Made by a program: the position numbers and the translations under genes
The notes under the pieces: generated by a model
Database searches by the model: none
Seen by the model: only the letters and a program-made list of their open reading frames with translations
What the model was told of the DNA's origin: nothing
Shown: in pieces, positions 1 through 64,000 of the stretch
Position numbering within the stretch: position 1 is the stretch's first letter
Layout of the letters: every line of letters begins with the position of its first letter
Source: a virus
Lineage: Duplodnaviria > Caudoviricetes
DNA length: 64,000 nt
Direction: 5' to 3' (one strand)
Virus record (IMG/VR): IMGVR_UViG_3300035126_000903
Coordinates: 32,001-96,000 of that record

Positions 1-42
1 GTGGTAAGGTACTTCACATATACCCAACCGTTAGTGGTAATT

Positions 43-306
43 TTAATCTTTGTATCTTCTCCATACCGCAGAACCATCAATACCATCTTTCCACATTCCT
101 TCGTCATTTTCCTTAACAGTTTTGAAGAATTCTTTAACTAAATCCAACACTTCTTTTTTATCCATTTTTACACCTTCGTAATATACATCATCTCTTTGAT
201 TTCTGAAGAATTCTTCAAAACGATTAAAACTACCACTAACATCAGATATATGTAATTTTTTATTACTTTTATCTAAGTTTTGTTCTAATTTTTTATCTTC
301 TTCCAT
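43..306 (-). CDS. Hypothetical cassette protein; reads through R'' as DVSGS
   Basis: ORF track; bounded by GTTAGTGGTA/TACCACTAAC. Confidence 0.75.
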   Translation of the reverse strand: MEEDKKLEQNLDKSNKKLHISDVSGSFNRFEEFFRNQRDDVYYEGVKMDKKEVLDLVKEFFKTVKENDEGMWKDGIDGSAVWRRYKD

Positions 307-367
307 TTTGTTGAATTTTATGTTAAAACTACATATATCTGAGTATCGTTATAAACAATAAAAAACC

Positions 368-727
368 TTAAAGTGGTGGTTCTAAATTGTCTTTTATCTT
401 ATCATAAGATTCTTTAATCGCTTCGGATAATACTTGTTCGATAGGTTTTTTACTATTTATAACAACGGATATATGAAATAAAAAATTAATAGATTCTACA
501 AACTTTCTAATTTCTTCTTCTGATTTACATTCTCGTTGAACAACACAAAATTCACCCCTAACTACTTTACAAGTTTGGGTTTCTATGTTGTAATAAAGTA
601 TTGGTAATCTACAAGGGTTTCCACATATCTCTGTATCTTCTTCACCTAAAACCCAAACTTGTTTTCCAGTGAATACATCAAGTATCTCACTAAAACCTAA
701 TTCTGTTAAATTTTGTGTTGTTATCAT
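368..727 (-). CDS. Hypothetical cassette protein
   Basis: ORF track. Confidence 0.75.
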   Translation of the reverse strand: MITTQNLTELGFSEILDVFTGKQVWVLGEEDTEICGNPCRLPILYYNIETQTCKVVRGEFCVVQRECKSEEEIRKFVESINFLFHISVVINSKKPIEQVLSEAIKESYDKIKDNLEPPL

Positions 728-784
728 CGTTCTGATTATTAATTTTTTACATTCATATATCCGCAGCCGTTATGTGTAATTTAT

Positions 785-1036
785 TCAAAAATAATCACGT
801 TTAAGTTGTTCCTCTTTAATTAGAATCTCCCTTTGTTCTTTCATTTGACCAATTACTTCATCGAAATTTTTACTCATTTGTCTTTCAAACTGATTTTCAT
901 TTTGGTAATCTAATGACACTTCGTGTTTAACATCAAATCCGTTTTCTCGTAAAAATTTCTTCAATAAGAAAATTAAACGTGATTTTCCACTCATTGCTCT
1001 ACCAGATACGGTAATAATTAATTTTTCCTTTTCCAT
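785..1036 (-). CDS. Small protein with P-loop-like motif
   Basis: IITVSGRAMSGKS Walker A-like. Confidence 0.6.
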   Translation of the reverse strand: MEKEKLIITVSGRAMSGKSRLIFLLKKFLRENGFDVKHEVSLDYQNENQFERQMSKNFDEVIGQMKEQREILIKEEQLKRDYF

Positions 1037-1065
1037 TTTATATTTGTTTTGAGTTTAATATAATT

Positions 1066-1100
1066 AAATATAAGAAATAAATTTTGATTTTCCAAATTTT
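1066..1100 (-). promoter_or_regulatory. Bacteroidota sigma-A-type promoter (related copies near 24443-24478 and 25646-25680)
   Basis: Minus strand TTGG-N19-TATATTTA. Confidence 0.6.
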
Positions 1101-1126
1101 TTATCAGGTTAACTTAAACCTACACA

Positions 1127-1182
1127 AATACAACATACTGGTGGGATATAAGTGGGTGTAAACTTCACAAATAAACGAGTTA
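1127..1182 (+). repeat. Conserved attC right-arm repeat ATACTGGT..TATAAGTGGGTG(T/C)AAACTTCACAAATAA..AGTTA (copies ~2078-2125, 2390-2446, 24504-24560)
   Basis: Four near-identical copies, each ending at a GTTA core site; 1079-1182 is duplicated at 24457-24560. Confidence 0.85.
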
Positions 1183-1191
1183 TAAGTAATA

Positions 1192-1341
1192 TTATTTTTT
1201 AATTGGTTTCTTCTTGTTCTTTTTAGGTTTTTTACATTCATCAAGTTTAGTCCCAGCCACATATTCAGCCATTTCGGGTTCATTATTAAGAAACCAATTT
1301 ATTCGGTTTATTTTTTGTTCTTGTGTTAATTCTATATTCAT
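1192..1341 (-). CDS. Hypothetical protein (start revised to MNIELTQ)
   Basis: ORF track; the upstream extension lies in the attC region. Confidence 0.55.
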   Translation of the reverse strand: MNIELTQEQKINRINWFLNNEPEMAEYVAGTKLDECKKPKKNKKKPIKK

Positions 1342-1439
1342 TTTTATTAAATTTATTTTGTTAAAAAAATAATACATACACATAACAAAGTGTATAAGTA
1401 ATGTGGCTAATAAAGTTTATCTGTAAGTTATGTGTAATG

Positions 1440-1739
1440 TTACTCACCATTATACTTAAATTCAAACAACTTTGGTTTTAATGTATTACCAATTGGTTGA
1501 ACGATTGATAAATCACTTGATGTTTCTCCGTGAATAACTTTCATTAAACCAGGTATTCCATAATTCTCAAATGTTATTTCATACAAATCGCCAAAAAATG
1601 ATGTATCATTATTACTAATTGTATGTGTTACTTCTATAACATACTTTTTTGTAGTTATCAATGATTGTTGTAAATTAATAAACCAAAGTTGTGTTCCACT
1701 TGGTATCACATACTTATCTCCAATTTTTACTTTTTTCAT
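1440..1739 (-). CDS. Hypothetical cassette protein
   Basis: ORF track. Confidence 0.75.
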   Translation of the reverse strand: MKKVKIGDKYVIPSGTQLWFINLQQSLITTKKYVIEVTHTISNNDTSFFGDLYEITFENYGIPGLMKVIHGETSSDLSIVQPIGNTLKPKLFEFKYNGE

Positions 1740-1830
1740 ATTTCATTTCTTTAATTTTAACTTTTTAAAATTTGTGAGTTCATTACTCCATCAATATCCA
1801 AGAAAATAACTTTTTGCACAGGTTTTGGAT

Positions 1831-2025
1831 TTAACTAATGGTTCTTTCAAAAACAATGAGATAACCTCCTCTTAGATGACTGCCACCACCTGTTGATATA
1901 TGTCGTGCTGTTACAGATACAATCAACCAACCATCTTCCAAGATTTTATCTATTTTGTCTTGAACATCTTTGTAAGATTCATCATCAGGAGTCACCAATA
2001 CTTTTTGTTCTTTAAGTGCTATCAT
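1831..2025 (-). CDS. Hypothetical protein
   Basis: ORF track. Confidence 0.7.
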   Translation of the reverse strand: MIALKEQKVLVTPDDESYKDVQDKIDKILEDGWLIVSVTARHISTGGGSHLRGGYLIVFERTIS

Positions 2026-2134
2026 ATTATTTTTAATTTAATCGTTCAAAGATATGACCTACAAACTCACCCCTCTGATACTGGTAGAGTATAAGTGGGT
2101 GTAAACTTCACAAATAAGCGAGTTAGCAGCAATG

Positions 2135-2335
2135 CTATGACTGCAAGCCAACACCATATCGTTTAAACCCATATTTCGTAAGTGTATAGTATTCTCCGTG
2201 TTCATTCACCCATTGATTAGGTCTTACTTCAATTAATCCTATTAGCCTTGCAAGTGCATCATATAAAGCACTGCTGCTAACATCGTATTGCTGAACATTG
2301 CCAGCTTCATCGGTAATTTCAACTTTTACTTTCAT
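2135..2335 (-). CDS. Hypothetical cassette protein; reads through R'' as DVSSS (start revised)
   Basis: Bounded by GTTAGCAGCA/TGCTGCTAAC. Confidence 0.65.
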   Translation of the reverse strand: MKVKVEITDEAGNVQQYDVSSSALYDALARLIGLIEVRPNQWVNEHGEYYTLTKYGFKRYGVGLQS

Positions 2336-2443
2336 ATCAATATTTATTTTTATTAAACATTTGTCTTTCAATTTAACTTAATACTACACAAATACAACAT
2401 ACTGGTAGCGTATAAGTGGGTGCAAACTTCACAAATAAGCGAG

Positions 2444-2650
2444 TTAGCAGCCATAATCAGAACAGACCGTTTCAAAGTCGTTCATAACAGCATCTAACAA
2501 TTCCCATTTATCAGGATTACAACTTGTTGAACCTACCAGCAAAAATTGAATTGCTATATCGTGTTCAGTTGTATGTTGACCTTTTTCGGCAAATCTTAAT
2601 CTTTCTGATTTAAGTGCCTCAATCAATTTTTGTTTTCTTTCTTCGTTCAT
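2444..2650 (-). CDS. Hypothetical cassette protein (start revised to MNEERK)
   Basis: The ORF-track extension is a translation of the attC site. Confidence 0.7.
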   Translation of the reverse strand: MNEERKQKLIEALKSERLRFAEKGQHTTEHDIAIQFLLVGSTSCNPDKWELLDAVMNDFETVCSDYGC

Positions 2651-2679
2651 ATTTTTAGTATTAAATTTTACAAAATTAC

Positions 2680-2816
2680 GGCTGCTAACACACGTTTGGC
2701 GAAAGTGGCGGTTCAGTGCTCCGCAGACACATTTGTGGTTAATCAAACATTGGTTCTCCGCATCGGCTTTTGTGGTGAAAATCGCCACCTTCGCCGAGCG
2801 TGGGAACATTATGTGC
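2680..2816 (+). repeat. Full-length Bacteroidota-type attC site
   Basis: GGCTGCTAAC-ACACG-TTTGGCGAAAGTGGCG...CGCCACCTTCGCCGAG-CGTGGGAAC-ATTATGTGC; GC-rich imperfect palindrome. Confidence 0.8.
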
Positions 2817-2820
2817 AAGG

Positions 2821-3021
2821 CTACAATTCGTACTTTGAATAAAAGGCAACCTCACCATCATTTACCCATTGGTCAATTAAGTCGCTAACATCATTAATGT
2901 ATTGTTCATTTTTACCTGCTAATTTAGTTGCTTTTAGATTTTCCCAAAATTCACCACTAAATTCATCCATATTATTCATGTAGTGAACAACAATTTCAAG
3001 TTTCTCTTTTAAGTTTTCCAT
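2821..3021 (-). CDS. Hypothetical cassette protein
   Basis: ORF track. Confidence 0.7.
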   Translation of the reverse strand: MENLKEKLEIVVHYMNNMDEFSGEFWENLKATKLAGKNEQYINDVSDLIDQWVNDGEVAFYSKYEL

Positions 3022-3114
3022 TTCGTATTTAAATTAAATTTTGTGGTTAATGAAAAGTCAGTGCATTTAAGCCTCCACTGACAGCAAGCGGCAAAACGTT
3101 AGTGATAATAAAAA

Positions 3115-3360
3115 TTAAATCAATCCTTGTTTCTTTAACATATTTACGATTGCCTTTGCTGCTGCCTTAACTGAATCAGGGTCTGTTTCCATATCACCCT
3201 CTTTCATAGAATAAGGCACATATCGTAAATATACTTCACTATCAATTATATCTTTAATCATATCAATAAGTTCTTGCTCATTTTTACTATCACTAACATC
3301 AGATATATTCAAGTTTTCTTGATGTTCATTGAGACTTTGTATGTGTTTTAAATCTTTCAT
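3115..3360 (-). CDS. Cassette protein with capsid-targeting-like leader (MKDLKHIQSLNE) and DVSDS read-through
   Basis: Bounded by GTTAGTGATA/TATCACTAAC. Confidence 0.7.
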   Translation of the reverse strand: MKDLKHIQSLNEHQENLNISDVSDSKNEQELIDMIKDIIDSEVYLRYVPYSMKEGDMETDPDSVKAAAKAIVNMLKKQGLI

Positions 3361-3369
3361 CTTCGTAAA

Positions 3370-3561
3370 TTAGTTTTTAGCTAAACTAAGAATATAATCA
3401 GCATCATTTTGTGTTGATATTTTCCCCTTTATTAGTAATTTATCATAACCTGTATAAAGTTCCCATTTATCATCATACAACAAAACATAATGTTCTCCGT
3501 TTGATTTATAACCCCCAACATATGCCCCCTTTTTTAATACGATTAATTTTTTCATATTCAT
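3370..3561 (-). CDS. Hypothetical protein
   Basis: ORF directly downstream of promoter repeat. Confidence 0.7.
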   Translation of the reverse strand: MNMKKLIVLKKGAYVGGYKSNGEHYVLLYDDKWELYTGYDKLLIKGKISTQNDADYILSLAKN

Positions 3562-3569
3562 TTTTTTAA

Positions 3570-3627
3570 CTTACATAGTAAAGATACAACAGAAAACCCA
3601 TATTTCCAAGCTTTCAATATTAAATTA
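3570..3627 (-). promoter_or_regulatory. Repeated ~60-bp phage early promoter (copies at ~7060, 8063, 8997, 9613, 9778, 36604; variants ~34795, 44036)
   Basis: Minus consensus AAAGCTTGGAAATATGGGTTTTCTGTTGTATCTTTACTATGTAAG = TTGG-N19-TATCTTTA, mostly 6-15 nt before an ATG. Confidence 0.8.
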
Positions 3628-3646
3628 TCGTTAAATTTATCCACAT

Positions 3647-4147
3647 TTATTTACACACCAAATGCCTCTTTACCTTTTTCTTTACTACACCCCCCACAAT
3701 AATATCATAATCCTTATTATCCATCACCCAGTCCAAATCAATCGTTGTAGCATAGTACGAACCCGAAGATGAAGATTTCCAATCCCCCTTCAGTAAACTC
3801 GTCCACATAAAAAACCACTTTATCCCACCACCACTATCATCGTATGATACTAAAAGATAATCCGAAGCACGCTTTGAATACTCACCACCCCTCCAAATAT
3901 GGGTAGTTTTTGAGGTCTTAATCTCCAATGGAATACCACCAACCACCAAATCCGGTTCGGAATCCAGACGGGGCGAAACGCATTGCGGAACAACTTTGGC
4001 AAACGAAGCCTCCAATATATTCGATATCAACTCCGATTTTAATTTCGTTGATAGTGAATCGTAATCCACTAACCCCCTAAATGTATAAAACCGATTGGTG
4101 GCCTCCCCCACCACATCATTAATCCATAATCGTATCGTTTCGTTCAT
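3647..4147 (-). CDS. PD-(D/E)xK restriction endonuclease-like protein
   Basis: EPDLVVGGIPLEIKT motif. Confidence 0.55.
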   Translation of the reverse strand: MNETIRLWINDVVGEATNRFYTFRGLVDYDSLSTKLKSELISNILEASFAKVVPQCVSPRLDSEPDLVVGGIPLEIKTSKTTHIWRGGEYSKRASDYLLVSYDDSGGGIKWFFMWTSLLKGDWKSSSSGSYYATTIDLDWVMDNKDYDIIVGGVVKKKVKRHLVCK

Positions 4148-4459
4148 TCTTTACTAAATATTATTTGTTTTGATTATTATGAGTGCGATTATCATAGGTG
4201 CGCTTATCAAGGGAAAATAGTGCTTATCGTATGTTCAAGGGGAGAAGCTATGGTCGAAAACCTGACCTCTCGATGGGGATGAGTCCCCTCCCATAACACA
4301 ACATAAATTATTTTCGTGCTTACACTAAAATGCCTGCCCCCCCCTGTCTTATAACATAACCCTTCTCACTAACACCATTCGGATTTTTTTTACCAAACTA
4401 GCCTCCTTCAGGCCTACCACTTTTTGGGTTGTGTTATATTTGAGTTGAGCTATATTTGG

Positions 4460-4684
4460 TTACAGCCCTTTCCACTTTTTGGAATTCGCAACTGCTCCCA
4501 TCCTCATATACTCCATTCTACACCATTCCGTTGGTGATATATCGGATTGTGTGATACGCATGATATTTGGGTTGTGTTCTAACCCTAATACTTTTGGGTT
4601 ACTATCTACAGGTTTATAGATAAAGTCATGTGGGGAGAATGCTTTTTTACTATTTTGCGTTTTTTTGTTGAAAAGGTTTAACAT
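4460..4684 (-). CDS. Hypothetical protein
   Basis: ORF track. Confidence 0.6.
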   Translation of the reverse strand: MLNLFNKKTQNSKKAFSPHDFIYKPVDSNPKVLGLEHNPNIMRITQSDISPTEWCRMEYMRMGAVANSKKWKGL

Positions 4685-4777
4685 AGGTGTTATTTTTTAT
4701 TGCTGATATTTTTTTTGTTTATTTCATCCAAAATCCGGACTGCTTCATCCTCATACACCCAACCGTTAGGCACAATA

Positions 4778-5083
4778 CTAAGACTGTACCCATTCACAAT
4801 CAAATTCTTGACAAAGATTTATAAATGCTTGTTTTTCACTTCCACATTCGTTGATGTATTTTTCAGAAACACAACCAAAATCACCACCATTTCTTGTCCA
4901 CTCAATACCATACTTAGTTCTTTCAATCCAACAAATGTGTTTCCCTCTTTTATCAGCATCATCAATAAAACAGATAGGTTTCTGTTTGTCAAGAATTAAA
5001 CTATAAAGTTGTTCGTAATCTTTAGATAATTTATACATACTATCGTATTGCTTCAAATCGCTTAATTTAATTTCGTTTTTCAT
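4778..5083 (-). CDS. Hypothetical protein
   Basis: ORF track. Confidence 0.7.
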   Translation of the reverse strand: MKNEIKLSDLKQYDSMYKLSKDYEQLYSLILDKQKPICFIDDADKRGKHICWIERTKYGIEWTRNGGDFGCVSEKYINECGSEKQAFINLCQEFDCEWVQS

Positions 5084-5099
5084 ATTATTTAATTTTTTG

Positions 5100-5199
5100 C
5101 AGTCAGGACAGGATTCGAACCTGTATGTGGTAATCCTTTCAGATATTTCTCACTTACGTTTTTGCCGTATTAGCGTCTAACCAATTCCGCCACCTGACT
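5100..5199 (-). ncRNA. tRNA-Leu-like element 1, non-canonical anticodon arm
   Basis: AGTCAGG/CCTGACT acceptor, TGGCGGAATTGGTTAGACGC D-arm, ACAGG-TTCGAAT-CCTGT T-arm; best loop GCAAAAA lacks U33. Confidence 0.75.
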
Positions 5200-5207
5200 A
5201 AAATTTG

Positions 5208-5396
5208 TTAAGGCCATTTTAAATCGGGTGACTTATTGTCATCTTGAAACTCCCAATAAGTATCACCAAGTATTTGATCCACCTCGTCTGATGTATTTTC
5301 AAATGCGTCAAAAATAACTTGCATCACTTCCTTTTCGGTTACATTTAGAATTTTAGCAATTCCAATAATGTGGTCTTCTAATGGTAAATCTCTCAT
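5208..5396 (-). CDS. Hypothetical protein between tRNA-like elements
   Basis: ORF track. Confidence 0.7.
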   Translation of the reverse strand: MRDLPLEDHIIGIAKILNVTEKEVMQVIFDAFENTSDEVDQILGDTYWEFQDDNKSPDLKWP

Positions 5397-5432
5397 TTCG
5401 TTTTAAAATTAATCCGGTTTATAATTGTTTTG

Positions 5433-5535
5433 CAGTCAGGACAGGATTCGAACCTGCAAAGTATGGTGAGTTCATCCGTTGTACCCATACCTTTAACATT
5501 ACTACTCAAGCGTCTAACCATTCCGCCACCTGACT
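5433..5535 (-). ncRNA. tRNA-Leu-like element 2, no anticodon arm
   Basis: Same acceptor/D/T arms; centre forms an unrelated AAAGGTATGG/CCATACTTT hairpin. Confidence 0.75.
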
Positions 5536-5590
5536 ATAAATGAAGGTTCCATACTTAGTCTTTGCGGGAAGTCACCTCCAACCCACCTCG

Positions 5591-5688
5591 TAGTCAGGAC
5601 AGGATTCGAACCTGTAAGTACCGACTGGGCTTATTTCTGTTTTAAATGCATCGCCTGTCCAGTGCGTCTACCATAACGCCACCTGACT
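5591..5688 (-). ncRNA. tRNA-like element 3, anticodon stem closing a ~30-nt loop
   Basis: Same acceptor and T-arm; ACTGG/CCAGT stem with expanded loop. Confidence 0.75.
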
Positions 5689-5692
5689 ATGT

Positions 5693-5884
5693 TTACTCTT
5701 TAATCAATTTTTTATACGCCTTATCAGTTCCAAGACCCATCATATCAATATTTTTTCCTTGGTCGTACCATTCAGTTTTAATCCAGTTGTCATCATGATA
5801 CCAAGTTTCCCAACCATTTTCACGAAGTAATTTAGATTTTTCTTCGTAGTTTTCAATTTCGTGTTTTTGTTTTAATAGTGCCAT
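5693..5884 (-). CDS. Hypothetical protein
   Basis: ORF track. Confidence 0.7.
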   Translation of the reverse strand: MALLKQKHEIENYEEKSKLLRENGWETWYHDDNWIKTEWYDQGKNIDMMGLGTDKAYKKLIKE

Positions 5885-5971
5885 GTATTTTATATTTGTA
5901 GTCAGTATTCGATTAACTTTTTACGTAATTCATCATTTCAACCATTTCACAACAAATAAATGAAATAATTT

Positions 5972-6280
5972 TTAATAATGAACAAAGTTGAACTCGTCAT
6001 TCAAATCAACAAAATATCCATTATCCTGTGCATTTTTAACTATTTCCATAATATCCTTTGTTTGTGCATACCATCTTTCATAAGAATTAATATCACCATT
6101 CAATACTTTATCTGTTCCTGGAATCATAACTGCCTCATCATTATCAATTGTGTTTGCAGTTTCTCCATCAATTAAAAATGCACAAATATCACCATCAGCA
6201 TCAGTTAGTTTAACTAAATATGCATTCTTATTTTGTTGATTTTCATTCACTTTTTCGTTAAAATTAAGTATGGGTTTCAT
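5972..6280 (-). CDS. Hypothetical protein with capsid-targeting-like leader (MKPILNFNEKVNE)
   Basis: ORF track; leader resembles T4 CTS MKTYQEFIAE. Confidence 0.7.
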   Translation of the reverse strand: MKPILNFNEKVNENQQNKNAYLVKLTDADGDICAFLIDGETANTIDNDEAVMIPGTDKVLNGDINSYERWYAQTKDIMEIVKNAQDNGYFVDLNDEFNFVHY

Positions 6281-6320
6281 AGTCGTTTTTTATTTGTTTT
6301 GCTTTTAGTTGATTTGATTT

Positions 6321-6340
6321 GCAGTCAGGACAGGAATCGA
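6321..6340 (-). pseudogene. 3' remnant of tRNA-like element (shorter remnant at ~5899-5912)
   Basis: TCGATTCCTGTCCTGACTGC fused to the stop codon of 6341..6547. Confidence 0.65.
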
Positions 6341-6547
6341 TTAACTTTTTACGTAATTCATCATTTCCACCATTTTCTGAATCAACAATTCCATTTCATC
6401 TTTGTTAAGATACAACTTACCATTCAATGTTTTATCGTCCAACTCTTTTGTTTCAACTATAATGCCATCAAACTCATCTGTCGGATAAATGCTTACGTTT
6501 TGTTCTTCAGTTGCAATAACTGTTTTGTTCCAAACTTTGTTTTTCAT
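6341..6547 (-). CDS. Hypothetical protein
   Basis: ORF track. Confidence 0.7.
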   Translation of the reverse strand: MKNKVWNKTVIATEEQNVSIYPTDEFDGIIVETKELDDKTLNGKLYLNKDEMELLIQKMVEMMNYVKS

Positions 6548-6578
6548 TTGTTTTGTTTTTAATTTGTTAATTTGTTTG

Positions 6579-6658
6579 TAGTCAGTACAGGATTCGAACC
6601 CGTAATATCAGCTTGCTTATTAGGCTTGCTTCTGCGCTACCAATTCCGCCACCTGACT
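6579..6658 (-). ncRNA. tRNA-like element 4, degenerate anticodon arm
   Basis: Acceptor with one mismatch, D-arm, T-arm; only 2 bp around a CTAATAA loop. Confidence 0.7.
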
Positions 6659-6664
6659 GTTTTG

Positions 6665-6802
6665 TTATTTTAAAGTTTGGATTATGCTCAGTATTCCACT
6701 AACTATTAACATTGAAATCAAAATATAACCCAATGTAAGTGGAATGGATATCCCCGGGTCAATCCAAAAATCATGCCAAATTGTTTTTAACTTATTTTTC
6801 AT
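6665..6802 (-). CDS. Small membrane protein (not in ORF track)
   Basis: MKNKLKTIWHDFWIDPGISIPLTLGYILISMLIVVGILSIIQTLK. Confidence 0.55.
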   Translation of the reverse strand: MKNKLKTIWHDFWIDPGISIPLTLGYILISMLIVSGILSIIQTLK

Positions 6803-6814
6803 TTGTTTTTAATT

Positions 6815-7051
6815 TTAAAATCCCATTTCTCTTTGTAAATCGTACCTCTCCTTTTCCACCTCAGAATAAACATTAAGATTTAAATAAGTGTTGTGCCAAG
6901 AATTATGAATTAGGTTTTTAGCCTCTTCGGCATCCCATGCTTTACAAAACTCATACTCTTCTTGAGTAAGAACTTCTTTGTTAAACATCAACTGATTAAA
7001 AAGTGCCAAATTTTGTACTGCCTGGTGTATTTCTTTCTGATTCATATCCAT
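6815..7051 (-). CDS. Hypothetical protein
   Basis: ORF downstream of promoter repeat. Confidence 0.7.
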   Translation of the reverse strand: MDMNQKEIHQAVQNLALFNQLMFNKEVLTQEEYEFCKAWDAEEAKNLIHNSWHNTYLNLNVYSEVEKERYDLQREMGF

Positions 7052-7104
7052 TTCTTTATCTTACATAGTAAAGATAGGTATAAATCCCCATATTTCCAAG
7101 CTTT

Positions 7105-7443
7105 CTATATTAAATTTGCGTTAATTTTTAGTTCTTCAATTAGTTTTCCGTTTTTCCATAGATAGGTTTCGATGATGTTTCCTTGTTTATCAAACAACTC
7201 CTCAATTCCATCCTCCTTACCCTCTTTGAACGGAATTCTCATACGGATGTTTCCGTTTGGATAGAACCACTCAGCAATTCCATCTTCCTTACCACCTTTG
7301 AATGGGGTTCTATATTTGATGTTACCGTCCTCATAGAACACCTCCCAAATACCTTCTTCTTGTCCTTTGGAATTCCGTTGTCCTTTGACATACACATTCC
7401 CGTTGGGGTGATATTCAATGTGGGGTGTGAGTTCGTTGGTCAT
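7105..7443 (-). CDS. MORN-variant (YwqK-like) repeat protein
   Basis: Y.NGN....G......G.W..FY.DG repeats. Confidence 0.85.
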   Translation of the reverse strand: MTNELTPHIEYHPNGNVYVKGQRNSKGQEEGIWEVFYEDGNIKYRTPFKGGKEDGIAEWFYPNGNIRMRIPFKEGKEDGIEELFDKQGNIIETYLWKNGKLIEELKINANLI

Positions 7444-7448
7444 AACTT

Positions 7449-7757
7449 TTATTCATTAATAATTGTGTATTCTGAGGCTTCTAATAAATCCAGTATATGT
7501 GCTATCTCATAAAGGTCTAATGTTTCTAATGAAATTTCATCTTCATCAATCCCAGGAACACCCAACAGCGTTCCATCGGATGATAAACCCCCAACCGAAT
7601 ATGGTATTCTTGACTCATCATCATAAATATCCTCTGTTACCCATATTCTAAATGGGGTTTTGAATTGAATGGCTTCAATTTTATTCTCCTCCAATATTCT
7701 TTTAATTTCAGCAATAAAACCTCGGTATATTAACTGTACTGTATCCGTATTTGTCAT
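7449..7757 (-). CDS. Hypothetical protein
   Basis: ORF track. Confidence 0.7.
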   Translation of the reverse strand: MTNTDTVQLIYRGFIAEIKRILEENKIEAIQFKTPFRIWVTEDIYDDESRIPYSVGGLSSDGTLLGVPGIDEDEISLETLDLYEIAHILDLLEASEYTIINE

Positions 7758-7778
7758 AACTTTTATTTTAGTAGTTTA

Positions 7779-8057
7779 TTATTTAATTCCAGCCCATGCG
7801 TGTGTCCTATAAATGGTCATCGGTCCAACCATTAAAGTAGAAACCTTACATTCCATTTCCTTATATAACTGAGAGTAGATATAAGAACGGAGTTGTTCAC
7901 ACGAATAGTATGTACCACTACCCACAGTATGGGGTTTACAAAAGGTTTCGATTATCGAACTGAGCGTTGGTTTACAAACAGTTATGGAAAGATAATCAAG
8001 AACATCATTACGCAACATCCAGTCGCCGGGAGGAAGGGAATTTTTCATATTTCTCAT
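7779..8057 (-). CDS. Hypothetical protein
   Basis: ORF downstream of promoter repeat. Confidence 0.65.
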   Translation of the reverse strand: MRNMKNSLPPGDWMLRNDVLDYLSITVCKPTLSSIIETFCKPHTVGSGTYYSCEQLRSYIYSQLYKEMECKVSTLMVGPMTIYRTHAWAGIK

Positions 8058-8144
8058 TTTGTCTTACATAGTAAAGATACTACAAAAAACCCATATTTCC
8101 AAGCTTTCTATATTAAATTTAGGTTAAATTTTATTAAAATACGA

Positions 8145-8393
8145 TTAATAGAATACTGCCATGGCTGACCTGAGCTCTTGCTCGTTGGTCACACGGAAGG
8201 TCTTTTCATCAATCGTTAGATTAGGGATGTTCTTCCATCGTTCTCGGGCCTGTGCGATGGCTTCTTCCACCGTATATGCCATTTCGGTATTCCATCCACC
8301 CAATTTGAAGTTGTACATATACTCACACTTGCTTTTGGTGGCATTTGAGGTCGGCCGGATTGATTTGTTTTTCATAGGTTTGGGGTTTATCAT
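8145..8393 (-). CDS. Hypothetical protein
   Basis: ORF track. Confidence 0.7.
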   Translation of the reverse strand: MINPKPMKNKSIRPTSNATKSKCEYMYNFKLGGWNTEMAYTVEEAIAQARERWKNIPNLTIDEKTFRVTNEQELRSAMAVFY

Positions 8394-8674
8394 TACAAAG
8401 ACTGCAACTCCGACTTGACATTATTCCAAAATTCAAGTGCCTCATCTTTTTGTGCTTCATACCAATACTGGTGAGTTGCTCCACAATCATCCCAATCAAC
8501 ATGGTTTGGGTCTAATGGTCTTGCGCTTAGTATTTCTTCAACCGCTATCAATGCGGATTCCTTAGCAAGTCTAATTCTAATACCATCTACAAGGTCATTT
8601 ACTTGTGATAAAGATATCCCTACAAATTTTGAAATCAACTCGTATGCTTTTTCTTTTGGTGTCATGGTTTTCAT
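8393..8674 (-). CDS. TPKEKA-family phage protein (paralogs at 31972, 34838)
   Basis: TPKEKA..L..ALIAV.EI..FW..VK.E pattern. Confidence 0.75.
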   Translation of the reverse strand: MKTMTPKEKAYELISKFVGISLSQVNDLVDGIRIRLAKESALIAVEEILSARPLDPNHVDWDDCGATHQYWYEAQKDEALEFWNNVKSELQSL

Positions 8675-8690
8675 GGGTTTAGGTTAAATT

Positions 8691-8993
8691 TTATTCATTA
8701 CACCATTCGGGGTGAAGATAATGATACTCTTCTCTTAAATAAATGATTTGAAATTGCTGTGATTTGGGGATACCCCAAGCTTCAGTTTCCTGAACCCATA
8801 TCAACCCCTTTTTAACCAACGAACCAACCCCACCACGAACGGATTTAATATCAATACCAATCTCTGATGCAATATCTTTTGCATCAACATCCGAAAACCC
8901 AGGTTCAGCATACAACCCATCAATCAAACAACTCAAAATGGTTTCTTCCAATTTCGTTAATCCTAAATCTTTGATTGTTTTCATATCTCTCAT
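8691..8993 (-). CDS. Winged helix-turn-helix protein
   Basis: AKDIASEIGIDIKSVRGGVGSLVKKGLI. Confidence 0.65.
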   Translation of the reverse strand: MRDMKTIKDLGLTKLEETILSCLIDGLYAEPGFSDVDAKDIASEIGIDIKSVRGGVGSLVKKGLIWVQETEAWGIPKSQQFQIIYLREEYHYLHPEWCNE

Positions 8994-9057
8994 TGTCTTA
9001 CATAGTAAAGATAGGGATAAATCCCTACTTTTCCAAGCTTTCTATATTAAATTTAGG

Positions 9058-9447
9058 TTAATTTTTATTGATTATAAACCCATTCTTATAAGTAATGGTT
9101 TTATTTAAATTTCCACGCAAATCTAACCACTCTGCGATACCATCCAATACACCATTTGTATAAGGATACCTTACTCGAACCTTTCCATTTGGATAAAACT
9201 CTTTACTATACCCATCTTCCTTTCCCTTCTTGTATGGGGTTCGCTCACGGATATTTCCGTTTTCGTAATACGATTCCCAAACACCATCCAGTTTCCCTTC
9301 CTTCAAAAAACCTTTTGTCCATAGCTGACCGTTTTTGTGATACGATTCCCAAACACCAACCTGTTCTCCTTTTGAGTTGAATTGTCCTTTGGACAGCACA
9401 TTTCCGTTGGGGTAGTATAAAATGTGGGGTGTGAGTTTGTTTTTCAT
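9058..9447 (-). CDS. MORN-variant (YwqK-like) repeat protein
   Basis: ~24-aa Y.NG...G..DG repeats. Confidence 0.85.
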   Translation of the reverse strand: MKNKLTPHILYYPNGNVLSKGQFNSKGEQVGVWESYHKNGQLWTKGFLKEGKLDGVWESYYENGNIRERTPYKKGKEDGYSKEFYPNGKVRVRYPYTNGVLDGIAEWLDLRGNLNKTITYKNGFIINKN

Positions 9448-9699
9448 TGTCTGTTGGTTTGGTTGTTAAAGATTGTCTTAAATTACGCTAAAAATCAACA
9501 CCCAAACATCAAACCCACTATCGAACCCATTAGGAAAAACACAACCGCGAGTATGATTAAAGAGATGTAGTATTCGGTGTGGGGGTTAATTTCGTTTTTC
9601 ATATTTCTTTATCTTACATAGTAAAGATAGGTATAAAACCCCAAACTTCCAAGCTTTTTCCCAAAAAGTTATCCACATTCTACTGTCCAATATATTAGA

Positions 9700-10750
9700 C
9701 ACTATATAGTAGTAGTAGAGGAGCGCTGGTGGGGGAGGTGTATCTCTCTCTATATATATAAGGACACACCCCTGCGGAGTAAAGATACAACAGAAAATCC
9801 ATATTTCCAAGCTTTTTTAAGATTATTTTTTCGTTTATTTCCCCCATACTATATAGTAGTAGAGAGAGGAGCGCTGGATATGTATCCTTATATACTATAT
9901 AGTAGTAGTAGTACAGCGCCGGTCCTTACCGCAGAAACGGTGGGTGAGGTATGATTTAAAATATGTTAGGCGTGATGTAGAATATGTTAGCTATGACGCT
10001 TCCCCTATACTATATAGTAGTAGTATATATAGTGTTATATATGAAACGAGATATGTTATATACTATATAGTAGTAGTAGAGAGAAGCGCTGAAGATTGCT
10101 TGTGTATTATATACTATATAGTAGTAGAGAGAAGGTACGCACACACAGCGCTGTGTTATATTGTAAGTGCTTATTGTTATATACTATATAGTAGTAGAGA
10201 GAAGCGCTGAAGATTGTTTATGTGTTATATTGTGTGTGGGGAGTGTTATAGGGGATGTTTTTAGTGTTATAAAATTTTCCCCAATATTTATGGAAGCTAA
10301 ATTGCTCTCCCGTCTCTCATGCCCCTCTTTCCCCGCTTTTCTTCGCAATTGAGGTATCATTATTAGTTTTGCTCCCCCCTTCCCTTCCCTCTCTCCTCCT
10401 TTCCCTTTCCTGTCTTGCTCCCTTTCTATTTTTGACAGGGTTTTTTTTGAAGGTTCATTTTAATACAATTTCGGTGTCAAATGGTATATAGTGGGGAAAA
10501 GTGGGGAAAAGTGGGAATTTTTACGATTATTACTCCATTTCTTCCTCTTTTCTTCTTCTTCTTCTGCTTTCGTTACTTATTTTTAGGTTATTTAGGTTAT
10601 TTGGTTATGGGGTATCCTATATAGTGTATTGTTATTCTATATTAGTTATATATATATATATTCTTGTTCTTTTATACTCTCTCTCTCTATATATAGTATT
10701 GTTATTATTATTTGTCTTAGTACTGCTACTATTACTACTATATAGTGCTA
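9700..10750. repeat. Non-coding iterated region: ACTATATAGT(AGT)nAG..AGCGCT repeats; candidate origin or genome terminus
   Basis: Palindromic ACTATATAGT at 9701, 9848, 9894, 10009, 10062, 10113, 10183 and inverted unit at 10737. Confidence 0.75.
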
Positions 10751-10806
10751 TTATATTTTTTGTGTTTATTTCCCACTCACTCACTGCGTTCATTCGTTTC
10801 GGCGCA

Positions 10807-10838
10807 TAAAAAAACCCCAGCCTTTTGGGTTGGGGTCT
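10807..10838 (-). terminator. Intrinsic terminator
   Basis: Minus strand ACCCCAACC-CAAAA-GGCTGGGGT followed by a T-run. Confidence 0.75.
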
Positions 10839-10859
10839 TACACTACTTTAAAAGTGTTT

Positions 10860-11174
10860 TTATCTGAATCTATCTAACCGGCTTTGTAATTTATCGTTCC
10901 ACTCCGGCCCACCTTTTAACCTGACCACTAATGCGTTCCCCGGTACTTTTAACGCATTACCTGTCAATGCCGATTGTACAATATATGAACTACCTTCTTT
11001 TCTATATATACCTACCACATCCCTAACAAATATAGGTTCTTTCTCCCTACTATCTAAATCCAATACATTCATGCTTTTCTTTACTACACCTAAGCCAATG
11101 AAATTATTGCTTTCTGTCAGTAATACACTTTTTATTGCCTCTCTAATTAGCTGTCTTAATTGCGATACTTTCAT
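10860..11174 (-). CDS. Putative internal head protein, MKVSQL leader family
   Basis: MKVSQLRQLIREAIKSVLLTE. Confidence 0.7.
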   Translation of the reverse strand: MKVSQLRQLIREAIKSVLLTESNNFIGLGVVKKSMNVLDLDSREKEPIFVRDVVGIYRKEGSSYIVQSALTGNALKVPGNALVVRLKGGPEWNDKLQSRLDRFR

Positions 11175-11202
11175 ACTTTAATCCTTTTTTGATATTAATA
11201 TA

Positions 11203-11541
11203 CTATTTGTGAATTTTTACTCTATGGAGAGATTTTATCAATTTAAATAATTTATCAAATTCCATTTGAGTAGTATTGTGCGTATCCCTAATACCTAACA
11301 TATCCGGTGTTTTATTACCATACCCGCCAATTTTCTCAACTGCAGCATAATTACTTAATTTTGTTCTTTGACCATTATTCATCCTTACAAATACAGGATT
11401 TATTGGTTCATGTGTTTTATCATCTTCTCTACTATATTCAGGTTTAAAGTGGACTTTATATAGAATTGTATCGGCAGTTGCTTCTCTCAATACTTGTTTT
11501 ATTGCTTCTCTAATTAGCTGTCTTAATTGCGATACTTTCAT
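11203..11541 (-). CDS. Putative internal head protein, MKVSQL leader family (start revised)
   Basis: MKVSQLRQLIREAIKQVLRE after AAGGA. Confidence 0.7.
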   Translation of the reverse strand: MKVSQLRQLIREAIKQVLREATADTILYKVHFKPEYSREDDKTHEPINPVFVRMNNGQRTKLSNYAAVEKIGGYGNKTPDMLGIRDTHNTTQMEFDKLFKLIKSLHRVKIHK

Positions 11542-11591
11542 ACTTTGTTTCCTTATTAAGCATCTCTTTTTCTTCTCGACCACACCATATG

Positions 11592-11774
11592 TTACATGTC
11601 ATAGTCTTTCAAACTTTCCAAAAGATTTTCTATACCTTCTTTGATAAGTCCGTTATATAATCCAACCTTTTTTAAGTTATATTTATTTTGTAGTAAATCT
11701 TTTTTTAGTTTTTCCAAAAATAGATCACTTTTTACTGCTTCTCTAATAAGCTTTTTTAATTCTAATGTTTTCAT
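11592..11774 (-). CDS. Leader-family protein (start revised)
   Basis: MKTLELKKLIREAVKSDLFLE. Confidence 0.6.
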   Translation of the reverse strand: MKTLELKKLIREAVKSDLFLEKLKKDLLQNKYNLKKVGLYNGLIKEGIENLLESLKDYDM

Positions 11775-11787
11775 TGTGTGTTTCCTT

Positions 11788-12072
11788 TTAAGCATCTCTT
11801 TTTCTTCTCGACCACACCAAAGACCATTCCTTAGATACTTTATCAAACTCTCTTTGTACTTCTGGCCCTTTTTTCTTTACATAATCTTCAGCTTGTTCGG
11901 CGTAATCATCTAAATGAGTAGTACTACGATATAACCTCGCCGCATCCAATATTTTTCCGTTATCAATTAATCTCTTAAACTCTCTAAATGCTCCTAATTG
12001 ACTAAAACTTTCTTTTAGTAATACATTTTTTACTGCTTCTCTAATAAGCTTTTTTAATTGTGATACTTTCAT
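11788..12072 (-). CDS. Putative internal head protein, MKVSQL leader family
   Basis: MKVSQLKKLIREAVKNVLLKE. Confidence 0.7.
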   Translation of the reverse strand: MKVSQLKKLIREAVKNVLLKESFSQLGAFREFKRLIDNGKILDAARLYRSTTHLDDYAEQAEDYVKKKGPEVQREFDKVSKEWSLVWSRRKRDA

Positions 12073-12097
12073 ACTTTATTTCCTTTTTTACTGTATT

Positions 12098-12406
12098 TTA
12101 AATTTTATGCTTTCCAAAGGTGTAATAATCTTGAGCTTCATCATCAGCACTCCATTTTGATTTGGCCAATTGTTTTACCTTTTCGGTTGGATTTTGGATG
12201 TATTGGATTGAATATGGATCTTTTTCAACCGCTGCTAACTGAACCCTTTCTGATGGATTTTCTATGAATTCTATTGCCCATGCATACTGTTTAACCGCCG
12301 CTAACTGAATTAATTCACCATTATTATACACCTGTTTATCCAAAGTATATTTTGGATTCACTTCACCGATTTTGGTTAGGATATTTTTGAGTTGATTGTT
12401 TTCCAT
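12098..12406 (-). CDS. DUF4116-like helical repeat protein
   Basis: IEFIENPSERVQLAAV repeats. Confidence 0.7.
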   Translation of the reverse strand: MENNQLKNILTKIGEVNPKYTLDKQVYNNGELIQLAAVKQYAWAIEFIENPSERVQLAAVEKDPYSIQYIQNPTEKVKQLAKSKWSADDEAQDYYTFGKHKI

Positions 12407-12410
12407 AATA

Positions 12411-13085
12411 TTAATATCCTTTTGATTTGGCCAATTGTTTTACTTTCTCTGTTGGATTTTCGATGAATTGGATTAAATATGGATTCTTTCTAACCGCCGC
12501 TAACTGAACCGCTTCTGATGGGTTTTTGATGTATTGGATTGAACCACCAACTTGTTCGACAGCTGCTAACTGAACTTTTTCTGATGGATTTTTGATGTAT
12601 TCGATTGTCCAGGGGCCCATTGGTTTCTCTTTAACCGCAACTAACTGAACCTTTTCTGATGGGTTTTTGATATATTTGATTGACTTTGGATCCTCTTTAA
12701 TCGCAGCTAACTGAACCGCTTCTGATGGGTTTTTAATGAATTGGATTGCAGGACCGTCCCTTTTAACAGCAGCTAACTGAACCGCTTCTGATGGATTTTC
12801 GATGTATTGGATTGAAAGACTATTCTTTTCAACCGCTGCTATTTGGTCTTTTTCGGATAATTTGTTTGATGGTTCAATATAAGGTTCGACATCAGATTTT
12901 TGTATTCTTACTTGCCTCCAGCCATTTACGTTTTTTGCAAGGTAATATGTTGGATTGATTTTGTCTACCGTAAAGACATCACCTGAAGGGATATGTTTCA
13001 CTTTTGAGCCTATCTTGATTTCTGTCTCCAGCAATACACTTTTTACTGCTTCTCTAATAAGCTTTTTTAATTGTGATACTTTCAT
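12411..13085 (-). CDS. MKVSQL leader protein with ~6 DUF4116-like 22-aa repeats
   Basis: I(Q/K/E)(Y/F)I(K/E)NPSE(A/K)VQLAAV, ~66-bp tandem DNA repeats. Confidence 0.75.
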   Translation of the reverse strand: MKVSQLKKLIREAVKSVLLETEIKIGSKVKHIPSGDVFTVDKINPTYYLAKNVNGWRQVRIQKSDVEPYIEPSNKLSEKDQIAAVEKNSLSIQYIENPSEAVQLAAVKRDGPAIQFIKNPSEAVQLAAIKEDPKSIKYIKNPSEKVQLVAVKEKPMGPWTIEYIKNPSEKVQLAAVEQVGGSIQYIKNPSEAVQLAAVRKNPYLIQFIENPTEKVKQLAKSKGY

Positions 13086-13102
13086 ACTTTGATGCCTTTT
13101 TA

Positions 13103-13633
13103 CTAATAAATATATGTTTTTAATTTGTTTAATGTATTTTGTAAATTACTATTTTTGTGCAATATCCCAATACCCCCAGCGGCCTCCCACTTCGTTATAA
13201 AATCTTTTCTATCATCAATTAAGATAGATGTTGGAGTTGCCCAGTTCTGCTTTTGATAGTTTATTATTGTGGGTGGGTTTCCCAAAAACCTTTTTATCCA
13301 AATCAACTTACCCTTCTTTGACTCTGATATATTATACGATGGTGCTGATAATATAATAGGTTTATATTTTTTTATTTCTCGCCATAATAACATACCATTT
13401 TTTAATGGTGGTAATCCCGCCCAATATTGGTGTTCCTTCATCCCCTTCTCTACCAACTTTTCATTAAAATTATCCCAAAATTGCTTTCTCTCTTCGGGGG
13501 TTTTATATAATGGGCCGGGTGGATTTCCCATAAATTTGGCGTATCCACTCACAAAATCTACCAATACACCATCCATATCACAGTATATAGTATAGGTTAT
13601 GTTTTCTTTTACAAGCGGTAATAGTTTTATCAT
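13103..13633 (-). CDS. HAD 5'(3')-deoxyribonucleotidase-like (NT5C family)
   Basis: IYCDMDGVLVDF ... ILIDDR ... WEAAGGIGILH. Confidence 0.8.
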   Translation of the reverse strand: MIKLLPLVKENITYTIYCDMDGVLVDFVSGYAKFMGNPPGPLYKTPEERKQFWDNFNEKLVEKGMKEHQYWAGLPPLKNGMLLWREIKKYKPIILSAPSYNISESKKGKLIWIKRFLGNPPTIINYQKQNWATPTSILIDDRKDFITKWEAAGGIGILHKNSNLQNTLNKLKTYIY

Positions 13634-13825
13634 AATTATAAATATAGAACTATTTTTTATTACTAAAATTAGTTATGTAATTATAATCCGTTTCAAATCC
13701 ACCTTTACCCTCTACAGTATTTGATGGCGCTAATTTAGTTTTTCCAGATTGATTTATACTATTAATTATTTTTTTACGAATAATATTACTCTGATTTACA
13801 ATTCTGTTATTAAAATCGTTTATAT

Positions 13826-14266
13826 TCATATTTTTTCAATAGTTTTAACTCTATCCTCGTGTCTACCACCTTCAAACGGGGTAAATAAAAATGTATTTAC
13901 AGAATCAATAGCATCATCAATGGATATAAACCTTGCAGGTAAACAAATAATATTTGCATCATTGTGCAACCTCATAAGTTCTGCTATTTCTACATCCCAA
14001 CAAACACCTGCCCTCACACCTCTCGTTTTATTTGCTGTAATACACATCCCAACACCACTACCACATATAAGAATACCAACGCAATCTTCATTAATAACTA
14101 CTTTTTCTGCTACCAAATGAGCATATTCTGCATAGTTTGATTTTTCAGGCCCACTACCAAGATCTAGAACCAAATAATCGTTTTTATGTAGATATGAAAT
14201 AATTTCTTTTTTTAATTCATACCCAGCGTGGTCAGAAGCTATAAAAATTGTTTTATTGTTTTTCAT
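13826..14266 (-). CDS. rpiB: Ribose-5-phosphate isomerase B
   Basis: IASDHAG, CGSGVG, HNDAN, FEGGRH. Confidence 0.93.
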   Translation of the reverse strand: MKNNKTIFIASDHAGYELKKEIISYLHKNDYLVLDLGSGPEKSNYAEYAHLVAEKVVINEDCVGILICGSGVGMCITANKTRGVRAGVCWDVEIAELMRLHNDANIICLPARFISIDDAIDSVNTFLFTPFEGGRHEDRVKTIEKI

Positions 14267-14523
14267 CCGTTATATATAGTATGATTGCTATTTGTTAATT
14301 TAATAAAAACACCAGCTTTTCCAACCGATACCTCATATCCGCAAAACCTATTATCTAATTTAATACCATATTTTTTTAAATCAAAAATACATTTTTCGTT
14401 TTTTTCTCCATCAAATACAGCATAAAGGCAATTATCAGCATAGTCTACATTTACACTTCTAATTGAACTTATTCTCCAATACGGAACTATAACCAATTCT
14501 TCAGCAGGGATGTGTATCAGCAT
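14263..14523 (-). CDS. Hypothetical protein
   Basis: ORF track. Confidence 0.65.
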   Translation of the reverse strand: MLIHIPAEELVIVPYWRISSIRSVNVDYADNCLYAVFDGEKNEKCIFDLKKYGIKLDNRFCGYEVSVGKAGVFIKLTNSNHTIYNG

Positions 14524-14843
14524 ACCTTATCAAAAAAACGTATAATTTCAACTAACGGCGTTCTACTATCAACACCATTTTCAGACCAAACCCACTCTTT
14601 ACCCTTACTGTCAATTATTTTTTTACGACCATCTATCCAATTTATCACATCAATTGGGTGGATGGTTTCTAATACAACATCATATTGGTCGATAATGTTA
14701 AATTCCATCGTAGTGGGGGGTTTTTCAATTCTTAAATTAGGCCCCTCATTGTTTATTAAATCTAATTTTTTCATAACAAATATATTTTTTTTAAATATGT
14801 TTTCTAAATCAACGCCATCGTATATAAATTCAATTTCTTTCAT
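14517..14843 (-). CDS. Hypothetical protein
   Basis: ORF track. Confidence 0.65.
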   Translation of the reverse strand: MKEIEFIYDGVDLENIFKKNIFVMKKLDLINNEGPNLRIEKPPTTMEFNIIDQYDVVLETIHPIDVINWIDGRKKIIDSKGKEWVWSENGVDSRTPLVEIIRFFDKVC

Positions 14844-15025
14844 TCAAACTAATTTACATGTACTCTATCCTCTTCATCAAATAAATCTTTACCCCAATAA
14901 TCAATATCCCCTATCCAAACGATGGAAATGGGTATTGTTATTAGGAGTATAATTAAGAAAGTTATCATAGGTAAAGTTATTTAATTGTTGGGTGTGATTG
15001 ATAGTTACTTAATTGTAGGTATTAT

Positions 15026-15226
15026 TTACAACGACTTACGTATATAAGCAGTGTGTTTTTTTACTATATTAGCTAATTCAACAACATCACCTGTTGGATT
15101 TTTGATAGCCATATCTGCTACTTTATCTAAAATATTAAGACTTCTACTAATTATATCTAAGTTACCTTCATTCATCACCCCAGAGATTTCTTCTCTAATA
15201 ATTTGCTGTAATTCTGATTTTTTCAT
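15026..15226 (-). CDS. Leader-family protein (MKKSELQQIIREEISGVMNE)
   Basis: Leader like the MKVSQL family; ATATTTAT motif upstream. Confidence 0.7.
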   Translation of the reverse strand: MKKSELQQIIREEISGVMNEGNLDIISRSLNILDKVADMAIKNPTGDVVELANIVKKHTAYIRKSL

Positions 15227-15253
15227 GTTTACCTTTTTTATTATAAATATTAA

Positions 15254-15490
15254 TCAATTCAAAATGCGTACATCAGATTCAGTTTCAATAACCACTCTTG
15301 CCCCACAAGAAATTAAAGGTTTTACATCATCCCCAGCACCACAGTAAGTTATTTTACTTGGTCCCAATATCTCCACTTCATTACAATAGGTGTTTTTTCT
15401 ACCCTGTTTAACTGTAATAACAGGTAAATCAGTTCCTTTAGTTTTGTTGGAACGAATGTGGTGTTGGTTGACGTGTATTTTAGTAATCAT
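15254..15490 (-). CDS. Hypothetical protein
   Basis: ORF track. Confidence 0.75.
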   Translation of the reverse strand: MITKIHVNQHHIRSNKTKGTDLPVITVKQGRKNTYCNEVEILGPSKITYCGAGDDVKPLISCGARVVIETESDVRILN

Positions 15491-15495
15491 ATCTA

Positions 15496-16068
15496 TTAAT
15501 CCTTATCATAATACTCCCACACCTCTTCCAATTGTGATGGGTCAACAACAAATGATTCCCAATCATCTTTTCCTACCTCAACATCCTTAACATCAATGTA
15601 AAATGTTTTAGGAACAAAAGGAAATGATTTAACATACCCCTTCTTTCCAACCATTTTACTTCTATCGCCTGATTTGTAATCTTCTTCATTTAACCACGCC
15701 ATCCCACTCCAACAAATCCCATTTTGGTCTCTTTTAATAATTGCGTCTATGTAGTAGGGTTTTTCATCCTTTCCATCTTTAAATAAAGCAGAACATCTCC
15801 TGTTTTGATACCAAGATCTTCCATCCCCGAAATCATTAACATCACCCCATTCTTCATCTTTACCTGTAATAGGTAGTAAAGGTTCAAAGTTGGCAAGTTT
15901 GTTAAAGATTGAAGCAACATATGGAGCAGACATACCCGAGTGTCCTTGTTTAGAGAACACTTCAATAAGTTCCATTACAGCCTCTCCAATTAAACCTCCG
16001 TAATCGGAATCTTCATCAAAGTAACCGGCTGCCTGTAATTCTGTTTTTGCGTAATTTGTTAAACTCAT
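15496..16068 (-). CDS. Hypothetical phage protein
   Basis: FSKQGHSGMSA, PLLPITG.DEEW. Confidence 0.8.
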   Translation of the reverse strand: MSLTNYAKTELQAAGYFDEDSDYGGLIGEAVMELIEVFSKQGHSGMSAPYVASIFNKLANFEPLLPITGKDEEWGDVNDFGDGRSWYQNRRCSALFKDGKDEKPYYIDAIIKRDQNGICWSGMAWLNEEDYKSGDRSKMVGKKGYVKSFPFVPKTFYIDVKDVEVGKDDWESFVVDPSQLEEVWEYYDKD

Positions 16069-16087
16069 ATTTTTTTAATTTTAATTT

Positions 16088-16303
16088 TTAAATCAACCCG
16101 TGTGATTTTAATCTTTCCAACGCCCGGTTAAAATTCTCTTCGGCGGTTGATTCTATATCTTGATAGTCAGATGATGAATCTGCGTAAAGAATCGTCCACC
16201 CATTTTTTCCCGATTCGATTGTAATACCCATCCCGGTCTTGTCTTTTATCCTCTTGATGATTTCTACTTCATTTGAAGGCATCATTCCCATAAATCTTTT
16301 CAT
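16088..16303 (-). CDS. Hypothetical protein
   Basis: ORF track. Confidence 0.7.
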   Translation of the reverse strand: MKRFMGMMPSNEVEIIKRIKDKTGMGITIESGKNGWTILYADSSSDYQDIESTAEENFNRALERLKSHGLI

Positions 16304-16331
16304 ATTTTTTTAATTTTAATTTTTAAATATA

Positions 16332-16601
16332 TTACTCCCCTATCCAATGGTCATCTAGTTCATCTATGCCTGAGTCAACTTGACTTTTAAATTTTTCTAA
16401 TTCAAAGTTGTCAATTATATTGTTGTCTGTTTCAAGAGTTTCAAATCGTAGCTGACCTGACCCATCCCCATCAACAACGACCGGAATTGTGCGGGTCGCA
16501 CCGACATTTCCAAGATACTGTATCTTAGCAAAAAGATTTAGAATTTCACTAATTTCTGATTTTCCGCCAGAAATTTTAACATTGATGTAATATTTTTCCA
16601 T
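16332..16601 (-). CDS. Hypothetical protein
   Basis: ORF track. Confidence 0.7.
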   Translation of the reverse strand: MEKYYINVKISGGKSEISEILNLFAKIQYLGNVGATRTIPVVVDGDGSGQLRFETLETDNNIIDNFELEKFKSQVDSGIDELDDHWIGE

Positions 16602-16603
16602 TT

Positions 16604-17416
16604 TTAATTTGAAAGCGGTAATTTAATTGTTGGGTGTGATTGATAATTTTCTAATGTAAAATCATTAGGTGAATAATAAGGTAAGCAATCACCTTCTTTC
16701 CACTTTACTTCATCCTCAATTTTTAATGTAGGTAAATCAAATGGTTCTCTTGTCAATTGTTCTTTAATACCTTCAATTTGATTTAAGTAGATGTGTGTAT
16801 CTCCCAAATTTCCTATAAGTTCATCAGGCACCATATTAACCTCTTTTGCGATGATTTCTAATAGTAACCCGTAACTTGCGATGTTAAATGGTAATCCAAG
16901 TGGGGTATCTACTGAACGTTGATTCCACATTAAAGAGATTGCTCTGGTTGGGATGTTATACATTTCAAATTCAGGATTATAAACTCTACTATTAACACCC
17001 AATGTTTGACGTCGTCCACCTCCTGCTTTATTAAGTAATTCTATCCGTTCTCCTTTACTCAACTCTCTTGTATAAACTTGAAATCCATAATGACAAGGTG
17101 GAAGAACCATATTCGGTAAATCGTGTACTGCCCAAGCACTCACAACCATACGCCTAGAATCAGGGTTTTCTTTTAATAACCTAATCAACTCAGATATTTG
17201 GTCTACACCTTTTTTAAAGTTAATTATATCTTGACTTCCATCTCTTTCTAAACCAATATGTAATGAAAATTCACCTCCCCAATCTCTCCATTGCTTACCA
17301 TACACGGGCCCGAGTGACCCCCACTTCCTAGCAAACTTATCATCGGTTTTGATTTTGTTGATGAATTCTTCTTGTGTAAAAGGTCTTCCATCTGGATGTA
17401 AATGTTCTTTATTCAT
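16604..17416 (-). CDS. thyA: Thymidylate synthase, C-terminal (catalytic) part of split gene
   Basis: LGPVYGKQWR, PDSRR, LPPCH, QRSVD.PLGLPFNIASY, GDTHIY. Confidence 0.93.
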   Translation of the reverse strand: MNKEHLHPDGRPFTQEEFINKIKTDDKFARKWGSLGPVYGKQWRDWGGEFSLHIGLERDGSQDIINFKKGVDQISELIRLLKENPDSRRMVVSAWAVHDLPNMVLPPCHYGFQVYTRELSKGERIELLNKAGGGRRQTLGVNSRVYNPEFEMYNIPTRAISLMWNQRSVDTPLGLPFNIASYGLLLEIIAKEVNMVPDELIGNLGDTHIYLNQIEGIKEQLTREPFDLPTLKIEDEVKWKEGDCLPYYSPNDFTLENYQSHPTIKLPLSN

Positions 17417-18380
17417 AACTTTTTATTTTGTTTTTTAATTGTTCTAAATCAATATGACATTTTTTACTTTTAACTCTATTATCATACCATTCTAACATTT
17501 GTAAATTACACTGATGACTGATAATTTCAGGTTCTACATTATTCAAAAACCCTTCAACAATTGAATATTTATGGTCTAGTTGAAATCCATTTTTACCATT
17601 TGTCACTCTTTCTAAATTATTAGGATTTATGATATTTTTGTATTTATTATAAGTTGATTCCGTTAATTTTTTTACCTTCTTTCTATAAATTTGGTAATCA
17701 GATAGAAATTCGTCTGGTATTACCCACCCTCTTTCTATTTTTGTTTTCATAACATTATCAATTCTCATTTCAGGGTTTATATTGGCACTATTATCAACAC
17801 CATATTTTTCTTTTAACACTTCTTTTATTTTTTCTTTAATTTCTTCTGACTTAAATGGATTATCTACACCATACTTTTTAATCCAAGTGTTTAATGCTTT
17901 TTGTTTTATTGCTTGATTGTGAAACGAATGTTCAACCCCATACCTTAAAATCATAGTAGATTTCATTTTATTTTTCAATTCAGAACTTTGTAGTGTGTAA
18001 CCACCATATTTGGTGTTAACCGTTTCAGTTCTTTTTTTATTTCTCACTATTTTTTCTACTTCGGATAAGTTATCGTATTTTTCTCTTAATTTATTTTTCG
18101 TTTGTTCAGAGTTGTTATTACATTTTGCTGAGCAAAACATTCGGGTTAAATCAATTATTGGTTTATTACAGTTTATACATACGTTGATTGATTTTTTTTC
18201 TTTTAGTACGTACCTAACCCTATCTACCAATTTTGGATTATGCAAATCCAAAAATTTAGTGTTATCAATTATTTCTTGTTCCAGCGAATCATCAATTACT
18301 CTCAACTTTTGAGATAATATTTTATATTCGTTATTTCTCAATATACAAAGTGTTGACTGAATTTTACTTTTTATACACAT
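17409..18380 (-). CDS. Putative free-standing homing endonuclease inserted in thyA (start revised to MCIKSK)
   Basis: CINC..FCS..C zinc motif, KYGV(D/E)N repeats, C-terminal LDHKYS..H.CNLQM..N HNH-like motif. Confidence 0.7.
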   Translation of the reverse strand: MCIKSKIQSTLCILRNNEYKILSQKLRVIDDSLEQEIIDNTKFLDLHNPKLVDRVRYVLKEKKSINVCINCNKPIIDLTRMFCSAKCNNNSEQTKNKLREKYDNLSEVEKIVRNKKRTETVNTKYGGYTLQSSELKNKMKSTMILRYGVEHSFHNQAIKQKALNTWIKKYGVDNPFKSEEIKEKIKEVLKEKYGVDNSANINPEMRIDNVMKTKIERGWVIPDEFLSDYQIYRKKVKKLTESTYNKYKNIINPNNLERVTNGKNGFQLDHKYSIVEGFLNNVEPEIISHQCNLQMLEWYDNRVKSKKCHIDLEQLKNKIKSYE

Positions 18381-18418
18381 TTTGGTTTCTTTTATAATAA
18401 ATATATGAGAAACCAAAA
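18380..18418 (-). promoter_or_regulatory. Hairpin over the endonuclease start with an ATATTTAT motif in the loop
   Basis: TTTTGGTTTCT (18380-18390) / AGAAACCAAAA (18408-18418), 11-bp perfect inverted repeat. Confidence 0.65.
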
Positions 18419-18425
18419 AAAGTCA

Positions 18426-18743
18426 TTATTCTTCATTATTTTTTTCCAACCTTTCACACTCTTTCAAATAAGAACGGTAAGCGTCTCCTACCCAAATGTT
18501 ACAATCGTTGTCTAAGAGATACTTTATTGATGTATCACCCCGTAAGAACCAAAGTAACTCTACCACAATTCCTTTGAAATACATCTTCTTTGTAGTTAAT
18601 AGTGGGAAACCATCTTTCATAGAATGACGGATTTGTCTACCGAATACTGATAGAGTCCCCGTACCTGTCCTGTCTTTCTTTTCAACTCCATTACCAAGAA
18701 TGTATTCTAGGAGCATTTGATATTCTTTATCTAATTTATTCAT
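18426..18743 (-). CDS. thyA: Thymidylate synthase, N-terminal part of split gene
   Basis: [31 protein letters not shown]. Confidence 0.92.
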
Positions 18744-19023
18744 AACTTTCTATTATTTTATAACTATCAAATTTTAACCATACCTCATCTTCATTTAGGT
18801 TTAGTGTTGGGGAACAATTATTTAAAATACCAGACTCGCAAATTCTTTTATATTCAACATCTTTCACATAATCTGATTTAGGTATTTGTCCATATCCAAG
18901 ATTACATTTTTTTTGCCATTTATAAAAAAAAATCACATCTTGTTCTTCAGATAGAGGTATAATAAATTTTCTTTCATCATTATATCTACCCTCAAACCAT
19001 TTTTCATTAATTTTAACTTTCAT
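18736..19023 (-). CDS. Hypothetical protein ending ESYE
   Basis: Coupled by AAAGTTATGAATAA junction. Confidence 0.7.
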
Positions 19024-19417
19024 AACTTTCTATTGTTTTATCGTTGTATGTTACTGTGATTAGTTTGGTTGGTACATTGTGTTTGTCGCACATATAATTA
19101 GCAAAATCAAATTCTTCCATATTAGGTGTTAGGTCAGCTATCTTCCATCTTTCCATCATATCTAACTCTCGTTCTTCAATCTTTAATCCCCACCTTTCAG
19201 AGAATTCTGTATCGGTTTTACATTTGTTGATGAATTCTTCTTTTGTTAGATGTCTAGTTGGGTGCGGGGATACGATAGAACGACCAATACGAATACACCA
19301 ACCTTTGTATAAATTTTGATAAAGTATGTTTGTATGATGGTCTTGTATTGTTGCTAATGGATAATTTGTGTATGTCTCATAAACCTCATCCAATAATTCT
19401 TGTTGTTCTTCATTCAT
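19013..19417 (-). CDS. ThyA-derived miniprotein 1
   Basis: EEFINKCKTDTEFSERWG, REL..ER, NVPTKLITVTYN. Confidence 0.75.
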   Translation of the reverse strand: MNEEQQELLDEVYETYTNYPLATIQDHHTNILYQNLYKGWCIRIGRSIVSPHPTRHLTKEEFINKCKTDTEFSERWGLKIEERELDMMERWKIADLTPNMEEFDFANYMCDKHNVPTKLITVTYNDKTIESYES

Positions 19418-19607
19418 AACTTTCTAATTTAATCATTGCAAAATATTCAAATTCGGGTATAGTGAATTCTTCTGTCCTACCAGGCGTAGAATTTAAGTAC
19501 TCAACAATCACCTTATCTTTTGTTACATCTTTAACAATCATTGATACAGGTGCCAATGACCCTAAGTCTAAATTGAATTTTTTGCCAATTAATTGTTCTT
19601 TATTCAT
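19410..19607 (-). CDS. Hypothetical protein ending ESYE
   Basis: ORF track. Confidence 0.7.
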   Translation of the reverse strand: MNKEQLIGKKFNLDLGSLAPVSMIVKDVTKDKVIVEYLNSTPGRTEEFTIPEFEYFAMIKLESYE

Positions 19608-19956
19608 AACTTTCTACTATTTTATCGTTGTATGTTATTGTGATTAGTTTACGTGGCACTCCTCTTTTATCTAAAGTTTCATGATGATCAGGGTATTCAC
19701 CAAATAAATCATCAAAATGTATATCGTATTTTTTTCTTTCTCTAACAGTTGTCAAATCTCGTTCTTCAATCTTTAATCCCCACCTTTCAGAGAATTCTGT
19801 ATCGGTTTTACACTTGTTGATGAATTCTTCTTTTGTTAGTAATTGTCCTTTACTATTAATATAGTCTTTCGGTGGGTTAGATTTTTTCATCGGGAAATTA
19901 TTCTTGAAATTCTTATAAGCATCATCAATAATCCGATTGTATCTTTCGTTATTCAT
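19600..19956 (-). CDS. ThyA-derived miniprotein 2
   Basis: DDAYKNF, EEFINKCKTDTEFSERWG, VPRKLITITYN. Confidence 0.75.
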   Translation of the reverse strand: MNNERYNRIIDDAYKNFKNNFPMKKSNPPKDYINSKGQLLTKEEFINKCKTDTEFSERWGLKIEERDLTTVRERKKYDIHFDDLFGEYPDHHETLDKRGVPRKLITITYNDKIVESYE

Positions 19957-20299
19957 AACTTTCTATTGTTTTATCGTTGTATGTTATTGTGATTAGTTTA
20001 CGTGGATATAATGCTGTACTTCCTTTCAACATTGGATTATTTTGATCTACTTGTTCCAAAATTGTTTGTTCTTCAATCTTTAATCCCCACTTTTGGGAGA
20101 ACTCACTATCGGTTTTACATTTATTGATGAATTCTTTTGGTGCGTATTGTCTATATACTTTCTTTATTTCACCTGTACCTAAACACATTCCATCTAATTC
20201 CTCTAGTGATACTAAATCATCTGTACGGAACATAGTTTGAGATTGATATTTTTTATACACCTCATCCAATAATTCTTGTTGTTCTTTATTCACCCTCAT
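19949..20299 (-). CDS. ThyA-derived miniprotein 3
   Basis: KEFINKCKTDSEFSQKWG, PRKLITITYN. Confidence 0.75.
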   Translation of the reverse strand: MRVNKEQQELLDEVYKKYQSQTMFRTDDLVSLEELDGMCLGTGEIKKVYRQYAPKEFINKCKTDSEFSQKWGLKIEEQTILEQVDQNNPMLKGSTALYPRKLITITYNDKTIESYE

Positions 20300-20528
20300 T
20301 GTCTCTTAAATTTTTAAGTTCTTCAATCACATTATTATTCATATCAGTAACAAAATCTCTTTCTAACATGTTCCTCAATGCTTGTTCGGCGTCTAAACCA
20401 TATTCATTTGTTGCTAATTCAATACACTCATCATCTGATTTGTTATGCCAAAATGATAGATGTTCGAAAAATGCTTTAGCATCAATAATAATTGTTTTTC
20501 CTCCTTCGTTATTCATCGCGGTGTTCAT
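20286..20528 (-). CDS. Hypothetical protein
   Basis: ORF track. Confidence 0.65.
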   Translation of the reverse strand: MNTAMNNEGGKTIIIDAKAFFEHLSFWHNKSDDECIELATNEYGLDAEQALRNMLERDFVTDMNNNVIEELKNLRDNEGE

Positions 20529-20801
20529 TTTCGTGGTTCATTTTCATAGAATTCTTTGATGAAACTAACCACTTCATCGGGGACTGGTATCATACCACCG
20601 TAACTTGTCTCATGTTCCATTAGACCTCTGACCAATAAATCTGCTATCCAACCTGAATATTCAGGTGATATGTTCAATTCTAACTTATTCATAACTTTTT
20701 ATTTTTTAATAAATTTGACCATATTTTTATTACCATATCTCTTCTTGGGGATTGTTTTAACATTTTCCATCTGTTAATCCAATGTTCTATTTCTTCTTTA
20801 T

Positions 20802-21176
20802 TCATAACTTTTTATTTTTAAATCCTTCAATTAACAGGGAAGCTGTTGCGTAATTTGTGGCAAGAGGTATGTTGTAAACATTACAAACCCTCAGTAACAT
20901 ATTCACATCTACAATGTGTGGATGAACAGCAAGTGGGTCTATAAAGAAAACAACACCATCTATCTCACCTTCTGCTATCATACTTGCTATTTGAGCATCA
21001 CCACCCAAAGGACCTGATTTCTTTTTAATGACTTGAATACCGGCGTGCTCTATGTGGGTGCCGGTAGTTCCGGTGGCAATGATTTGGTTATTTTTGAAAA
21101 AGTCTAACCTCTTCATAATAAAAGCAACCATGTCTGCTTTCTTACCATCGTGTGCTATAACTGCTATCTTCAACAT
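20802..21176 (-). CDS. mgsA: Methylglyoxal synthase
   Basis: IAHD.KK, ATGTTG, SGPLGGDAQI, FF.DP..PH..DV..L.R.C, PLATN. Confidence 0.93.
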   Translation of the reverse strand: MLKIAVIAHDGKKADMVAFIMKRLDFFKNNQIIATGTTGTHIEHAGIQVIKKKSGPLGGDAQIASMIAEGEIDGVVFFIDPLAVHPHIVDVNMLLRVCNVYNIPLATNYATASLLIEGFKNKKL

Positions 21177-21193
21177 ATGTAAATATACGAAAT

Positions 21194-21475
21194 TTATTTC
21201 ATATTTACAATATTTTCTATCATTTTTTTTAAATTTTTACTTTGAATTTTTACTTTTATTACCCCGTCCCCCTCTACACTAACCCCGTCTGATATAATAC
21301 TTTTTAATAAAGATAATTCAGTTTCGCTTATTTTATTTTCCACAGGTACTAATTCTATGTTTATTTCCATAACCTTTTCCTTTTGATAAAAATAATATTT
21401 GGAGGTATTAAACCTTATAATTTTATCATAATTTAACAAATTCCTCACAGATTGAATCAATTTTACGAGGTTCAT
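21194..21475 (-). CDS. Hypothetical protein (start uncertain)
   Basis: ORF track. Confidence 0.5.
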   Translation of the reverse strand: MNLVKLIQSVRNLLNYDKIIRFNTSKYYFYQKEKVMEINIELVPVENKISETELSLLKSIISDGVSVEGDGVIKVKIQSKNLKKMIENIVNMK

Positions 21476-21492
21476 AACTACAGTACTCCATA

Positions 21493-21684
21493 CTATACAA
21501 CCTCAATCTCACCAACTCTATATTTTCTACCAGTTGTATCTGCTTCAGCAGCCCGTCTTGCAAAATCCTCTGCTTCTTCCAATGTATCAAAATCATCCAC
21601 CAAATCATTTTCATCTAATTTGGATACCCACATTTTTGGACTTTCCAATAATAATTGCTTATAAACTCTGTATTTAATTGCCAT
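21493..21684 (-). CDS. Hypothetical protein
   Basis: ORF track. Confidence 0.7.
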   Translation of the reverse strand: MAIKYRVYKQLLLESPKMWVSKLDENDLVDDFDTLEEAEDFARRAAEADTTGRKYRVGEIEVV

Positions 21685-21693
21685 AATATTTCC

Positions 21694-22446
21694 TTATTTT
21701 ATTTGCCCTGCTTTTTTCAGCATTCTTGCAGTTTCAATCCATTTTTTACCTATTGGGTTATATATAGGCCTTCTAATAAATTCATTTACAGCTTTTTGAA
21801 CTGCGTTTGGTGGTGGACCATATGTGGTATTATCAATAATTCTATAATCCTTTGCACCAAAAAGAGTTTGAAACTTACCCATATTCTCTTGGCAATCTTT
21901 CCAAATAGAAGTAACCAAATTTTCAGGTAATGTTCTATCTCTCCCAGCATTTCTTTCCTTTGCTACTTCTAACGATGTATTAACAAAAACCATCATACAA
22001 TCATACCCTAATGATTCAGCATGTTGTTTTTGCTTTTTTATTTTAGCAAAATCATCCCCCGTACCATCTATTATCATACCCAATCTACCCTCTTCATAAA
22101 ATGCCCTTTGGGCTTGTGTTATTTTCTTTGCCCTATCTCTAATTCCACCAGGAACAGCAGTTATTGTAGCCCATAATTCGGGTTCTTCTCTTTCAATTCT
22201 ACCCAAATCTTTTGGGTTTATACCATTCTTTTTTAATTGAGATTCAAAAGCAGTATCAGAATTAATTACTTTTAAACCTGATTGAGCAAAGGATGCTTTA
22301 TATTTTCTATCTATACCAAATATTTCTTCGGATGTAAAAGATTTTCCTGAACCAGGCCCACCTGCCATGAATACGCATTTTAATATTCCTGGATCATCAA
22401 CTCCCTCTGTAAGGATAATTCTTTTTAGTATTTCTCTCAATTTCAT
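21694..22446 (-). CDS. P-loop kinase (zeta-toxin/AAA_33-like) with leader MKLREILKRIILTE
   Basis: MAGGPGSGKS, IIDGTG, RNAGRDR. Confidence 0.8.
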   Translation of the reverse strand: MKLREILKRIILTEGVDDPGILKCVFMAGGPGSGKSFTSEEIFGIDRKYKASFAQSGLKVINSDTAFESQLKKNGINPKDLGRIEREEPELWATITAVPGGIRDRAKKITQAQRAFYEEGRLGMIIDGTGDDFAKIKKQKQHAESLGYDCMMVFVNTSLEVAKERNAGRDRTLPENLVTSIWKDCQENMGKFQTLFGAKDYRIIDNTTYGPPPNAVQKAVNEFIRRPIYNPIGKKWIETARMLKKAGQIK

Positions 22447-22476
22447 AGTAAAACTCCCATAATAAATAGTTATTTT

Positions 22477-22701
22477 TTACTTTTTAAACATATTTACTAT
22501 TGAAGAAATAACCCCATAAATAATACCCAATATAAAAGCAGAAGTAAAAATTGGCGCGGTAATAAACCACAATAAAGACCAAATAAGTATGGTGGTATCC
22601 GATAATTTAACGCTCTTATTAGTAATTTGGAATAAGTGTAAAAAAAATGCCATTACTAAAGACCCACCTAAATATAATTCTAAATGAAATAAATTAAGCA
22701 T
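22477..22701 (-). CDS. Membrane protein
   Basis: Hydrophobic segments. Confidence 0.6.
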   Translation of the reverse strand: MLNLFHLELYLGGSLVMAFFLHLFQITNKSVKLSDTTILIWSLLWFITAPIFTSAFILGIIYGVISSIVNMFKK

Positions 22702-22954
22702 TGGTATTGATATGTATTTTGTTAAATAAATTTACTAAGTCTACTAAATCAGTTTCGTTTGTTATTTTGAACGAATCTTCTTCAAACAAATAACAATACC
22801 AATTATCATCCTTTATTTCATCGCTCGATGATGTTACTAAAGCTATTCCACCAATATCTAAAACATAGTAATACCAATCTTGTGGACTTCCCGATTGTTC
22901 AGCTGGAACGATAATCTTTTCAAATCCTAATTCACTAAATATTTGTTCTTTCAT
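22694..22954 (-). CDS. Hypothetical protein
   Basis: ORF track. Confidence 0.7.
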   Translation of the reverse strand: MKEQIFSELGFEKIIVPAEQSGSPQDWYYYVLDIGGIALVTSSSDEIKDDNWYCYLFEEDSFKITNETDLVDLVNLFNKIHINTNA

Positions 22955-22955
22955 T

Positions 22956-23243
22956 TTATTCTGGGTTTTTAAATTTGGGGGAGCATCCTAATATTATTGC
23001 ATTCTTAAATAGTTGCCTTCTCCAAATTTTAATTTTATATTCTTTAATTACTTCTTGAATGATTTCTGAGAATTGGTATTCACATATTTCGTAATTGTTA
23101 TAATCTATGACCTTTTCTCCTAGCTCATTTTCGGATGCGTTTTGGATTAATTCATCAAAGTTAGCTGATGGAGTTGATGCTCTATATAACCTCCTATAAC
23201 ATTCGTGGATAGCTTGTTCTTCTTTTTTAGTTGCTAATGACAT
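22956..23243 (-). CDS. Hypothetical protein
   Basis: ORF track. Confidence 0.7.
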   Translation of the reverse strand: MSLATKKEEQAIHECYRRLYRASTPSANFDELIQNASENELGEKVIDYNNYEICEYQFSEIIQEVIKEYKIKIWRRQLFKNAIILGCSPKFKNPE

Positions 23244-23246
23244 AAC

Positions 23247-23657
23247 TTATTCAAAACTGTAGTTAAACATAAAAATATTTTTATTTTTATTGTATTCACA
23301 TTCGACTGTTAATCCTGTTTTTTTATCGTAAAATTTGTTATCACCCATATAAACAGAATTTTCTCTTACTTGGTTTAAGATAAGTAATGCCATTTCATCG
23401 TCTTGAGTTGCATTTGTGAACATTACATTTTTTGTTTCTCCATATTTGAAAACATAAAAGCTCATTAAATCAAAAGATGTGTGTTTAGTCCATAAACACC
23501 AAATTTCAGATTCATATGTCTTATCCCAAGACGCAGTACTAAATTCTATCTTGTTGTAGGTCTTTATTTCATTTTCGGTAAAGCCAACCATTGGTTTTTG
23601 TGCTAAGCAAATGGTTGTTATCCCCATTAGCATTAGAGTTGTTATTAGTTTTTTCAT
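23247..23657 (-). CDS. Secreted hypothetical protein
   Basis: Signal peptide MKKLITTLMLMGITTICLA-Q. Confidence 0.7.
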   Translation of the reverse strand: MKKLITTLMLMGITTICLAQKPMVGFTENEIKTYNKIEFSTASWDKTYESEIWCLWTKHTSFDLMSFYVFKYGETKNVMFTNATQDDEMALLILNQVRENSVYMGDNKFYDKKTGLTVECEYNKNKNIFMFNYSFE

Positions 23658-23705
23658 TAATTATTTTTTTAGTATTTTTTTATTCTATACATACAACCCA
23701 CTTTA

Positions 23706-24425
23706 TCATACTTTCCCTACTTTAATTTCTCCATCGTAAATTAGGTATTGACGTGAATTTAAAGCATCAATCATAATGTATCTGCCACCTAAAAATTTCG
23801 CCATTCCAATCAAATCAATTTCTTTAATTTGGGTGTGTCCAAACACTTGAATGAATCGTTTTTTAATTCCATCTTTACCTCGTTTGTTATTTGAAGTTCT
23901 CAATGAATTCAACCTAATCCAAATAGGTGATTGTGTTTCATTATCCCCATATGGATTAAAACCATTGAACTTAAAAATGAATGGAGAATATTTAAATGTT
24001 TCATTCAGTTTTTCAACTAAATTATCGCAATCCCAACTACCTCTAAAATTATCATTCATAAATACTGAAGATACACCAGCATGAGTACAAAGGAAATTAT
24101 CAAATGAATATGCCATTTGTAAATGTTCCATATTTTCTTTGAGTAACTGTCCAATATCAAATTTTAGAGCAGGTTGAAATCCCCTGTACGTTTCACCCAT
24201 GTTCATATAATGATAATCGTGATTACCTACCAAAAGTACAACTTCAACGCCACTTGTTTTTTTGAAATGGATAATTTCCTTAAAATTATGAATTTGGTCA
24301 ATACCAGGAATATCAAATGAATCGAAATAATCTCCCACAAAAATAACCCTATCAGGTTTTTCCTGTTCTACAATTTCTTTCCAAATGGAACGTCCGTGAA
24401 TATCACCGATGAATACAGTTTTCAT
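23706..24425 (-). CDS. Calcineurin-like metallophosphoesterase
   Basis: GDIHG, GDYFD, GNHD, THAG, GHT. Confidence 0.9.
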   Translation of the reverse strand: MKTVFIGDIHGRSIWKEIVEQEKPDRVIFVGDYFDSFDIPGIDQIHNFKEIIHFKKTSGVEVVLLVGNHDYHYMNMGETYRGFQPALKFDIGQLLKENMEHLQMAYSFDNFLCTHAGVSSVFMNDNFRGSWDCDNLVEKLNETFKYSPFIFKFNGFNPYGDNETQSPIWIRLNSLRTSNNKRGKDGIKKRFIQVFGHTQIKEIDLIGMAKFLGGRYIMIDALNSRQYLIYDGEIKVGKV

Positions 24426-24572
24426 GATGTTTAATTATGGTGTAAATATACGAAGTAAATTTTGATTTTCCAAATTTTTTATCAGGTTAACTTGATCCTA
24501 CACAAATACAACATACTGGTAGAGTATAAGTGGGTGTAAACTTCACAAATAAGTAAGTTATATGAAATAAAA

Positions 24573-24911
24573 TTAAACAATAGTCCAACTACCATTATGA
24601 AGATAACATCCTTCTATAATTTCTTGTGTTTCGTTGTTTTTAATATCATATCTTGGTTTAACCTCAGTTAGATAAATTTTTCTATCAAAATAACCTTTAA
24701 TCATAATAGTTATATTCTTAACATAATCGTAATCCATATCTTTATATTCACGATATGTTAAATAACTTTCTTTATTAGTATTACCATCATATACTAAAAT
24801 TAACGGTTCTTTTGTATCTACCCAACCATTAAATTTATCATGTTTGTTTATGATATTAAAAACACCAAAATCATTACATGATACATCTTGTCCTATTTTA
24901 AAATCTTCCAT
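24573..24911 (-). CDS. Hypothetical cassette protein (start revised to MEDFKIG)
   Basis: The ORF extension lies in attC. Confidence 0.7.
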   Translation of the reverse strand: MEDFKIGQDVSCNDFGVFNIINKHDKFNGWVDTKEPLILVYDGNTNKESYLTYREYKDMDYDYVKNITIMIKGYFDRKIYLTEVKPRYDIKNNETQEIIEGCYLHNGSWTIV

Positions 24912-24936
24912 ATTAAATTTGTTTAATTTTACATTC

Positions 24937-24990
24937 ATATAACAAATGATAAACAACATTAAAACGATTGTTTATCATCAGACGTTATAT
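24937..24990 (+). repeat. Compact attC site
   Basis: ATATAAC-AAATG-ATAAACAA..TTGTTTAT-CATCAGAC-GTTATAT (R''-5-L''..L'-8-R'). Confidence 0.8.
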
Positions 24991-24996
24991 TCAAGT

Positions 24997-25284
24997 TTAT
25001 TTTTGTTTTGATTTGTTTATGTGAAATTCTCTGACCATATTATAAATTTCATTATCTTTTGATACTAATGTTCTCATTGGATTTTTATTACCAATGTATC
25101 TCAACTGATATATTTCTTCCATATTAGAATCACTATGTAAATAGTAGTCCGCTGTTGGAAAATAAAGTGATATATCATATTGTGTTATATCAAATTCAAC
25201 ATCATCAGTATCAAATGTGTAGTAGTCATTTATTTTTGGTGTATTATTCCAAAAAACCTCATCAACTTTAAATAACCAAATCAT
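24997..25284 (-). CDS. Hypothetical cassette protein
   Basis: ORF track. Confidence 0.7.
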   Translation of the reverse strand: MIWLFKVDEVFWNNTPKINDYYTFDTDDVEFDITQYDISLYFPTADYYLHSDSNMEEIYQLRYIGNKNPMRTLVSKDNEIYNMVREFHINKSKQK

Positions 25285-25352
25285 AATTTCTTTTTTAATT
25301 GTAAAACAAAAATAAACCTAAATATATCTGAGTATCGTTATGTGTAATATTT

Positions 25353-25601
25353 TTAAACTACATCGTGTGTCACTTCTAATATAGGTTTTTGAAAACAATT
25401 CGAAAACCATTCTATCCTCTTCAAACTATCCTCGTGTGTTTTTGTTGGTAGTGTCATTAATCGTGAGTCATGTACAGAATTCCATCCATGATTACACGCA
25501 TTTACATTATCACAAAACCATTCTGGATGGAATTCTGATTTGTTTTCAAATTGTTTTTCTACTACTCTAAATTTCATTGGTGATGTTGGTTCTTGATACA
25601 T
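25353..25601 (-). CDS. Hypothetical cassette protein
   Basis: ORF track. Confidence 0.7.
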   Translation of the reverse strand: MYQEPTSPMKFRVVEKQFENKSEFHPEWFCDNVNACNHGWNSVHDSRLMTLPTKTHEDSLKRIEWFSNCFQKPILEVTHDVV

Positions 25602-25679
25602 TTTAAAAGATTTTGTTAAGTTTAAAAATACATATTTCTAACAGCAAATATAAGTAATAAATTTTAATTTTCCAAATTT

Positions 25680-26066
25680 TTATGAATTAGTAAAATTGGA
25701 ATTCAAAGAGTTCAAATCAATACGAGCAGTGTCGGTGGTTGCTGTAAACAATGTTGTTTGGTATTTTTTAGGGTTCCGCACCATTTTGTTTGCCATAATA
25801 CACCCACATATACCACTTCCGCCATTTTTGGGGTTGCAACTACAAATGCTATGGTAAGGTACTACATCGGGTTCATAGTTTGAACTTGTGATGTCAAAAG
25901 GGGTAATGTTTACTTGGTGAGGTATAGTTTTATCACCATCTATTGCTTCCAGTGTTTCCAGTTGTTTTTTGTACGCGTCGATCTTGGCTGCCAATACCAT
26001 CCTATCTTCCTCCAACTTTTGGATATGGAGTTTTGTGTCGTAAATTGCTTTTTCTATTTTATTCAT
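25680..26066 (-). CDS. Coiled-coil plus Cys-rich protein
   Basis: CSCNPKNGGSGICGC. Confidence 0.7.
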   Translation of the reverse strand: MNKIEKAIYDTKLHIQKLEEDRMVLAAKIDAYKKQLETLEAIDGDKTIPHQVNITPFDITSSNYEPDVVPYHSICSCNPKNGGSGICGCIMANKMVRNPKKYQTTLFTATTDTARIDLNSLNSNFTNS

Positions 26067-26072
26067 ATTTCA

Positions 26073-26723
26073 TTATTTTGATTTTGGTTTATAAAATCCA
26101 AGACCAACAACTTCTTCCCAAAGTTGTTTCATTGTTGTTCTGATGGATTCTTTGTGTTTTTCATCCAAAAACCCAAAGTCATGTTTGTATCTCATTGCCA
26201 TAGAATCAATTAGTTGTGGGTCAGGCTGTAGTTCGGGTTTAGTTTCTTCAATTAGTTTTCCGTCTTTCCATACATAAGTTTTTATGATGTTCCCTTGTTC
26301 ATCAAAACACTCCACAATTCCATCTATCTTACCCTCTTTGTGTGGGGTTCTTATACGGATGTTGCCGTCCTCATAGAACCACTCCCAAATGCCTTCTTCT
26401 TGTCCTTTTGAGTTCTTCTGTCCTTTAATCCATACATTCCCGTTGGAGTAGTATTCAATGAGGGGTGTGAGTTCGGGTTTAGTTTCTTCAATCAGTTTTC
26501 CGTCTTTCCAAAGACGGGTTTGGGTAATGTTTCCTTGTTCATTAAACCACTCCACAATTCCATCTATCTTACCCTCCTTGTATGGAACTCTCCTTTTGAT
26601 GTTTCCGTTTGGACAGAACCACTCCCAAATACCTTCTCGTTGTCCTTTGGAGTTCTTTTGTCCTTTAATCCACACATTTCCGTTAATGTAGTATTCAATG
26701 TAGGGTGTAAGTTCCTTGGTCAT
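26073..26723 (-). CDS. MORN-variant repeat protein with internal 80-aa duplication (start revised)
   Basis: Two ELTP.IEY...KLIEETKP units. Confidence 0.85.
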   Translation of the reverse strand: MTKELTPYIEYYINGNVWIKGQKNSKGQREGIWEWFCPNGNIKRRVPYKEGKIDGIVEWFNEQGNITQTRLWKDGKLIEETKPELTPLIEYYSNGNVWIKGQKNSKGQEEGIWEWFYEDGNIRIRTPHKEGKIDGIVECFDEQGNIIKTYVWKDGKLIEETKPELQPDPQLIDSMAMRYKHDFGFLDEKHKESIRTTMKQLWEEVVGLGFYKPKSK

Positions 26724-26727
26724 AGGT

Positions 26728-27189
26728 TTAGTGTTTAGTTTCTTCAATTACTTCACCATTTTTCCATAGAGTGGTTTTGGTGATGTTTCCTTCTTCATCA
26801 AACCACTCCTGAATTCCATCCATATTACCATCTTTGAATGGGGTTCTAAAATCGATGTTCCCGTTTGGATAGAAAACCTCCTGAATACCGTCCACCTTAC
26901 CCTCTTTAAAAGGGATTCTCCTTTCGATGTTTCCGTTCTCCCAGAAATACTCCCAAATGCCTTCTCGTTGTCCTACGGAGTTCTCTTGTCCTTTAATCCA
27001 CACATTTCCGTTGTCGTGGTATTCAATGTAGGGTGTGAGTTCCTCATCTATCTTTTTTATCAACTCCAACACTAATGAGTTTCTACCCATTCGATAGGTT
27101 ATTTGGAATTCTGTTTCTTTCTCAACATCCTTTGGGGGGAGATAATAAAGTTTTTCCAATTCGTCTTTTGTTAATTCTAGTTTTTTCAT
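26728..27189 (-). CDS. MORN-variant repeat protein with N-terminal extension
   Basis: ELTPYIEY...IEETKH. Confidence 0.85.
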   Translation of the reverse strand: MKKLELTKDELEKLYYLPPKDVEKETEFQITYRMGRNSLVLELIKKIDEELTPYIEYHDNGNVWIKGQENSVGQREGIWEYFWENGNIERRIPFKEGKVDGIQEVFYPNGNIDFRTPFKDGNMDGIQEWFDEEGNITKTTLWKNGEVIEETKH

Positions 27190-27192
27190 ATT

Positions 27193-27423
27193 TTAGTTTT
27201 TAATTTGCCTTGTTGTAGAGTATTTACGAATATCATCCCCAATCTCAAATCGGTGTGATAAATCCGTTATCTCGTAATGATTTCCACCAATTCGATATGA
27301 AAAACGTGCCAAACTCGTATCTTCTACCATAACTGATTTTCTAGTGATTATATAACTTTTTTCTGCTACAAAATCACACGAGTAAAGTGATGCAAATAGG
27401 GTAATTAGTAAGATTTTTTTCAT
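27193..27423 (-). CDS. Putative lipoprotein
   Basis: Lipobox-like LYSC. Confidence 0.65.
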   Translation of the reverse strand: MKKILLITLFASLYSCDFVAEKSYIITRKSVMVEDTSLARFSYRIGGNHYEITDLSHRFEIGDDIRKYSTTRQIKN

Positions 27424-27514
27424 AATTGGGTGGGGTTTAGTGTTTCCATCCTATCCCTAATTTATTGATAGGAGTTAATTGTGAAGTATAGTTCATATAA
27501 GATATTACAAAATT

Positions 27515-28054
27515 TTAGTTCCACCAATTTTTAAGTCCCGAACCATCAAATTTTCCCTCCCACTCATCTTGCTCAAAAAAATCACCTTGTCCTTTAATTA
27601 TTTCACAAAATTCTTCCCATTCCTTAACTTCAAGTTCACGAGATTTTAAAAAAACTTCGTGGTTATGATCTCTTTGTTCTTCAGTTAAACCATCTTCAAC
27701 ACTAAATAATTCAGGTCTATCTTCCAAAGGAACAAATTTAAGTTCATAATCATAACGTTTACCTAAAATGTTTTCAGCCATTGTAACATAGTTATCATCT
27801 ATGTGATTTTGTAAAATCTCACAAGCACGCCTCATTTTGGCCACTTTTTTCATTTTAGTAGACTTAATCTCATTACCTTTATTCTCAATCCCATCAGCCA
27901 TTTCATTAATGCCTGTGTTCATAAATTGAAATAAAGGCTGATAAGCCCACCAATGAAAATCGGTGAGAGCCTTTCTAAATAACCAGACATTTTTTATGAA
28001 GTTAATGAAAGATAAAATTTTATCTTTGATTAGGGTGTAATATATTTTTATCAT
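27515..28054 (-). CDS. Hypothetical protein
   Basis: ORF track. Confidence 0.75.
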   Translation of the reverse strand: MIKIYYTLIKDKILSFINFIKNVWLFRKALTDFHWWAYQPLFQFMNTGINEMADGIENKGNEIKSTKMKKVAKMRRACEILQNHIDDNYVTMAENILGKRYDYELKFVPLEDRPELFSVEDGLTEEQRDHNHEVFLKSRELEVKEWEEFCEIIKGQGDFFEQDEWEGKFDGSGLKNWWN

Positions 28055-28416
28055 ATGAATATTCCGTTTAAGTATCTTGTTCTTTCTTCGTCAGTCATCT
28101 GATATGGAAGATTATAATCATCAGTTTTATTTTCTTCCAACCATTGATGTAGTTCTTCTATTGTTCTACATAGTTCATTCCCATCCTTATCTGTCATTGT
28201 TAAATCGGTTCTCTCGCCCCAATTTTTATCATAACACCACCAATCAAATGTTTCTTTTCCTTCTTTCCCATAGTAAGAACCAATCAAAAGAGAAATTACT
28301 TGTTCTAAAGTATCACAAAAATTGACAAGGTCAATTTCTGCTTTGTAAGCGGCAATAGTCTTACTTTGATGTTTTTTAAGTAATTCTATTATTTTTTTAA
28401 ATACTTCTAATTTCAT
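28051..28416 (-). CDS. Hypothetical protein
   Basis: ORF track. Confidence 0.75.
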   Translation of the reverse strand: MKLEVFKKIIELLKKHQSKTIAAYKAEIDLVNFCDTLEQVISLLIGSYYGKEGKETFDWWCYDKNWGERTDLTMTDKDGNELCRTIEELHQWLEENKTDDYNLPYQMTDEERTRYLNGIFI

Positions 28417-29555
28417 TGTTCGTTTTTAAGTAAAAATTTATTGCTGATTGCCTTAAAAGAAATTGTCCCGTCTAATGACCTAACAACAACACCTTCTCTT
28501 TCTGTTTTTGGGTTAAGTGCGGACTTTCCTTCCGCATACTGTAACATCTCTTCAATTGTGTTTGGAAGAAGAAAATTAGATTCTAGAATGGGCACAGTTT
28601 GGAGACCAATCATGAAACAAATATCCTCTAAATCTTTGATTCCCAACCTGGTTCTACTATCAATTTGATAAACACTAAAAAATCTAACAGTTTGTCCTTT
28701 TATACCATAGGGATTGCCTTGAATACCTTCACCAATCAACTCTCCCTGTAAACAGATATTGTAGCCGACTGCTCCAAGCTTTGTCTTGAGATCCAGTTGA
28801 CGAGCGACTTTCCAAAAGGTGTTCTCCTGTTTCGGTCTCTCAGCTCCATCATCGCACATTACCATTCCTGGCACAAACTCTTCAGGTTCTGCGAGCTCTA
28901 AGTTTCGCGAACAGACTCCAAAGACTCCATCCTTGAAATAATAAGTTGCGCTTGCCCCATCAAGCTTCTCAGCGACATAGAACTGGTGGGCCGAAGTCAG
29001 CTTCCACTTCTCATAGTCGTCGGCTAAGTTCTGAACTCTCTCCTCATCTGTCTTGCGAATGAATGAAGGAAAAAGACCCTTAACCTTTCCTGCGAGCTCA
29101 GCTGGGATTGGCGGCTCATACTTAACGATTTCCAAATGATTACTTACATCCGTGCCTTCTTCGATTAAGAGGGCATCATCGTATGGTCCCAGTTGGAGTT
29201 GCATGCCCCAAGGTTGTTGTGAGTAGCCGATCTTCATTTCGTCTGCGTCTTCGAGAACAGAGAGCGGAAGCAAGAGTCCTTGTGAGACTTGGCCTCTGAG
29301 CCTGATTGTCTTGAGTCGGAAACCTTCTTGGTCTCCCATCTTTTTGAATGAGCTCTTGCGTAGGAACTCAAACTCTTCGCGAATCGGAAGGAATGAATCG
29401 ATCTCACAATAGATTACCAAATCACCAACCTTGTGTTGGACATCTTTTGCCACCACAACTTTCCAACCATCAACCACCGCTAGTTCAATCCTATCAGCTC
29501 CTTCGATGGGTAAAATTTCTTTTATTCTTCTGACTGTTGCAAGTTTTCTTTCCAT
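28413..29555 (-). CDS. RNA ligase, DRB0094/Rnl2-like family
   Basis: N-terminal PIEGADRIE, KTDEERVQN, EKLDG, QGELIG, EGVV, FKAISN. Confidence 0.9.
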   Translation of the reverse strand: MERKLATVRRIKEILPIEGADRIELAVVDGWKVVVAKDVQHKVGDLVIYCEIDSFLPIREEFEFLRKSSFKKMGDQEGFRLKTIRLRGQVSQGLLLPLSVLEDADEMKIGYSQQPWGMQLQLGPYDDALLIEEGTDVSNHLEIVKYEPPIPAELAGKVKGLFPSFIRKTDEERVQNLADDYEKWKLTSAHQFYVAEKLDGASATYYFKDGVFGVCSRNLELAEPEEFVPGMVMCDDGAERPKQENTFWKVARQLDLKTKLGAVGYNICLQGELIGEGIQGNPYGIKGQTVRFFSVYQIDSRTRLGIKDLEDICFMIGLQTVPILESNFLLPNTIEEMLQYAEGKSALNPKTEREGVVVRSLDGTISFKAISNKFLLKNEQ

Positions 29556-29905
29556 TACAATACGTTTTTTAAATTATGCAAATATAACTCTTTTTCTTTG
29601 CTTCTCAAATAATTTTTCATTCTTTTTTCGGCCCTTCTGAATTTCCAAAAAATAGGATTGAATGGATTCAAAACAGCAAACGGTATTTTCCAAGAAAAAT
29701 GACCGTTCACCCAGGCACCAATATGATTTGAACTCCAACCAAAAGATAACCTTCCTCCATTTTCTTTTTCATAAGTTGGACTATGAAATTCTGCCCATGA
29801 CATCCCTGGTCCGGCGTAATGGTTCATTTTCCAATTTTCATAATCATTCTCCATCGAATCGATGAATCTGTCTATGTATAACTTATCAATTTGTTTTTCT
29901 TTCAT
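29555..29905 (-). CDS. Hypothetical protein
   Basis: ORF track. Confidence 0.7.
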   Translation of the reverse strand: MKEKQIDKLYIDRFIDSMENDYENWKMNHYAGPGMSWAEFHSPTYEKENGGRLSFGWSSNHIGAWVNGHFSWKIPFAVLNPFNPIFWKFRRAEKRMKNYLRSKEKELYLHNLKNVL

Positions 29906-30306
29906 AATTTTATTTCAAATCTGTTTTTCATAATTTCTAACTTATCATCAGGAACACCATGAATATTCCTTCCGCCGTGTCGGTTTTCAACAATCAATGA
30001 GAAGACTGTGTAACCGTAATCTTTGGCCAACTTATAATAAGCTTCCATCTCCCATTCTTGTGTGAATGTGTTGGAAACAACCACCGGCGTGTGTTCGAGT
30101 CTCAACAAGAACTCAACTTCTTTTTGGCACCAATTGTGCGCATCCTTGATTTTCGACGGCTCGAACTTATAGTTGCCTTCTCTGTCGACGAAAAACATAT
30201 CTGCTTCTTTATGACAGTAGTCTTTGTTGACCAACATTTTTGCGACTGTCGATTTTCCTGCACCAGGCAGGCCGCGTAATAATATTAGATTTTTCATAAT
30301 TTTCAA
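29902..30306 (-). CDS. Polynucleotide kinase-like P-loop protein (AAA_33)
   Basis: RGLPGAGKST, EADMFF, AHNWC, VSNTF, HGVP. Confidence 0.85.
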   Translation of the reverse strand: MKIMKNLILLRGLPGAGKSTVAKMLVNKDYCHKEADMFFVDREGNYKFEPSKIKDAHNWCQKEVEFLLRLEHTPVVVSNTFTQEWEMEAYYKLAKDYGYTVFSLIVENRHGGRNIHGVPDDKLEIMKNRFEIKL

Positions 30307-30992
30307 ATTCTTTTTTCGTGATGATCTTGTGGCAGGTAAAGTTTTTTGATACCCCTTCCTGACATAATAACTTGTATCTCTTGCATAAGTAGAGGTTCGT
30401 ATTCATTACCATCAACACCAACATCCATAGCTCTACCTTGTGCAACCCTCAGGTGTGCTGGTAAGTGTGTGTGGCCGTGAAGGTGAATCACGCCATTGTT
30501 CATCCCATCCCAACTGGCAATAGGATAGTGCATGCAAATAAATTCAAATTTATTTACCAATCCTTTGTTGGTTGAGGAAGGTTGTCTTACATCCAAGTGA
30601 AGATAGTCGTGAGTTGAGGTAAAAAGATTCTGGACACCTCCCTTGTTTCTACGAATGTGATGATCGTGGTTTCCAAAAACAAGGTGAACATTTTTACAAA
30701 GGATTCTTTGCCGAAACTCTTCTATACTTTCAAATCCACCAAAAGACCAATCTCCTAAGTGGATTAAAACATCATCCTCACCTACTTTAGTATTGATATT
30801 ATCAACCAGAGTATTGTTCATGTGATCCAAAGATTGGAAATCACGAGTAACACCATCAGAGTCTTTCCAATTTGTAGTAGCTCTACAAATATTTGAGTGT
30901 TTGTAGTGGGTATCACTAGTAAAAAATAATCTTTGGTCTTTTTCTAAAATTAGTTTCATAGTTTTTTGTATTCGGGTTGTATAATTTTCCAA
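30303..30992 (-). CDS. Metallophosphoesterase (start probably 30959)
   Basis: TSDTH..H, LGDW, GNHD, HYP, HGHTH, DVGVD. Confidence 0.88.
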   Translation of the reverse strand: MENYTTRIQKTMKLILEKDQRLFFTSDTHYKHSNICRATTNWKDSDGVTRDFQSLDHMNNTLVDNINTKVGEDDVLIHLGDWSFGGFESIEEFRQRILCKNVHLVFGNHDHHIRRNKGGVQNLFTSTHDYLHLDVRQPSSTNKGLVNKFEFICMHYPIASWDGMNNGVIHLHGHTHLPAHLRVAQGRAMDVGVDGNEYEPLLMQEIQVIMSGRGIKKLYLPQDHHEKRI

Positions 30993-31975
30993 ATCATAGG
31001 GTCTATATTTTTACCGTCCAATAGACCAAATAAAATGGATGGGTGTTTGTATCTTTTAGCGTACTGGGCAAAGATAGCTCTATTTTCTGAAATTTCCTCG
31101 CCCCTTTCTAAGATTTTATAAATCCAATTATATTCATCTTTTATATCATCAAATTTAGAAACAAGTTCCATTTCATATTCCTTTATCTTATCAAAAAATT
31201 CATCAGGAACATCTCTGAGTACCTCTTCCATATTACCACCATTGGATAAAATCTCCCAAACAGATTTAGTCGAAACTTCAGTCATAATCTTATGCAGACG
31301 CAAGTATTCTTCTCCTTTGATTTTTACCCTATTTCCGTTTGAAAACCTTACAACGAAACCTTCTTGGTTGTTAGAAATTATACTCTTCAGTTGGGTATAG
31401 TCTTTAATTCCATCGTATTTTTTAACTAGAACGAATCCTTCGTTTTTCATTTCTGAAAAATCACACTCTTCTCCAGTTTGGGTATTGAGCACACCCAAAA
31501 CAACCAGTTCTTCTAAATCACCGTAATTTACTACTATCCGATTTTCCGGGTAAATAATCTCAAATAGGTAAGTGTAGCCAGTGTAAGTTCCACCTTGCCA
31601 ATTATACTTATCTAAAAGAGTTCTTCCTTTGATGGCTTGGTCGGAAGTGAAAGAACCTCTGGATGCAAAAACGGGTTGCTCCTGATAATAAAAGAAAATG
31701 CCGAGAGAACCGTCCATCTTTTCATATACTTTGAATTCTGAGGTTGGTGTGTGTTTTCCCTCTTCTAAATTGAAAAACTTCTTGAAAGGTCTAGCAACGA
31801 TATTTCCATTATCATCTGTAACCAAACCTCTACACATAAGGGTTATTTCATCCCACTTACCCTCATATTGGGTTGATTGGGAATAATTCCAAATAGTAAG
31901 AGGCAAAGATGGGTGGGTTTGTTTAATCAACCAACCTTCTTCAAAATATTTTTCTAAAGTTATAAATAAGTTCAT
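30956..31975 (-). CDS. RNA ligase, T4 Rnl1-like
   Basis: CRGLV, RPFKKFFN, EKMDGSLG, FEII, EGFVV, VKIK. Confidence 0.9.
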   Translation of the reverse strand: MNLFITLEKYFEEGWLIKQTHPSLPLTIWNYSQSTQYEGKWDEITLMCRGLVTDDNGNIVARPFKKFFNLEEGKHTPTSEFKVYEKMDGSLGIFFYYQEQPVFASRGSFTSDQAIKGRTLLDKYNWQGGTYTGYTYLFEIIYPENRIVVNYGDLEELVVLGVLNTQTGEECDFSEMKNEGFVLVKKYDGIKDYTQLKSIISNNQEGFVVRFSNGNRVKIKGEEYLRLHKIMTEVSTKSVWEILSNGGNMEEVLRDVPDEFFDKIKEYEMELVSKFDDIKDEYNWIYKILERGEEISENRAIFAQYAKRYKHPSILFGLLDGKNIDPMIWKIIQPEYKKL

Positions 31976-32250
31976 CTCAATTTAATTTCACGTTCAACTT
32001 CAACCCAAAAATTAGAAAGAGGATGATTAGCCCAATAAGCCGTTTCGGAATCTAAATCATCTTTTTTCATAAACTCAAAGATTTCGTTTACAATTGCTAA
32101 TGCACATTCTTTATAATGTGGGTTGGTTGGAATCGGTTGATATTTACCTGTGTTTAAGTCTAATTGTTTGCTTCGACTAAACATAACAGATTCTAACAAC
32201 TGGTCTGCTTTTTCTTTGGGTGTAATCCCTATGGGTTTGTATTTTGTCAT
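31972..32250 (-). CDS. TPKEKA-family phage protein
   Basis: Paralog of 8393. Confidence 0.75.
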   Translation of the reverse strand: MTKYKPIGITPKEKADQLLESVMFSRSKQLDLNTGKYQPIPTNPHYKECALAIVNEIFEFMKKDDLDSETAYWANHPLSNFWVEVEREIKLR

Positions 32251-32365
32251 AATTTAATAAAAAGTTATGCGGGTAAATTGTTAAATAATACTGTTAGATT
32301 TTGTGCATCTTACTGTATTCGTATGTTTTGGATTTTTAATTAAAAGTTAAATTTTCAATTTATTA

Positions 32366-33568
32366 CTAATGCTTGCTCCATCTTTTTAAAAAGAAATCCC
32401 CAAAATCACCCCCGGGTCCCGATTCGTTGATCGTTGCCCATCTTGAAATTAGAAAAGTAATTAAGAGAGTCACAATCGCTGTTGTCCACTTTGCCCATTC
32501 CGGTGGCTCTACTGTGAGGTAAGAGAATTCTTTGAAGTCTTTTCTGACGTAGTGATCTACTACGGATTTTTCGACAGCACGACAAATTTCGCCAGGGTTG
32601 AAGAAACCAATATCCATAATTTCCTCCCGAATTTCCGGAATTATTCTGCGGTTTGTGGACCAGCTGAATGGCTTTACCCATTCAATTTTATTAGAGGTAG
32701 AATTCATACCAATACAGATAACAAGCTCATTATCGTTTCCCCCATCCCAATAAGCTTCCTGCATAGAGGCAGCTAACTGTGGTTGATCTTTAAAGAAGAG
32801 AAAGAAAATGTGGACTTTCTTTTTCGGCCCGAGCTTGCCGTTTAAATAATCAGACTGCTGTTTGAAGTAATTTACATTTCCAGGGTTGAGTTGTTTTAAA
32901 GAATCCAAACCCAGAACGGTCTCTTGTCTCCACCCATTAATTGCCGGATAGTCAAAAAGATGGTAGCTTTTAACATCATCTTTAGTAAGCTTCACAAAAT
33001 CGAAAGCAGAGTGAGCAGCTTGAACCCGATTTTCGTACCAGTGGTCCGTAGTAGTGGCTTTTGCGTGGAGCGGTTCCTTATCCCATTTGATTGAATACAT
33101 ATCACCATCCTGCCCGCATCCCCAACCTCCATGGTTTATGTCACGGTTTAGTTCAACAAACTGTGGCTTCTGGCCCCAAAGCTTAGTAAGATGTGCGTAG
33201 TACTTCTGGGAAATGCTGAACTGCTGTCCTAGAGAGTTAATAACCACCCACCTAGGAGGATTTTTATCGCAGTAGGAGCAATCATAAGTGGTGGTTACGG
33301 TTGATTTGCCAACTTTGTGGGTTCTGGTGCAAGTTCGGCGAACATAAGTTTCCCAATATTCATAATACCGAGCCTCGGTAACAAGCGCTCCGTGGAATTC
33401 GGTGTCGTTCACTTGAACCTTTTCGACACTGAATTTAAATACAAGGATAAAGAAGAAACAGGCAATGGTTGGAACAACAACTTCCCACCAAGCAAGTGTG
33501 TGTTTATACCATCGAAGCAAAACAAAAGCTCCGATCAACGGAATCAAAAGACTAATCCAAATTGACAT
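32366..33568 (-). CDS. Membrane protein with large extracytoplasmic domain
   Basis: Two N-terminal and one C-terminal TM segments; elevated GC. Confidence 0.8.
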   Translation of the reverse strand: MSIWISLLIPLIGAFVLLRWYKHTLAWWEVVVPTIACFFFILVFKFSVEKVQVNDTEFHGALVTEARYYEYWETYVRRTCTRTHKVGKSTVTTTYDCSYCDKNPPRWVVINSLGQQFSISQKYYAHLTKLWGQKPQFVELNRDINHGGWGCGQDGDMYSIKWDKEPLHAKATTTDHWYENRVQAAHSAFDFVKLTKDDVKSYHLFDYPAINGWRQETVLGLDSLKQLNPGNVNYFKQQSDYLNGKLGPKKKVHIFFLFFKDQPQLAASMQEAYWDGGNDNELVICIGMNSTSNKIEWVKPFSWSTNRRIIPEIREEIMDIGFFNPGEICRAVEKSVVDHYVRKDFKEFSYLTVEPPEWAKWTTAIVTLLITFLISRWATINESGPGGDFGDFFLKRWSKH

Positions 33569-33580
33569 AATATTGGGTGG

Positions 33581-33616
33581 AAAAAAAAGCCGGTTTTTAC
33601 ATAAATCGGCTTTTTT
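33581..33616. terminator. Bidirectional-type terminator hairpin
   Basis: AAAAAAGCCG..CGGCTTTTTT. Confidence 0.6.
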
Positions 33617-33637
33617 GAATACCGCTTTTTAAATTGT

Positions 33638-34195
33638 TTAAAATACCTCGACGTTGTTATCTTTTCCGCTTTTGATTACCTCGTCTGTGCGATCTGAAGT
33701 AATCGGTTTGTAAGTCAATCTTGTCCTTCCCATAAAGGATGATAGGATCCAACCGGTAGGAAACCGAGTCATAATGTTATCGTGTTCTAATACGATCGAC
33801 TGAATCATTTTTTCCTCCATGAAAAAACCATCTCTTTGAGCTTCGATTGCTCTACTCAAATCTGCATAAAGAGAAGAAACCGCAGCAAAATTAGAATTTG
33901 GATTTGATTCCTGTACCCATTTCATAAAAATGCCCTGGGCATCCTTCCTTCCAGCCATAATCGCATTTACGTTATTTGAAAACGAGCTGTCATTCTTTAA
34001 TGCAACCTTAGATTTTTGTGAAATCGTTTTCCACATCTTGTCGTAAAAAGCTGTTCTTTCGTCCATCTTTTGTTTGTAGCGGTTCCTTAGATCAACCTCC
34101 TGGTTGGACAAAGAAATTACACTCATGAAGATTCCGAAAATGAAAAGTGCGATAATTCCTAGAATTCCGTACTTGATGATTTGGTTTGTGTTCAT
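33638..34195 (-). CDS. LemA-like membrane-anchored helical protein
   Basis: N-terminal TM, helical body, H.N...FP.G. Confidence 0.6.
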   Translation of the reverse strand: MNTNQIIKYGILGIIALFIFGIFMSVISLSNQEVDLRNRYKQKMDERTAFYDKMWKTISQKSKVALKNDSSFSNNVNAIMAGRKDAQGIFMKWVQESNPNSNFAAVSSLYADLSRAIEAQRDGFFMEEKMIQSIVLEHDNIMTRFPTGWILSSFMGRTRLTYKPITSDRTDEVIKSGKDNNVEVF

Positions 34196-34220
34196 TTTTT
34201 TGTTTTTGAAATTTTTAATT

Positions 34221-34787
34221 TTAAAGATCTATTTTACATTTAATTTTACCTGATTCCTTTGTGCTCAAATGTACTGATGAATCAACAGTTATGCTACTTC
34301 TATCTGGATCGTTTTTCCAAAATTCATGTCTAATAACCTGTATCAAGTCAAAAGCAACCCGACAACTTTCATCCACTTCATTGGGATTGTAAATACCGTA
34401 ACTTCCATTTTTACCCAAATCTTCTTGTAGGAGTTTGTTTCTACCTTCACTCAGTATTTTATCCGCTTCATCTCTAATTTGATGATACAAGCCATAATCA
34501 ATGGATAGTTTTACATTCTCAACATCAGCCCAAGTACGAATTTCTTCACCATTGCCCCAACTACCAGAAGTTTTGATATAACCCTTTCCAATTTCTACCA
34601 CTTCACCTCTTTCAGTTCGGTCACCAACTTCTAATTGTTTTTTAGGTCGGAGTTTATCCCGCAAAACATTATAGAATGTAGGGTGGTCTTTAATTACCCA
34701 CATCTGTCCTATTCCAATTCGAGAATACATATCCAAAGCTTGTTGGATTAACCTTAATTGTTCGTTTGTTACTTCAAGAGTTGCCAT
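34221..34787 (-). CDS. Hypothetical protein
   Basis: ORF track. Confidence 0.8.
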   Translation of the reverse strand: MATLEVTNEQLRLIQQALDMYSRIGIGQMWVIKDHPTFYNVLRDKLRPKKQLEVGDRTERGEVVEIGKGYIKTSGSWGNGEEIRTWADVENVKLSIDYGLYHQIRDEADKILSEGRNKLLQEDLGKNGSYGIYNPNEVDESCRVAFDLIQVIRHEFWKNDPDRSSITVDSSVHLSTKESGKIKCKIDL

Positions 34788-34837
34788 AATTTTTTACAAT
34801 ACAAATATAATAAAAAGTTCGTATATTTCCAAATTTT

Positions 34838-35107
34838 CTATATTAAATTATTATTAATAATTGGCCAGAATTTTGGATTACCTGATAATTCCAATTTTAT
34901 GATATCTTTGACTACACTCCAAAATTCATACCCTCTATCAGAGCCCATATCCCCTAACACCTCATTACATACAATCAATGCGCAATTTACTGATTGATTA
35001 TACCTCAATTCATCAGGATTTTTTGTGCTAATAAAACTTCCATTATTGGGTAAAATATAATAAAACTTATAAATTAGTTCCCTCGCTTTTTCTTCGGCTG
35101 TCCTCAT
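34838..35107 (-). CDS. TPKEKA-family phage protein
   Basis: TAEEKARELI..ALIVCNEVL..FW..VK. Confidence 0.7.
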   Translation of the reverse strand: MRTAEEKARELIYKFYYILPNNGSFISTKNPDELRYNQSVNCALIVCNEVLGDMGSDRGYEFWSVVKDIIKLELSGNPKFWPIINNNLI

Positions 35108-35763
35108 TATTTTAATATTTTATTTTCAGTTGTATTACGTCCAGCACGATTGGCTTCTCCCTCCATTAACTTATTCAAATATTCGCTTAATTCTTTTATG
35201 GTCATCCACCTATCAAAATCAGGTTCAATCCTTTTAATGCTAAGTAGTAATTCTTCTCTCTTACCTCTTTGGTAGTAACCATATTCAATATCATCAGCTA
35301 AATCTTGTAGGTATTGGGGAGCTGCAATACTAATCCTTAAATCGTAGTACGACCATTTAGTCTTGTAATCGTATAATGTAATTCCTCCAGTAAGTTTTTT
35401 GGATAAGTTAGATAAAAACCTATTACGAACCCTTACAATGGATTTATCATTCCCAAATACATAAAGGAATCTCAATACCCAACGAGGACACCATTTAGGT
35501 TTTGCTTCATAATCCATAGCAAGAACTAAGGGTAAAAGTGCCTTAAAAGTATTTGTCCTTGGGTCATAAGGAACTGAACCTAAATAACCATATTTTTCCT
35601 CAAAGTTTTTAGGAAAGAATATTTCACGAATATCACTCCACCCAATATCACGAGTGTAGATAATTCCTTTTTTTCTACCTCTCCAAAATAGGAGTGATTG
35701 AGCAAATTCTTTTGCCTTTACACTAAAAGGACGATTGTCTTTGAATTCAAATTTACTTTTCAT
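35107..35763 (-). CDS. Hypothetical protein
   Basis: ORF track. Confidence 0.8.
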   Translation of the reverse strand: MKSKFEFKDNRPFSVKAKEFAQSLLFWRGRKKGIIYTRDIGWSDIREIFFPKNFEEKYGYLGSVPYDPRTNTFKALLPLVLAMDYEAKPKWCPRWVLRFLYVFGNDKSIVRVRNRFLSNLSKKLTGGITLYDYKTKWSYYDLRISIAAPQYLQDLADDIEYGYYQRGKREELLLSIKRIEPDFDRWMTIKELSEYLNKLMEGEANRAGRNTTENKILK

Positions 35764-35775
35764 AACTTTTTTATT

Positions 35776-36006
35776 TTATTCCCAAACAAAATTTTCATTT
35801 TTTGCTTTTGATAAATGAATTAAATACTCTATAGCTTTCGGTAATGTATCAAAAGACCTTAAATAAATATTAATATCACTTCTAGTCAAATAACACCTAT
35901 ACTCTTCTTTTAGAAATTCATTCGTTGAATTCATAACCGAATTTTCTTTAAAATGTATTTTACCTATAATACTATTACCCAAATCAATACTATGTAACAT
36001 AATCAT
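35776..36006 (-). CDS. Hypothetical protein
   Basis: ORF track. Confidence 0.6.
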   Translation of the reverse strand: MIMLHSIDLGNSIIGKIHFKENSVMNSTNEFLKEEYRCYLTRSDINIYLRSFDTLPKAIEYLIHLSKAKNENFVWE

Positions 36007-36164
36007 ATTACTACATAAATATTGATTTTAAATATTAAAATTACCCATTATTAACAACATCCATTACTAAGATGTACATACCATACATAAGCAACGAAGT
36101 GGCAAACAATAAAGATGCTTTGATAATTAAACTTACAAAAAACTGAATTTTAACTTTCACAATT

Positions 36165-36590
36165 TTATTTTTTATTGGTTTTATTTAAATAAGCAAGAAC
36201 TTCTTTAAAATACTTTTTTTCAGCATTTCGGGCCTCAACCTCCAATGGGTTTTTCCAATAACCATACTTTTTATAATATACTTCGTATCTTGTTTTTATG
36301 GGTTGAAGTGAGTGTTGGTATTCGTGTATAATTGTCGTTATTAATACTTTTAAAGATTTTACATTATTGTAATATAGTATGAGCTCATTAATTTCCGCAT
36401 CAAAAGCACCATAAGTTTTAGGTTCATAGTGGTTTTTTACAACAGATAATGATATAGCAAATGGATTTCTCATATTTACACCCATATTGGATTTACACCA
36501 CCGAAAAACGCGTAATGCTAACGCTCTTTTATCGGAGTAAGACAAGTCTGAAATGGGTGTTTTTTGGGTATATTTATGGGGTTTTTTCAT
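36165..36590 (-). CDS. Zincin-like metallopeptidase
   Basis: IIHEYQH ... NPLEVEAR. Confidence 0.75.
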   Translation of the reverse strand: MKKPHKYTQKTPISDLSYSDKRALALRVFRWCKSNMGVNMRNPFAISLSVVKNHYEPKTYGAFDAEINELILYYNNVKSLKVLITTIIHEYQHSLQPIKTRYEVYYKKYGYWKNPLEVEARNAEKKYFKEVLAYLNKTNKK

Positions 36591-36693
36591 ACACTTTTAT
36601 AGTTTACATAGTAAAGATACAACAGAAAACCCATATTTCCAAGCTTTTTATGTTAAATTTAGGTTAAATTTTACTGTCCAATTTATTGGACAC

Positions 36694-37098
36694 TTACCTA
36701 ATACGGGGTTTTCTAAAGAAACCACTATAAGAACCCACCACAGACTTTATTATATCCCCAGTAAGAGGTGTAAAAGTGTAATTCTTTAGTTGGGGTAGTT
36801 CTACAAATTTTAGTTCGGAATGAACCCTTTTAATTGCTTTCCCACTCACATAATTACATATGAATGGTATTAATTCCACAGTATCGTTTACAGCGGATTT
36901 AAACTGATGAAATGGCTGTATTTCTATACCAAATTCTTCTTTAAACTCCCTTATAAGGGCTTCATATTCAGTTTCCCCATCATCTACCTTACCACCAGGA
37001 AACTCCCAATAACCCCCAAAATTGGGGTTATCATCCAACCTTTTTCCTATTAAAACCCTGTCCTCATTTCGTAGTAAACCACAAACAACCTTTTGCAT
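36694..37098 (-). CDS. NUDIX hydrolase, MutT-like
   Basis: WEFPGGKVDDGETEYEALIREFKEEFG. Confidence 0.9.
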   Translation of the reverse strand: MQKVVCGLLRNEDRVLIGKRLDDNPNFGGYWEFPGGKVDDGETEYEALIREFKEEFGIEIQPFHQFKSAVNDTVELIPFICNYVSGKAIKRVHSELKFVELPQLKNYTFTPLTGDIIKSVVGSYSGFFRKPRIR

Positions 37099-37239
37099 TA
37101 ATCATTAATTATACCAAATTGAGATAAGTTAAATTCCATTCCCAACTTTTCAAAAGTTAGTATCATCTTAATTGTTGTAGGAAGCATAACCTCATATCTG
37201 GTGTTCCAGAAAATAGATTGTAAAAAATATTGATTCATT

Positions 37240-37830
37240 TTATTTACATATGAAATCACTTAATTTTGTAGATTTTGGCGCCACATTATAAAAGTAATAA
37301 CACTCATTAATATTCAATTTTTTAGATTGAATTGTTTTATAAAACCCAGTTGGTATAGTAGCACCACCAGGTACTTTTTTAAGTGGTGGGTTAAAATCTA
37401 TTCTAATATATACATAAATATCATCGGATTTCTGTCTCAAATTTCTTTCATATTCTTCCAACTCTTTCCAAGGACCTCTATTTAGAGATTGGTGTTGAAG
37501 AGCGGAGTTTAGATAAGTAAATGTTTGTTTTAACAGGTTTATATCACAACCAAATGCTGCAGCAGGAGCCATATGCCCTTTGTCCCATTCGTTACTTACA
37601 TAATCACCATTATCGGATGTATAATATTCTTTTTCTTTATAAAAATCCAACCCCTTACGAGATACTGAATTTTGGGCGCACTGAACGGTGTATTTAACCC
37701 ATTTTGGTTGTTCCAATACTTCGGAGTACACCATTTCAAATATAGGGGATTTGATATATACACTATCTCGCTTTTGTGCGAAAATAGATAGTGGTAATAC
37801 AAATAGTAATAATAATAATAATTTTTTCAT
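37240..37830 (-). CDS. Secreted DNA/RNA non-specific endonuclease
   Basis: Signal peptide; DKGHMAP, N..LQ...LNRG.W..LE. Confidence 0.88.
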   Translation of the reverse strand: MKKLLLLLLFVLPLSIFAQKRDSVYIKSPIFEMVYSEVLEQPKWVKYTVQCAQNSVSRKGLDFYKEKEYYTSDNGDYVSNEWDKGHMAPAAAFGCDINLLKQTFTYLNSALQHQSLNRGPWKELEEYERNLRQKSDDIYVYIRIDFNPPLKKVPGGATIPTGFYKTIQSKKLNINECYYFYNVAPKSTKLSDFICK

Positions 37831-37833
37831 ATT

Positions 37834-38436
37834 TTAGTCCTTATCATAGTCATTTATCTCATACCAATCATCTTCATAATCATAATCATTATCCATTTCA
37901 TCTTCAGAATCAGTAATATAATCACCATCATACATTATTGCGTTTTCAGATTTAAGTTCTTCTACACACTCTTCCAATATACTTTCTTTTATAGCAAATA
38001 CCTTATCTTCCAATGTATATGGAGATTCATAATCTTCTTTCTCTAATAAAGAACTAAGTTGTTTTTCACTAGAAATTGAATTTGTTGCTGTTCCATAAAA
38101 AGCACCAACATGGACATACTCACTATGCTCATAGGTTGCTTTTACCTCAAAGTTTTCATCAATCTCTCTAAAAATATCGCACATTCTATTTATCAAATCA
38201 TACGGAAAATCGGTATCCGAAGATAAAATTATAACGGATTCATCACCAATAAAAGAATTACTCAATGTGGTTGTGCATGTACCAACACAATTATAATCCC
38301 AATCGTGAGTTGTTTCGTAAAACTGACTTAGTAACCAATTATTATCACCCTCTTTCGGATTTGAGAAAATGGATGAAAGCGTTGATTGCAAATCTTCATT
38401 TCCAATGATTTTGATTGTTGATAGAATTTTATCCAT
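37834..38436 (-). CDS. Acidic hypothetical protein, possible paralog of 42611
   Basis: Loosely shared motifs. Confidence 0.65.
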   Translation of the reverse strand: MDKILSTIKIIGNEDLQSTLSSIFSNPKEGDNNWLLSQFYETTHDWDYNCVGTCTTTLSNSFIGDESVIILSSDTDFPYDLINRMCDIFREIDENFEVKATYEHSEYVHVGAFYGTATNSISSEKQLSSLLEKEDYESPYTLEDKVFAIKESILEECVEELKSENAIMYDGDYITDSEDEMDNDYDYEDDWYEINDYDKD

Positions 38437-38456
38437 ATGTAATAAATAGTTTAATT

Positions 38457-38647
38457 TTATTGTTGATTATCTTCGTGAATTTTACCAATAGGTTTAACCT
38501 CATATTTATACCCAGAATCAGAATTTGTTTCAAAGATATTAGCGTAGTGTTCCGCTGATTCTTCATCATCAAACTCCCAAACTTCTCCGTGCCCATCTAA
38601 CAATATAACGGGAACATTTTTTTTAATGTATTTTACTATTACAAAGC

Positions 38648-38651
<4 letters not shown>
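38457..38651 (-). CDS. Hypothetical protein
   Basis: ORF track. Confidence 0.7.
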
Positions 38652-41511
<2,860 letters not shown>

Positions 41512-41515
41512 CCGT

Positions 41516-41800
41516 TTATTCTTTTACCATTAAGATTTCGCTTTCACGATATAGATTGTATTTTACTCCATCAATTTTAATTTGAAAACCTGTTCCATCT
41601 AAAACGACTTCATCATCTACTTTAAGTTTCATAGGTATTTTTACACCTTGCTGAGTAAATAATCCATCTCCAACCGCTACAACTTTACCTGTCATAGTTT
41701 CTTTTGCGGTTTCGGGTTTGTACAACCCACCTTTTGTTTTGTCATCGTGTTTGTTTACGGAAACAAGCACATAATCATTCATTGGTTTATAGTTCATCAT
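41516..41800 (-). CDS. groES: Co-chaperonin GroES
   Basis: KPMNDYVLV, TKGGLY.P, GKVVAVGDG, RESEIL. Confidence 0.93.
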   Translation of the reverse strand: MMNYKPMNDYVLVSVNKHDDKTKGGLYKPETAKETMTGKVVAVGDGLFTQQGVKIPMKLKVDDEVVLDGTGFQIKIDGVKYNLYRESEILMVKE

Positions 41801-41843
41801 AACTCCTTTATTTTTTTGATAAATATACGAAAAAAAGTTTTAA

Positions 41844-42311
41844 TTACCAAAATTTTCCATTGATAAAATCTTTTTGTTTTTGGATTGCATTTTTGAGTTC
41901 AACTTTATCAATTTTGGTTTCAGTTGTTGTTTCTTTTATTGGTTGATTTATTTTAATATTTCTTTCCAATCGTTTTTTTATTAATTCTTTCTCACCACCA
42001 GTGAGAGAATTTGATAATATGGATGAAACATAACAATACGGGTCTTCTGGGTCATCCAATTGTAAGTCATAATAAATACACCCTGGTCTAGTTACCGATT
42101 TAACTCTATAACAAGCCCAACCATCTTTACTATGGTAACATTCGGATACAAAACCAATTTCTCTTTCACCATACCATTTAAACGCAACCATATCGTTTGG
42201 TTTAAATTGGTGTTTTTTAAAGCGTTTCTTATCCTTATTTACATTTCTAACAGTGGGTAGTTCTATATTAGATTTCGATTCCAACAAAACCTCCATTTTT
42301 TTGAACTTCAA
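41844..42311 (-). CDS. Hypothetical protein
   Basis: ORF track. Confidence 0.65.
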   Translation of the reverse strand: MKFKKMEVLLESKSNIELPTVRNVNKDKKRFKKHQFKPNDMVAFKWYGEREIGFVSECYHSKDGWACYRVKSVTRPGCIYYDLQLDDPEDPYCYVSSILSNSLTGGEKELIKKRLERNIKINQPIKETTTETKIDKVELKNAIQKQKDFINGKFW

Positions 42312-42618
42312 TAGCAGTTGCCCTTTTTTCAGTTGGGTTTTTTACACTTTTATTGTTTATCAAAATCCTTTCAGCCCTACCAATACCCATAACCAATTGG
42401 TGAAACGGAATACCTAAAATATTCATCTCATCTATTGTGATTTGGCGTAATTCTTCGGGTCGTGCTGTGGTTAAGACGATATAATTACCCTCATTATACC
42501 AATTGTTCATTTTTTCAACAACGCCGGGCAAGACCATACTTGTCTTAGGGTTTATTTCTTCAAAATTGACTTGATAAACAAGCGTTCCATCAATATCACA
42601 AAAAATTGTTTTACTCAT
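42268..42618 (-). CDS. HAD-superfamily phosphatase
   Basis: IFCDIDGTL, LTTAR. Confidence 0.8.
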   Translation of the reverse strand: MSKTIFCDIDGTLVYQVNFEEINPKTSMVLPGVVEKMNNWYNEGNYIVLTTARPEELRQITIDEMNILGIPFHQLVMGIGRAERILINNKSVKNPTEKRATAIEVQKNGGFVGIEI

Positions 42619-43183
42619 CGTTATTGTCTTTTACATATTCTAAATAATAATTCACTTCGGACTCCATTAAATTACGAAGTTCATCTTCGAATTCTTCGTA
42701 GTAAGTACCACCCTCACGGATTTTGGGTACATCCCACCCATCCATATCTGTCCATTCATCGGATGTGTAATCTTTTGCCGCCAAATGAACACCTGCAAAT
42801 AAATAGGCTTCATCTTCAAAGGTATGTTCAATCCAAATATCCTCTTTTATGTTTGATAGAACTTCCGCCAACTTTTCAACAAATCCTATAACTGGGTCCC
42901 ACGCAGATACCATTCTAATAGAGACCCGAGTTTCTTCTTCATTTGCAATATGCCCATAAAACCATTTAGCGCCACACACTTCTACTACCCAATTTCTATT
43001 ATAATCCTTATTACCATTTGCCCATATATTATTGTAAACTCTATTTACCAAATCCACAGTCTTTACATCAATCTCAAAAGGATTATCTTCCCGTCTATTA
43101 GGTTTGAAAATCTCTTTTAATTTTTCAGTAACTTCAGTATTTACATTTTCAACAATAATATAATTTGAAACTTCGTTTGCCAT
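42611..43183 (-). CDS. DUF1281/YubB ferredoxin-like domain protein
   Basis: MAN.V.N, W....GAKW, SAWDP, FEDE. Confidence 0.55.
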   Translation of the reverse strand: MANEVSNYIIVENVNTEVTEKLKEIFKPNRREDNPFEIDVKTVDLVNRVYNNIWANGNKDYNRNWVVEVCGAKWFYGHIANEEETRVSIRMVSAWDPVIGFVEKLAEVLSNIKEDIWIEHTFEDEAYLFAGVHLAAKDYTSDEWTDMDGWDVPKIREGGTYYEEFEDELRNLMESEVNYYLEYVKDNNDE

Positions 43184-43233
43184 AACTATATTTTAATCTA
43201 CAATGGTGATGTTTGATTCTCGTTTTTTAATTT

Positions 43234-43590
43234 TTAACCTTTGATTATTTCTTTGTTTGTTTTACCGAATTTGTTCTCAAGTTTATCAATACGAGAGTCT
43301 ATCATTCGCCGGATTTCATCGCATTCTTGCTGAATGTCATTAATTTGAGTATCAATGCTTCTATTTGTTTCATCAATTTTCAAAGCCACCTCTCGCATTT
43401 CATCTACGATTCTTCGGTCCATGTTAAACTCATTTGATTCAATCAATCGAACAATATCGTTGGTTCTTTCATCAAAATCGTTTGTGTTTGATTCAATTTT
43501 TTGAATTTTATTCCTCACATTAACCATACCAACAGCTATCAATGTAAATCCAGCTGAAACTACACCTAATACAAAATATACTATTTCCAT
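43234..43590 (-). CDS. Membrane-anchored coiled-coil protein
   Basis: N-terminal TM plus heptads. Confidence 0.7.
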   Translation of the reverse strand: MEIVYFVLGVVSAGFTLIAVGMVNVRNKIQKIESNTNDFDERTNDIVRLIESNEFNMDRRIVDEMREVALKIDETNRSIDTQINDIQQECDEIRRMIDSRIDKLENKFGKTNKEIIKG

Positions 43591-43627
43591 AATTTTTTCT
43601 CCTTTTTATTTTAGAGAGAACCAAACA

Positions 43628-43867
43628 TCACCATATAGATAGTTTTCTTTTTAAGTTTTTAATATGTTTACACTCAGAACCTCGTCCAAACTCATAGGAA
43701 GGACAGGAGCAACTGAACCTTTTATGATTAAACGATGTAACTTTATAATATTTTAATTTATTGGTTTTTTTATCACGAGAACCCATCTCAATGTAAACCT
43801 GCGTCCAATCGTTAGTAAGCATTTTCATCCATTTCGGTTCTATAAGTAATTGCTTCATCAATCTCAT
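43628..43867 (-). CDS. SWIM zinc-finger protein
   Basis: CSCP..CKHI. Confidence 0.7.
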   Translation of the reverse strand: MRLMKQLLIEPKWMKMLTNDWTQVYIEMGSRDKKTNKLKYYKVTSFNHKRFSCSCPSYEFGRGSECKHIKNLKRKLSIW

Positions 43868-43997
43868 CGCCGGTCATAGAATCGGCAACTTCCATCAATT
43901 CATCACAAACCTCGTCAGAGCATTGACCATACAACTCAATCATAAGATTTGCCCTTTCCTGAAGGGTAATAAAACGAAAAACTTTTTGTGAAATCAT
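43812..43997 (-). CDS. Hypothetical protein
   Basis: ORF downstream of promoter variant. Confidence 0.6.
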   Translation of the reverse strand: MISQKVFRFITLQERANLMIELYGQCSDEVCDELMEVADSMTGDEIDEAITYRTEMDENAY

Positions 43998-44099
43998 AAC
44001 TTTGGGGGGTTTATTTTGGGGGTTTATTAATCATTACAATGTAAATATACGAAACTTTTGGTGAAAATCCAAGCTTTTTAGATTAAATTATCATTAAAT

Positions 44100-44140
44100 T
44101 TATCCACATTTATTCACAGTTATCCACATTTTGTGGATTT
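44100..44140. promoter_or_regulatory. Cluster of DnaA boxes in 10-bp phase
   Basis: TTATCCACA 44100, TTATTCACA 44110, TTATCCACA 44120, degenerate inverted TGTGGATTT 44132; single boxes at 3637 and 9669. Confidence 0.6.
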
Positions 44141-44319
44141 TACTCCCCATTTTTATAGGGAAACCACTTATTTAGGGTTTCTTGGCGTTTATCACACCCA
44201 CAATCGGTATTTCCGGTCAATTCTGCTATTTTTTTTGCCAATTCATCCATCTTTGTTGCTGCTGTTATTTTTGCAACAGTATCACCCAATCCTCTACTTT
44301 TTAAATTTTTATTACTCAC
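44140..44319 (-). CDS. Small phage protein GLGDT..CGC..R..LN (not in ORF track)
   Basis: GTG start; SRGLGDTVAKITAATK..DCGCDKRQETLNKWFPY. Confidence 0.75.
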   Translation of the reverse strand: MSNKNLKSRGLGDTVAKITAATKMDELAKKIAELTGNTDCGCDKRQETLNKWFPYKNGE

Positions 44320-44536
44320 TTACCAACTCCGTTTTATAATTCATACCTTTTAACTCATTTTGATATAAGTTTGCCATATCAAAATCACCATAAAACACAC
44401 AACACTTACCAACAGTATGAATTATGTTAGCAACGCTGCAAGTTTGGGTTATGGGCATATGAAACATATCTGATAAATGCATTTGAACTTCATCAAACGA
44501 ATGATGATTATCGTTATGAATAAATAATTTTGTCAT
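44312..44536 (-). CDS. clpS: ClpS-like adaptor protein
   Basis: LFIHNDNHHSFDEV..A..IH..GK..V..G. Confidence 0.65.
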   Translation of the reverse strand: MTKLFIHNDNHHSFDEVQMHLSDMFHMPITQTCSVANIIHTVGKCCVFYGDFDMANLYQNELKGMNYKTELVSE

Positions 44537-44708
44537 TTTCTATATCAAATTTTTTTTGAAACTTGTTTATATAAATGGGAACTTCATACTCATTACACAT
44601 TTCGGCCAAAATTGGACGATTTGAGTTATCCAATACATAAACAATATGAGTCTGTCCACTCCCCCCAAAATCTACTTCATACTTTAACTTTTTTACTCTT
44701 ATTTTCAT
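44514..44708 (-). CDS. Hypothetical protein
   Basis: ORF track. Confidence 0.6.
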   Translation of the reverse strand: MKIRVKKLKYEVDFGGSGQTHIVYVLDNSNRPILAEMCNEYEVPIYINKFQKKFDIENDKIIYS

Positions 44709-44892
44709 TTGATTTCTCCATCTTATCGGTGTAATCTTTCAACCTTTGGAGTTTTTCGTATTCTTCGTGCTTTAAATAATAATCAATCAAGTATGGAATT
44801 ACGAGTTTTTTATGCTCTTTAATACCACGATATTTACCTAAAACAACTTCCAGGGTTTCATCCATCACCATTTTTTCGTAATTGTTTACCAT
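44677..44892 (-). CDS. Hypothetical protein
   Basis: ORF track. Confidence 0.6.
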   Translation of the reverse strand: MVNNYEKMVMDETLEVVLGKYRGIKEHKKLVIPYLIDYYLKHEEYEKLQRLKDYTDKMEKSNENKSKKVKV

Positions 44893-44913
44893 ACAATATA
44901 TATTAAAAAATTT

Positions 44914-45495
44914 TTAATGAAGTTTGTTTAGTATCTTTTTAAAATTATTTCTTAGAACCGATTCAAATATACGAACTTTATCTTTTGGAGCAAAATTATC
45001 TACAACTAATTTAGTTTTTAAAGTTATATCAGGATATTTTAATTTCAAAGCATCTATCGCACGAACATTGGCAGGAGAATCATCCATAAAAGCAATGTCA
45101 GTATATCCACTTTTTATATGTTTCTCAATCCAATCTGCTTTCTTTTGTGGGTTTGAATCACCCAATGCAACTGGGTAAACATCCAACCCAAATTCTTTTT
45201 TAAAGTAGTGTCTAATTGGAAAAGCCAATTGTCTTGCAGTTAATATTGTAACCTTTTTATTTGGGTTTGATAGCATCCTAATCAATAAATCAACATTTTT
45301 TTTGATTATTTTTGGTTCTTTTAGCATTTTATTAAAATCGCTATAATCAAACTTATCACCAGGTTTTGGTTTATATACAGCATACTCACCCGGAGTTAGC
45401 ACCGTTTCTTTACCATCTCTGTGGGTTACTTTAATATTAGAGGATGTCTTTACCAAAGTATCATCCAAATCGAAAACTCTTAATACTTTTCCCAT
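44914..45495 (-). CDS. HAD-superfamily phosphatase (RNA-repair-like)
   Basis: VFDLDDTL, ILTAR, FMDDSPAN. Confidence 0.8.
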   Translation of the reverse strand: MGKVLRVFDLDDTLVKTSSNIKVTHRDGKETVLTPGEYAVYKPKPGDKFDYSDFNKMLKEPKIIKKNVDLLIRMLSNPNKKVTILTARQLAFPIRHYFKKEFGLDVYPVALGDSNPQKKADWIEKHIKSGYTDIAFMDDSPANVRAIDALKLKYPDITLKTKLVVDNFAPKDKVRIFESVLRNNFKKILNKLH

Positions 45496-45532
45496 ACATA
45501 TAAATATACGAAAAAAAGTTTAATTATCCAAA

Positions 45533-46720
45533 TTATTTTACAGAATTTGATTGGGTTTTTTCTCCACGCTGCCTTGCTTTCCTACCAGCACAATGGGCTT
45601 TTTGAGAAAAACCCTTTGGATTATTACAATCTATTGATTTTTTGTATTTGTTAGTCCAATCTTCGCTTAACTTTTTTTTTAATAATTCATAAATGCGGTT
45701 TTCTATGGTTTTTAACTTATCATAGTATTTCGGGTTCTCAAATACATGGTCTTTTGCAATCTCAAATGCCACCTTTTTATCATTGGTATGTTCCATTTCC
45801 ACTTTCACACCTTTTGCTATTTGAGATTTTATTTCATCCACACCCACCCCGTGCTTTTTTGCCAAATCATCCAATGAGTATTTATCTGCCATACCACCAG
45901 GAAAAACATCTTCGTTTCGGGTTTTATCGACCATAGGCATTTCATATAATAATTTACTTAGTGGTGAATACGTAAACTTTTCTATTAAGCTATTTTCAAT
46001 TTTAGCAAATTTTGCAGGCCTTTTAGCACAATTATTATAAGGGTTTTTTTCCTTTATTAAAAGAATTTGATGTGTTATTTCATGCAATACAGCGGTTTCT
46101 ATATCTCTAACCTTACCTAAATCAAATGTAATATAAAGTGGTTCAAATGTTTTTGTATGATAGGTTGTTGCTGCACCCAATCTACCAACCGAACCAAATT
46201 TTATTGGAATTGGGGATATACCAACTGCTTTGCAAACCCCCTTATAATAATTTACAATATTTTGTGGTTTAATTGCCTCGTTTAATTTACCCTCAAATTG
46301 CCCCTGCGTCTTAACCTTAACCCAACCACCACCAGGAATATCAAATATTCTTGCAGGAATTGGTATTATACCTGTCTTTGGTAGATATGATAAGTATTTT
46401 CTATCAATATGTATTACCCTAACTAAATAACTACGAGTCCTATTATCAACACCAACCAATTCAACTTCTACTTGGACTGGGTTTCCATCTACTTTTAATT
46501 TACCCTTATATATATTACCCTTAGTATGTCTTGCCTCAGAAACATCACCCTCAGGTGCAGGTGGTTCGGGTGCAGGTGGTTCGGATGCAGGTGGCTCTTC
46601 CTCTTTTGGAGGTTCTTCTTTCTGGACTAAGTCAATAGGAAACGCATAGGTGTATCCACCGCATCGTTTTCTATATTCCTGTTCGGTTTCACCCTTTTTT
46701 CTTGAGGAGCAATTTGCCAT
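45533..46720 (-). CDS. Mosaic multi-module protein, probably virion-internal
   Basis: Pro-rich linker, HEITH motif, GVKVEMEHT..AKDH..ENPKYY (DUF5661-like), SIDCNNPKGFSQKAHC. Confidence 0.7.
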   Translation of the reverse strand: MANCSSRKKGETEQEYRKRCGGYTYAFPIDLVQKEEPPKEEEPPASEPPAPEPPAPEGDVSEARHTKGNIYKGKLKVDGNPVQVEVELVGVDNRTRSYLVRVIHIDRKYLSYLPKTGIIPIPARIFDIPGGGWVKVKTQGQFEGKLNEAIKPQNIVNYYKGVCKAVGISPIPIKFGSVGRLGAATTYHTKTFEPLYITFDLGKVRDIETAVLHEITHQILLIKEKNPYNNCAKRPAKFAKIENSLIEKFTYSPLSKLLYEMPMVDKTRNEDVFPGGMADKYSLDDLAKKHGVGVDEIKSQIAKGVKVEMEHTNDKKVAFEIAKDHVFENPKYYDKLKTIENRIYELLKKKLSEDWTNKYKKSIDCNNPKGFSQKAHCAGRKARQRGEKTQSNSVK

Positions 46721-47066
46721 TTTTCAACTTTACATTTTCTCTAATGAATTCAACAAAGGTTGGGGTTTTAGTTACATTCTCTTGAACAATAGCTTTTAGA
46801 TGCTTTTTATATAAATAAGCCAAAAATGGTATTAACTCTTTTACCATTTTATCCTTATCCGAGTCTGTAACAGTTTTGTGTTTTTGGGGGGCAGATTTAA
46901 CTAATTTTTGGTATGATGCCGTAGTTCTACCACCCAAGTATTTATCTTGTGGTGAGTAAGCAATTGGTACATTATAAATTGCATTATGTGCTTGGCTTCT
47001 TAAATTATCCTTCGTTATTACCAAAGCCTCTTTTATGGGTTTATTTTCATTACATCCACAGCTCAT
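46689..47066 (-). CDS. Hypothetical protein
   Basis: ORF track. Confidence 0.7.
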   Translation of the reverse strand: MSCGCNENKPIKEALVITKDNLRSQAHNAIYNVPIAYSPQDKYLGGRTTASYQKLVKSAPQKHKTVTDSDKDKMVKELIPFLAYLYKKHLKAIVQENVTKTPTFVEFIRENVKLKNGKLLLKKKG

Positions 47067-47497
47067 TTTCTTTCCCCTTTGTGTTTATCAATTTTATCCA
47101 ATATTTCATTTAATAATCCCACTTTAATATATCCAGCCATTGAAGCGTTTTTAAGTGCGCTGATTAATTGGAATACCATAAATGGAACAATAATTACTTC
47201 ACTTAACCAACCTGTTCCTGCAAACCCTCTTTCAATCATTAAAACAGCTGATAATATCATTATCCAAGCAGCAGTGTTTTTTAGTATATCCAAAGCCCGT
47301 CTTGTTTTAAATCCTTCCCGCTTTGTTCCTGCAATCATACCAAATATACCATCTAAAAACATCACACCAATTACAGCAATATATTGGTCTTGATTATCCA
47401 TATATAGTTGCATGAAATAACTACATATGAAAGCGCATGCAGCGGATACTGATGTTATGGTTAATACAATTGGGTCGGTTATTGTAGTGTATTTCAT
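47063..47497 (-). CDS. Holin (phage_holin_4-like)
   Basis: Multi-TM, LD...G, S.LKN....G, basic tail; near endolysin. Confidence 0.7.
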   Translation of the reverse strand: MKYTTITDPIVLTITSVSAACAFICSYFMQLYMDNQDQYIAVIGVMFLDGIFGMIAGTKREGFKTRRALDILKNTAAWIMILSAVLMIERGFAGTGWLSEVIIVPFMVFQLISALKNASMAGYIKVGLLNEILDKIDKHKGERK

Positions 47498-47877
47498 TGT
47501 TTTGGATTTTTAAGGTTTTCAATCTCAGTTCTTAATAAATATTCTTCTACACTATCTTGATGTTTTTTTAATCTAATCATTTCTATCTTTTTTTCTACCC
47601 AAAATTGTATGGAATCCGTTTTAGTCTTTGCTTTTTCGGCTTTTTTATATTTTATTTTTTTGGTAGGAGTATATACTGAATCACTATGTTCAACAAATCC
47701 CTTTTCAAACTCTTTTATCATCCTTTCTCGATGGAGTTGAAATTCTAAATCAGAAATCCTATCTAAAAGGGCTTCTTCGGTAAGTATCAATTCTTTTTCA
47801 GCATGATAGGTTGCTATGTAATAACCCAAAATACCACCCAAAATTGTTGCTACTATTAAATCTAATTTTAATCGCAT
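47494..47877 (-). CDS. Membrane-anchored protein in lysis cluster
   Basis: N-terminal TM. Confidence 0.6.
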   Translation of the reverse strand: MRLKLDLIVATILGGILGYYIATYHAEKELILTEEALLDRISDLEFQLHRERMIKEFEKGFVEHSDSVYTPTKKIKYKKAEKAKTKTDSIQFWVEKKIEMIRLKKHQDSVEEYLLRTEIENLKNPKQ

Positions 47878-48080
47878 TCTTTTGCCAATTTAACTATATC
47901 TTCTTGTAACTTTTGAACTTCACCCTCTAACTTTGTAATTCTTGATTTTTGGGCTTCGATTTGTTCTTTGTAAACCATCCTATTATCAATATATAAAAAG
48001 ACAATCCCCACCAAAACCAAAAACATAATGGCTTTGATGGGGTCTTTTATAAAATCTTCAAATGATATAGGAAATTTCAT
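47868..48080 (-). CDS. TM plus coiled-coil protein, spanin-like
   Basis: TM followed by heptads; adjacent to endolysin. Confidence 0.5.
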   Translation of the reverse strand: MKFPISFEDFIKDPIKAIMFLVLVGIVFLYIDNRMVYKEQIEAQKSRITKLEGEVQKLQEDIVKLAKECD

Positions 48081-48083
48081 TTT

Positions 48084-48683
48084 TTATTTAAGTAATGTAT
48101 AATATTCTTTAAAGTGCTTAATACGGTCAGGTAAACCAATTGTTCCACCATTAACTCTTTTAGTAATTGCTGTTACACTTGCATCATCCGCACCTTTATC
48201 AGCTAATGTGTTTAATCCGTTGCTTGACCAAAACCAAGCAGCTGATAATAGCGGATATTTAGTTGCTACTAAATCAGGATTTGCGGTAATATCTTCGTTT
48301 ATTGCTTTACCAAATGCAGCGTAATTATTTTTACCTGTCAATTGAATGTATCCTCTACCTCTAAATTTGTATCCATCTCCACTCGCCTCATCACCATTGC
48401 CCATTCTGCCACCATAAACCAAGTTAGCAATCTTTTCAGGTTTTCTTTCATATTGTAAAGCCTTTGCTTCGGTTGGGAAATACTTTTTAAATATACCCAA
48501 TAAACCCTTTGCACCATAGTTTAGGTTTTCTTGAACTGCTTTGAAACCAGCACTTTCATGTCCACATTGTGCCAAAAAGTGAGATAATCTCAACGCTGTA
48601 TCGATTTTGAATGTTGTCATTACTGACGGAATTTGAGTGATAACGGCATCAGGAACATGCCCTTTGAGTTTGTTAATATCCAT
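48084..48683 (-). CDS. Endolysin, glycoside hydrolase family 19
   Basis: FLAQCGHES, ENLNY, FRGRGYIQLTGKNNY, SAAWFW, VNGG. Confidence 0.9.
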   Translation of the reverse strand: MDINKLKGHVPDAVITQIPSVMTTFKIDTALRLSHFLAQCGHESAGFKAVQENLNYGAKGLLGIFKKYFPTEAKALQYERKPEKIANLVYGGRMGNGDEASGDGYKFRGRGYIQLTGKNNYAAFGKAINEDITANPDLVATKYPLLSAAWFWSSNGLNTLADKGADDASVTAITKRVNGGTIGLPDRIKHFKEYYTLLK

Positions 48684-48724
48684 AAATTACCCTTTCTTAT
48701 AAAACTAATAATAAATATCTATTT

Positions 48725-49126
48725 TTATCTTAAAAATGATTTAAATATCGTTTCTTTTGCTACACCCAATAAAATGTGCCCTATAAAGAAAGCTGCTGCG
48801 GGATAAAAACCAAAAACTAAAAACCCTAAACAAACTGAAATAACTTTCATCATTTGAAAAAAGTGTTCAGCATCACTAAATCCAACAAATAAAGTTGAAC
48901 CATATGGGTATCTTTCAGCTTTCGGCATTGGAACTCCAAAGTGATACCATTTAGGTTCGTATGGTAGTGGGTTTCCGTTTTTATCTAATTTCCATTTGTT
49001 TTTCCAAGAGTTTTTTGTGTTCCATTTTTCAAATTTACCTTTCCAATTGTTTGAAATACATTCATCTTCAAGTTCATTGAAAAACATGAACAAAAATCCT
49101 GATAATAAAATAACCAATAATTCCAT
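48725..49126 (-). CDS. Membrane protein
   Basis: Hydrophobic ends; SW.NKW, DAEH. Confidence 0.7.
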   Translation of the reverse strand: MELLVILLSGFLFMFFNELEDECISNNWKGKFEKWNTKNSWKNKWKLDKNGNPLPYEPKWYHFGVPMPKAERYPYGSTLFVGFSDAEHFFQMMKVISVCLGFLVFGFYPAAAFFIGHILLGVAKETIFKSFLR

Positions 49127-49138
49127 TTTAACTCCTTT

Positions 49139-49540
49139 TTATTTTTTAAACGCTGATTCTAATGATTTTCTTAATGCGGAACTAAATTCTGTTCTTTCAA
49201 ATGGTAGGTTTTCATCCTGTAATTGTAGAATCGTTGAAGAAACTGATGTTTTTGCACTACCTTCCCCAAACAACTCCTTTCCATCCATTTTAATTTTTGT
49301 TTTTACAATTGTTTTCTTTTGCTTAAACTCAAAAGGACCAACCCTAATACCTTTGGTTGGTGCCTCGATTGATAATATTTCTACCTCCACCGGCTTTCCA
49401 TTATCACATAGTGAATATTTATCATTTACCAATTCAGTAACGATTTGGTTTGCACCATAAGTTAGTTTTGTATCAGAAACCCCGTTCATATGAGCAAGTG
49501 TGATAACGCTTGAAATAAAATAACATAAAATTGTATCCAT
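49139..49540 (-). CDS. CsgG/FlgT-like small domain protein
   Basis: G..QIV.E, GEG.A, FSSALRK pattern. Confidence 0.5.
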   Translation of the reverse strand: MDTILCYFISSVITLAHMNGVSDTKLTYGANQIVTELVNDKYSLCDNGKPVEVEILSIEAPTKGIRVGPFEFKQKKTIVKTKIKMDGKELFGEGSAKTSVSSTILQLQDENLPFERTEFSSALRKSLESAFKK

Positions 49541-49552
49541 TGTAATCCTTTT

Positions 49553-50530
49553 TTAATAAGTTAATGTTGATTGATTTGTAAATCCTGGTGATAATAAATA
49601 TAGATTAGTTGTTCCTCCATTCGTTGGTGTAAAAGTATAGCTAGATTGAGTGCCTGGTATTGAACTCCTTAAATCCCCCGTTCCCGTTGTTAAACTTGTC
49701 CATTGTGAGTTTGTAAATAATAAAGTTCTTTTTGTCCATCCCAACCCATTTATTCTTCTTGCTATTGTATAAATATCGTTTATTGTAATTGTATTATCAC
49801 CACTTACCTCATATTTGTGATAGTGATGTGATTTGATTGGTGTTCTTTGTAAAACAATATCATCAATTCCTACAAAATCAGCAGAAGATAGATTTGAGGT
49901 TGTGGTTGGAATTACTACTTCAATATACCATTCAATAGAGGGGTTGGTAGGTAAACTAAAAGAATATTGCCCACTAGCATTTGTTATTGATATCGCTTCT
50001 AAAGTCCAAGGAGTAGTAGTAACTATATATTCAAATTCGAGTACATAAGGTAAGGATACATTTGGTAAATCGTTCCACCTACCGCCGCTAACAAATTGAG
50101 CATAATCTTCGTTTCCCGCATTATTAGGTTCACCCCCGTTCCAGTTTGTATAGGTTACTGCTTCATTTGTAACCCATCGCCATTGCCCTTCCACTGCTTC
50201 ATCGGTAAAACCAATCCACCCCGAAGGCCAGGTGTTAAAAACAAATGTATTTTCAGCAGCCGATGTGATTGTTACTAAATGCCCTCCCATATTGGCACAT
50301 GCCGTTCTTGCATTAGTCCAAGTCATTGAGCTGGTAGAACGATAATACGAGTGCCCATTATAATTGGTTTGCGATGTAAATCCAGTTAATACAGGCGTAG
50401 TTCTTTTAAATAGTCTTACTGTTATTCCCGATACTCCTATATTGTTTTCAGTCCTAATTAAACCTGAATGTGTAAAGGTTTGTCCAAATAACGAAATAGG
50501 TAATAATAAAAATAATAATAATTTTTTCAT
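49553..50530 (-). CDS. Secreted C-type lectin plus dockerin-like protein (start revised to MKKLLL)
   Basis: NGHSYY..W..A...C...GGHL, WIG, EPN, WND; EVSGDNTITINDI. Confidence 0.8.
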   Translation of the reverse strand: MKKLLLFLLLPISLFGQTFTHSGLIRTENNIGVSGITVRLFKRTTPVLTGFTSQTNYNGHSYYRSTSSMTWTNARTACANMGGHLVTITSAAENTFVFNTWPSGWIGFTDEAVEGQWRWVTNEAVTYTNWNGGEPNNAGNEDYAQFVSGGRWNDLPNVSLPYVLEFEYIVTTTPWTLEAISITNASGQYSFSLPTNPSIEWYIEVVIPTTTSNLSSADFVGIDDIVLQRTPIKSHHYHKYEVSGDNTITINDIYTIARRINGLGWTKRTLLFTNSQWTSLTTGTGDLRSSIPGTQSSYTFTPTNGGTTNLYLLSPGFTNQSTLTY

Positions 50531-51753
50531 AACATTAATTTTGTTCCAGTTAAAACTTGCCAATTTAAAAATGTTTGATTTAATTGATAAACTCCTGAAA
50601 AACTTACAGTCCATTTGAATTTATCAGTTACTTTCAAATCTGTGTTTACCATTGGAATTATCAACAAACCACTTTTATACCATTGACCTGCATAGAAATA
50701 AATATAGGGAGAATATACAGCAAGCCCTAAAAAATTTACACCAATTGATTTTCCACCCTTAAAGTTTGTAAATCCACCACCAATCAAAGACCAATTTCTA
50801 AAAGTATTTTTATCTATCTCACCCAAAGTAAAGGTAGTTCCCCCCATTAAAGTTACTTTATCTATTTTTTGAGCATTGAGTAATGATGCGGTCAAAAACC
50901 AATTATCCTTAAAATTAGTCATATATGATGTAGAAAATATACCCATATACCCCTTAAACTTTAATGAACCATATCCCGATAAGTTAAGTATGTTTTGCCC
51001 CGTCTGATAGTTTATGTTTATACCTTTGATAAATGTTTGGGAGGTATTGACATGGGTCAAAGAAGTATTAAATCTAAAATTATCATTACCTTTCTTTGTG
51101 ATATTTGAATCGTTTCGTATTATAACAATATCCCCAGTAGCGATTAAAGCACCATTGGATACTTTGGAAGAACTTTTACCACCTTTACCTCCACCACCAC
51201 CTTCACCATTATTTTCACTTTCACCACCACTTGCAGTTTGTTGGTTTTTATCATCAACTGGTGTTATTTCACCACCACCCTCGGATGAGCTGCTGTTATT
51301 ATCATTATTAGCCCTACTACCGCCATTTCTCGGTGCGGGTGGGGGTGTAGGAACACTACCAACAGAACTTCCAATAGAACTAGCCATAGATACTACTGAG
51401 GATATGTTTGCTACACCATTCGCTGTAACACTACCTATGAAGTTTGTAACATTGTTTGATTCCGCAACTCCTTCGGATGCGCACGGATTAGCACCTGGTG
51501 GTAAAGCATCTCTAATGGATTGAACCCATTGTTCATATGCCCCCGCACTTAATTCAGCATAAGTAAATATTCTATATTGCCCCGCAAAGAACATTGTAAC
51601 TTCAGAACTTTGTGTTGATAATTGAACACTTTGAGTTCTACCATTACATGGGTTAATATAAGAATAGGTGAAACTTTGAGCTTTTACACTCAAAACTCCA
51701 CCTATTATGAATAATAATACTAATAAATGTTTTTTACCAACCATTTTGCTCAA
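50527..51753 (-). CDS. Secreted protein with Gly/Ser linker and probable beta-barrel C-terminus
   Basis: Signal peptide; amphipathic strands ending WQVLTGTKLML. Confidence 0.65.
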   Translation of the reverse strand: MSKMVGKKHLLVLLFIIGGVLSVKAQSFTYSYINPCNGRTQSVQLSTQSSEVTMFFAGQYRIFTYAELSAGAYEQWVQSIRDALPPGANPCASEGVAESNNVTNFIGSVTANGVANISSVVSMASSIGSSVGSVPTPPPAPRNGGSRANNDNNSSSSEGGGEITPVDDKNQQTASGGESENNGEGGGGGKGGKSSSKVSNGALIATGDIVIIRNDSNITKKGNDNFRFNTSLTHVNTSQTFIKGININYQTGQNILNLSGYGSLKFKGYMGIFSTSYMTNFKDNWFLTASLLNAQKIDKVTLMGGTTFTLGEIDKNTFRNWSLIGGGFTNFKGGKSIGVNFLGLAVYSPYIYFYAGQWYKSGLLIIPMVNTDLKVTDKFKWTVSFSGVYQLNQTFLNWQVLTGTKLML

Positions 51754-52426
51754 GACGCTTTACGAGGTTCATTGTCGCAACCTCCAAAGCCTTCTGAGTA
51801 GCAATACCAACGGTTGATTGGTCGAATCCCATTGTTGGATTCTTAAAATACCCTTCACCAAATTGAGTTGATTGTCCTTGTCCAGACGCAACTATAAATT
51901 GTGAATTTTCTACATTAACTAAACGAATTTGAATACCCATAATTGTGGTATTTGTTTTTTTCAATTTACCTTTATCGTAGTTTTCTGCGTATGAAACTGA
52001 AAAATCATAGATTTCGGCATAAACAATATATTTGGGTAAACGAATACCCTGCATTTTAAGTTTTGTTTTACCATCATCTAAACCATCAATCTTTTTTTCC
52101 CACGCATCCAACATTTGATTTACAACAGCATCTTTTTCTTCGGTAAACTCAAAACGATTAGTATATAGTAAATTTTCAATAATACGATTAGATACACCTA
52201 AACCAAGTCTTTTTTCTCTTAATTCGGGGAAAGTTTCCCAGAGTTCTTTGTTTACATTTAACTTTGAAAGTTGAAGCGTTTGCTTCTTACCTGTATAAGT
52301 AGAGATAGATTCTAATGTTCTATCTGTCTTTTCAAAATCAGCTTGATATTGAGTAGTTGAAATGCTAGATTTACAACCCACCAATAAAGCAAAGCTTACG
52401 AATGGAATAATAACTATTTTTCTCAT
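51734..52426 (-). CDS. CsgG/HfaB-family lipoprotein
   Basis: Lipobox LVGC; NRF...E, AEIYDF, IRLVNVE.....ASG.G. Confidence 0.7.
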   Translation of the reverse strand: MRKIVIIPFVSFALLVGCKSSISTTQYQADFEKTDRTLESISTYTGKKQTLQLSKLNVNKELWETFPELREKRLGLGVSNRIIENLLYTNRFEFTEEKDAVVNQMLDAWEKKIDGLDDGKTKLKMQGIRLPKYIVYAEIYDFSVSYAENYDKGKLKKTNTTIMGIQIRLVNVENSQFIVASGQGQSTQFGEGYFKNPTMGFDQSTVGIATQKALEVATMNLVKRLEQNGW

Positions 52427-52821
52427 TCTTCACTCTCCTGCTCTGCCTGCTTAGCTCTCAACCTTTTCATTCTTTCAGCTGGAGTTTCTTTCTTTTCTTC
52501 AATTGGTGCTGCTGCAGGTTGTGCGGCAGGTTGAGCTGCTGGTGCTGCTTCTCTGATTGTTTCTTTTTCTCTGATTATAGTAGTTCCACCACCACCGCTT
52601 GAAGTATTACTTTGGTTATTGTTTTCTAAGTTTAGATTAATAACAGGTTGTGCTGCTGGTGCAACTTGCTCCGTTTTTGCTCCCTCTTCATCGTTATTAC
52701 CCCCACCAAATAGGGTTGTGGAAATCCATACACCACCACCCGTAACTACAGTGGCGAGTGTTCCTACGATAGTTTTCTTGAGTCCGCCCCAAGTACCATC
52801 ATTTTCTGTCTCTTCTGCCAT
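52423..52821 (-). CDS. Membrane-anchored low-complexity protein
   Basis: TM plus AAQP repeats. Confidence 0.7.
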   Translation of the reverse strand: MAEETENDGTWGGLKKTIVGTLATVVTGGGVWISTTLFGGGNNDEEGAKTEQVAPAAQPVINLNLENNNQSNTSSGGGGTTIIREKETIREAAPAAQPAAQPAAAPIEEKKETPAERMKRLRAKQAEQESEE

Positions 52822-52836
52822 TTTTTTCTCCTTTTT

Positions 52837-54738
52837 TTAGTATTTAATTATTTTATAAGTTTTTTGCTTCTCATTGGTGGTTAATCTTACAAAATAGAAA
52901 CCAGGCTTTAAGTCGCTAACATTGATTGTTTTCGTAACTATTTCATTTTGATTTACAAAATCTCTACTATTATAATAAGATTTACCCATATAATCGTAAA
53001 TTTCGTATGTTAGATATCCCCAATCAGTTTGGAAATAATCTATATTTAAGACATCAACTACTGGGTTAGGATATACTCTAAACCCATTTACTAATTGGTT
53101 TACCAATTCTCTTGCCCGTCTACCATTTACAACAGTAGCATCTACGGGTGAAGGTATGATATTTAAATCGGTTGCTTTATCACTACCAGCTGCTTTGTTG
53201 AAAATCTTAATAGGTGATTGTTCCCAATTTTGATTTAAAATATCAAACTTAAATGAGAATTGTTGTGTTGGGTTGATAATAAGCGATGGAGACATTTTAG
53301 ATTCATGTCCACCCCAAACTATTTCACCTGGCTTATTTGATAAGAAAGAGTTCCAAGCACTTGCTTCAGGCCCAACACTCACACCTGTGAATTTAAAGAT
53401 TGCTGGGTCATATTTTAATCCTAATTGTGCTGCACCTACTTTATTTCCGTGTGTAATAAAAGTAACATTTACATCTACTGAATTATCTTCTGAAATAGTT
53501 AATTTAGGTATTCTAAATTGAACTGAATCTTGGATATTTTGATAAATAGTACCTTCATCTAAAACATAAGATGTTCCATTAGTAGGGTTATTTACCCTTT
53601 GAATTTGGAATGATACATTATTTAATCCAGTATTTGTTACATCCCCCAAAACATATCCAATATAAGATAATGAACCTAAACCATTAATAGGAACATCAAC
53701 ATTTGTAGTTCCAATAATTGAAGATTGGAAGGTGTTTGGGTTGGTTATAATCGTATTGTATTCAGAGGGGGTGTAATATCTAACATTGTATTCGTTAGCA
53801 ACAGCAGGCGACCAGGTTGTTCTGCCGGTTGCCAAACGATTAAATATCAAATAAGCATCTGCTACTGATAGGGTTGAACTGCGGTTTACATCACCTTGCT
53901 GAAACTCATACGATTGAGCAGTATCAGCGTAAATACTCATATCTGATAACCTATAAGCATCGGTAATATTGATAGCAGAATTATCTGATAAAGTATCCAA
54001 ATTTGATACTAACTTAACATTATAAAAAGATGTATCGTATGGAATTTTAATACTTACCAAACCAACAGCATCTGTTAAAAATCTACCACCACGAGTATAT
54101 GTTTGTTCTGATTTTAATTTGTAATCATATGCGAAAGGCATATCGGCCGCAGGTGTTCCATTCACATTTGTTAATGTTACAGGAAATGTTAATGTATCCA
54201 TTTTAAATGCACCACCATAGTTGTGGGTTAATAATACATTATCAATACCACCAATTGTAGTTGCGATATTAGAATACGATGGATTTCCAATTACCTTGAT
54301 AGAATCAACAGATGATGGATTAAAACCAACTGCGTGTGGAAGTTTAACCTCAAACACAGCACCATCCGGCCAATCAAATACAGCGGAAGTTCCAGTATAG
54401 ATAGCTGTTGCATTTACCCAACCTGGCTGACTATAGTATGAACCATATTTTGTTCCAATTGATGTTGCGGAAGGGCCCCATAAAACAATAGGTTGTTTGA
54501 ATGAAGTAGTTGGATAGAAAAATCTAACCTGAAAACCAGCATAATTGGTTGCTGTTGGGTTATGATAGTGTAAATAAATCACAGTTGTATCATTTAAGAT
54601 ACTACCCAAAGTAAACACCGTATCAACTAGAAAATGCGGTGAGTTACTGTTTGGAGATGTTAATACTTCCGTTCTACCATTTTGTGCGAATAAGTTAAAT
54701 GGTAAAGTTAAAGCAAGTAATAAAAGTATTTTTTTCAT
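52837..54738 (-). CDS. Secreted cohesin/dockerin-like protein with T9SS type A C-terminal sorting domain
   Basis: GDVNRSSTLSVADA; GAAQLGLKYDP; FRVYPNP..YDYMGK..LKPGFYFV..KIIK. Confidence 0.8.
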   Translation of the reverse strand: MKKILLLLALTLPFNLFAQNGRTEVLTSPNSNSPHFLVDTVFTLGSILNDTTVIYLHYHNPTATNYAGFQVRFFYPTTSFKQPIVLWGPSATSIGTKYGSYYSQPGWVNATAIYTGTSAVFDWPDGAVFEVKLPHAVGFNPSSVDSIKVIGNPSYSNIATTIGGIDNVLLTHNYGGAFKMDTLTFPVTLTNVNGTPAADMPFAYDYKLKSEQTYTRGGRFLTDAVGLVSIKIPYDTSFYNVKLVSNLDTLSDNSAINITDAYRLSDMSIYADTAQSYEFQQGDVNRSSTLSVADAYLIFNRLATGRTTWSPAVANEYNVRYYTPSEYNTIITNPNTFQSSIIGTTNVDVPINGLGSLSYIGYVLGDVTNTGLNNVSFQIQRVNNPTNGTSYVLDEGTIYQNIQDSVQFRIPKLTISEDNSVDVNVTFITHGNKVGAAQLGLKYDPAIFKFTGVSVGPEASAWNSFLSNKPGEIVWGGHESKMSPSLIINPTQQFSFKFDILNQNWEQSPIKIFNKAAGSDKATDLNIIPSPVDATVVNGRRARELVNQLVNGFRVYPNPVVDVLNIDYFQTDWGYLTYEIYDYMGKSYYNSRDFVNQNEIVTKTINVSDLKPGFYFVRLTTNEKQKTYKIIKY

Positions 54739-54759
54739 TATTTTCCTTTTTAGTTTCGG

Positions 54760-55104
54760 TTATTCCTCATTTGACGAAATCGAAACCCCATCTTCTTCAT
54801 CCATTTTTTGAACAAGCATCTTATCTCTGTCCTCATTTGAGAACCAAAAATCTACAACTTTGTTCAAATTACCAACGAAAGCACCCAAAAGAATTAATAA
54901 TAACTCTTTCCAAGCTTCTTCTATTGTTGCTTTAAACATCACTGCTAAAACAATTCCAAAAACAATAAAAAAGAATGTAAATAAAATCAATAAAGTAATT
55001 TTCCAACGATTTGATTGCATCGTTTGGAGCATGAAGTTGAACCTTTGATCGTTTTCAACTTTTTGAAAATCTTCGTTATATAAAAGTTTACTAAGAAGTC
55101 CCAT
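54760..55104 (-). CDS. Two-TM membrane protein
   Basis: Two hydrophobic helices. Confidence 0.75.
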   Translation of the reverse strand: MGLLSKLLYNEDFQKVENDQRFNFMLQTMQSNRWKITLLILFTFFFIVFGIVLAVMFKATIEEAWKELLLILLGAFVGNLNKVVDFWFSNEDRDKMLVQKMDEEDGVSISSNEE

Positions 55105-55358
55105 TATTCAACCCCACCTTTATCGCAATTGCAATCTTTTTTCTTAAAGATTTTATCTGCGGATGCTAAACCTAAAGCACCAAACGCAAGAGCAGCAACG
55201 GCGTTTACGAGTGAATCGGCTGGAGCAATGTGGGATTCAGTAAACTGATTATGGTACATTGTTATACATAAGGTTAGGGCAGCCATAATTCCCACAAACC
55301 TCTTTGATGAAAATCCTCCCTTTTCGTCTTGGAAGATTTCAGTAAAAAATCTTTTCAT
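55104..55358 (-). CDS. Two-TM holin-like protein
   Basis: SSKRF..TM..TM, charged tail. Confidence 0.55.
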   Translation of the reverse strand: MKRFFTEIFQDEKGGFSSKRFVGIMAALTLCITMYHNQFTESHIAPADSLVNAVAALAFGALGLASADKIFKKKDCNCDKGGVE

Positions 55359-55412
55359 AGTCTTGTCCTTTCGTTAAAACATAACCAAATTGACAAAACT
55401 TATTTTAAAACC

Positions 55413-55622
55413 TTATATAAATAGGTAATTTTTTGGAATAACCCATTCAATTCCAAATGGATCGTTGATTTTTACATCATTTTCTAATATTTCTTTTATC
55501 TGTACCCTCTCCCCCTCTATCAGGCTTCCTTTGTGGTTCGAAAATGTCCTCAACATTCTCACCTTTTCTCCCTTTTTTGGGTTTGAACTTTTCAAATCCG
55601 GCAGGTTCTTCATATTCATCAT
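55413..55622 (-). CDS. Small beta-rich hypothetical protein
   Basis: ORF track. Confidence 0.6.
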   Translation of the reverse strand: MMNMKNLPDLKSSNPKKGEKVRMLRTFSNHKGSLIEGERVQIKEILENDVKINDPFGIEWVIPKNYLFI

Positions 55623-55665
55623 AGTTTCTTAAATCTACTTTTGGCATGGTGTTCTTTAATTTTTA

Positions 55666-56943
55666 TTAAAAAATATCGTATATTATATTTTTACTAATTA
55701 ATGGGTTTTTAATTTTTATTTTACCAACTGACATATCTTTTTTGTTTCTTATAAATATCTTAAAATATTCGTATTCATACTCACCAACATCAGTTTGATT
55801 AATTATATAATAAATGTTACTTAAAAATTCCGAAAAATGCTCCTCTCTAAATTGGGAAAACTGAAAATCTATTACAATATCATCATTAACACCTTTATTT
55901 TCAAATATTCTATTTTTTGAATTTAATGTATTAAACACATGTTTATATTTTTCCCAATCTTCATTTGAAATATCTAACAACTTATTTGCAACAATGTGCT
56001 CCGAATCATATATACTTTGCAGTAGTTCTATTATAGACACATCATCAACATATACATTATTAAAAAATTTTTCTATGTGATAAAATTTATTAACATCTGT
56101 TATAGTTCCTCTTATAACGGCGTTAATATTATAAAAGTTTCTTTTTTTAGTACTATGTTCAATATGTCCCCAATTTCTCAAAAATCTACCTATTTCAATT
56201 TGGTCGGCAATTGATTGTAATTCTAATCTACGCTGAGCTTCTGTATTATTTTTATCAAACCAACCGGGTCCTCTGCTGGAGGTGCATGTGAAATGATAAA
56301 CTAACGCATTCCAAATTTGAATAATTTTAGTATCATTTAAAGCTAATCGGGTCAATATATCAGTATCTTCTCTTGAGCGTCTATAAATGGAGTTATGTCC
56401 ACCAATAGAATTCCAAGTATCTTTGTACAAAGAAAATGGTGCAAAGAAAAATTCTGTTATTTTATTTTCCTTTTTGTTTTCTGCGTAATTAGTAAATTTT
56501 TCCAAATCAAAATCTAATGGGCTTAATCCAAAATCATATGTTATTTTTTCACCACTATTTGGATGAATTGGTGGTTCAATTCTTGTAGAGCAAACAACAG
56601 TGTTTGGTTTAATATGTTTTAATATTTCCAAGTCATAATTTCTACAAATAACCATATCAGATTGAATATACGAAACTATTTCATTTTGAGCTTGTAGAAA
56701 CATTTCATTTATATTTGATTGATAACCGTATGGTATTGGTAGTTTGTTTTTTAATATTTTTAAATTTGAAAAAACTAATTTTTGGGAAAGTAACCATTCA
56801 AAAGTATTTTGATTATCACTATCTACAAAAACTATTATCTCATGTTCTTTATTGTATAAATTTTTTTCAAGAGAAGTAAATAATAATTTTATATGATTTA
56901 ACTCATTTTTCCCAGTATTAATACAAAAAGTTATTTTATTCAT
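55666..56943 (-). CDS. Glycosyltransferase family 2-like
   Basis: EIIVFVD, QSDMV, IGGH..REDTD, VYHF. Confidence 0.8.
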   Translation of the reverse strand: MNKITFCINTGKNELNHIKLLFTSLEKNLYNKEHEIIVFVDSDNQNTFEWLLSQKLVFSNLKILKNKLPIPYGYQSNINEMFLQAQNEIVSYIQSDMVICRNYDLEILKHIKPNTVVCSTRIEPPIHPNSGEKITYDFGLSPLDFDLEKFTNYAENKKENKITEFFFAPFSLYKDTWNSIGGHNSIYRRSREDTDILTRLALNDTKIIQIWNALVYHFTCTSSRGPGWFDKNNTEAQRRLELQSIADQIEIGRFLRNWGHIEHSTKKRNFYNINAVIRGTITDVNKFYHIEKFFNNVYVDDVSIIELLQSIYDSEHIVANKLLDISNEDWEKYKHVFNTLNSKNRIFENKGVNDDIVIDFQFSQFREEHFSEFLSNIYYIINQTDVGEYEYEYFKIFIRNKKDMSVGKIKIKNPLISKNIIYDIF

Positions 56944-57712
56944 ATTTTAATTTATTATAAGTTTCTATAATTCCGTGAGTTAATCCTATATATTTTAATC
57001 CGTATGGGGCATTTAATTTTGATTCATAATCTTCACTTAAAGATGTGTCCATATATATAGGAACTTTATAATCTTCTAACTCATTTATAATATTAGCTAT
57101 GTCTAACAATGAAGTTGAATTTACATATGCACAATTACTTTCTTTTAATAAAGAACTTGAGGAAGATTGAATATAATGATTAACTAATGTTACTAAATCT
57201 TTCATGTAAAAAAAAGACATTTTTTTATTTTGCACCAACATTGGTTCTTTATTTATATATCTTTTGATATTGGATTTGATAAATCTAGTATCTAACTCAT
57301 TTTCATCAAACACCGCATATATTCTTATATTGTAAAAATTATCTATTTCAGAAATCGATTTTGCTATAACTCTTTTACTTAATCCGTATGGGGATTCAGG
57401 ACTATGTATTTCTGCTCCTGAACCAAAGTGAATTAGTTTTCCAAATCTATCATTACAATTTAATAAATTATAATACATTTTAAGATTATTATCCATATCC
57501 CCAAATGTATCTGTTTTCAATCTACTACCACCAGTTACGGCACAGTGTATAACAACATCAAAATATGTATGTTTAAGATAGGAATCTAATAATTTGTAGT
57601 TAGTTAAATCAAAATTTTTCCTACCAATAGCAGTTATATTATATTTGTCTTTTAATGATTCATATAAACTTTTAGCTATATAACCATTCTCTCCAGTAAT
57701 TAATATTTTCAT
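56936..57712 (-). CDS. NAD-dependent epimerase/reductase (extended SDR; YerF-like position)
   Basis: ILITGENGYIA, YGLSK. Confidence 0.85.
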   Translation of the reverse strand: MKILITGENGYIAKSLYESLKDKYNITAIGRKNFDLTNYKLLDSYLKHTYFDVVIHCAVTGGSRLKTDTFGDMDNNLKMYYNLLNCNDRFGKLIHFGSGAEIHSPESPYGLSKRVIAKSISEIDNFYNIRIYAVFDENELDTRFIKSNIKRYINKEPMLVQNKKMSFFYMKDLVTLVNHYIQSSSSSLLKESNCAYVNSTSLLDIANIINELEDYKVPIYMDTSLSEDYESKLNAPYGLKYIGLTHGIIETYNKLKYE

Positions 57713-58707
57713 ATATTATTAAATTTTTGGGCTATTTCTAAAATTAAATCTTCTTGACCAGCAACCAACTTTCTATTTCCAAGTTCAAAAATTAAAGATG
57801 AATATTCTATGTTGTATAATTTAGAGGCCTTAATAATTGGTTTTTCAAACCCAGAAAATAATTTATTTAATCCCGTTAATACATTAATTGGTGATATTGA
57901 AGGTGCTTCTGGGATTAGATAGTTCATTACATTATCTGCTTCTTTAATGGTTTGTTTAAAATTAATATTTGTTTTAAAACCGCTTTGTTCTAGTACTGGA
58001 ATTAGTATTTCCAAAGCAGCGTTTCCTGCGCCAGCACCAAAACCTCTAATACATGCATCAAGTAAGTCTGCACCACTTTGCACAGCTATTAATGAATTAG
58101 ATATAGCACATCCTAAATTATTATGAGCGTGAAACCCAATCTTTATGTTTATATTTTCTTTTAAAGATAATATTCGTTCTTTAACATCCAGTGGTAAATA
58201 AGTACCCGTTGAATCCATTATTATAATGGCCTCAGCCCCATAACTTTCCATTATTTTAGATTGTTCTACTAATTTTTTAGTATCAATTAAAGCACTCATC
58301 ATTAAAACCCCATACACCTCTTTGCCGGTTTTTGCCAAAAACTCTATATGAGATTTTGATAAAGTGGCTTCAGTACAATGAGTAGCAACTCTAAAAACAT
58401 CCACCCCATAATCAATAGCTTTTTTTGCATCATCAATTGTAGATAAACCCGGAATAGTGTGAACACCTAGCTTACTATTTTTTAAAAATTTTTTAGCAGT
58501 AGTAAGTATTTCTTTATCTGTATTTGGTGATTTTCCTATTAACAATGAAGAAGCGGATAATCCATTCCCATGACCCACTTCTACTATAGGAATTCCGGCG
58601 TTATCGGCAAACTTACAATATTTTTCTATGCTATCTAAACTTATAGTGTGTTTAACACTATGATTCCCATCTCTAAGACTGGAATCTGTTATTAATACGT
58701 CTTTCAT
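57709..58707 (-). CDS. dmpG: 4-hydroxy-2-oxovalerate aldolase
   Basis: DSSLRDGNH, EVGHGNGL, ATHCTEA, HAHNNLG, GGQED-like AGQED. Confidence 0.9.
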   Translation of the reverse strand: MKDVLITDSSLRDGNHSVKHTISLDSIEKYCKFADNAGIPIVEVGHGNGLSASSLLIGKSPNTDKEILTTAKKFLKNSKLGVHTIPGLSTIDDAKKAIDYGVDVFRVATHCTEATLSKSHIEFLAKTGKEVYGVLMMSALIDTKKLVEQSKIMESYGAEAIIIMDSTGTYLPLDVKERILSLKENINIKIGFHAHNNLGCAISNSLIAVQSGADLLDACIRGFGAGAGNAALEILIPVLEQSGFKTNINFKQTIKEADNVMNYLIPEAPSISPINVLTGLNKLFSGFEKPIIKASKLYNIEYSSLIFELGNRKLVAGQEDLILEIAQKFNNI

Positions 58708-59561
58708 TATTTAACTAATTTTTCGGTTATTTTTATAGCAGCGCAATTTATTATATCTAAATTTCCAGCATATTCTGGTAGGTAGTCACCACTACCCCTA
58801 ACTCTGATGCTCATAACTATAATTCCATTTTCTTCTGTTGGTGGTAAGATTAATTCATAATGGGGTATATATTTTTTTAATTCTTCTATTTTTTCTGTAA
58901 TTTTCTCAATTAAACCATTAAAATTAATATTTTTTGATTTAACAAACATAGTAGTTTGCATATCAACACATGGTTCAGCGGGATTCAAGTTTAAAATTAC
59001 TTTTGTATTATCACAGTTTGTAAATTGATTGATGGCTTTTTGTGTAGTTTTTATATAATTATCTATGTTTATTCTAGTAGCCATACCAGCACTTTTAGAT
59101 GCTATTTGGGATACAATTTCTATATATTCAATTCCACTGCAATATTTAGATAGTAAATACAACATAGGAATAGAGGCTTGCCCACCACAAGTAATCATAT
59201 TAACATTACTTTCATTTAAAATAATATCCCCATTTACATCAGGCACACACATTGGACCTACTTTAGCCGGAGTTAAATCCACTACTTTAATTCCCTGATT
59301 TTTGAAAATTATAGAATGTTGTAGCGCATCTTCAGCATTGGTACAATCATATACAATATCGCAACAATTGGGGTTATTAATAAAATAATTAATTCCTTCA
59401 TTAGTTACATTAATTCCTTTGGCTTTAGCAATTTCAATTCCATCCGAATCTAATCTTCTTCCGGCAAATACAACAAGTTCAATAAAATTTGTTTTAAGAA
59501 TTTTAAGAAGTAAATCAGTACCTATGTTTCCTGTGCCTAGTATAGCAGCTTTTATTTTCAT
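58707..59561 (-). CDS. dmpF: Acetaldehyde dehydrogenase (acylating)
   Basis: GTGNIGTDL, DLTPA, NMITCGGQA, YAGNLDI. Confidence 0.92.
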   Translation of the reverse strand: MKIKAAILGTGNIGTDLLLKILKTNFIELVVFAGRRLDSDGIEIAKAKGINVTNEGINYFINNPNCCDIVYDCTNAEDALQHSIIFKNQGIKVVDLTPAKVGPMCVPDVNGDIILNESNVNMITCGGQASIPMLYLLSKYCSGIEYIEIVSQIASKSAGMATRINIDNYIKTTQKAINQFTNCDNTKVILNLNPAEPCVDMQTTMFVKSKNINFNGLIEKITEKIEELKKYIPHYELILPPTEENGIIVMSIRVRGSGDYLPEYAGNLDIINCAAIKITEKLVK

Positions 59562-61309
59562 CTTATTATATGTTCACTTTGTTTATTAATACCACTAATC
59601 ATAGCTTCTTTTATTTCATTCAAGGATAGTAAAGGAGACATTTCTTCTAATAACCCTGCTTTAATACTATTATCATTTTGCTTTATACCCCGTACTTTGG
59701 GGATAAATTCTTGCTCAGGATTCATAAATACTTCCATTATAGCTTGTCCTTCATACTTTATAAAATCATCCATTTTATCATCTGTAAAGTACTCATAATC
59801 AAAAGCCATAGCTATTTTTTTATAATCAGGAAGTTCAACCCCCGTATTTTTATCTACACATGTTTTGTGGTTTTGAAATAGCATTTTTTGCGTATGTTTT
59901 ATCATTAAATAACCATCATTATTAAAAATAATAATTTTAACTGGTAGGTTAAATGTTTTTATAGTTTGAAGTTCTTGTAAATTCATCATCATACCACCAT
60001 CGCAATTAAGACACAAAACGGGATTACTCCCAAACCCAGCACCAACGGCTGCTGCTAATCCATAACCCATTTCTCCCAATCCTAACGAAGTAAACATTTT
60101 TTGGTTAGATTTAATATTAAAACCATAAAACCCACTCAGTAAAGCAGTTCCCATATCGGTAACAATCGTATAGTTATCAGGCCATGCTTTTGATAATTTA
60201 TCAATAAAAGTATATGAATTTTTAGGGTCTAACAAATGCTCTTTCATTACTATTGGATAATCTGCTTTTATTTTATTGCAATATTCTCTCCAATTTTGTA
60301 TATTTAATTTAATATTAGATTTTAATTGAATAAGTCCTTTTAAAATAAGATTAACATCTATATTATAATTTTTTCCTTTAAATTTTTTAGTTTCGGTAGG
60401 GTCTATATCAATATGAATTATTTCAGCATTAGGGGCAAAATTTTCTCTTGAATATCCTGTTTGAAGTAATGATAATCTGCTACCAAATACTATAATTAAA
60501 TCACTATTTTGGACAATGAAATTAGAAGCTCGTTGTCCTTGTACTCCTGGTCTTCCAAAATTATTTTGGTTACTTGTTTCTAATAAATCTATAGCAGACC
60601 AACTTAATACTGTTGGGATTTGGTGGTTTTCAATAAAGTTTTTAAATAACTTTTCAGAATTGGATAATTTTACCCCGTGCCCCCCTAAAATTAAAGGTCT
60701 TTTTGCTTTATTAAGTTTTTTAATTATATATTCTACCTCTTTAATTGGTATTTCTTTCTCCACATTTAGGATGGTAAAATCTTCAAAATGCACATTTTGG
60801 GATTGAGTATCAAATGGAATTTCCAAATAAATAGGGCCGGGTCTTCCACTAGTAGTAATATTAGAAGCTAATGATAATGTTTTAAATATATTTTCTTTGG
60901 TTATGCGAACTGATAATTTTGTGTGGTTTTTATATGTTTTTACAGAATCATACCCTTGAATACCATACATTCTCATATTTTTATATTCATCAATATAGTA
61001 TGTTTGTTCCTGACCAGCAATTATAATTCCCGGAATAGAATCGGCCCAATTTGATAAAATACCGGTGAATGCATTAGATGAACCTCCTCCTGCTGTTACT
61101 AATGCGGCTGATAATTGGCCTGTTGTTCTGTAATAAGCCCCCATAGCCATTACTGCAGCTTGTTCATGATGAGTGGGGATTAGTTTAATTTTTTTATTTC
61201 TACTAATAGAATCAAAAATATGAGAATTAGCAGAACCTATTATACCAAAAACTACTTTAATGTTATTTTTAATTAAAAAATTAACTATAACATCGCTTAT
61301 TTTTACCAT
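59558..61309 (-). CDS. ThDP-dependent acetolactate-synthase-like enzyme (YerE-like)
   Basis: HEQAA.MA, GRPGP, GEMGYGL, CDGGMMMNLQEL..NNDGY. Confidence 0.88.
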   Translation of the reverse strand: MVKISDVIVNFLIKNNIKVVFGIIGSANSHIFDSISRNKKIKLIPTHHEQAAVMAMGAYYRTTGQLSAALVTAGGGSSNAFTGILSNWADSIPGIIIAGQEQTYYIDEYKNMRMYGIQGYDSVKTYKNHTKLSVRITKENIFKTLSLASNITTSGRPGPIYLEIPFDTQSQNVHFEDFTILNVEKEIPIKEVEYIIKKLNKAKRPLILGGHGVKLSNSEKLFKNFIENHQIPTVLSWSAIDLLETSNQNNFGRPGVQGQRASNFIVQNSDLIIVFGSRLSLLQTGYSRENFAPNAEIIHIDIDPTETKKFKGKNYNIDVNLILKGLIQLKSNIKLNIQNWREYCNKIKADYPIVMKEHLLDPKNSYTFIDKLSKAWPDNYTIVTDMGTALLSGFYGFNIKSNQKMFTSLGLGEMGYGLAAAVGAGFGSNPVLCLNCDGGMMMNLQELQTIKTFNLPVKIIIFNNDGYLMIKHTQKMLFQNHKTCVDKNTGVELPDYKKIAMAFDYEYFTDDKMDDFIKYEGQAIMEVFMNPEQEFIPKVRGIKQNDNSIKAGLLEEMSPLLSLNEIKEAMISGINKQSEHIIR

Positions 61310-62253
61310 ATAAATTTATCTTTATAATATTCTATAATTGTAATTAACTCATCATCAAATTGTTTTTTAGATTCCCATCCCAGCTTTTTAAGTTTAGAAT
61401 CATCTAAAGCATACCTAACATCTTGTCCCGGTCTAATACACGACAAATCAACATATTTATCCAATTCTTCAATGTTTTTATTGTACAATATACAAATCTT
61501 TTTTACAGTTTCCAAATTATTTTGTTCAAATCCCCCACAAATATTATATATTTCGTTCTTAACCCCAGATTCTACAATTGTAATTATAGCATCAGCAGTA
61601 TCTTGGGCGTGTAACCAATTTCTAATCGGTGTTCCATTATTATGTAAAGGTATTTTTTTACCTAATTTTAGGTATTTACATGCTTTGGGAATTAATTTTT
61701 CTACATATTGCCCTATACCATAATTATTTGTTGGTCTAACTATAATATAAGGTAGATTATATGTTCTTCCCCAAGCCATAACTAACATGTCTGCTGCTGC
61801 TTTTGTTGCTGAATATGGGTTTGATGGTTTGAGTAAATCCGTTTCGGTATGCGCTCCTTCCTCTATATCACCATAGACTTCATCGGTGCTAAAATGAAGT
61901 AGTATTGGTTTAGATACATTTTCTCCCCTATGATTTTTTATCAGTTCAAGTAAATTATGAACACCATTTATATTAGAGTGTATAAAATCATCGCTATTTG
62001 CTATTGAATTACCTACATGGGTTTCAGCTGCGGTATTAATAACATAATCACAATCATATAAAAATTTTAAATCATTAATATCACAATGCACGAATGAAAA
62101 ATTTGGATATTTTTTAAATTCGCTTAATAAATCTTTATTTGCAGCGTATGTTATTTTATCTACGCCTTTAACATACCAACCCAATTTTAAACAAGTTCTT
62201 GTTATATAAGAACCTATAAAACCTAAACATCCTGTTATATATACTACCTTCAT
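61303..62253 (-). CDS. rfbB: dTDP-glucose 4,6-dehydratase-like
   Basis: GCLGFIG, AAETHV, STDEVYG, YSATKA, NNYG, RPGQD.RY. Confidence 0.9.
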   Translation of the reverse strand: MKVVYITGCLGFIGSYITRTCLKLGWYVKGVDKITYAANKDLLSEFKKYPNFSFVHCDINDLKFLYDCDYVINTAAETHVGNSIANSDDFIHSNINGVHNLLELIKNHRGENVSKPILLHFSTDEVYGDIEEGAHTETDLLKPSNPYSATKAAADMLVMAWGRTYNLPYIIVRPTNNYGIGQYVEKLIPKACKYLKLGKKIPLHNNGTPIRNWLHAQDTADAIITIVESGVKNEIYNICGGFEQNNLETVKKICILYNKNIEELDKYVDLSCIRPGQDVRYALDDSKLKKLGWESKKQFDDELITIIEYYKDKFIW

Positions 62254-63215
62254 AACTCAAAATTATTTTTTAATAAATACCCATCAACTTTATTTAAAAA
62301 TACTTTTGGTTTACCTTTTCCTTGAGTATGTCCTATAAAGTGAGTTATTTTTGATTTTAGCCCAATCGTCCAACCATTATTTTCATCTTCATTATTTATT
62401 TCCCCAAATTTTGGGTGAACTCCCCAATTAGGCACTACAAAATACTCATTTTCTTCTAAAATATGCGGATATTTTTTTGAAAAAACAACATTCATTAAAC
62501 CAAAAAAACTTTGTTGTTGCGTATCAATAATAAATCTTTCATTACCCCAAATTTCATTACCATTTTGGTCAAAAATAGATTTATATTCAAATAAATCCAA
62601 TAAAAATTTAAATCTATCTTTGGATAAAAAATCATCATATATACTTAAATCAATACCTTGAAATCCAGCATTAAATCCTTTAAACTCAGGATTTCTATTT
62701 TTATAAGCTGTTAAAAACCCTTCTCCAAATACATCTATTAATTTATTTATTAATACCTTATCGCAGTTGATATTCATTGGTTCTGATATTAAAACAGGAA
62801 TTTTGTTTAATACCAGTTTTACAATGTGGTCAAAATTATCATTTATTAAAATATCATCATCATATATTAAATAATAATCTTTACACAAAACTCTTCTAAT
62901 ATAATGTGGCATGATTATATGATAGATTGGTGGCCATATGTTGAATTTATTTTCATAATCCAAATCGTATAAATTTTTAACATAATCTACAAAAAATTTT
63001 CTATCATATGAATATAGATTTTTAATCTCAGAATTTATTAATTTTTCCCATTTATCATTTGTATCATTATATTCATCTTTATTATCCCATAATATATGAA
63101 ATTCAATTTTAATATCAGAATATAATGCTTGTATTTTACTTTGTATTTGGTGTAGAGCAAAAAAACTTTGTTTATTTTTTGTTCTCATCATGTTTGCTAT
63201 AATTATTTCTTTCAT
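62250..63215 (-). CDS. Putative glycosyltransferase (GT-A, DxD)
   Basis: YLIYDDDI, FNAGF, HFIGH. Confidence 0.6.
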   Translation of the reverse strand: MKEIIIANMMRTKNKQSFFALHQIQSKIQALYSDIKIEFHILWDNKDEYNDTNDKWEKLINSEIKNLYSYDRKFFVDYVKNLYDLDYENKFNIWPPIYHIIMPHYIRRVLCKDYYLIYDDDILINDNFDHIVKLVLNKIPVLISEPMNINCDKVLINKLIDVFGEGFLTAYKNRNPEFKGFNAGFQGIDLSIYDDFLSKDRFKFLLDLFEYKSIFDQNGNEIWGNERFIIDTQQQSFFGLMNVVFSKKYPHILEENEYFVVPNWGVHPKFGEINNEDENNGWTIGLKSKITHFIGHTQGKGKPKVFLNKVDGYLLKNNFEL

Positions 63216-63317
63216 ATGTTAATTTATAAGAGTTTTTATCATTAATTTAATTTTATTCATAAGCTTTTTTATAAAAATTGATTAATTTTTTTACTATAGT
63301 TTCTATATCATATTTTG

Positions 63318-64000
63318 TCATATTATATTTTTTATATATTTATTCCATAGTATATCTTCTATTATGTCATATTCTAAACACCTATTAAAATTATCAATAA
63401 TCGCATCTTCTTTTGATAAATAAAGTTCTGGTGTTAAATTATTTGGATCGAAGTTTTCTTCTAGAAAAATAATACCATCTGTATTAAAATATTTTCCTAT
63501 ATTCGTATCTCCATAATATATTGGAATTGTTCCACAAGCAAAACAATCTAATATTTTTTCACTCCAATACCCATCATATGAAGCATTTTCCATTGTTACA
63601 GAAAACATATAGTCTTGTAATGCATCTTCTTTATTTAAGAAATCTCTTATACCTCTTCCATAAAGATCCAATTTATCTTTCAATTTTTTAGCCCATTCTA
63701 ATCTATATAAATGTCCTTGACATTGAGTCTTATTTGATACTATCATAGAACACAGTTTATCCTTTGGATAACAAGCGGGATTTTGTATCCAATATCCTGA
63801 TGGGGGTAAGTAATAAAAGTTATCTTCTAAAGATACTATTGATCTATCATGACTTATTAAAAACTCAAAACATTTAGATATTTCTTTATGATACTTTTTT
63901 ACATCATTAATTAACTCGGGTATTATACCAGATGATTCAACTATCCAGGCTATTTTTTTCGATTCTTTATTTGATAAACCATCAATTATCGCTTCATCTA
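63318..64000 (-). CDS. GT10 fucosyltransferase-like protein, 5' part beyond window
   Basis: YMFSVTMEN...GYWSEKILDC...GTIPIYYG; frame stays open to the window end. Confidence 0.8.
   Translation of the reverse strand, partial: DEAIIDGLSNKESKKIAWIVESSGIIPELINDVKKYHKEISKCFEFLISHDRSIVSLEDNFYYLPPSGYWIQNPACYPKDKLCSMIVSNKTQCQGHLYRLEWAKKLKDKLDLYGRGIRDFLNKEDALQDYMFSVTMENASYDGYWSEKILDCFACGTIPIYYGDTNIGKYFNTDGIIFLEENFDPNNLTPELYLSKEDAIIDNFNRCLEYDIIEDILWNKYIKNII

Follow-up and report, generated by a model that had tools for sequence, protein, structure and literature searches.

A probable mobile gene cassette array of an integron-like system in Bacteroidota phages

Paired cores and folded sites at the start of the window

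The window, a stretch of 64,000 nucleotides, begins at positions 1-3360 with a series of small genes on the minus strand, ten of whose products have no family in Pfam and PHROGs; the Rfam search of the window gave tRNA matches only. As pointed out in an earlier note on this DNA, almost every small open reading frame ends close to a GTTA core, which in eight of ten minus-strand genes lies 0-16 nt past the stop codon or overlaps it (random-position P=0.144, binomial P 6e-6); GTTA as such is not enriched in 1-3360 (21 copies, 19.3 expected). The four pairs of 10-bp core and inverse core which the note had proposed are all exact, and the eight 10-mers, each single-copy within the window, lie where it had placed them. 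Exact GTTA-led 10-mer inverted pairs 60-700 nt apart amount to five, against a mean of 0.03 (maximum 1) in 1000 shuffles, and exact inverted repeats of at least 10 nt within 20-400 nt to 22, against 3.2 +/- 1.8 (maximum 9) in 200 dinucleotide shuffles. Previously missed were the full reach of the arms, 18-22 nt in the inverted repeats I3, I6 and I14, and additional pairs at 348/454 and 769/1377, plus three upstream of the window. Each pair makes up the base of a helix of about 15 bp, GTTA[G/T]NNNN..//..NNNN[C/A]TAAC, which closes a gene body and which, with G·T wobbles considered, scores 13.5 on the minus strand versus 12 on the plus strand in every element; by this measure folding belongs to the minus, gene-sense strand, and plus is the 'top' strand, as had been assigned before.

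Sites between the bodies were identified with a covariance model, R1, derived from 16 sites of other phages and none from the present genome. R1 matches the present genome on the minus strand only, with 82.3, 65.3, 61.5, 44.8 and 33.7 bits; the two strong sites of the window were found in a filter-free search, as default filters miss both. The features are:

1 to 38, minus strand: attC-like site straddling the window start (whole site -58 to 38, equivalent to 7942-8038 of L002; R1 82.3 bits, E 3e-15 on L002, truncated match 1-38)
30 to 240, minus strand: cassette body with most of gene 43-306 inside, helix arms 219-240 (5') and 30-51 (3') in the minimum-energy fold (I3, 22 nt, 91%; score 13.5)
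232 to 356, minus strand: best attC-like site of the window (R1 65.3 bits, E 1e-12; I9; L-box score 17.5)
348 to 463, minus strand: closing helix that encloses the C-terminal portion of gene 368-727, arms 443-463 and 348-368 (I6; score 13.0)
466 to 763, minus strand: L-box-like helix that encloses the first 80 codons of gene 368-727, start included, 744-763 pairing with 466-485 (I10, 20 nt, 85%)
769 to 1386, minus strand: two-gene cassette (genes 785-1036 and 1192-1383) flanked by the exact 10-mers GTTATGTGTA and TACACATAAC
1365 to 1457, minus strand: eroded attC-like site retaining just the right L-box half, TACACATAAC, 40 nt, GTTATGTGTA (pair 1377/1427; R1 14.2 bits)
2040 to 2134, with copies at 1097-1191 and 2361-2455, minus strand: 95-nt intergenic repeat D1, after ..CTAAC, without L-box pairing (scores 4.5-5.5)
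2122 to 2281, minus strand: cassette body with closing helix, gene 2135-2335 (score 13.5)
2443 to 2689, minus strand: cassette body with closing helix, gene 2444-2650, 5' arm in the 5' UTR and stop codon inside the 3' arm (score 13.5)
2681 to 2816, minus strand: GC-rich attC-like site, L-box 2698-2710/2783-2795 (R1 44.8 bits, E 4e-8)
3098 to 3297, minus strand: cassette body with closing helix, gene 3115-3360 with leader MKDLKHIQSLNEHQENLNISDVSDS (I14; score 13.5)
24557 to 24992, minus strand: lone cassette far from the array, attC-like site 24935-24992 followed by the pair GTTATATGAA ... TTCATATAAC (R1 33 bits, E 1e-4)

The inter-cassette sites have the layout ..TAAC, 4-5 nt, a covarying hairpin (the L-box), 1 nt and GTTA.., as in 232-356, where ..TAAC (348-352) is followed by GATAC, the L-box 325-342/242-259, a T and GTTAG (240-236), and where the loop contains the ATG (304-306) and leader codons of gene 43-306; this site is 79% identical to LR756500.1. 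The attC-like architecture that had been read from the sequence is borne out, as cores, L-box hairpin and asymmetric spacers are all present: the ..AAC/GTT.. cores, paired L boxes, an unpaired spacer and a conservation of structure above that of sequence are found, and the RYYYAAC pattern is partly kept. The one site described as a full attC, 2680-2816, is recovered as R1 match 2681-2816, although its right-hand core is GTG at 2800 instead of GTT; in lake metagenomes this stretch is high-copy, with a bin depth of 49-661 versus roughly 4-63 in the preceding bin. 'Eroded stubs' such as ATATATCTGAGTATCGTTA, on the other hand, had been misread, as this sequence forms one half of 232-356, the best-preserved site. 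Truly weak are the sites 669-777 (17.4 bits), 1365-1457, 2273-2451 and 3289-3414, with 14-18 R1 bits. With three strong R1 sites within 3 kb and no recombinase on the contig, the array would, judged by model R1, qualify as a CALIN, defined by at least two attC sites within 4 kb and no intI; in the 58 kb outside the array 24935-24992 is the sole R1 match below E 0.01.

The D1 repeat looks like a promoter. From its ..ACCCACTTATA motif a single-subunit RNA polymerase promoter was considered; PF00940 had no match, but neither had its control, so that this negative carries no weight.

Covariation of the helices across phage contigs

In 76 distinct elements from many phage contigs, positions 1-4 of the closing helix are invariant, while positions 5-10 display two to four Watson-Crick pair types and are paired in 98%, a share that falls to 61% when partners are permuted. 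At position 11, 74 of the 76 have a G·T, on the gene-sense strand, and position 15, which was outside the selection criteria, is Watson-Crick in 69. The 16-mer at 89 distinct sites has its exact reverse complement downstream in 33 and upstream in one. Directly past the leader, GTTA[G/T] follows in 47 of 51 sites, and 'empty' leaders without a body do not occur among the 51. A role of the leader as a RiPP or packaging signal was also considered.

The L-box, a helix extending from 4-5 nt past CTAAC to 1 nt before GTTA, is present in 21 of 24 inter-cassette gaps of up to 182 nt; from three of the four short gaps of the present genome it is missing. Over 16 sites, 96.8% of cells are paired, both sides have changed in 16 of 18 pairs, and the covariation score of 0.712 versus 0.186 was reached by none of 500 shuffles; sliding the helix by 1-3 columns leaves pairing at only 35-49%. 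One G·U pair is invariant (16/16 sites).

Such an invariant G·U is equally typical of RNA and of folded DNA. The helices might act in the mRNA, where the 5'-3' stem would close the transcript and the second stem would hold the start, with effects on stability, processing or timed translation; the genes would then be shuffled by illegitimate or homologous recombination, survivors keeping the stem, and the adjoining integrase of relatives would serve lysogeny. We judge this explanation unlikely. In its favour, the wobbles are on the sense strand with the G·U invariant, the stop codon is placed -15 to +6 nt from the 3' arm, the helices are intact in a contig that has no recombinase, the 5' breakpoints of cassettes are variable, and the sense strand folds with -76.1 kcal/mol (z -5.8). 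The opposite strand, however, folds nearly as well (z -8.05), and helices also close two-gene units, units of 600-1000 nt and 61-nt hairpins devoid of a gene. Bacterial arrays have the same type of site with the genes on the other strand, and a role confined to the transcript fits neither the tight linkage to a recombinase and an end site nor insertions and deletions located exactly at ..AAC| in Polaribacter Freya phages.

The adjoining recombinase and cassette differences between relatives

No recombinase of the tyrosine or serine type is encoded in the 135.7-kb contig (CheckV 74% complete), nor is a Y1 transposase or a reverse transcriptase, and an array-end site of the type present in relatives is not found in it, the array therefore being integrase-less and partly eroded. 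PF00589 was detected in 25 of 49 element-bearing records, mostly fragments, and is also missing from two nearly complete ones (88% and 96% completeness). The leader matches are on the recombinase strand (38/38), and in 21 of the 25 records at most 5.3 kb upstream of the recombinase. In 12 of 12 regions the array is directly upstream of a co-oriented recombinase gene, and next to its final ..TAAC stands TAT(T/A)ATATAT, 45-65 nt ahead of the recombinase ATG; this conserved array end, TAAC|TATTATATAT, is a candidate counterpart of attI. The genes flanking the present array show no synteny with these 12 regions (tblastn).

The closing helices are intact despite the recombinase-less contig, for which recombination alone is an insufficient explanation. 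As for other kinds of mobile element, retron-like or DGR-like elements were dismissed as the contig has no reverse transcriptase, a hairpin transposon of the IS200/IS605 type as it has no Y1 transposase, and an invertible segment (shufflon) as there is no serine recombinase and the reversed body 52-218 stops, by eye, after about 29 codons.

The enzyme of the relatives, of about 265 aa and Xer/IntI-like, combines a SAM-like core-binding domain (PF13495) with the catalytic PF00589 and has no arm-binding domain; the catalytic residues R..K..HxxR..H..Y are visible in the sequences, and the closest solved structures are XerA (4a8e), IntI4 (2a3v) and XerD (1a0p). Where IntI4 has 79 aa it has 31, and hence lacks the IntI extra domain, and on TIGR02249 it reaches 150-154 bits, below the cut-off of 265. 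A phage IntI, suggested before as one agent of cassette gain, is thus found neither in the present contig nor in this enzyme, which could be an ordinary lysogeny integrase.

The expectation that cassette content of relatives changes at the core is supported, the compared boundary after ..TAAC on the gene-sense strand being, within about a base, the G/TT crossover position named by the earlier note. When homologous bodies in different contigs are aligned, the match ends 1-7 nt past CTAAC in five of five pairs; the orthologue of element 348-463 in L068 matches up to directly after ..ATAACG, and the body 3098-3297, whose protein has 203 relatives, is followed by another downstream flank in L049. 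The 5' breakpoints of shared cassettes vary, three pairs having them 4-20 nt ahead of the ATG and a single pair at the preceding CTAAC. The cultured Polaribacter Freya phages (seven genomes) carry 0, 842, 1744, 2216, 4040, 4635 and 4942 nt upstream of the integrase, with insertions exactly after ..AAC| at the backbone end and all five block ends, and one of their cassettes has the same GTTAGCAGTAGT..ATTACTGCTAAC helix; the terms 'integron', 'variable region' and 'indel' are absent from the main text of the Freya paper. For the cassette 2122-2281 there is weak evidence from a lake-metagenome contig, in which position 10122 of L002 is joined to another downstream module. Metagenome unitigs break at module borders and show several joints, which are ambiguous and were not counted as evidence for circles or deletions because their sides are only 21-38 nt at 88% likeness.

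In T4-type phages, promoter/stem-loop elements known as 'PeSL' are shuffled by homologous recombination. That the present units are repeated regulatory cassettes of this kind would agree with the recurrence of intergenic modules across phages (D1, the GTCCGATGATAAACAA hairpin, the leader), but body-specific complementary arms and invariant wobbles would be left unexplained and homology at the 3' boundary comprises only 5-7 nt, which makes shuffling of this sort a most improbable account.

The best explanation for the structures, their covariation, the recombinase linkage and the cassette differences at ..AAC| between relatives is, with fair confidence, that positions 1-3360 and some 1.3 kb preceding the window represent a mobile gene cassette array which belongs to an integron-like system of Bacteroidota phages. 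Read along the minus strand, a cassette would consist of a 4-5-nt spacer, the L-box hairpin, 1 nt, GTTA(G/T)NNNN.., the gene body and ..NNNN(C/A)TAA|C, with promoter region, start codon and some 20 codons of the leader often located in the L-box loop. In the single-stranded state the outer 15 nt or so at either end of the body would pair, and closing helix and L-box would stack on each other, giving a site of two arms that has an asymmetric bulge at its centre and, in either arm, an invariant G·T wobble. This folded site would be bound by a small tyrosine recombinase of the Xer/IntI type, encoded directly after the array in related phages; the enzyme would exchange strands after ..TAAC, whereby whole cassettes would be excised from, or inserted at, the conserved site immediately ahead of the recombinase gene. 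Because the present contig has neither the enzyme nor the end site, its array would be a store movable only in trans and partly decaying.

Integrons and other known systems

Integrons count as a bacterial device, with IntI as their defining component, and phages have, to our knowledge, been credited so far with scattered attC clusters only. The present findings suggest that a broad phage group exchanges small accessory genes via an integron-like system. More tentatively, and with slightly less than even confidence, a separate phage-adapted integron lineage can be proposed, which would combine a minimal Xer-like recombinase lacking the IntI extra domain, a folded dyad-symmetric site with one invariant G·T wobble per arm, start signals placed within the site along with an N-terminal leader common to the cassettes, and cassettes inverted to follow phage transcription; one pool would be shared by phages of Bacteroidota that range from Polaribacter siphoviruses of 44 kb to contigs exceeding 400 kb, and chromosomal arrays of the Flavobacterium type would be integrons uncounted by current finders. 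If so, a large phage group has a platform of its own for cassette exchange, built on a simpler recombinase, the movement of small fast-changing accessory genes, likely for host takeover or anti-defence, between unrelated phages is explained, and the IntI extra domain is dispensable for attC-type recombination. The Polaribacter Freya isolates offer a cultured system for direct testing.

The inversion of the genes relative to classical cassettes, noted from the window before, extends to the whole set, as the open reading frame is on the folding strand in 68 of 70 phage elements versus 2 of 26 bacterial ones. Relatives of the phage recombinase adjoin attC-type arrays in Flavobacterium, Arundinibacter, Desulfitobacterium and MAGs, with genes on the non-folding strand in 24 of 26, and two of the bacterial enzymes pass NF040815, 'tyrosine recombinase/integron integrase'. 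These arrays share with the phage system the recombinase family (41-51% identity) and the site order CTAAC, gttc, hairpin, t, GTTAG, but differ in enzymes of 347-385 aa with an N-terminal extension, which are encoded upstream of the array, and in the strand of the genes.

Derivation of the cassettes from host integrons with movement by a host IntI, the other option raised by the earlier note, is considered very unlikely. It is in line with the AAC/GTT cores and attC-like folds and with the CALINs reported for virulent phages, a Polaribacter phage included, and recombined by IntI1 (PMC9892861). The genes, however, are inverted compared with bacterial cassettes, viral contigs carry the leader and payload families, the arrays go with an enzyme that phages themselves encode and that has no extra domain, and next to no complete integrons are reported for Bacteroidetes by IntegronFinder 2.0 (PMC9024848). 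The 17 phage CALINs are likewise attC-type clusters without an integrase, but the accessible portion of that study (PMC9892861) gives no account of a family with closing helix and leader, of a phage recombinase at the array end or of cassette differences from isolate to isolate.

No description of the present cassette family was found in the literature, so far as searched. At the attP hairpin of the CTX phage, Xer recombination proceeds on a folded single strand. An Xer-type enzyme and a site made from one folded DNA strand are common to both, with the difference that attP is the single integration site of a filamentous phage and not an array of gene cassettes. With bacterial integrons the phage system shares AAC/GTT core boundaries, imperfect hairpins with kept structure and variable sequence, R and L boxes with an unpaired spacer, mutually complementary cassette ends, a marked folding strand and, on the phage side in relatives, an array that abuts a conserved site next to a tyrosine recombinase of the Xer/IntI clade. 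It differs in that the recombinase of about 265 aa lacks the extra domain and is encoded after the cassette genes and co-oriented with them, that these genes are on the folding strand, that complementarity between the ends extends over at least about 15 bp and includes an invariant G·T, and that the start of the gene and a conserved leader, about 22 aa long, are encoded in many of the sites, the elements being phage-borne.

Cassette bodies and their closing helices

Judged by its sequence features, the window probably holds an integrase-less, partly eroded array of an integron-like cassette system, which would be driven by a minimal recombinase of the Xer/IntI type. All genes of the window lie on the minus strand, and 8 of 10 small genes end near a GTTA core, located 0-16 nt past the stop codon or overlapping it (P 6e-6), much as an earlier note on this DNA had described; the word GTTA by itself shows no enrichment (21 occurrences, 19.3 expected). 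The four pairs of core and inverse core claimed in that note are each exact and each unique, with arms of 18-22 nt, longer than initially recognized, and additional pairs are found at window 348/454 and 769/1377 as well as at three positions upstream of the window. Exact inverted 10-mer pairs led by GTTA number 5 versus 0.03 in shuffles and local inverted repeats overall 22 versus 3.2 +/- 1.8, an approximately sevenfold enrichment, with the inverted repeats clustering at 28-36 kb of the 135.7-kb phage contig (window -4000 to 4000).

Each cassette body is bounded by a 5' arm starting with GTTA and a 3' arm ending with TAAC, which pair in a closing helix. The 5' arm has the gene-sense sequence GTTA(G/T)NNNN(A/C)GT and falls some 20 codons downstream of the ORF start, coding there for ..DVSxS; one element has it in the 5' UTR instead. 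The 3' arm is found at the stop codon or just past it. Scanning IMG/VR for the motif preceding the 5' arm gave 115 loci. The exact reverse complement of a site's own 10-mer occurs 84-307 nt downstream in 33 of 89 distinct sites and upstream in one; with mismatches allowed, a partner arm is found downstream in 38 and upstream in 2 cases (n=74). Across 76 distinct elements the closing helix measures about 15 bp, and its positions 5-10 covary, being paired in 98% versus 61% with permuted partners. Because position 11 is a G·T pair in 74 of the 76 elements and the remaining wobbles (about 43) exceed the A·C mismatches (about 15), the folding strand is concluded to be the gene-sense strand, which scores 13-13.5 versus 12 for the opposite strand in every element.

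In the composite site, an invariant G·T wobble is located in each arm (columns 28 and 143 of the site alignment A1; closing helix position 11), separated from the central spacer by 11 to 13 bp. With one such pair per arm at roughly equal distance, the folded site is therefore dyad-symmetric. An intergenic region of LR756500.1, a 462-kb uncultured phage, contains the perfect inverted repeat GTATGGTTAGTTGCCG..CGGCAACTAACCATAC of 16 bp (positions 3500-3615 of its piece L001), the arms being about 60 nt apart; the adjacent gene carries the leader ..KKLNISDVSVAK. The element family thus extends to very large phages.

attC-like sites and other features of the phage genome

In 21 of 24 gaps of at most 182 nt, the layout from ..TAAC of one cassette to GTTA.. 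of the next is fixed: a spacer of 4-5 nt is followed by a hairpin of 12-24 bp (the L-box) and then by 1 nt. In 16 sites from other phages, 96.8% of the L-box cells are paired, 16 of 18 pairs have changed on both sides and one G·U pair is invariant; the covariation score was reached by none of 500 shuffles, and slid controls paired at only 35-49%. The hairpin loop often contains an ATG and one of four conserved leader types, of which MKDLKHIKRFNEHQENLNISDVSDS is common to 203 otherwise unrelated small proteins; a family assignment sought for the leader-bearing small proteins was not obtained. A covariance model trained solely on the 16 foreign sites matches this genome on the minus strand only (L002 is the piece that spans the window start):

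L002 7942-8038, minus strand, attC-like site straddling the window start, 82.3 bits
Window 232-356, minus strand, attC-like site, 65.3 bits
L002 6646-6783, minus strand, attC-like site, 61.5 bits
Window 2681-2816, minus strand, the site singled out in the earlier note as a full attC and recovered by the model, 44.8 bits
L002 7360-7417, minus strand, attC-like site, 33.7 bits

Other cassette boundaries gave weak matches, and the other 58 kb of the window a single match below E 0.01.

Of the sampled words of this phage's DNA, more than half are present in each of 19 DNA runs from lakes or freshwater. Window 2681-2816 and L002 7261-7511 have a word depth several-fold to tens-fold above neighbouring bins in three DNA runs from lake water; many genomes in those samples therefore share both modules. 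The small-gene array as a whole is bracketed by a direct repeat of a promoter-like module (..ttacatagtaaagata..catatttccaagctttcaatattaaat), at L002 5360-5440 and window 3550-3640. In DNA run X14 and RNA run X20, a contig with a side of only 26 nt links position 5397 to 11605 through 14 letters of other sequence, skipping 6.2 kb; it may be an array-free variant or another phage sharing the promoter-like module.

Window 5100-5199, 5433-5535 and 5591-5688 (minus strand) each hold a tRNA-like gene some 100 nt long (Rfam tRNA 35-41 bits). The three have long 5' and 3' repeats (D3, D4) in common and may contain an intron or a long extra arm; ARAGORN calls only a tRNA-Ile at 6578-6658 and none of the three. 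At window 9701-10194, the 12-bp palindrome TACTATATAGTA occurs seven times at a spacing of 46-115 nt, a pattern resembling an operator array or an origin. Two RNA ligases (phrog_968, phrog_562) and a GroEL-type chaperonin (phrog_5725) are encoded at window 28413-29555, 30956-31975 and 39252-40874, and outside the window a 395-aa protein (L002 3193-4380, minus strand) has an internal repeat of about 90 aa in three copies, every copy terminating in ..EITLEQFREITN.

Recombinases and cassette content in relatives

A search of the 135.7-kb contig, which covers roughly three quarters of the phage genome, for a tyrosine or serine recombinase, a Y1 transposase or a reverse transcriptase found none. 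The expectation of a tyrosine recombinase with the IntI insertion did not hold for the relatives either, as their enzymes do not possess the extra domain, about 48 residues being missing at its site in comparison with the solved IntI4 structure. A PF00589 protein is encoded in 25 of 49 other element-bearing viral records, which are mostly fragments; leader motifs share the strand of its gene in 38 of 38 cases and lie at most 5.3 kb upstream of it in 21 of the 25 records. In all 12 recombinase regions examined, arrays of 1-9 elements stop just ahead of the recombinase gene, the last ..TAAC being followed by TAT(T/A)ATATAT (array-end site ..TAAC, TATTATATAT) 45-65 nt ahead of the ATG. Composed of Phage_int_SAM_4 and Phage_integrase domains, these recombinases comprise 264-268 aa, except for one 296-aa ORF with an upstream start. 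Their top NCBIfam match is NF040815 'tyrosine recombinase/integron integrase' at 168-186 bits, below the cut-off of 220, and TIGR02249 is matched at 150-154 bits, below the cut-off of 265.

Gene content changes at the core, as had been anticipated: in 5 of 5 pairs from different contigs, homologous bodies lose their match 1-7 nt past CTAAC. The 5' limits are variable, a point in favour of the main rival explanation, namely that the closing helices act in mRNA; the invariant G·U pair and helices that stay intact on a contig without the enzyme also speak for this rival, which we nevertheless regard as rather improbable. For an integron-like system with cassette exchange, metagenome contigs gave an ambiguous picture of cassette movement. 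The closest cultured phages with a related integrase, at 36-40% identity, include the Polaribacter phages Freya, of which seven compared isolates have a single common backbone and 0, 842, 1744, 2216, 4040, 4635 or 4942 nt of small-gene DNA immediately upstream of the integrase. There, ..AAC precedes the boundary at the backbone end and at all five block ends, and the GTTAGCAGTAGT/ATTACTGCTAAC helix is also found in one Freya cassette.

Comparison with known integrons

Integrons, with their folded attC sites, are a well-established system. Bacterial loci with recombinase relatives (more than 534, 41-51% identity) belong mostly to Bacteroidota, and the same site layout is found in arrays downstream of the gene in Flavobacterium saccharophilum, F. 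limicola, Arundinibacter, Desulfitobacterium and some MAGs. The folding strand carries the ORF in 68 of 70 phage cassettes, whereas 24 of 26 ORFs of the bacterial arrays lie on the non-folding strand, which bears out the earlier proposal that the phage genes are inverted relative to usual cassettes.

Clusters of attC sites in virulent phages, including one Polaribacter phage, are described in PMC9892861. The Freya phage paper (PMC8776804) gives a size range and takes the integrase as a hint of possible lysogeny; integrons are unmentioned in its main text. Literature searches, which did not cover supplements that may bear on the matter, turned up no account of the phage family, the recombinase linkage, the wobble-bearing closing helix or the Freya cassette differences. 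According to the IntegronFinder 2.0 report, complete integrons are nearly absent from Bacteroidetes (PMC9024848), and a survey of tyrosine recombinases distinguishes an 'integron-like' subgroup, some members of which lack the insertion. At seven bacterial loci (L225, L230, L233, L235, L195, L203 and L238), the recombinase gene is directly followed downstream by a chromosomal array of 4-6 cassettes with attC-type sites. At the array loci of Flavobacterium, Arundinibacter, Desulfitobacterium and MAGs, the recombinase comprises 347-385 aa and is devoid of the IntI extra domain, and the arrays beside it may be integrons missed by the usual IntI-based definition.

Follow-up and report, generated by a model that had tools for sequence, protein, structure and literature searches.

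Miniproteins resembling core-deleted ThyA upstream of a phage thyA belong to a large family that exchanges variable inserts with the enzyme gene

What are three small tandem ORFs doing upstream of a phage thyA, when each resembles pieces of ThyA and none holds its catalytic region? The question is raised by a stretch of 64,000 nucleotides from an uncultured freshwater phage, referred to here as the window. The original prediction, made from the letters of the window, took the three ORFs to be a variable surface module of ThyA that had been excised, amplified and diversified, and proposed several roles for them. The ORFs are called minis here (m1, m2 and m3), and the layout of the locus is given in Table 1.

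Table 1. Features of the mini-thyA locus, in coordinates of the window.
Feature	Coordinates	Strand	Basis or remark
Mini m1, 134 aa	19013..19417	-	ORF, profile matches, AF2 model
m1 variable insert 1, aa 17-57	19247..19369	-	
m1 handle B (LTKEEFINKCKTDTEFSERWG-LKIEERELDMMER)	19148..19246	-	ThyA small-domain helices fused to strand beta-ii
m1 variable insert 2, aa 91-114	19076..19147	-	
m1 handle C	19019..19075	-	homologous to ThyA strand beta-iii (IPTRAISLMWNQRSVD)
Mini m2, 118 aa	19600..19956	-	ORF, paralogy, ThyA BLASTP, immuto thyA match, profile
Mini m3, 116 aa	19949..20299	-	ORF, paralogy, ThyA BLASTP, profile
65-aa ORF, m2-m1 interval	19410..19607	-	ends ESYE; not a mini
95-aa ORF, m1-thyA interval	18736..19023	-	ends ESYE; not a mini
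thyA N-terminal piece, 105 aa	18426..18743	-	Pfam PF00303, E 5.7e-29, profile positions 1-90
Homing-endonuclease-like ORF, 335 aa	17409..18416	-	Pfam DUF7487, E 6e-15
thyA C-terminal piece, 270 aa, start MNKEHLHPDGRPFTQEEFINK	16604..17416	-	Pfam PF00303, E 4.1e-61, profile positions 76-264
thyA handle TQEEFINKIKTDDKFARKWG	17318..17377	-	38/45 nt identical to m1; contig depth peak
thyA class-2 module (RELSKGER..NIPTR), between strands beta-ii and beta-iii	16943..17068	-	
Stop/start junction AGTTATGAATAA (..SYE-stop overlapping MN..), seven copies	17409..20809	-	

The order of parts in m1 is as follows: N-helix, insert 1 (NYPLAT type), handle B, insert 2 (ERWKIADLTPNM..), and handle C. The AGTTATGAATAA junction recurs at 17409, 18736, 19410, 19600, 19949, 20685, and 20798; the window holds 11 matches with at most one mismatch, against 1.79 expected, and 7 of them lie at gene borders within a 3.4-kb stretch. 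The 65-aa and 95-aa neighbour ORFs have no Pfam or PHROG match. Elsewhere, the 65-aa ORF appears fused to a mini (P0041), homologues of the 95-aa ORF adjoin minis (L004, L008, L045, and L070), and a near-orthologue of m3 lies directly behind an MGS-like gene (L041).

The three minis are paralogs, as proposed: they are pairwise 50-51% identical and share the invariant blocks EFINKCKTD.EFS..WGLKIEE and P.KLIT.TYNDK..ESYE. By BLASTP, the EEFINK segment of each matches the C-terminal ThyA piece (16604-17416), with E values of 3e-8, 1e-8, and 2e-7. At the nucleotide level, m1 and thyA are identical at 38 of 45 positions (19211-19255 versus 17342-17386), and the best 32-nt window has 29 identities, the count first reported. 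The proposed pairing of DDAYKNF with GDAYRSY is reflected in m2 residues 12-60, which match the undivided thyA of Flavobacterium phage immuto (45.5% identity, E 4e-4). The alignment of a second segment (KIEEREL..ER, NVPTKLITVTYNDKTIE, with QVYTRELS..ER, NIPTRAISLMWNQRSVD) is weak for m1 alone (BLASTP, E 0.002), and neither m2 nor m3 alone gives a significant BLASTP match to the C-terminal piece there; it is a family profile of 150 diverse members that resolves it. Profile positions 20-73 match ThyA DAYKNY..EEFINK..KWG (i-E 1e-11 to 5e-15) and positions 72-131 match ThyA YGFQVYTREL..NQRSVDT (i-E 1e-7 to 1e-10). The ThyAs showing these two colinear matches include the window's C-terminal piece. 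When the family alignment is compared with a ThyA alignment by hhalign, the probability is 100%, with E 9.7e-45 over 124 columns, a value that is inflated because both alignments contain the same insert-1 type; the single gap is the ThyA core. Common descent over the kept segments is thus indicated by profile, hhalign, and tblastn alike.

In sequence, a mini is ThyA minus the catalytic core. It keeps, in the same order as in ThyA (PF00303), the DAYxxY helix, insert 1, the EEFINK..WG helices joined to beta-ii, a class-2 module with conserved ends (RELSxxER ... IPTK), and beta-iii, where the protein ends. An origin of the first nine residues, MNKEQQELL, from the ThyA N-terminal helix (MNKLDKQYQ.LL) was set aside as a guess; the profile alignments begin at DAYxxY. 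Unlike ThyA, the minis have no catalytic Cys, and their translations contain neither PPCH, whose absence had been predicted, nor DSRR. Also missing are the N-terminal core and the C-terminal half. A Pfam scan of m1, m2, and m3 (E<=0.1) returned 0 families, hence no PF00303, whereas the two thyA pieces of the window score 101.5 and 206.9 bits against that profile. Lacking the catalytic Cys/PPCH, DSRR, and a Pfam match, the minis cannot be enzymes.

The AF2 model of m1 is compact and alpha/beta (pLDDT 74, pTM 0.61), with pLDDT 87-91 across handles B and C. For insert 1, pLDDT is low whether it is modelled in the mini or in ThyA, and in the mini it is disordered. A structural likeness to ThyA, one of the checks proposed at the outset, did not emerge: a Foldseek search of the PDB with the mini model gave a best E of 0.78, with no ThyA and no other fold, and VIA-align against 48,161 chains gave a best Z of 3.1, with no structural neighbour. 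It is the profile comparison (hhalign) that did show homology. A complex prediction for ThyA P0291 (residues 25-422) with m1, run without controls, scored 0.00 and has no bearing on binding.

The decorated ThyA of a lineage of uncultured phages, most of them from fresh water, has given rise to a very large family that carries no annotation, and the three ORFs are members of it. Of 5736 candidates clustered at 90% identity, 5714 have E<=1e-3; at 50% identity there are 492 representatives, 308 of them with E<=1e-10. The family matches no Pfam or PHROG entry. The decorated ThyA itself is, we presume, comparable to the Lactobacillus casei form of the enzyme with its enlarged small domain. Searches of 50,697 phage records gave, for megablast of 16000-21200, only a 52-nt thyA match in Flavobacterium immuto phages and, for tblastn of m2, 4 records, all immuto thyA, so that no mini was found in that collection's cultured phages; m2 had no usable match in the ESM Atlas. 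A search of the openly accessible literature found no account of miniproteins derived from ThyA, nor of ThyA inserts that are hypervariable.

Minis occur in 47 distinct loci, 25 with an insert-bearing thyA and 6 with only an insert-less 276-aa thyA, in a sample biased to this lineage and to thyA-containing contigs by its collection through EEFINK-type patterns. In 29 of the 31 distinct loci that hold thyA, every mini lies upstream of it on the same strand, at a median gap of 625 nt, and a locus carries 1-8 minis. Homology therefore extends beyond the EEFINK segment and the family is linked to thyA in relatives, the two points on which the original prediction could have failed. Its observation, three tandem minus-strand ORFs that are core-deleted derivatives of the lineage's decorated ThyA, stands. 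So does its picture of a module excised, amplified, and diversified, in view of the colinearity with a core-less ThyA, the copy number per locus, and the hypervariable inserts.

Inserts swap not only from mini to mini but also between a mini and thyA, both inside a genome and across genomes. In L012, a tract of 125 nt in a mini is 97.6% identical to the thyA of the same genome, the sole other matching stretch being 38 nt at 76%; the transfer may have run in either direction. Insert 2 of an L039 mini and of the L060 thyA are 98.8% identical in nucleotide sequence, and a mini of L003 and one of L034 show 99.7% identity across 109 codons and then continue into unrelated insert 2 sequences. Two chimeras (P0343 and P0344) and a fusion (P0332) are counted as further signs of exchange. 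Thus, exchange between mini and thyA, which had been named as a check, is seen directly in the L012 tract, the L039/L060 pair, and a shared pool of inserts.

The pool is apparent for both inserts of m1. In full-length metagenomic ThyAs, insert 1 matches that of m1 at 72-75% identity (50% of m1 covered, E about 1e-30), and the type recurs in many full ThyAs. Insert 2 of m1 is common to minis of L003, L004, and L011 (pS 0.87 and pN 0.16 against the L011 mini), is also present in ThyA P0333, and has a related form in the L044 thyA. Among 361 minis, counterparts were found for 36 of 56 distinct thyA insert-1 sequences (33 at >=60% identity), a figure inflated because one type is heavily sampled, and for 32 of 79 distinct insert-2 sequences (28 at >=60% identity). 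The class-2 insert of the window's thyA is identical in the L004 thyA, and metagenome contigs connect 16936 to 17078 with 27 other letters between. Within a genome, repetition is rare. At >=50% identity, a mini insert matches that of its own thyA in 0/31 pairs for insert 1 and 1/32 for insert 2, and minis of one locus match each other in 0/50 and 0/51 pairs, respectively; such low repetition could merely reflect the instability of long direct repeats. It follows from the exchange that minis and ThyAs share one module pool, of which each genome keeps a non-redundant set.

Between the inserts lie conserved blocks that serve as recombination handles. Handle B of m1 is 97.7% identical to that of m2 over 86 nt, and handle C is 93.8-97.9% identical to those of m2 and m3 over 48 nt. 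Across 62 minis and 29 thyAs, the handles use the same codons, often non-preferred ones. Median pS is 0.43 in mini handles and 0.45 in thyA handles, versus 0.70 in the thyA core, and handle pS is below core pS in 87 of 91 locus pairs; since it is still about 0.6 of the core value, homogenisation is moderate. Near-identity of mini to thyA beside each insert spans only 12-24 nt. The summed depth of lake-metagenome contigs peaks on the handles (m1 handle B and the thyA handle), and the contigs break or skip at the inserts.

This arrangement recalls the silent-cassette gene conversion of bacterial antigenic variation, as in pilE/pilS and vlsE. By that analogy the minis may matter as DNA templates for gene conversion of thyA inserts, perhaps following a homing-endonuclease break. 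The likeness is considerable: several partial copies, with conserved flanks around variable segments, adjoin the expressed gene in tandem on its upstream side, and transfer is segmental. The nucleotide-conserved handles with the codons of thyA, the conversion tract in L012, the common pool with mini inserts unlike those of the resident thyA, and the endonuclease genes within or beside thyA all fit as well. The differences are as follows. The gene that would be varied is a cytoplasmic phage metabolic enzyme, with no evident need of variation. The minis also exchange with one another, and they are maintained where thyA bears no insert (6 distinct loci) and where no thyA was found (a 217-kb, 83%-complete genome). 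They also keep start codons, a family-specific N-terminus, and predicted translational coupling, and their handles have diverged from those of thyA at the protein level into strands of alternating hydrophobic and polar residues. On balance, we regard a role of the minis chiefly as templates as rather unlikely.

The coding evidence bears on the same point. Every mini analysed is an intact ORF that starts with ATG, with stop/start junctions that overlap, and homologous inserts have omega 0.09-0.43 where computable; at the level of sequence, the silence that marks pilS and vls cassettes is not found. Given frequent exchange, purifying selection on the inserts could arise during their residence in thyA. 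Contigs from RNA libraries span 19055-19246 and 19211-19382 (3 other letters in each), but such libraries may hold DNA, so this cover was taken as no proof of transcription and not counted, nor were the uncovered parts taken as proof of silence. Because the minis are intact ORFs on which purifying selection acts, and because they are also present without an insert-bearing thyA, a purely silent reservoir is unlikely. Thus, of the recombination reservoir first suggested, the exchange of inserts is seen and the silence is improbable.

A feature absent from the original prediction is that thyA itself is in two pieces, split inside insert 1 by the 335-aa ORF with a 10-nt gap at one junction and an 8-nt overlap at the other (18426-18743, 17409-18416, and 16604-17416). 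The intervening ORF matches PHROG homing-endonuclease families (E 1.6e-16 and 2.3e-11), and its L004 homologue is free-standing, upstream of an intact thyA. An Rfam scan of 15000-22000 (E<=1) found no family, so that thyA gave no sign of a group I intron; the ends of the pieces seem too short for split inteins. As judged by Pfam, both pieces keep conserved ThyA motifs. thyA is thus one gene spread over two ORFs that an endonuclease ORF separates, with no sign of an intron or intein. A precedent is nrdA of phage Aeh1, a gene in pieces through insertion of mobE, a free-standing homing endonuclease (PMC2988022); the likeness is to the window's thyA, whose halves likewise flank an endonuclease ORF, and not to the minis, and unlike nrdA the split lies in the variable insert of a special allele. 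Among 115 thyAs sampled, that allele is present in 7/7 thyAs split at the site and in 0 intact ones, and four endonuclease ORF types occupy the same site.

Might the modules simply be selfish or neutral by-products, that is, in-frame mobile cassettes spread by endonuclease-induced repair, with the minis as decayed thyA duplicates that bring the phage no benefit and last only through continued copying of the cassettes and handles? The four endonuclease types would accord with this, as would the duplication of the split-site module in L039/L040. The same holds for P0307, an unrelated protein in which a ThyA-type insert-1 module is flanked by duplicated EEAELKDWD, and for the class-2 modules, which with their own conserved ends occupy two ThyA sites plus minis (10/24 thyA insert-3 sequences match mini insert-2 and 11/24 match thyA insert-2). 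Such a view has to contend with purifying selection on the inserts and on handle residues specific to minis, and with a very large family of intact ORFs, and most mini-bearing loci have no endonuclease-sized gap between minis and thyA; we consider it improbable. The last point also separates these arrays from the segmental amplification of anti-defence loci driven by the endonuclease SegB in phage T6 (PMC13096335). There, too, a tandem array of small genes lies beside a homing-endonuclease gene in a plastic phage region, but most relatives' mini arrays have no endonuclease ORF between array and thyA.

The original prediction also offered the minis as decoys for a ThyA-sensing defence, as regulators of ThyA dimers or, possibly, as decoys for an endonuclease. 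In the first two roles they would mimic the ThyA surface or dimer interface, soaking up a host factor that senses or inhibits ThyA or modulating its dimers. Their genes are linked to and co-oriented with thyA, and they carry ThyA-type modules together with two strands that, from solved ThyA structures, presumably lie in the interface sheet of the enzyme. A decoy should copy its own enzyme, however, and as given above own inserts almost never match (0/31 and 1/32), so that the proposal of a decoy for a ThyA sensor is disfavoured. The alternation of hydrophobic and polar residues in the strands (LKIEERE and KLITITYN) would suit a soluble domain better than an interface mimic, and minis are present where no thyA was found. 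This reading, too, seems to us to have little chance of being correct.

The explanation we prefer, at a probability of about 0.5, is that the shuffled modules found on ThyA as decorations are also carried by the minis, as expressed proteins that stand alone. On this proposal the minis would be translated as soluble proteins presenting the same variable modules as ThyA. A phage with one thyA and 1-8 minis would thereby express several module specificities together, the modules being putative binding surfaces whose targets, in hosts or competing phages, would be variable. A wider proposal, which we advance only tentatively, is that ThyA and minis form a display system shuffled by recombination. 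Self-ended modules would move among thyA sites, minis, and occasionally other genes, giving a non-redundant, fast-reassorting repertoire for conflict with hosts and rival phages.

An unannotated family of thousands of clusters in uncultured phages can now be traced to a housekeeping enzyme. Its members can be mis-called as thyA fragments, and the handles they share break metagenome assemblies. The split thyA allele, hosting different endonucleases, is a natural system for the coexistence of an endonuclease with its target gene. In the minis, the surface decorations of an enzyme have become a small separate scaffold, which cassette exchange has since diversified; this raises the question of what the hypervariable ThyA decorations bind and why a phage has many of them. 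If the display system proposed above is true, it would be a phage counterpart of cassette-based repertoires, built on a housekeeping enzyme.

Sequence alignment shows m1, m2 and m3, three small ORFs built from non-catalytic pieces of ThyA (hereafter, minis), to be, at the level of sequence, descendants of that enzyme. The three are 50–51% identical in pairs, with invariant blocks in common. In one-by-one comparison, the first ThyA-like block of each, the EEFINK segment, matches the C-terminal thyA piece of the window (ThyA-C) with E values of 3e-8, 1e-8 and 2e-7. The original prediction's 29 of 32 identical nucleotides were reproduced here, and a second comparison gave 38/45. Taken singly, the minis match the second ThyA-like segment weakly (E 0.002 for m1). 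A profile built from the three minis and 150 diverse members of the family matches ThyAs, including ThyA-C and that of the cultured Flavobacterium phage immuto, as two colinear pieces. Profile positions 20–73 align with ThyA DAYKNY..insert 1..EEFINKIKTDDEFAKKWG (i-E 1e-11 to 5e-15) and positions 72–131 with YGFQVYTRELSxxER..insert 2..NIPTRAISLMWNQRSVDT (i-E 1e-7 to 1e-10), where inserts 1 and 2 are segments variable in minis and ThyA alike. Aligning mini and ThyA alignments with hhalign gave E 9.7e-45, a score owed partly to a common insert type, with a single gap across the ThyA core. The predicted piecewise alignment with the phage's own ThyA, second resemblance included, is thus borne out. 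So is the predicted loss of the catalytic region: catalytic motifs are absent, and the minis have no Pfam match.

With a GC content of about 0.32 the window is rich in AT, and the genes of the mini/thyA stretch and its surroundings lie on the minus strand. The order along transcription, from 21200 to 16600, is MGS-like-domain gene, three tiny ORFs, m3, m2, 65-aa ORF, m1, 95-aa ORF, thyA. The window's own record (135,671 bp, an estimated 74% complete) holds these three minis only, plus the thyA pieces.

Features of the window
Feature	Coordinates	Strand	Length	Remarks
thyA, whole split region	16604-18743			two pieces plus endonuclease-like ORF
ThyA-C	16604-17416	minus	270 aa	PF00303 positions 76-264
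Homing-endonuclease-like ORF	17409-18416	minus	335 aa	DUF7487 and PHROG homing-endonuclease matches
thyA N piece	18426-18743	minus	105 aa	PF00303 positions 1-90
95-aa ORF		minus	95 aa	between m1 and thyA
m1	19013-19417	minus
65-aa ORF		minus	65 aa	between m2 and m1
m2	19600-19956	minus
m3	19949-20299	minus
MGS-like-domain protein	20802-21176			PF02142, E 3e-15; upstream of mini array
P-loop protein	21694-22446		250 aa	GPGSGKS; upstream of mini array
GroEL-like ORF	39252-40874		540 aa	phage GroEL chaperonin family, E 8.9e-152
Acetolactate-synthase-like ORF	59558-61309		583 aa	about 30% identity to large subunits (tblastn)

The MGS-like-domain and P-loop genes are both kept in the close relatives L004 and L041 (L numbers denote IMG/VR loci). 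The GroEL-like and acetolactate-synthase-like ORFs are unusual phage cargo. A junction, AGTTATGAATAA, in which ..SYE* overlaps MN.., forms the stop/start at seven gene borders between 17409 and 20809, and the whole window has 11 matches to it against 1.79 expected. It recurs at borders of unrelated small genes, including that between the endonuclease and ThyA-C, and one metagenome contig links 17429 directly to 19013. The seven-border recurrence and this contig suggest that the junction itself may be a reshuffling site for gene cassettes.

The conserved blocks flanking the inserts, the handles, behave differently from the thyA core. The same codons recur in 62 distinct minis, including ones unusual for an AT-rich genome (TTC ATC AAC, GAG TTC, CGA GAG TTG AGT, ATC CCA ACC AAA CTA ATC ACA), and thyA has the same codons at GAA GAA TTC ATC AAC AAA, AGA GAG TTG AGT and ATC CCA ACC. 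Among 29 distinct thyAs, the commonest codon at conserved residues has a share of 0.61 (N-terminal) and 0.66 (C-terminal) in the core versus 0.77–0.87 in four insert-adjacent blocks. Median pS is 0.70 for the thyA core, 0.45 for thyA handles and 0.43 for mini handles (91 pairs, 14 loci), and handle pS is below core pS in 87 of the 91 pairs for either type of handle. When lake-metagenome contigs were mapped on 16500–20600, summed depth rose from about 10–15 up to 140–1080 on the thyA blocks around insert 2, and was 35–160 on the EEFINK blocks of thyA and m1 and on the m3/m2 border. Contigs stop or jump at inserts, as from 16936 to 17078 with 27 other letters between (two runs). Thus, the handles are common to many community genomes at 90% identity or more, and the inserts are not.

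The inserts form a pool shared by minis and ThyAs. A longer-protein search with m1 found full-length ThyAs 70–76% identical over half of m1 (E about 1e-30) that hold its 40-residue insert 1; m1's insert 2 is also present in ThyA P0333 (P numbers denote metagenomic proteins). With a counterpart set at E ≤ 1e-3 and at least 70% coverage, 361 minis were compared with 115 ThyAs. Mini counterparts were found for 36 of 56 distinct thyA insert-1 sequences (33 at 60% identity or more), a set dominated by one over-sampled type, and for 32 of 79 insert-2 sequences (28 at that identity). Types of insert 1 pair freely with types of insert 2. The L012 genome has a 125-nt tract across insert 2 in which a mini and thyA are 97.6% identical, the sole other matching stretch being 38 nt at 76%. 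Insert 2 of the L039 mini differs from that of the L060 thyA at 1 of 84 nt, and across the first 109 codons of the L003 and L034 minis a single one of 327 nt differs, after which insert 2 is unalignable. These tracts show recent exchange of inserts, among minis as well as between minis and thyA. Three proteins are, as read from sequence, recombinant or read-through forms: P0343 starts as a mini and ends as ThyA, P0344 starts as ThyA and ends as a mini, and in P0332 a ThyA is fused to the mini that follows it.

Within a genome, inserts are rarely alike. At 50% identity or more, own thyA and own minis match in 0/31 pairs for insert 1 and 1/32 for insert 2 (the L012 tract), and minis within one locus in 0/50 and 0/51 pairs. 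The original prediction had offered decoys among the possible roles, and a decoy or regulator of ThyA is one rival reading of the minis; the mismatch speaks against the minis being decoys of the phage's own ThyA. The non-redundancy is compatible with a set of different specificities and with a stock of alternatives. It could also stem from loss of long direct repeats. In a second rival reading, the minis would serve thyA as a silent library of donors.

Modules also turn up elsewhere. Class-2 inserts, i.e., those of the insert-2 type, start RE(L/F)(S/T)xxER and finish (I/V)P(T/K/R)(K/R). In 24 of the 115 ThyAs, a third insert of at least 15 residues with these ends lies just before the conserved REPFxLP (e.g., P0288, P0311, P0333, L001 at 4737–6008, and L044). 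Ten of the 24 match mini insert 2 and 11 match thyA insert 2, with weak profile matches too; none of the 24 matches insert 1. P0307, a 279-aa metagenomic protein from a single contig, carries a ThyA-type insert-1 module (DGDAYKNY..KKWGELGP) within an unrelated protein, bracketed by duplicated EEAELKDWD flanks. Thus, judging from sequence, the modules behave as in-frame cassettes able to occupy new sites.

The thyA of the window is itself interrupted. Ten nucleotides separate the 105-aa and 335-aa ORFs, and the end of the latter overlaps the start of ThyA-C. Since two thyA pieces surround an endonuclease-like ORF and Rfam at E ≤ 1 finds no intron in the region, this thyA is a gene in pieces, like the mobE-interrupted nrdA of phage Aeh1 (PMC2988022). 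Seven thyAs are split at insert 1 (the window, L042, L058, L068, L074, L076, L079). All share one insert-1 allele, ..YLKECEKLKK..* / M..K.DLHxxGRPxTKEEFINK, an allele absent from every intact thyA in the sample of 115. Six of the seven have a gap ORF, and these fall into four endonuclease ORF types (335 aa with DUF7487, about 240 aa, 204 aa and 284 aa); the L076 gap has no ORF of 80 aa or more. In L039/L040 (7286–9379), the thyA break lies elsewhere, at profile positions 175/183, and has on its flanks a duplicated copy of the split module of insert 1 (..YEDYLKKVKK* and ..HEDGTPFTKEEFLQKLKTDKEF..), as if an endonuclease cassette had moved along with its coding flanks. L004 has a free-standing DUF7487 endonuclease ORF just upstream of an intact thyA. 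A third rival takes the minis as selfish cassettes left by endonuclease-driven repair. The SegB endonuclease of T6 is reported to amplify neighbouring anti-defence genes (PMC13096335); none of the present results shows such amplification of the minis.

Linkage of minis to thyA is not absolute. An IMG/VR scan gave 79 distinct loci and, with the window, 65 distinct gene sets, 47 with at least one mini; sampled through EEFINK-type patterns, their proportions are not a census. An insert-bearing thyA lies within the fetched stretch in 25 of the 47, only an insert-less 276-aa thyA (PF00303, 205 bits) in 6, and none in 16. Downstream of the final mini, the usual side of thyA, 5.6 kb or more of sequence is available in 7 of these 16, and the rest end short there. 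The insert-less ThyA, of canonical form and directly downstream of minis in L015, L023/L024, L032, L034, L035 and L038, is distantly related to decorated ThyA (BLASTP E 2e-6). Of the 31 loci with a thyA, 29 have every mini upstream of it and in the same orientation; one has them downstream and another on both sides. The mini–thyA gap has a median of 625 nt (range 154–4007). Loci have 1 (24 loci), 2 (13), 3 (5), 4 (3), 5 (1) or 8 (1) minis. In a 287-kb genome, 30 kb separate the mini from thyA. Another genome, of 217 kb and 83% complete, carries three minis but gives no match to thyA. In L041, the flanking genes known from the window enclose one mini and no thyA. In 18 distinct thyA loci, no mini lies 6 kb or less from thyA. 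Minis persist beside insert-less thyA and where thyA is not found.

The family is large. A near-length search with m1 gave 5714 clusters (90% identity) at E ≤ 1e-3 out of 5736 candidates; all 120 clusters listed lack a Pfam domain and are named only "hypothetical protein". An exhaustive profile search gave 492 representatives (50% identity), 308 at E ≤ 1e-10, the best 150 being 84–208 aa long. Among 50,697 phage genomes, tblastn with m2 found no mini, its sole four matches being thyA of immuto phages. Twenty lake-water/freshwater metagenome runs (20 coded studies) contain at least half of the sampled words of 18400–20320; one may be the source.

All minis analysed are complete ORFs with an ATG start, partly by construction of the ORF scan, and half-minis with the front part alone also occur. 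Homologous inserts of different minis give omega of 0.09–0.43 where computable, in small samples; for the m1–L011 pair, pS is 0.87 (saturated) and pN 0.16, with omega not given. Mini handle residues differ systematically from those of thyA: LKIEEREL stands for FQVYTREL, and, in the second handle strand, a 16-residue segment replaces thyA RAISLMWNQRSVDTF. The handle strands appear to alternate hydrophobic and polar residues, as expected of a small soluble domain. An AF2 mini model (148 sequences; pLDDT 74, pTM 0.61) has a confident N-helix (pLDDT 81–89), handles B (EEFINK..WG and strand beta-ii) and C (strand beta-iii) at 87–91, and a disordered insert 1; its helix/strand order is that of the matching part of a ThyA model (pLDDT 79, pTM 0.81). 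Structural searches with the mini model (Foldseek on PDB; VIA-align) gave no match. We infer that minis are translated, fold independently and have a binding role. In our reading, they would be expressed by themselves to carry the modules found on ThyA as well, and recombination at the handles would diversify them.
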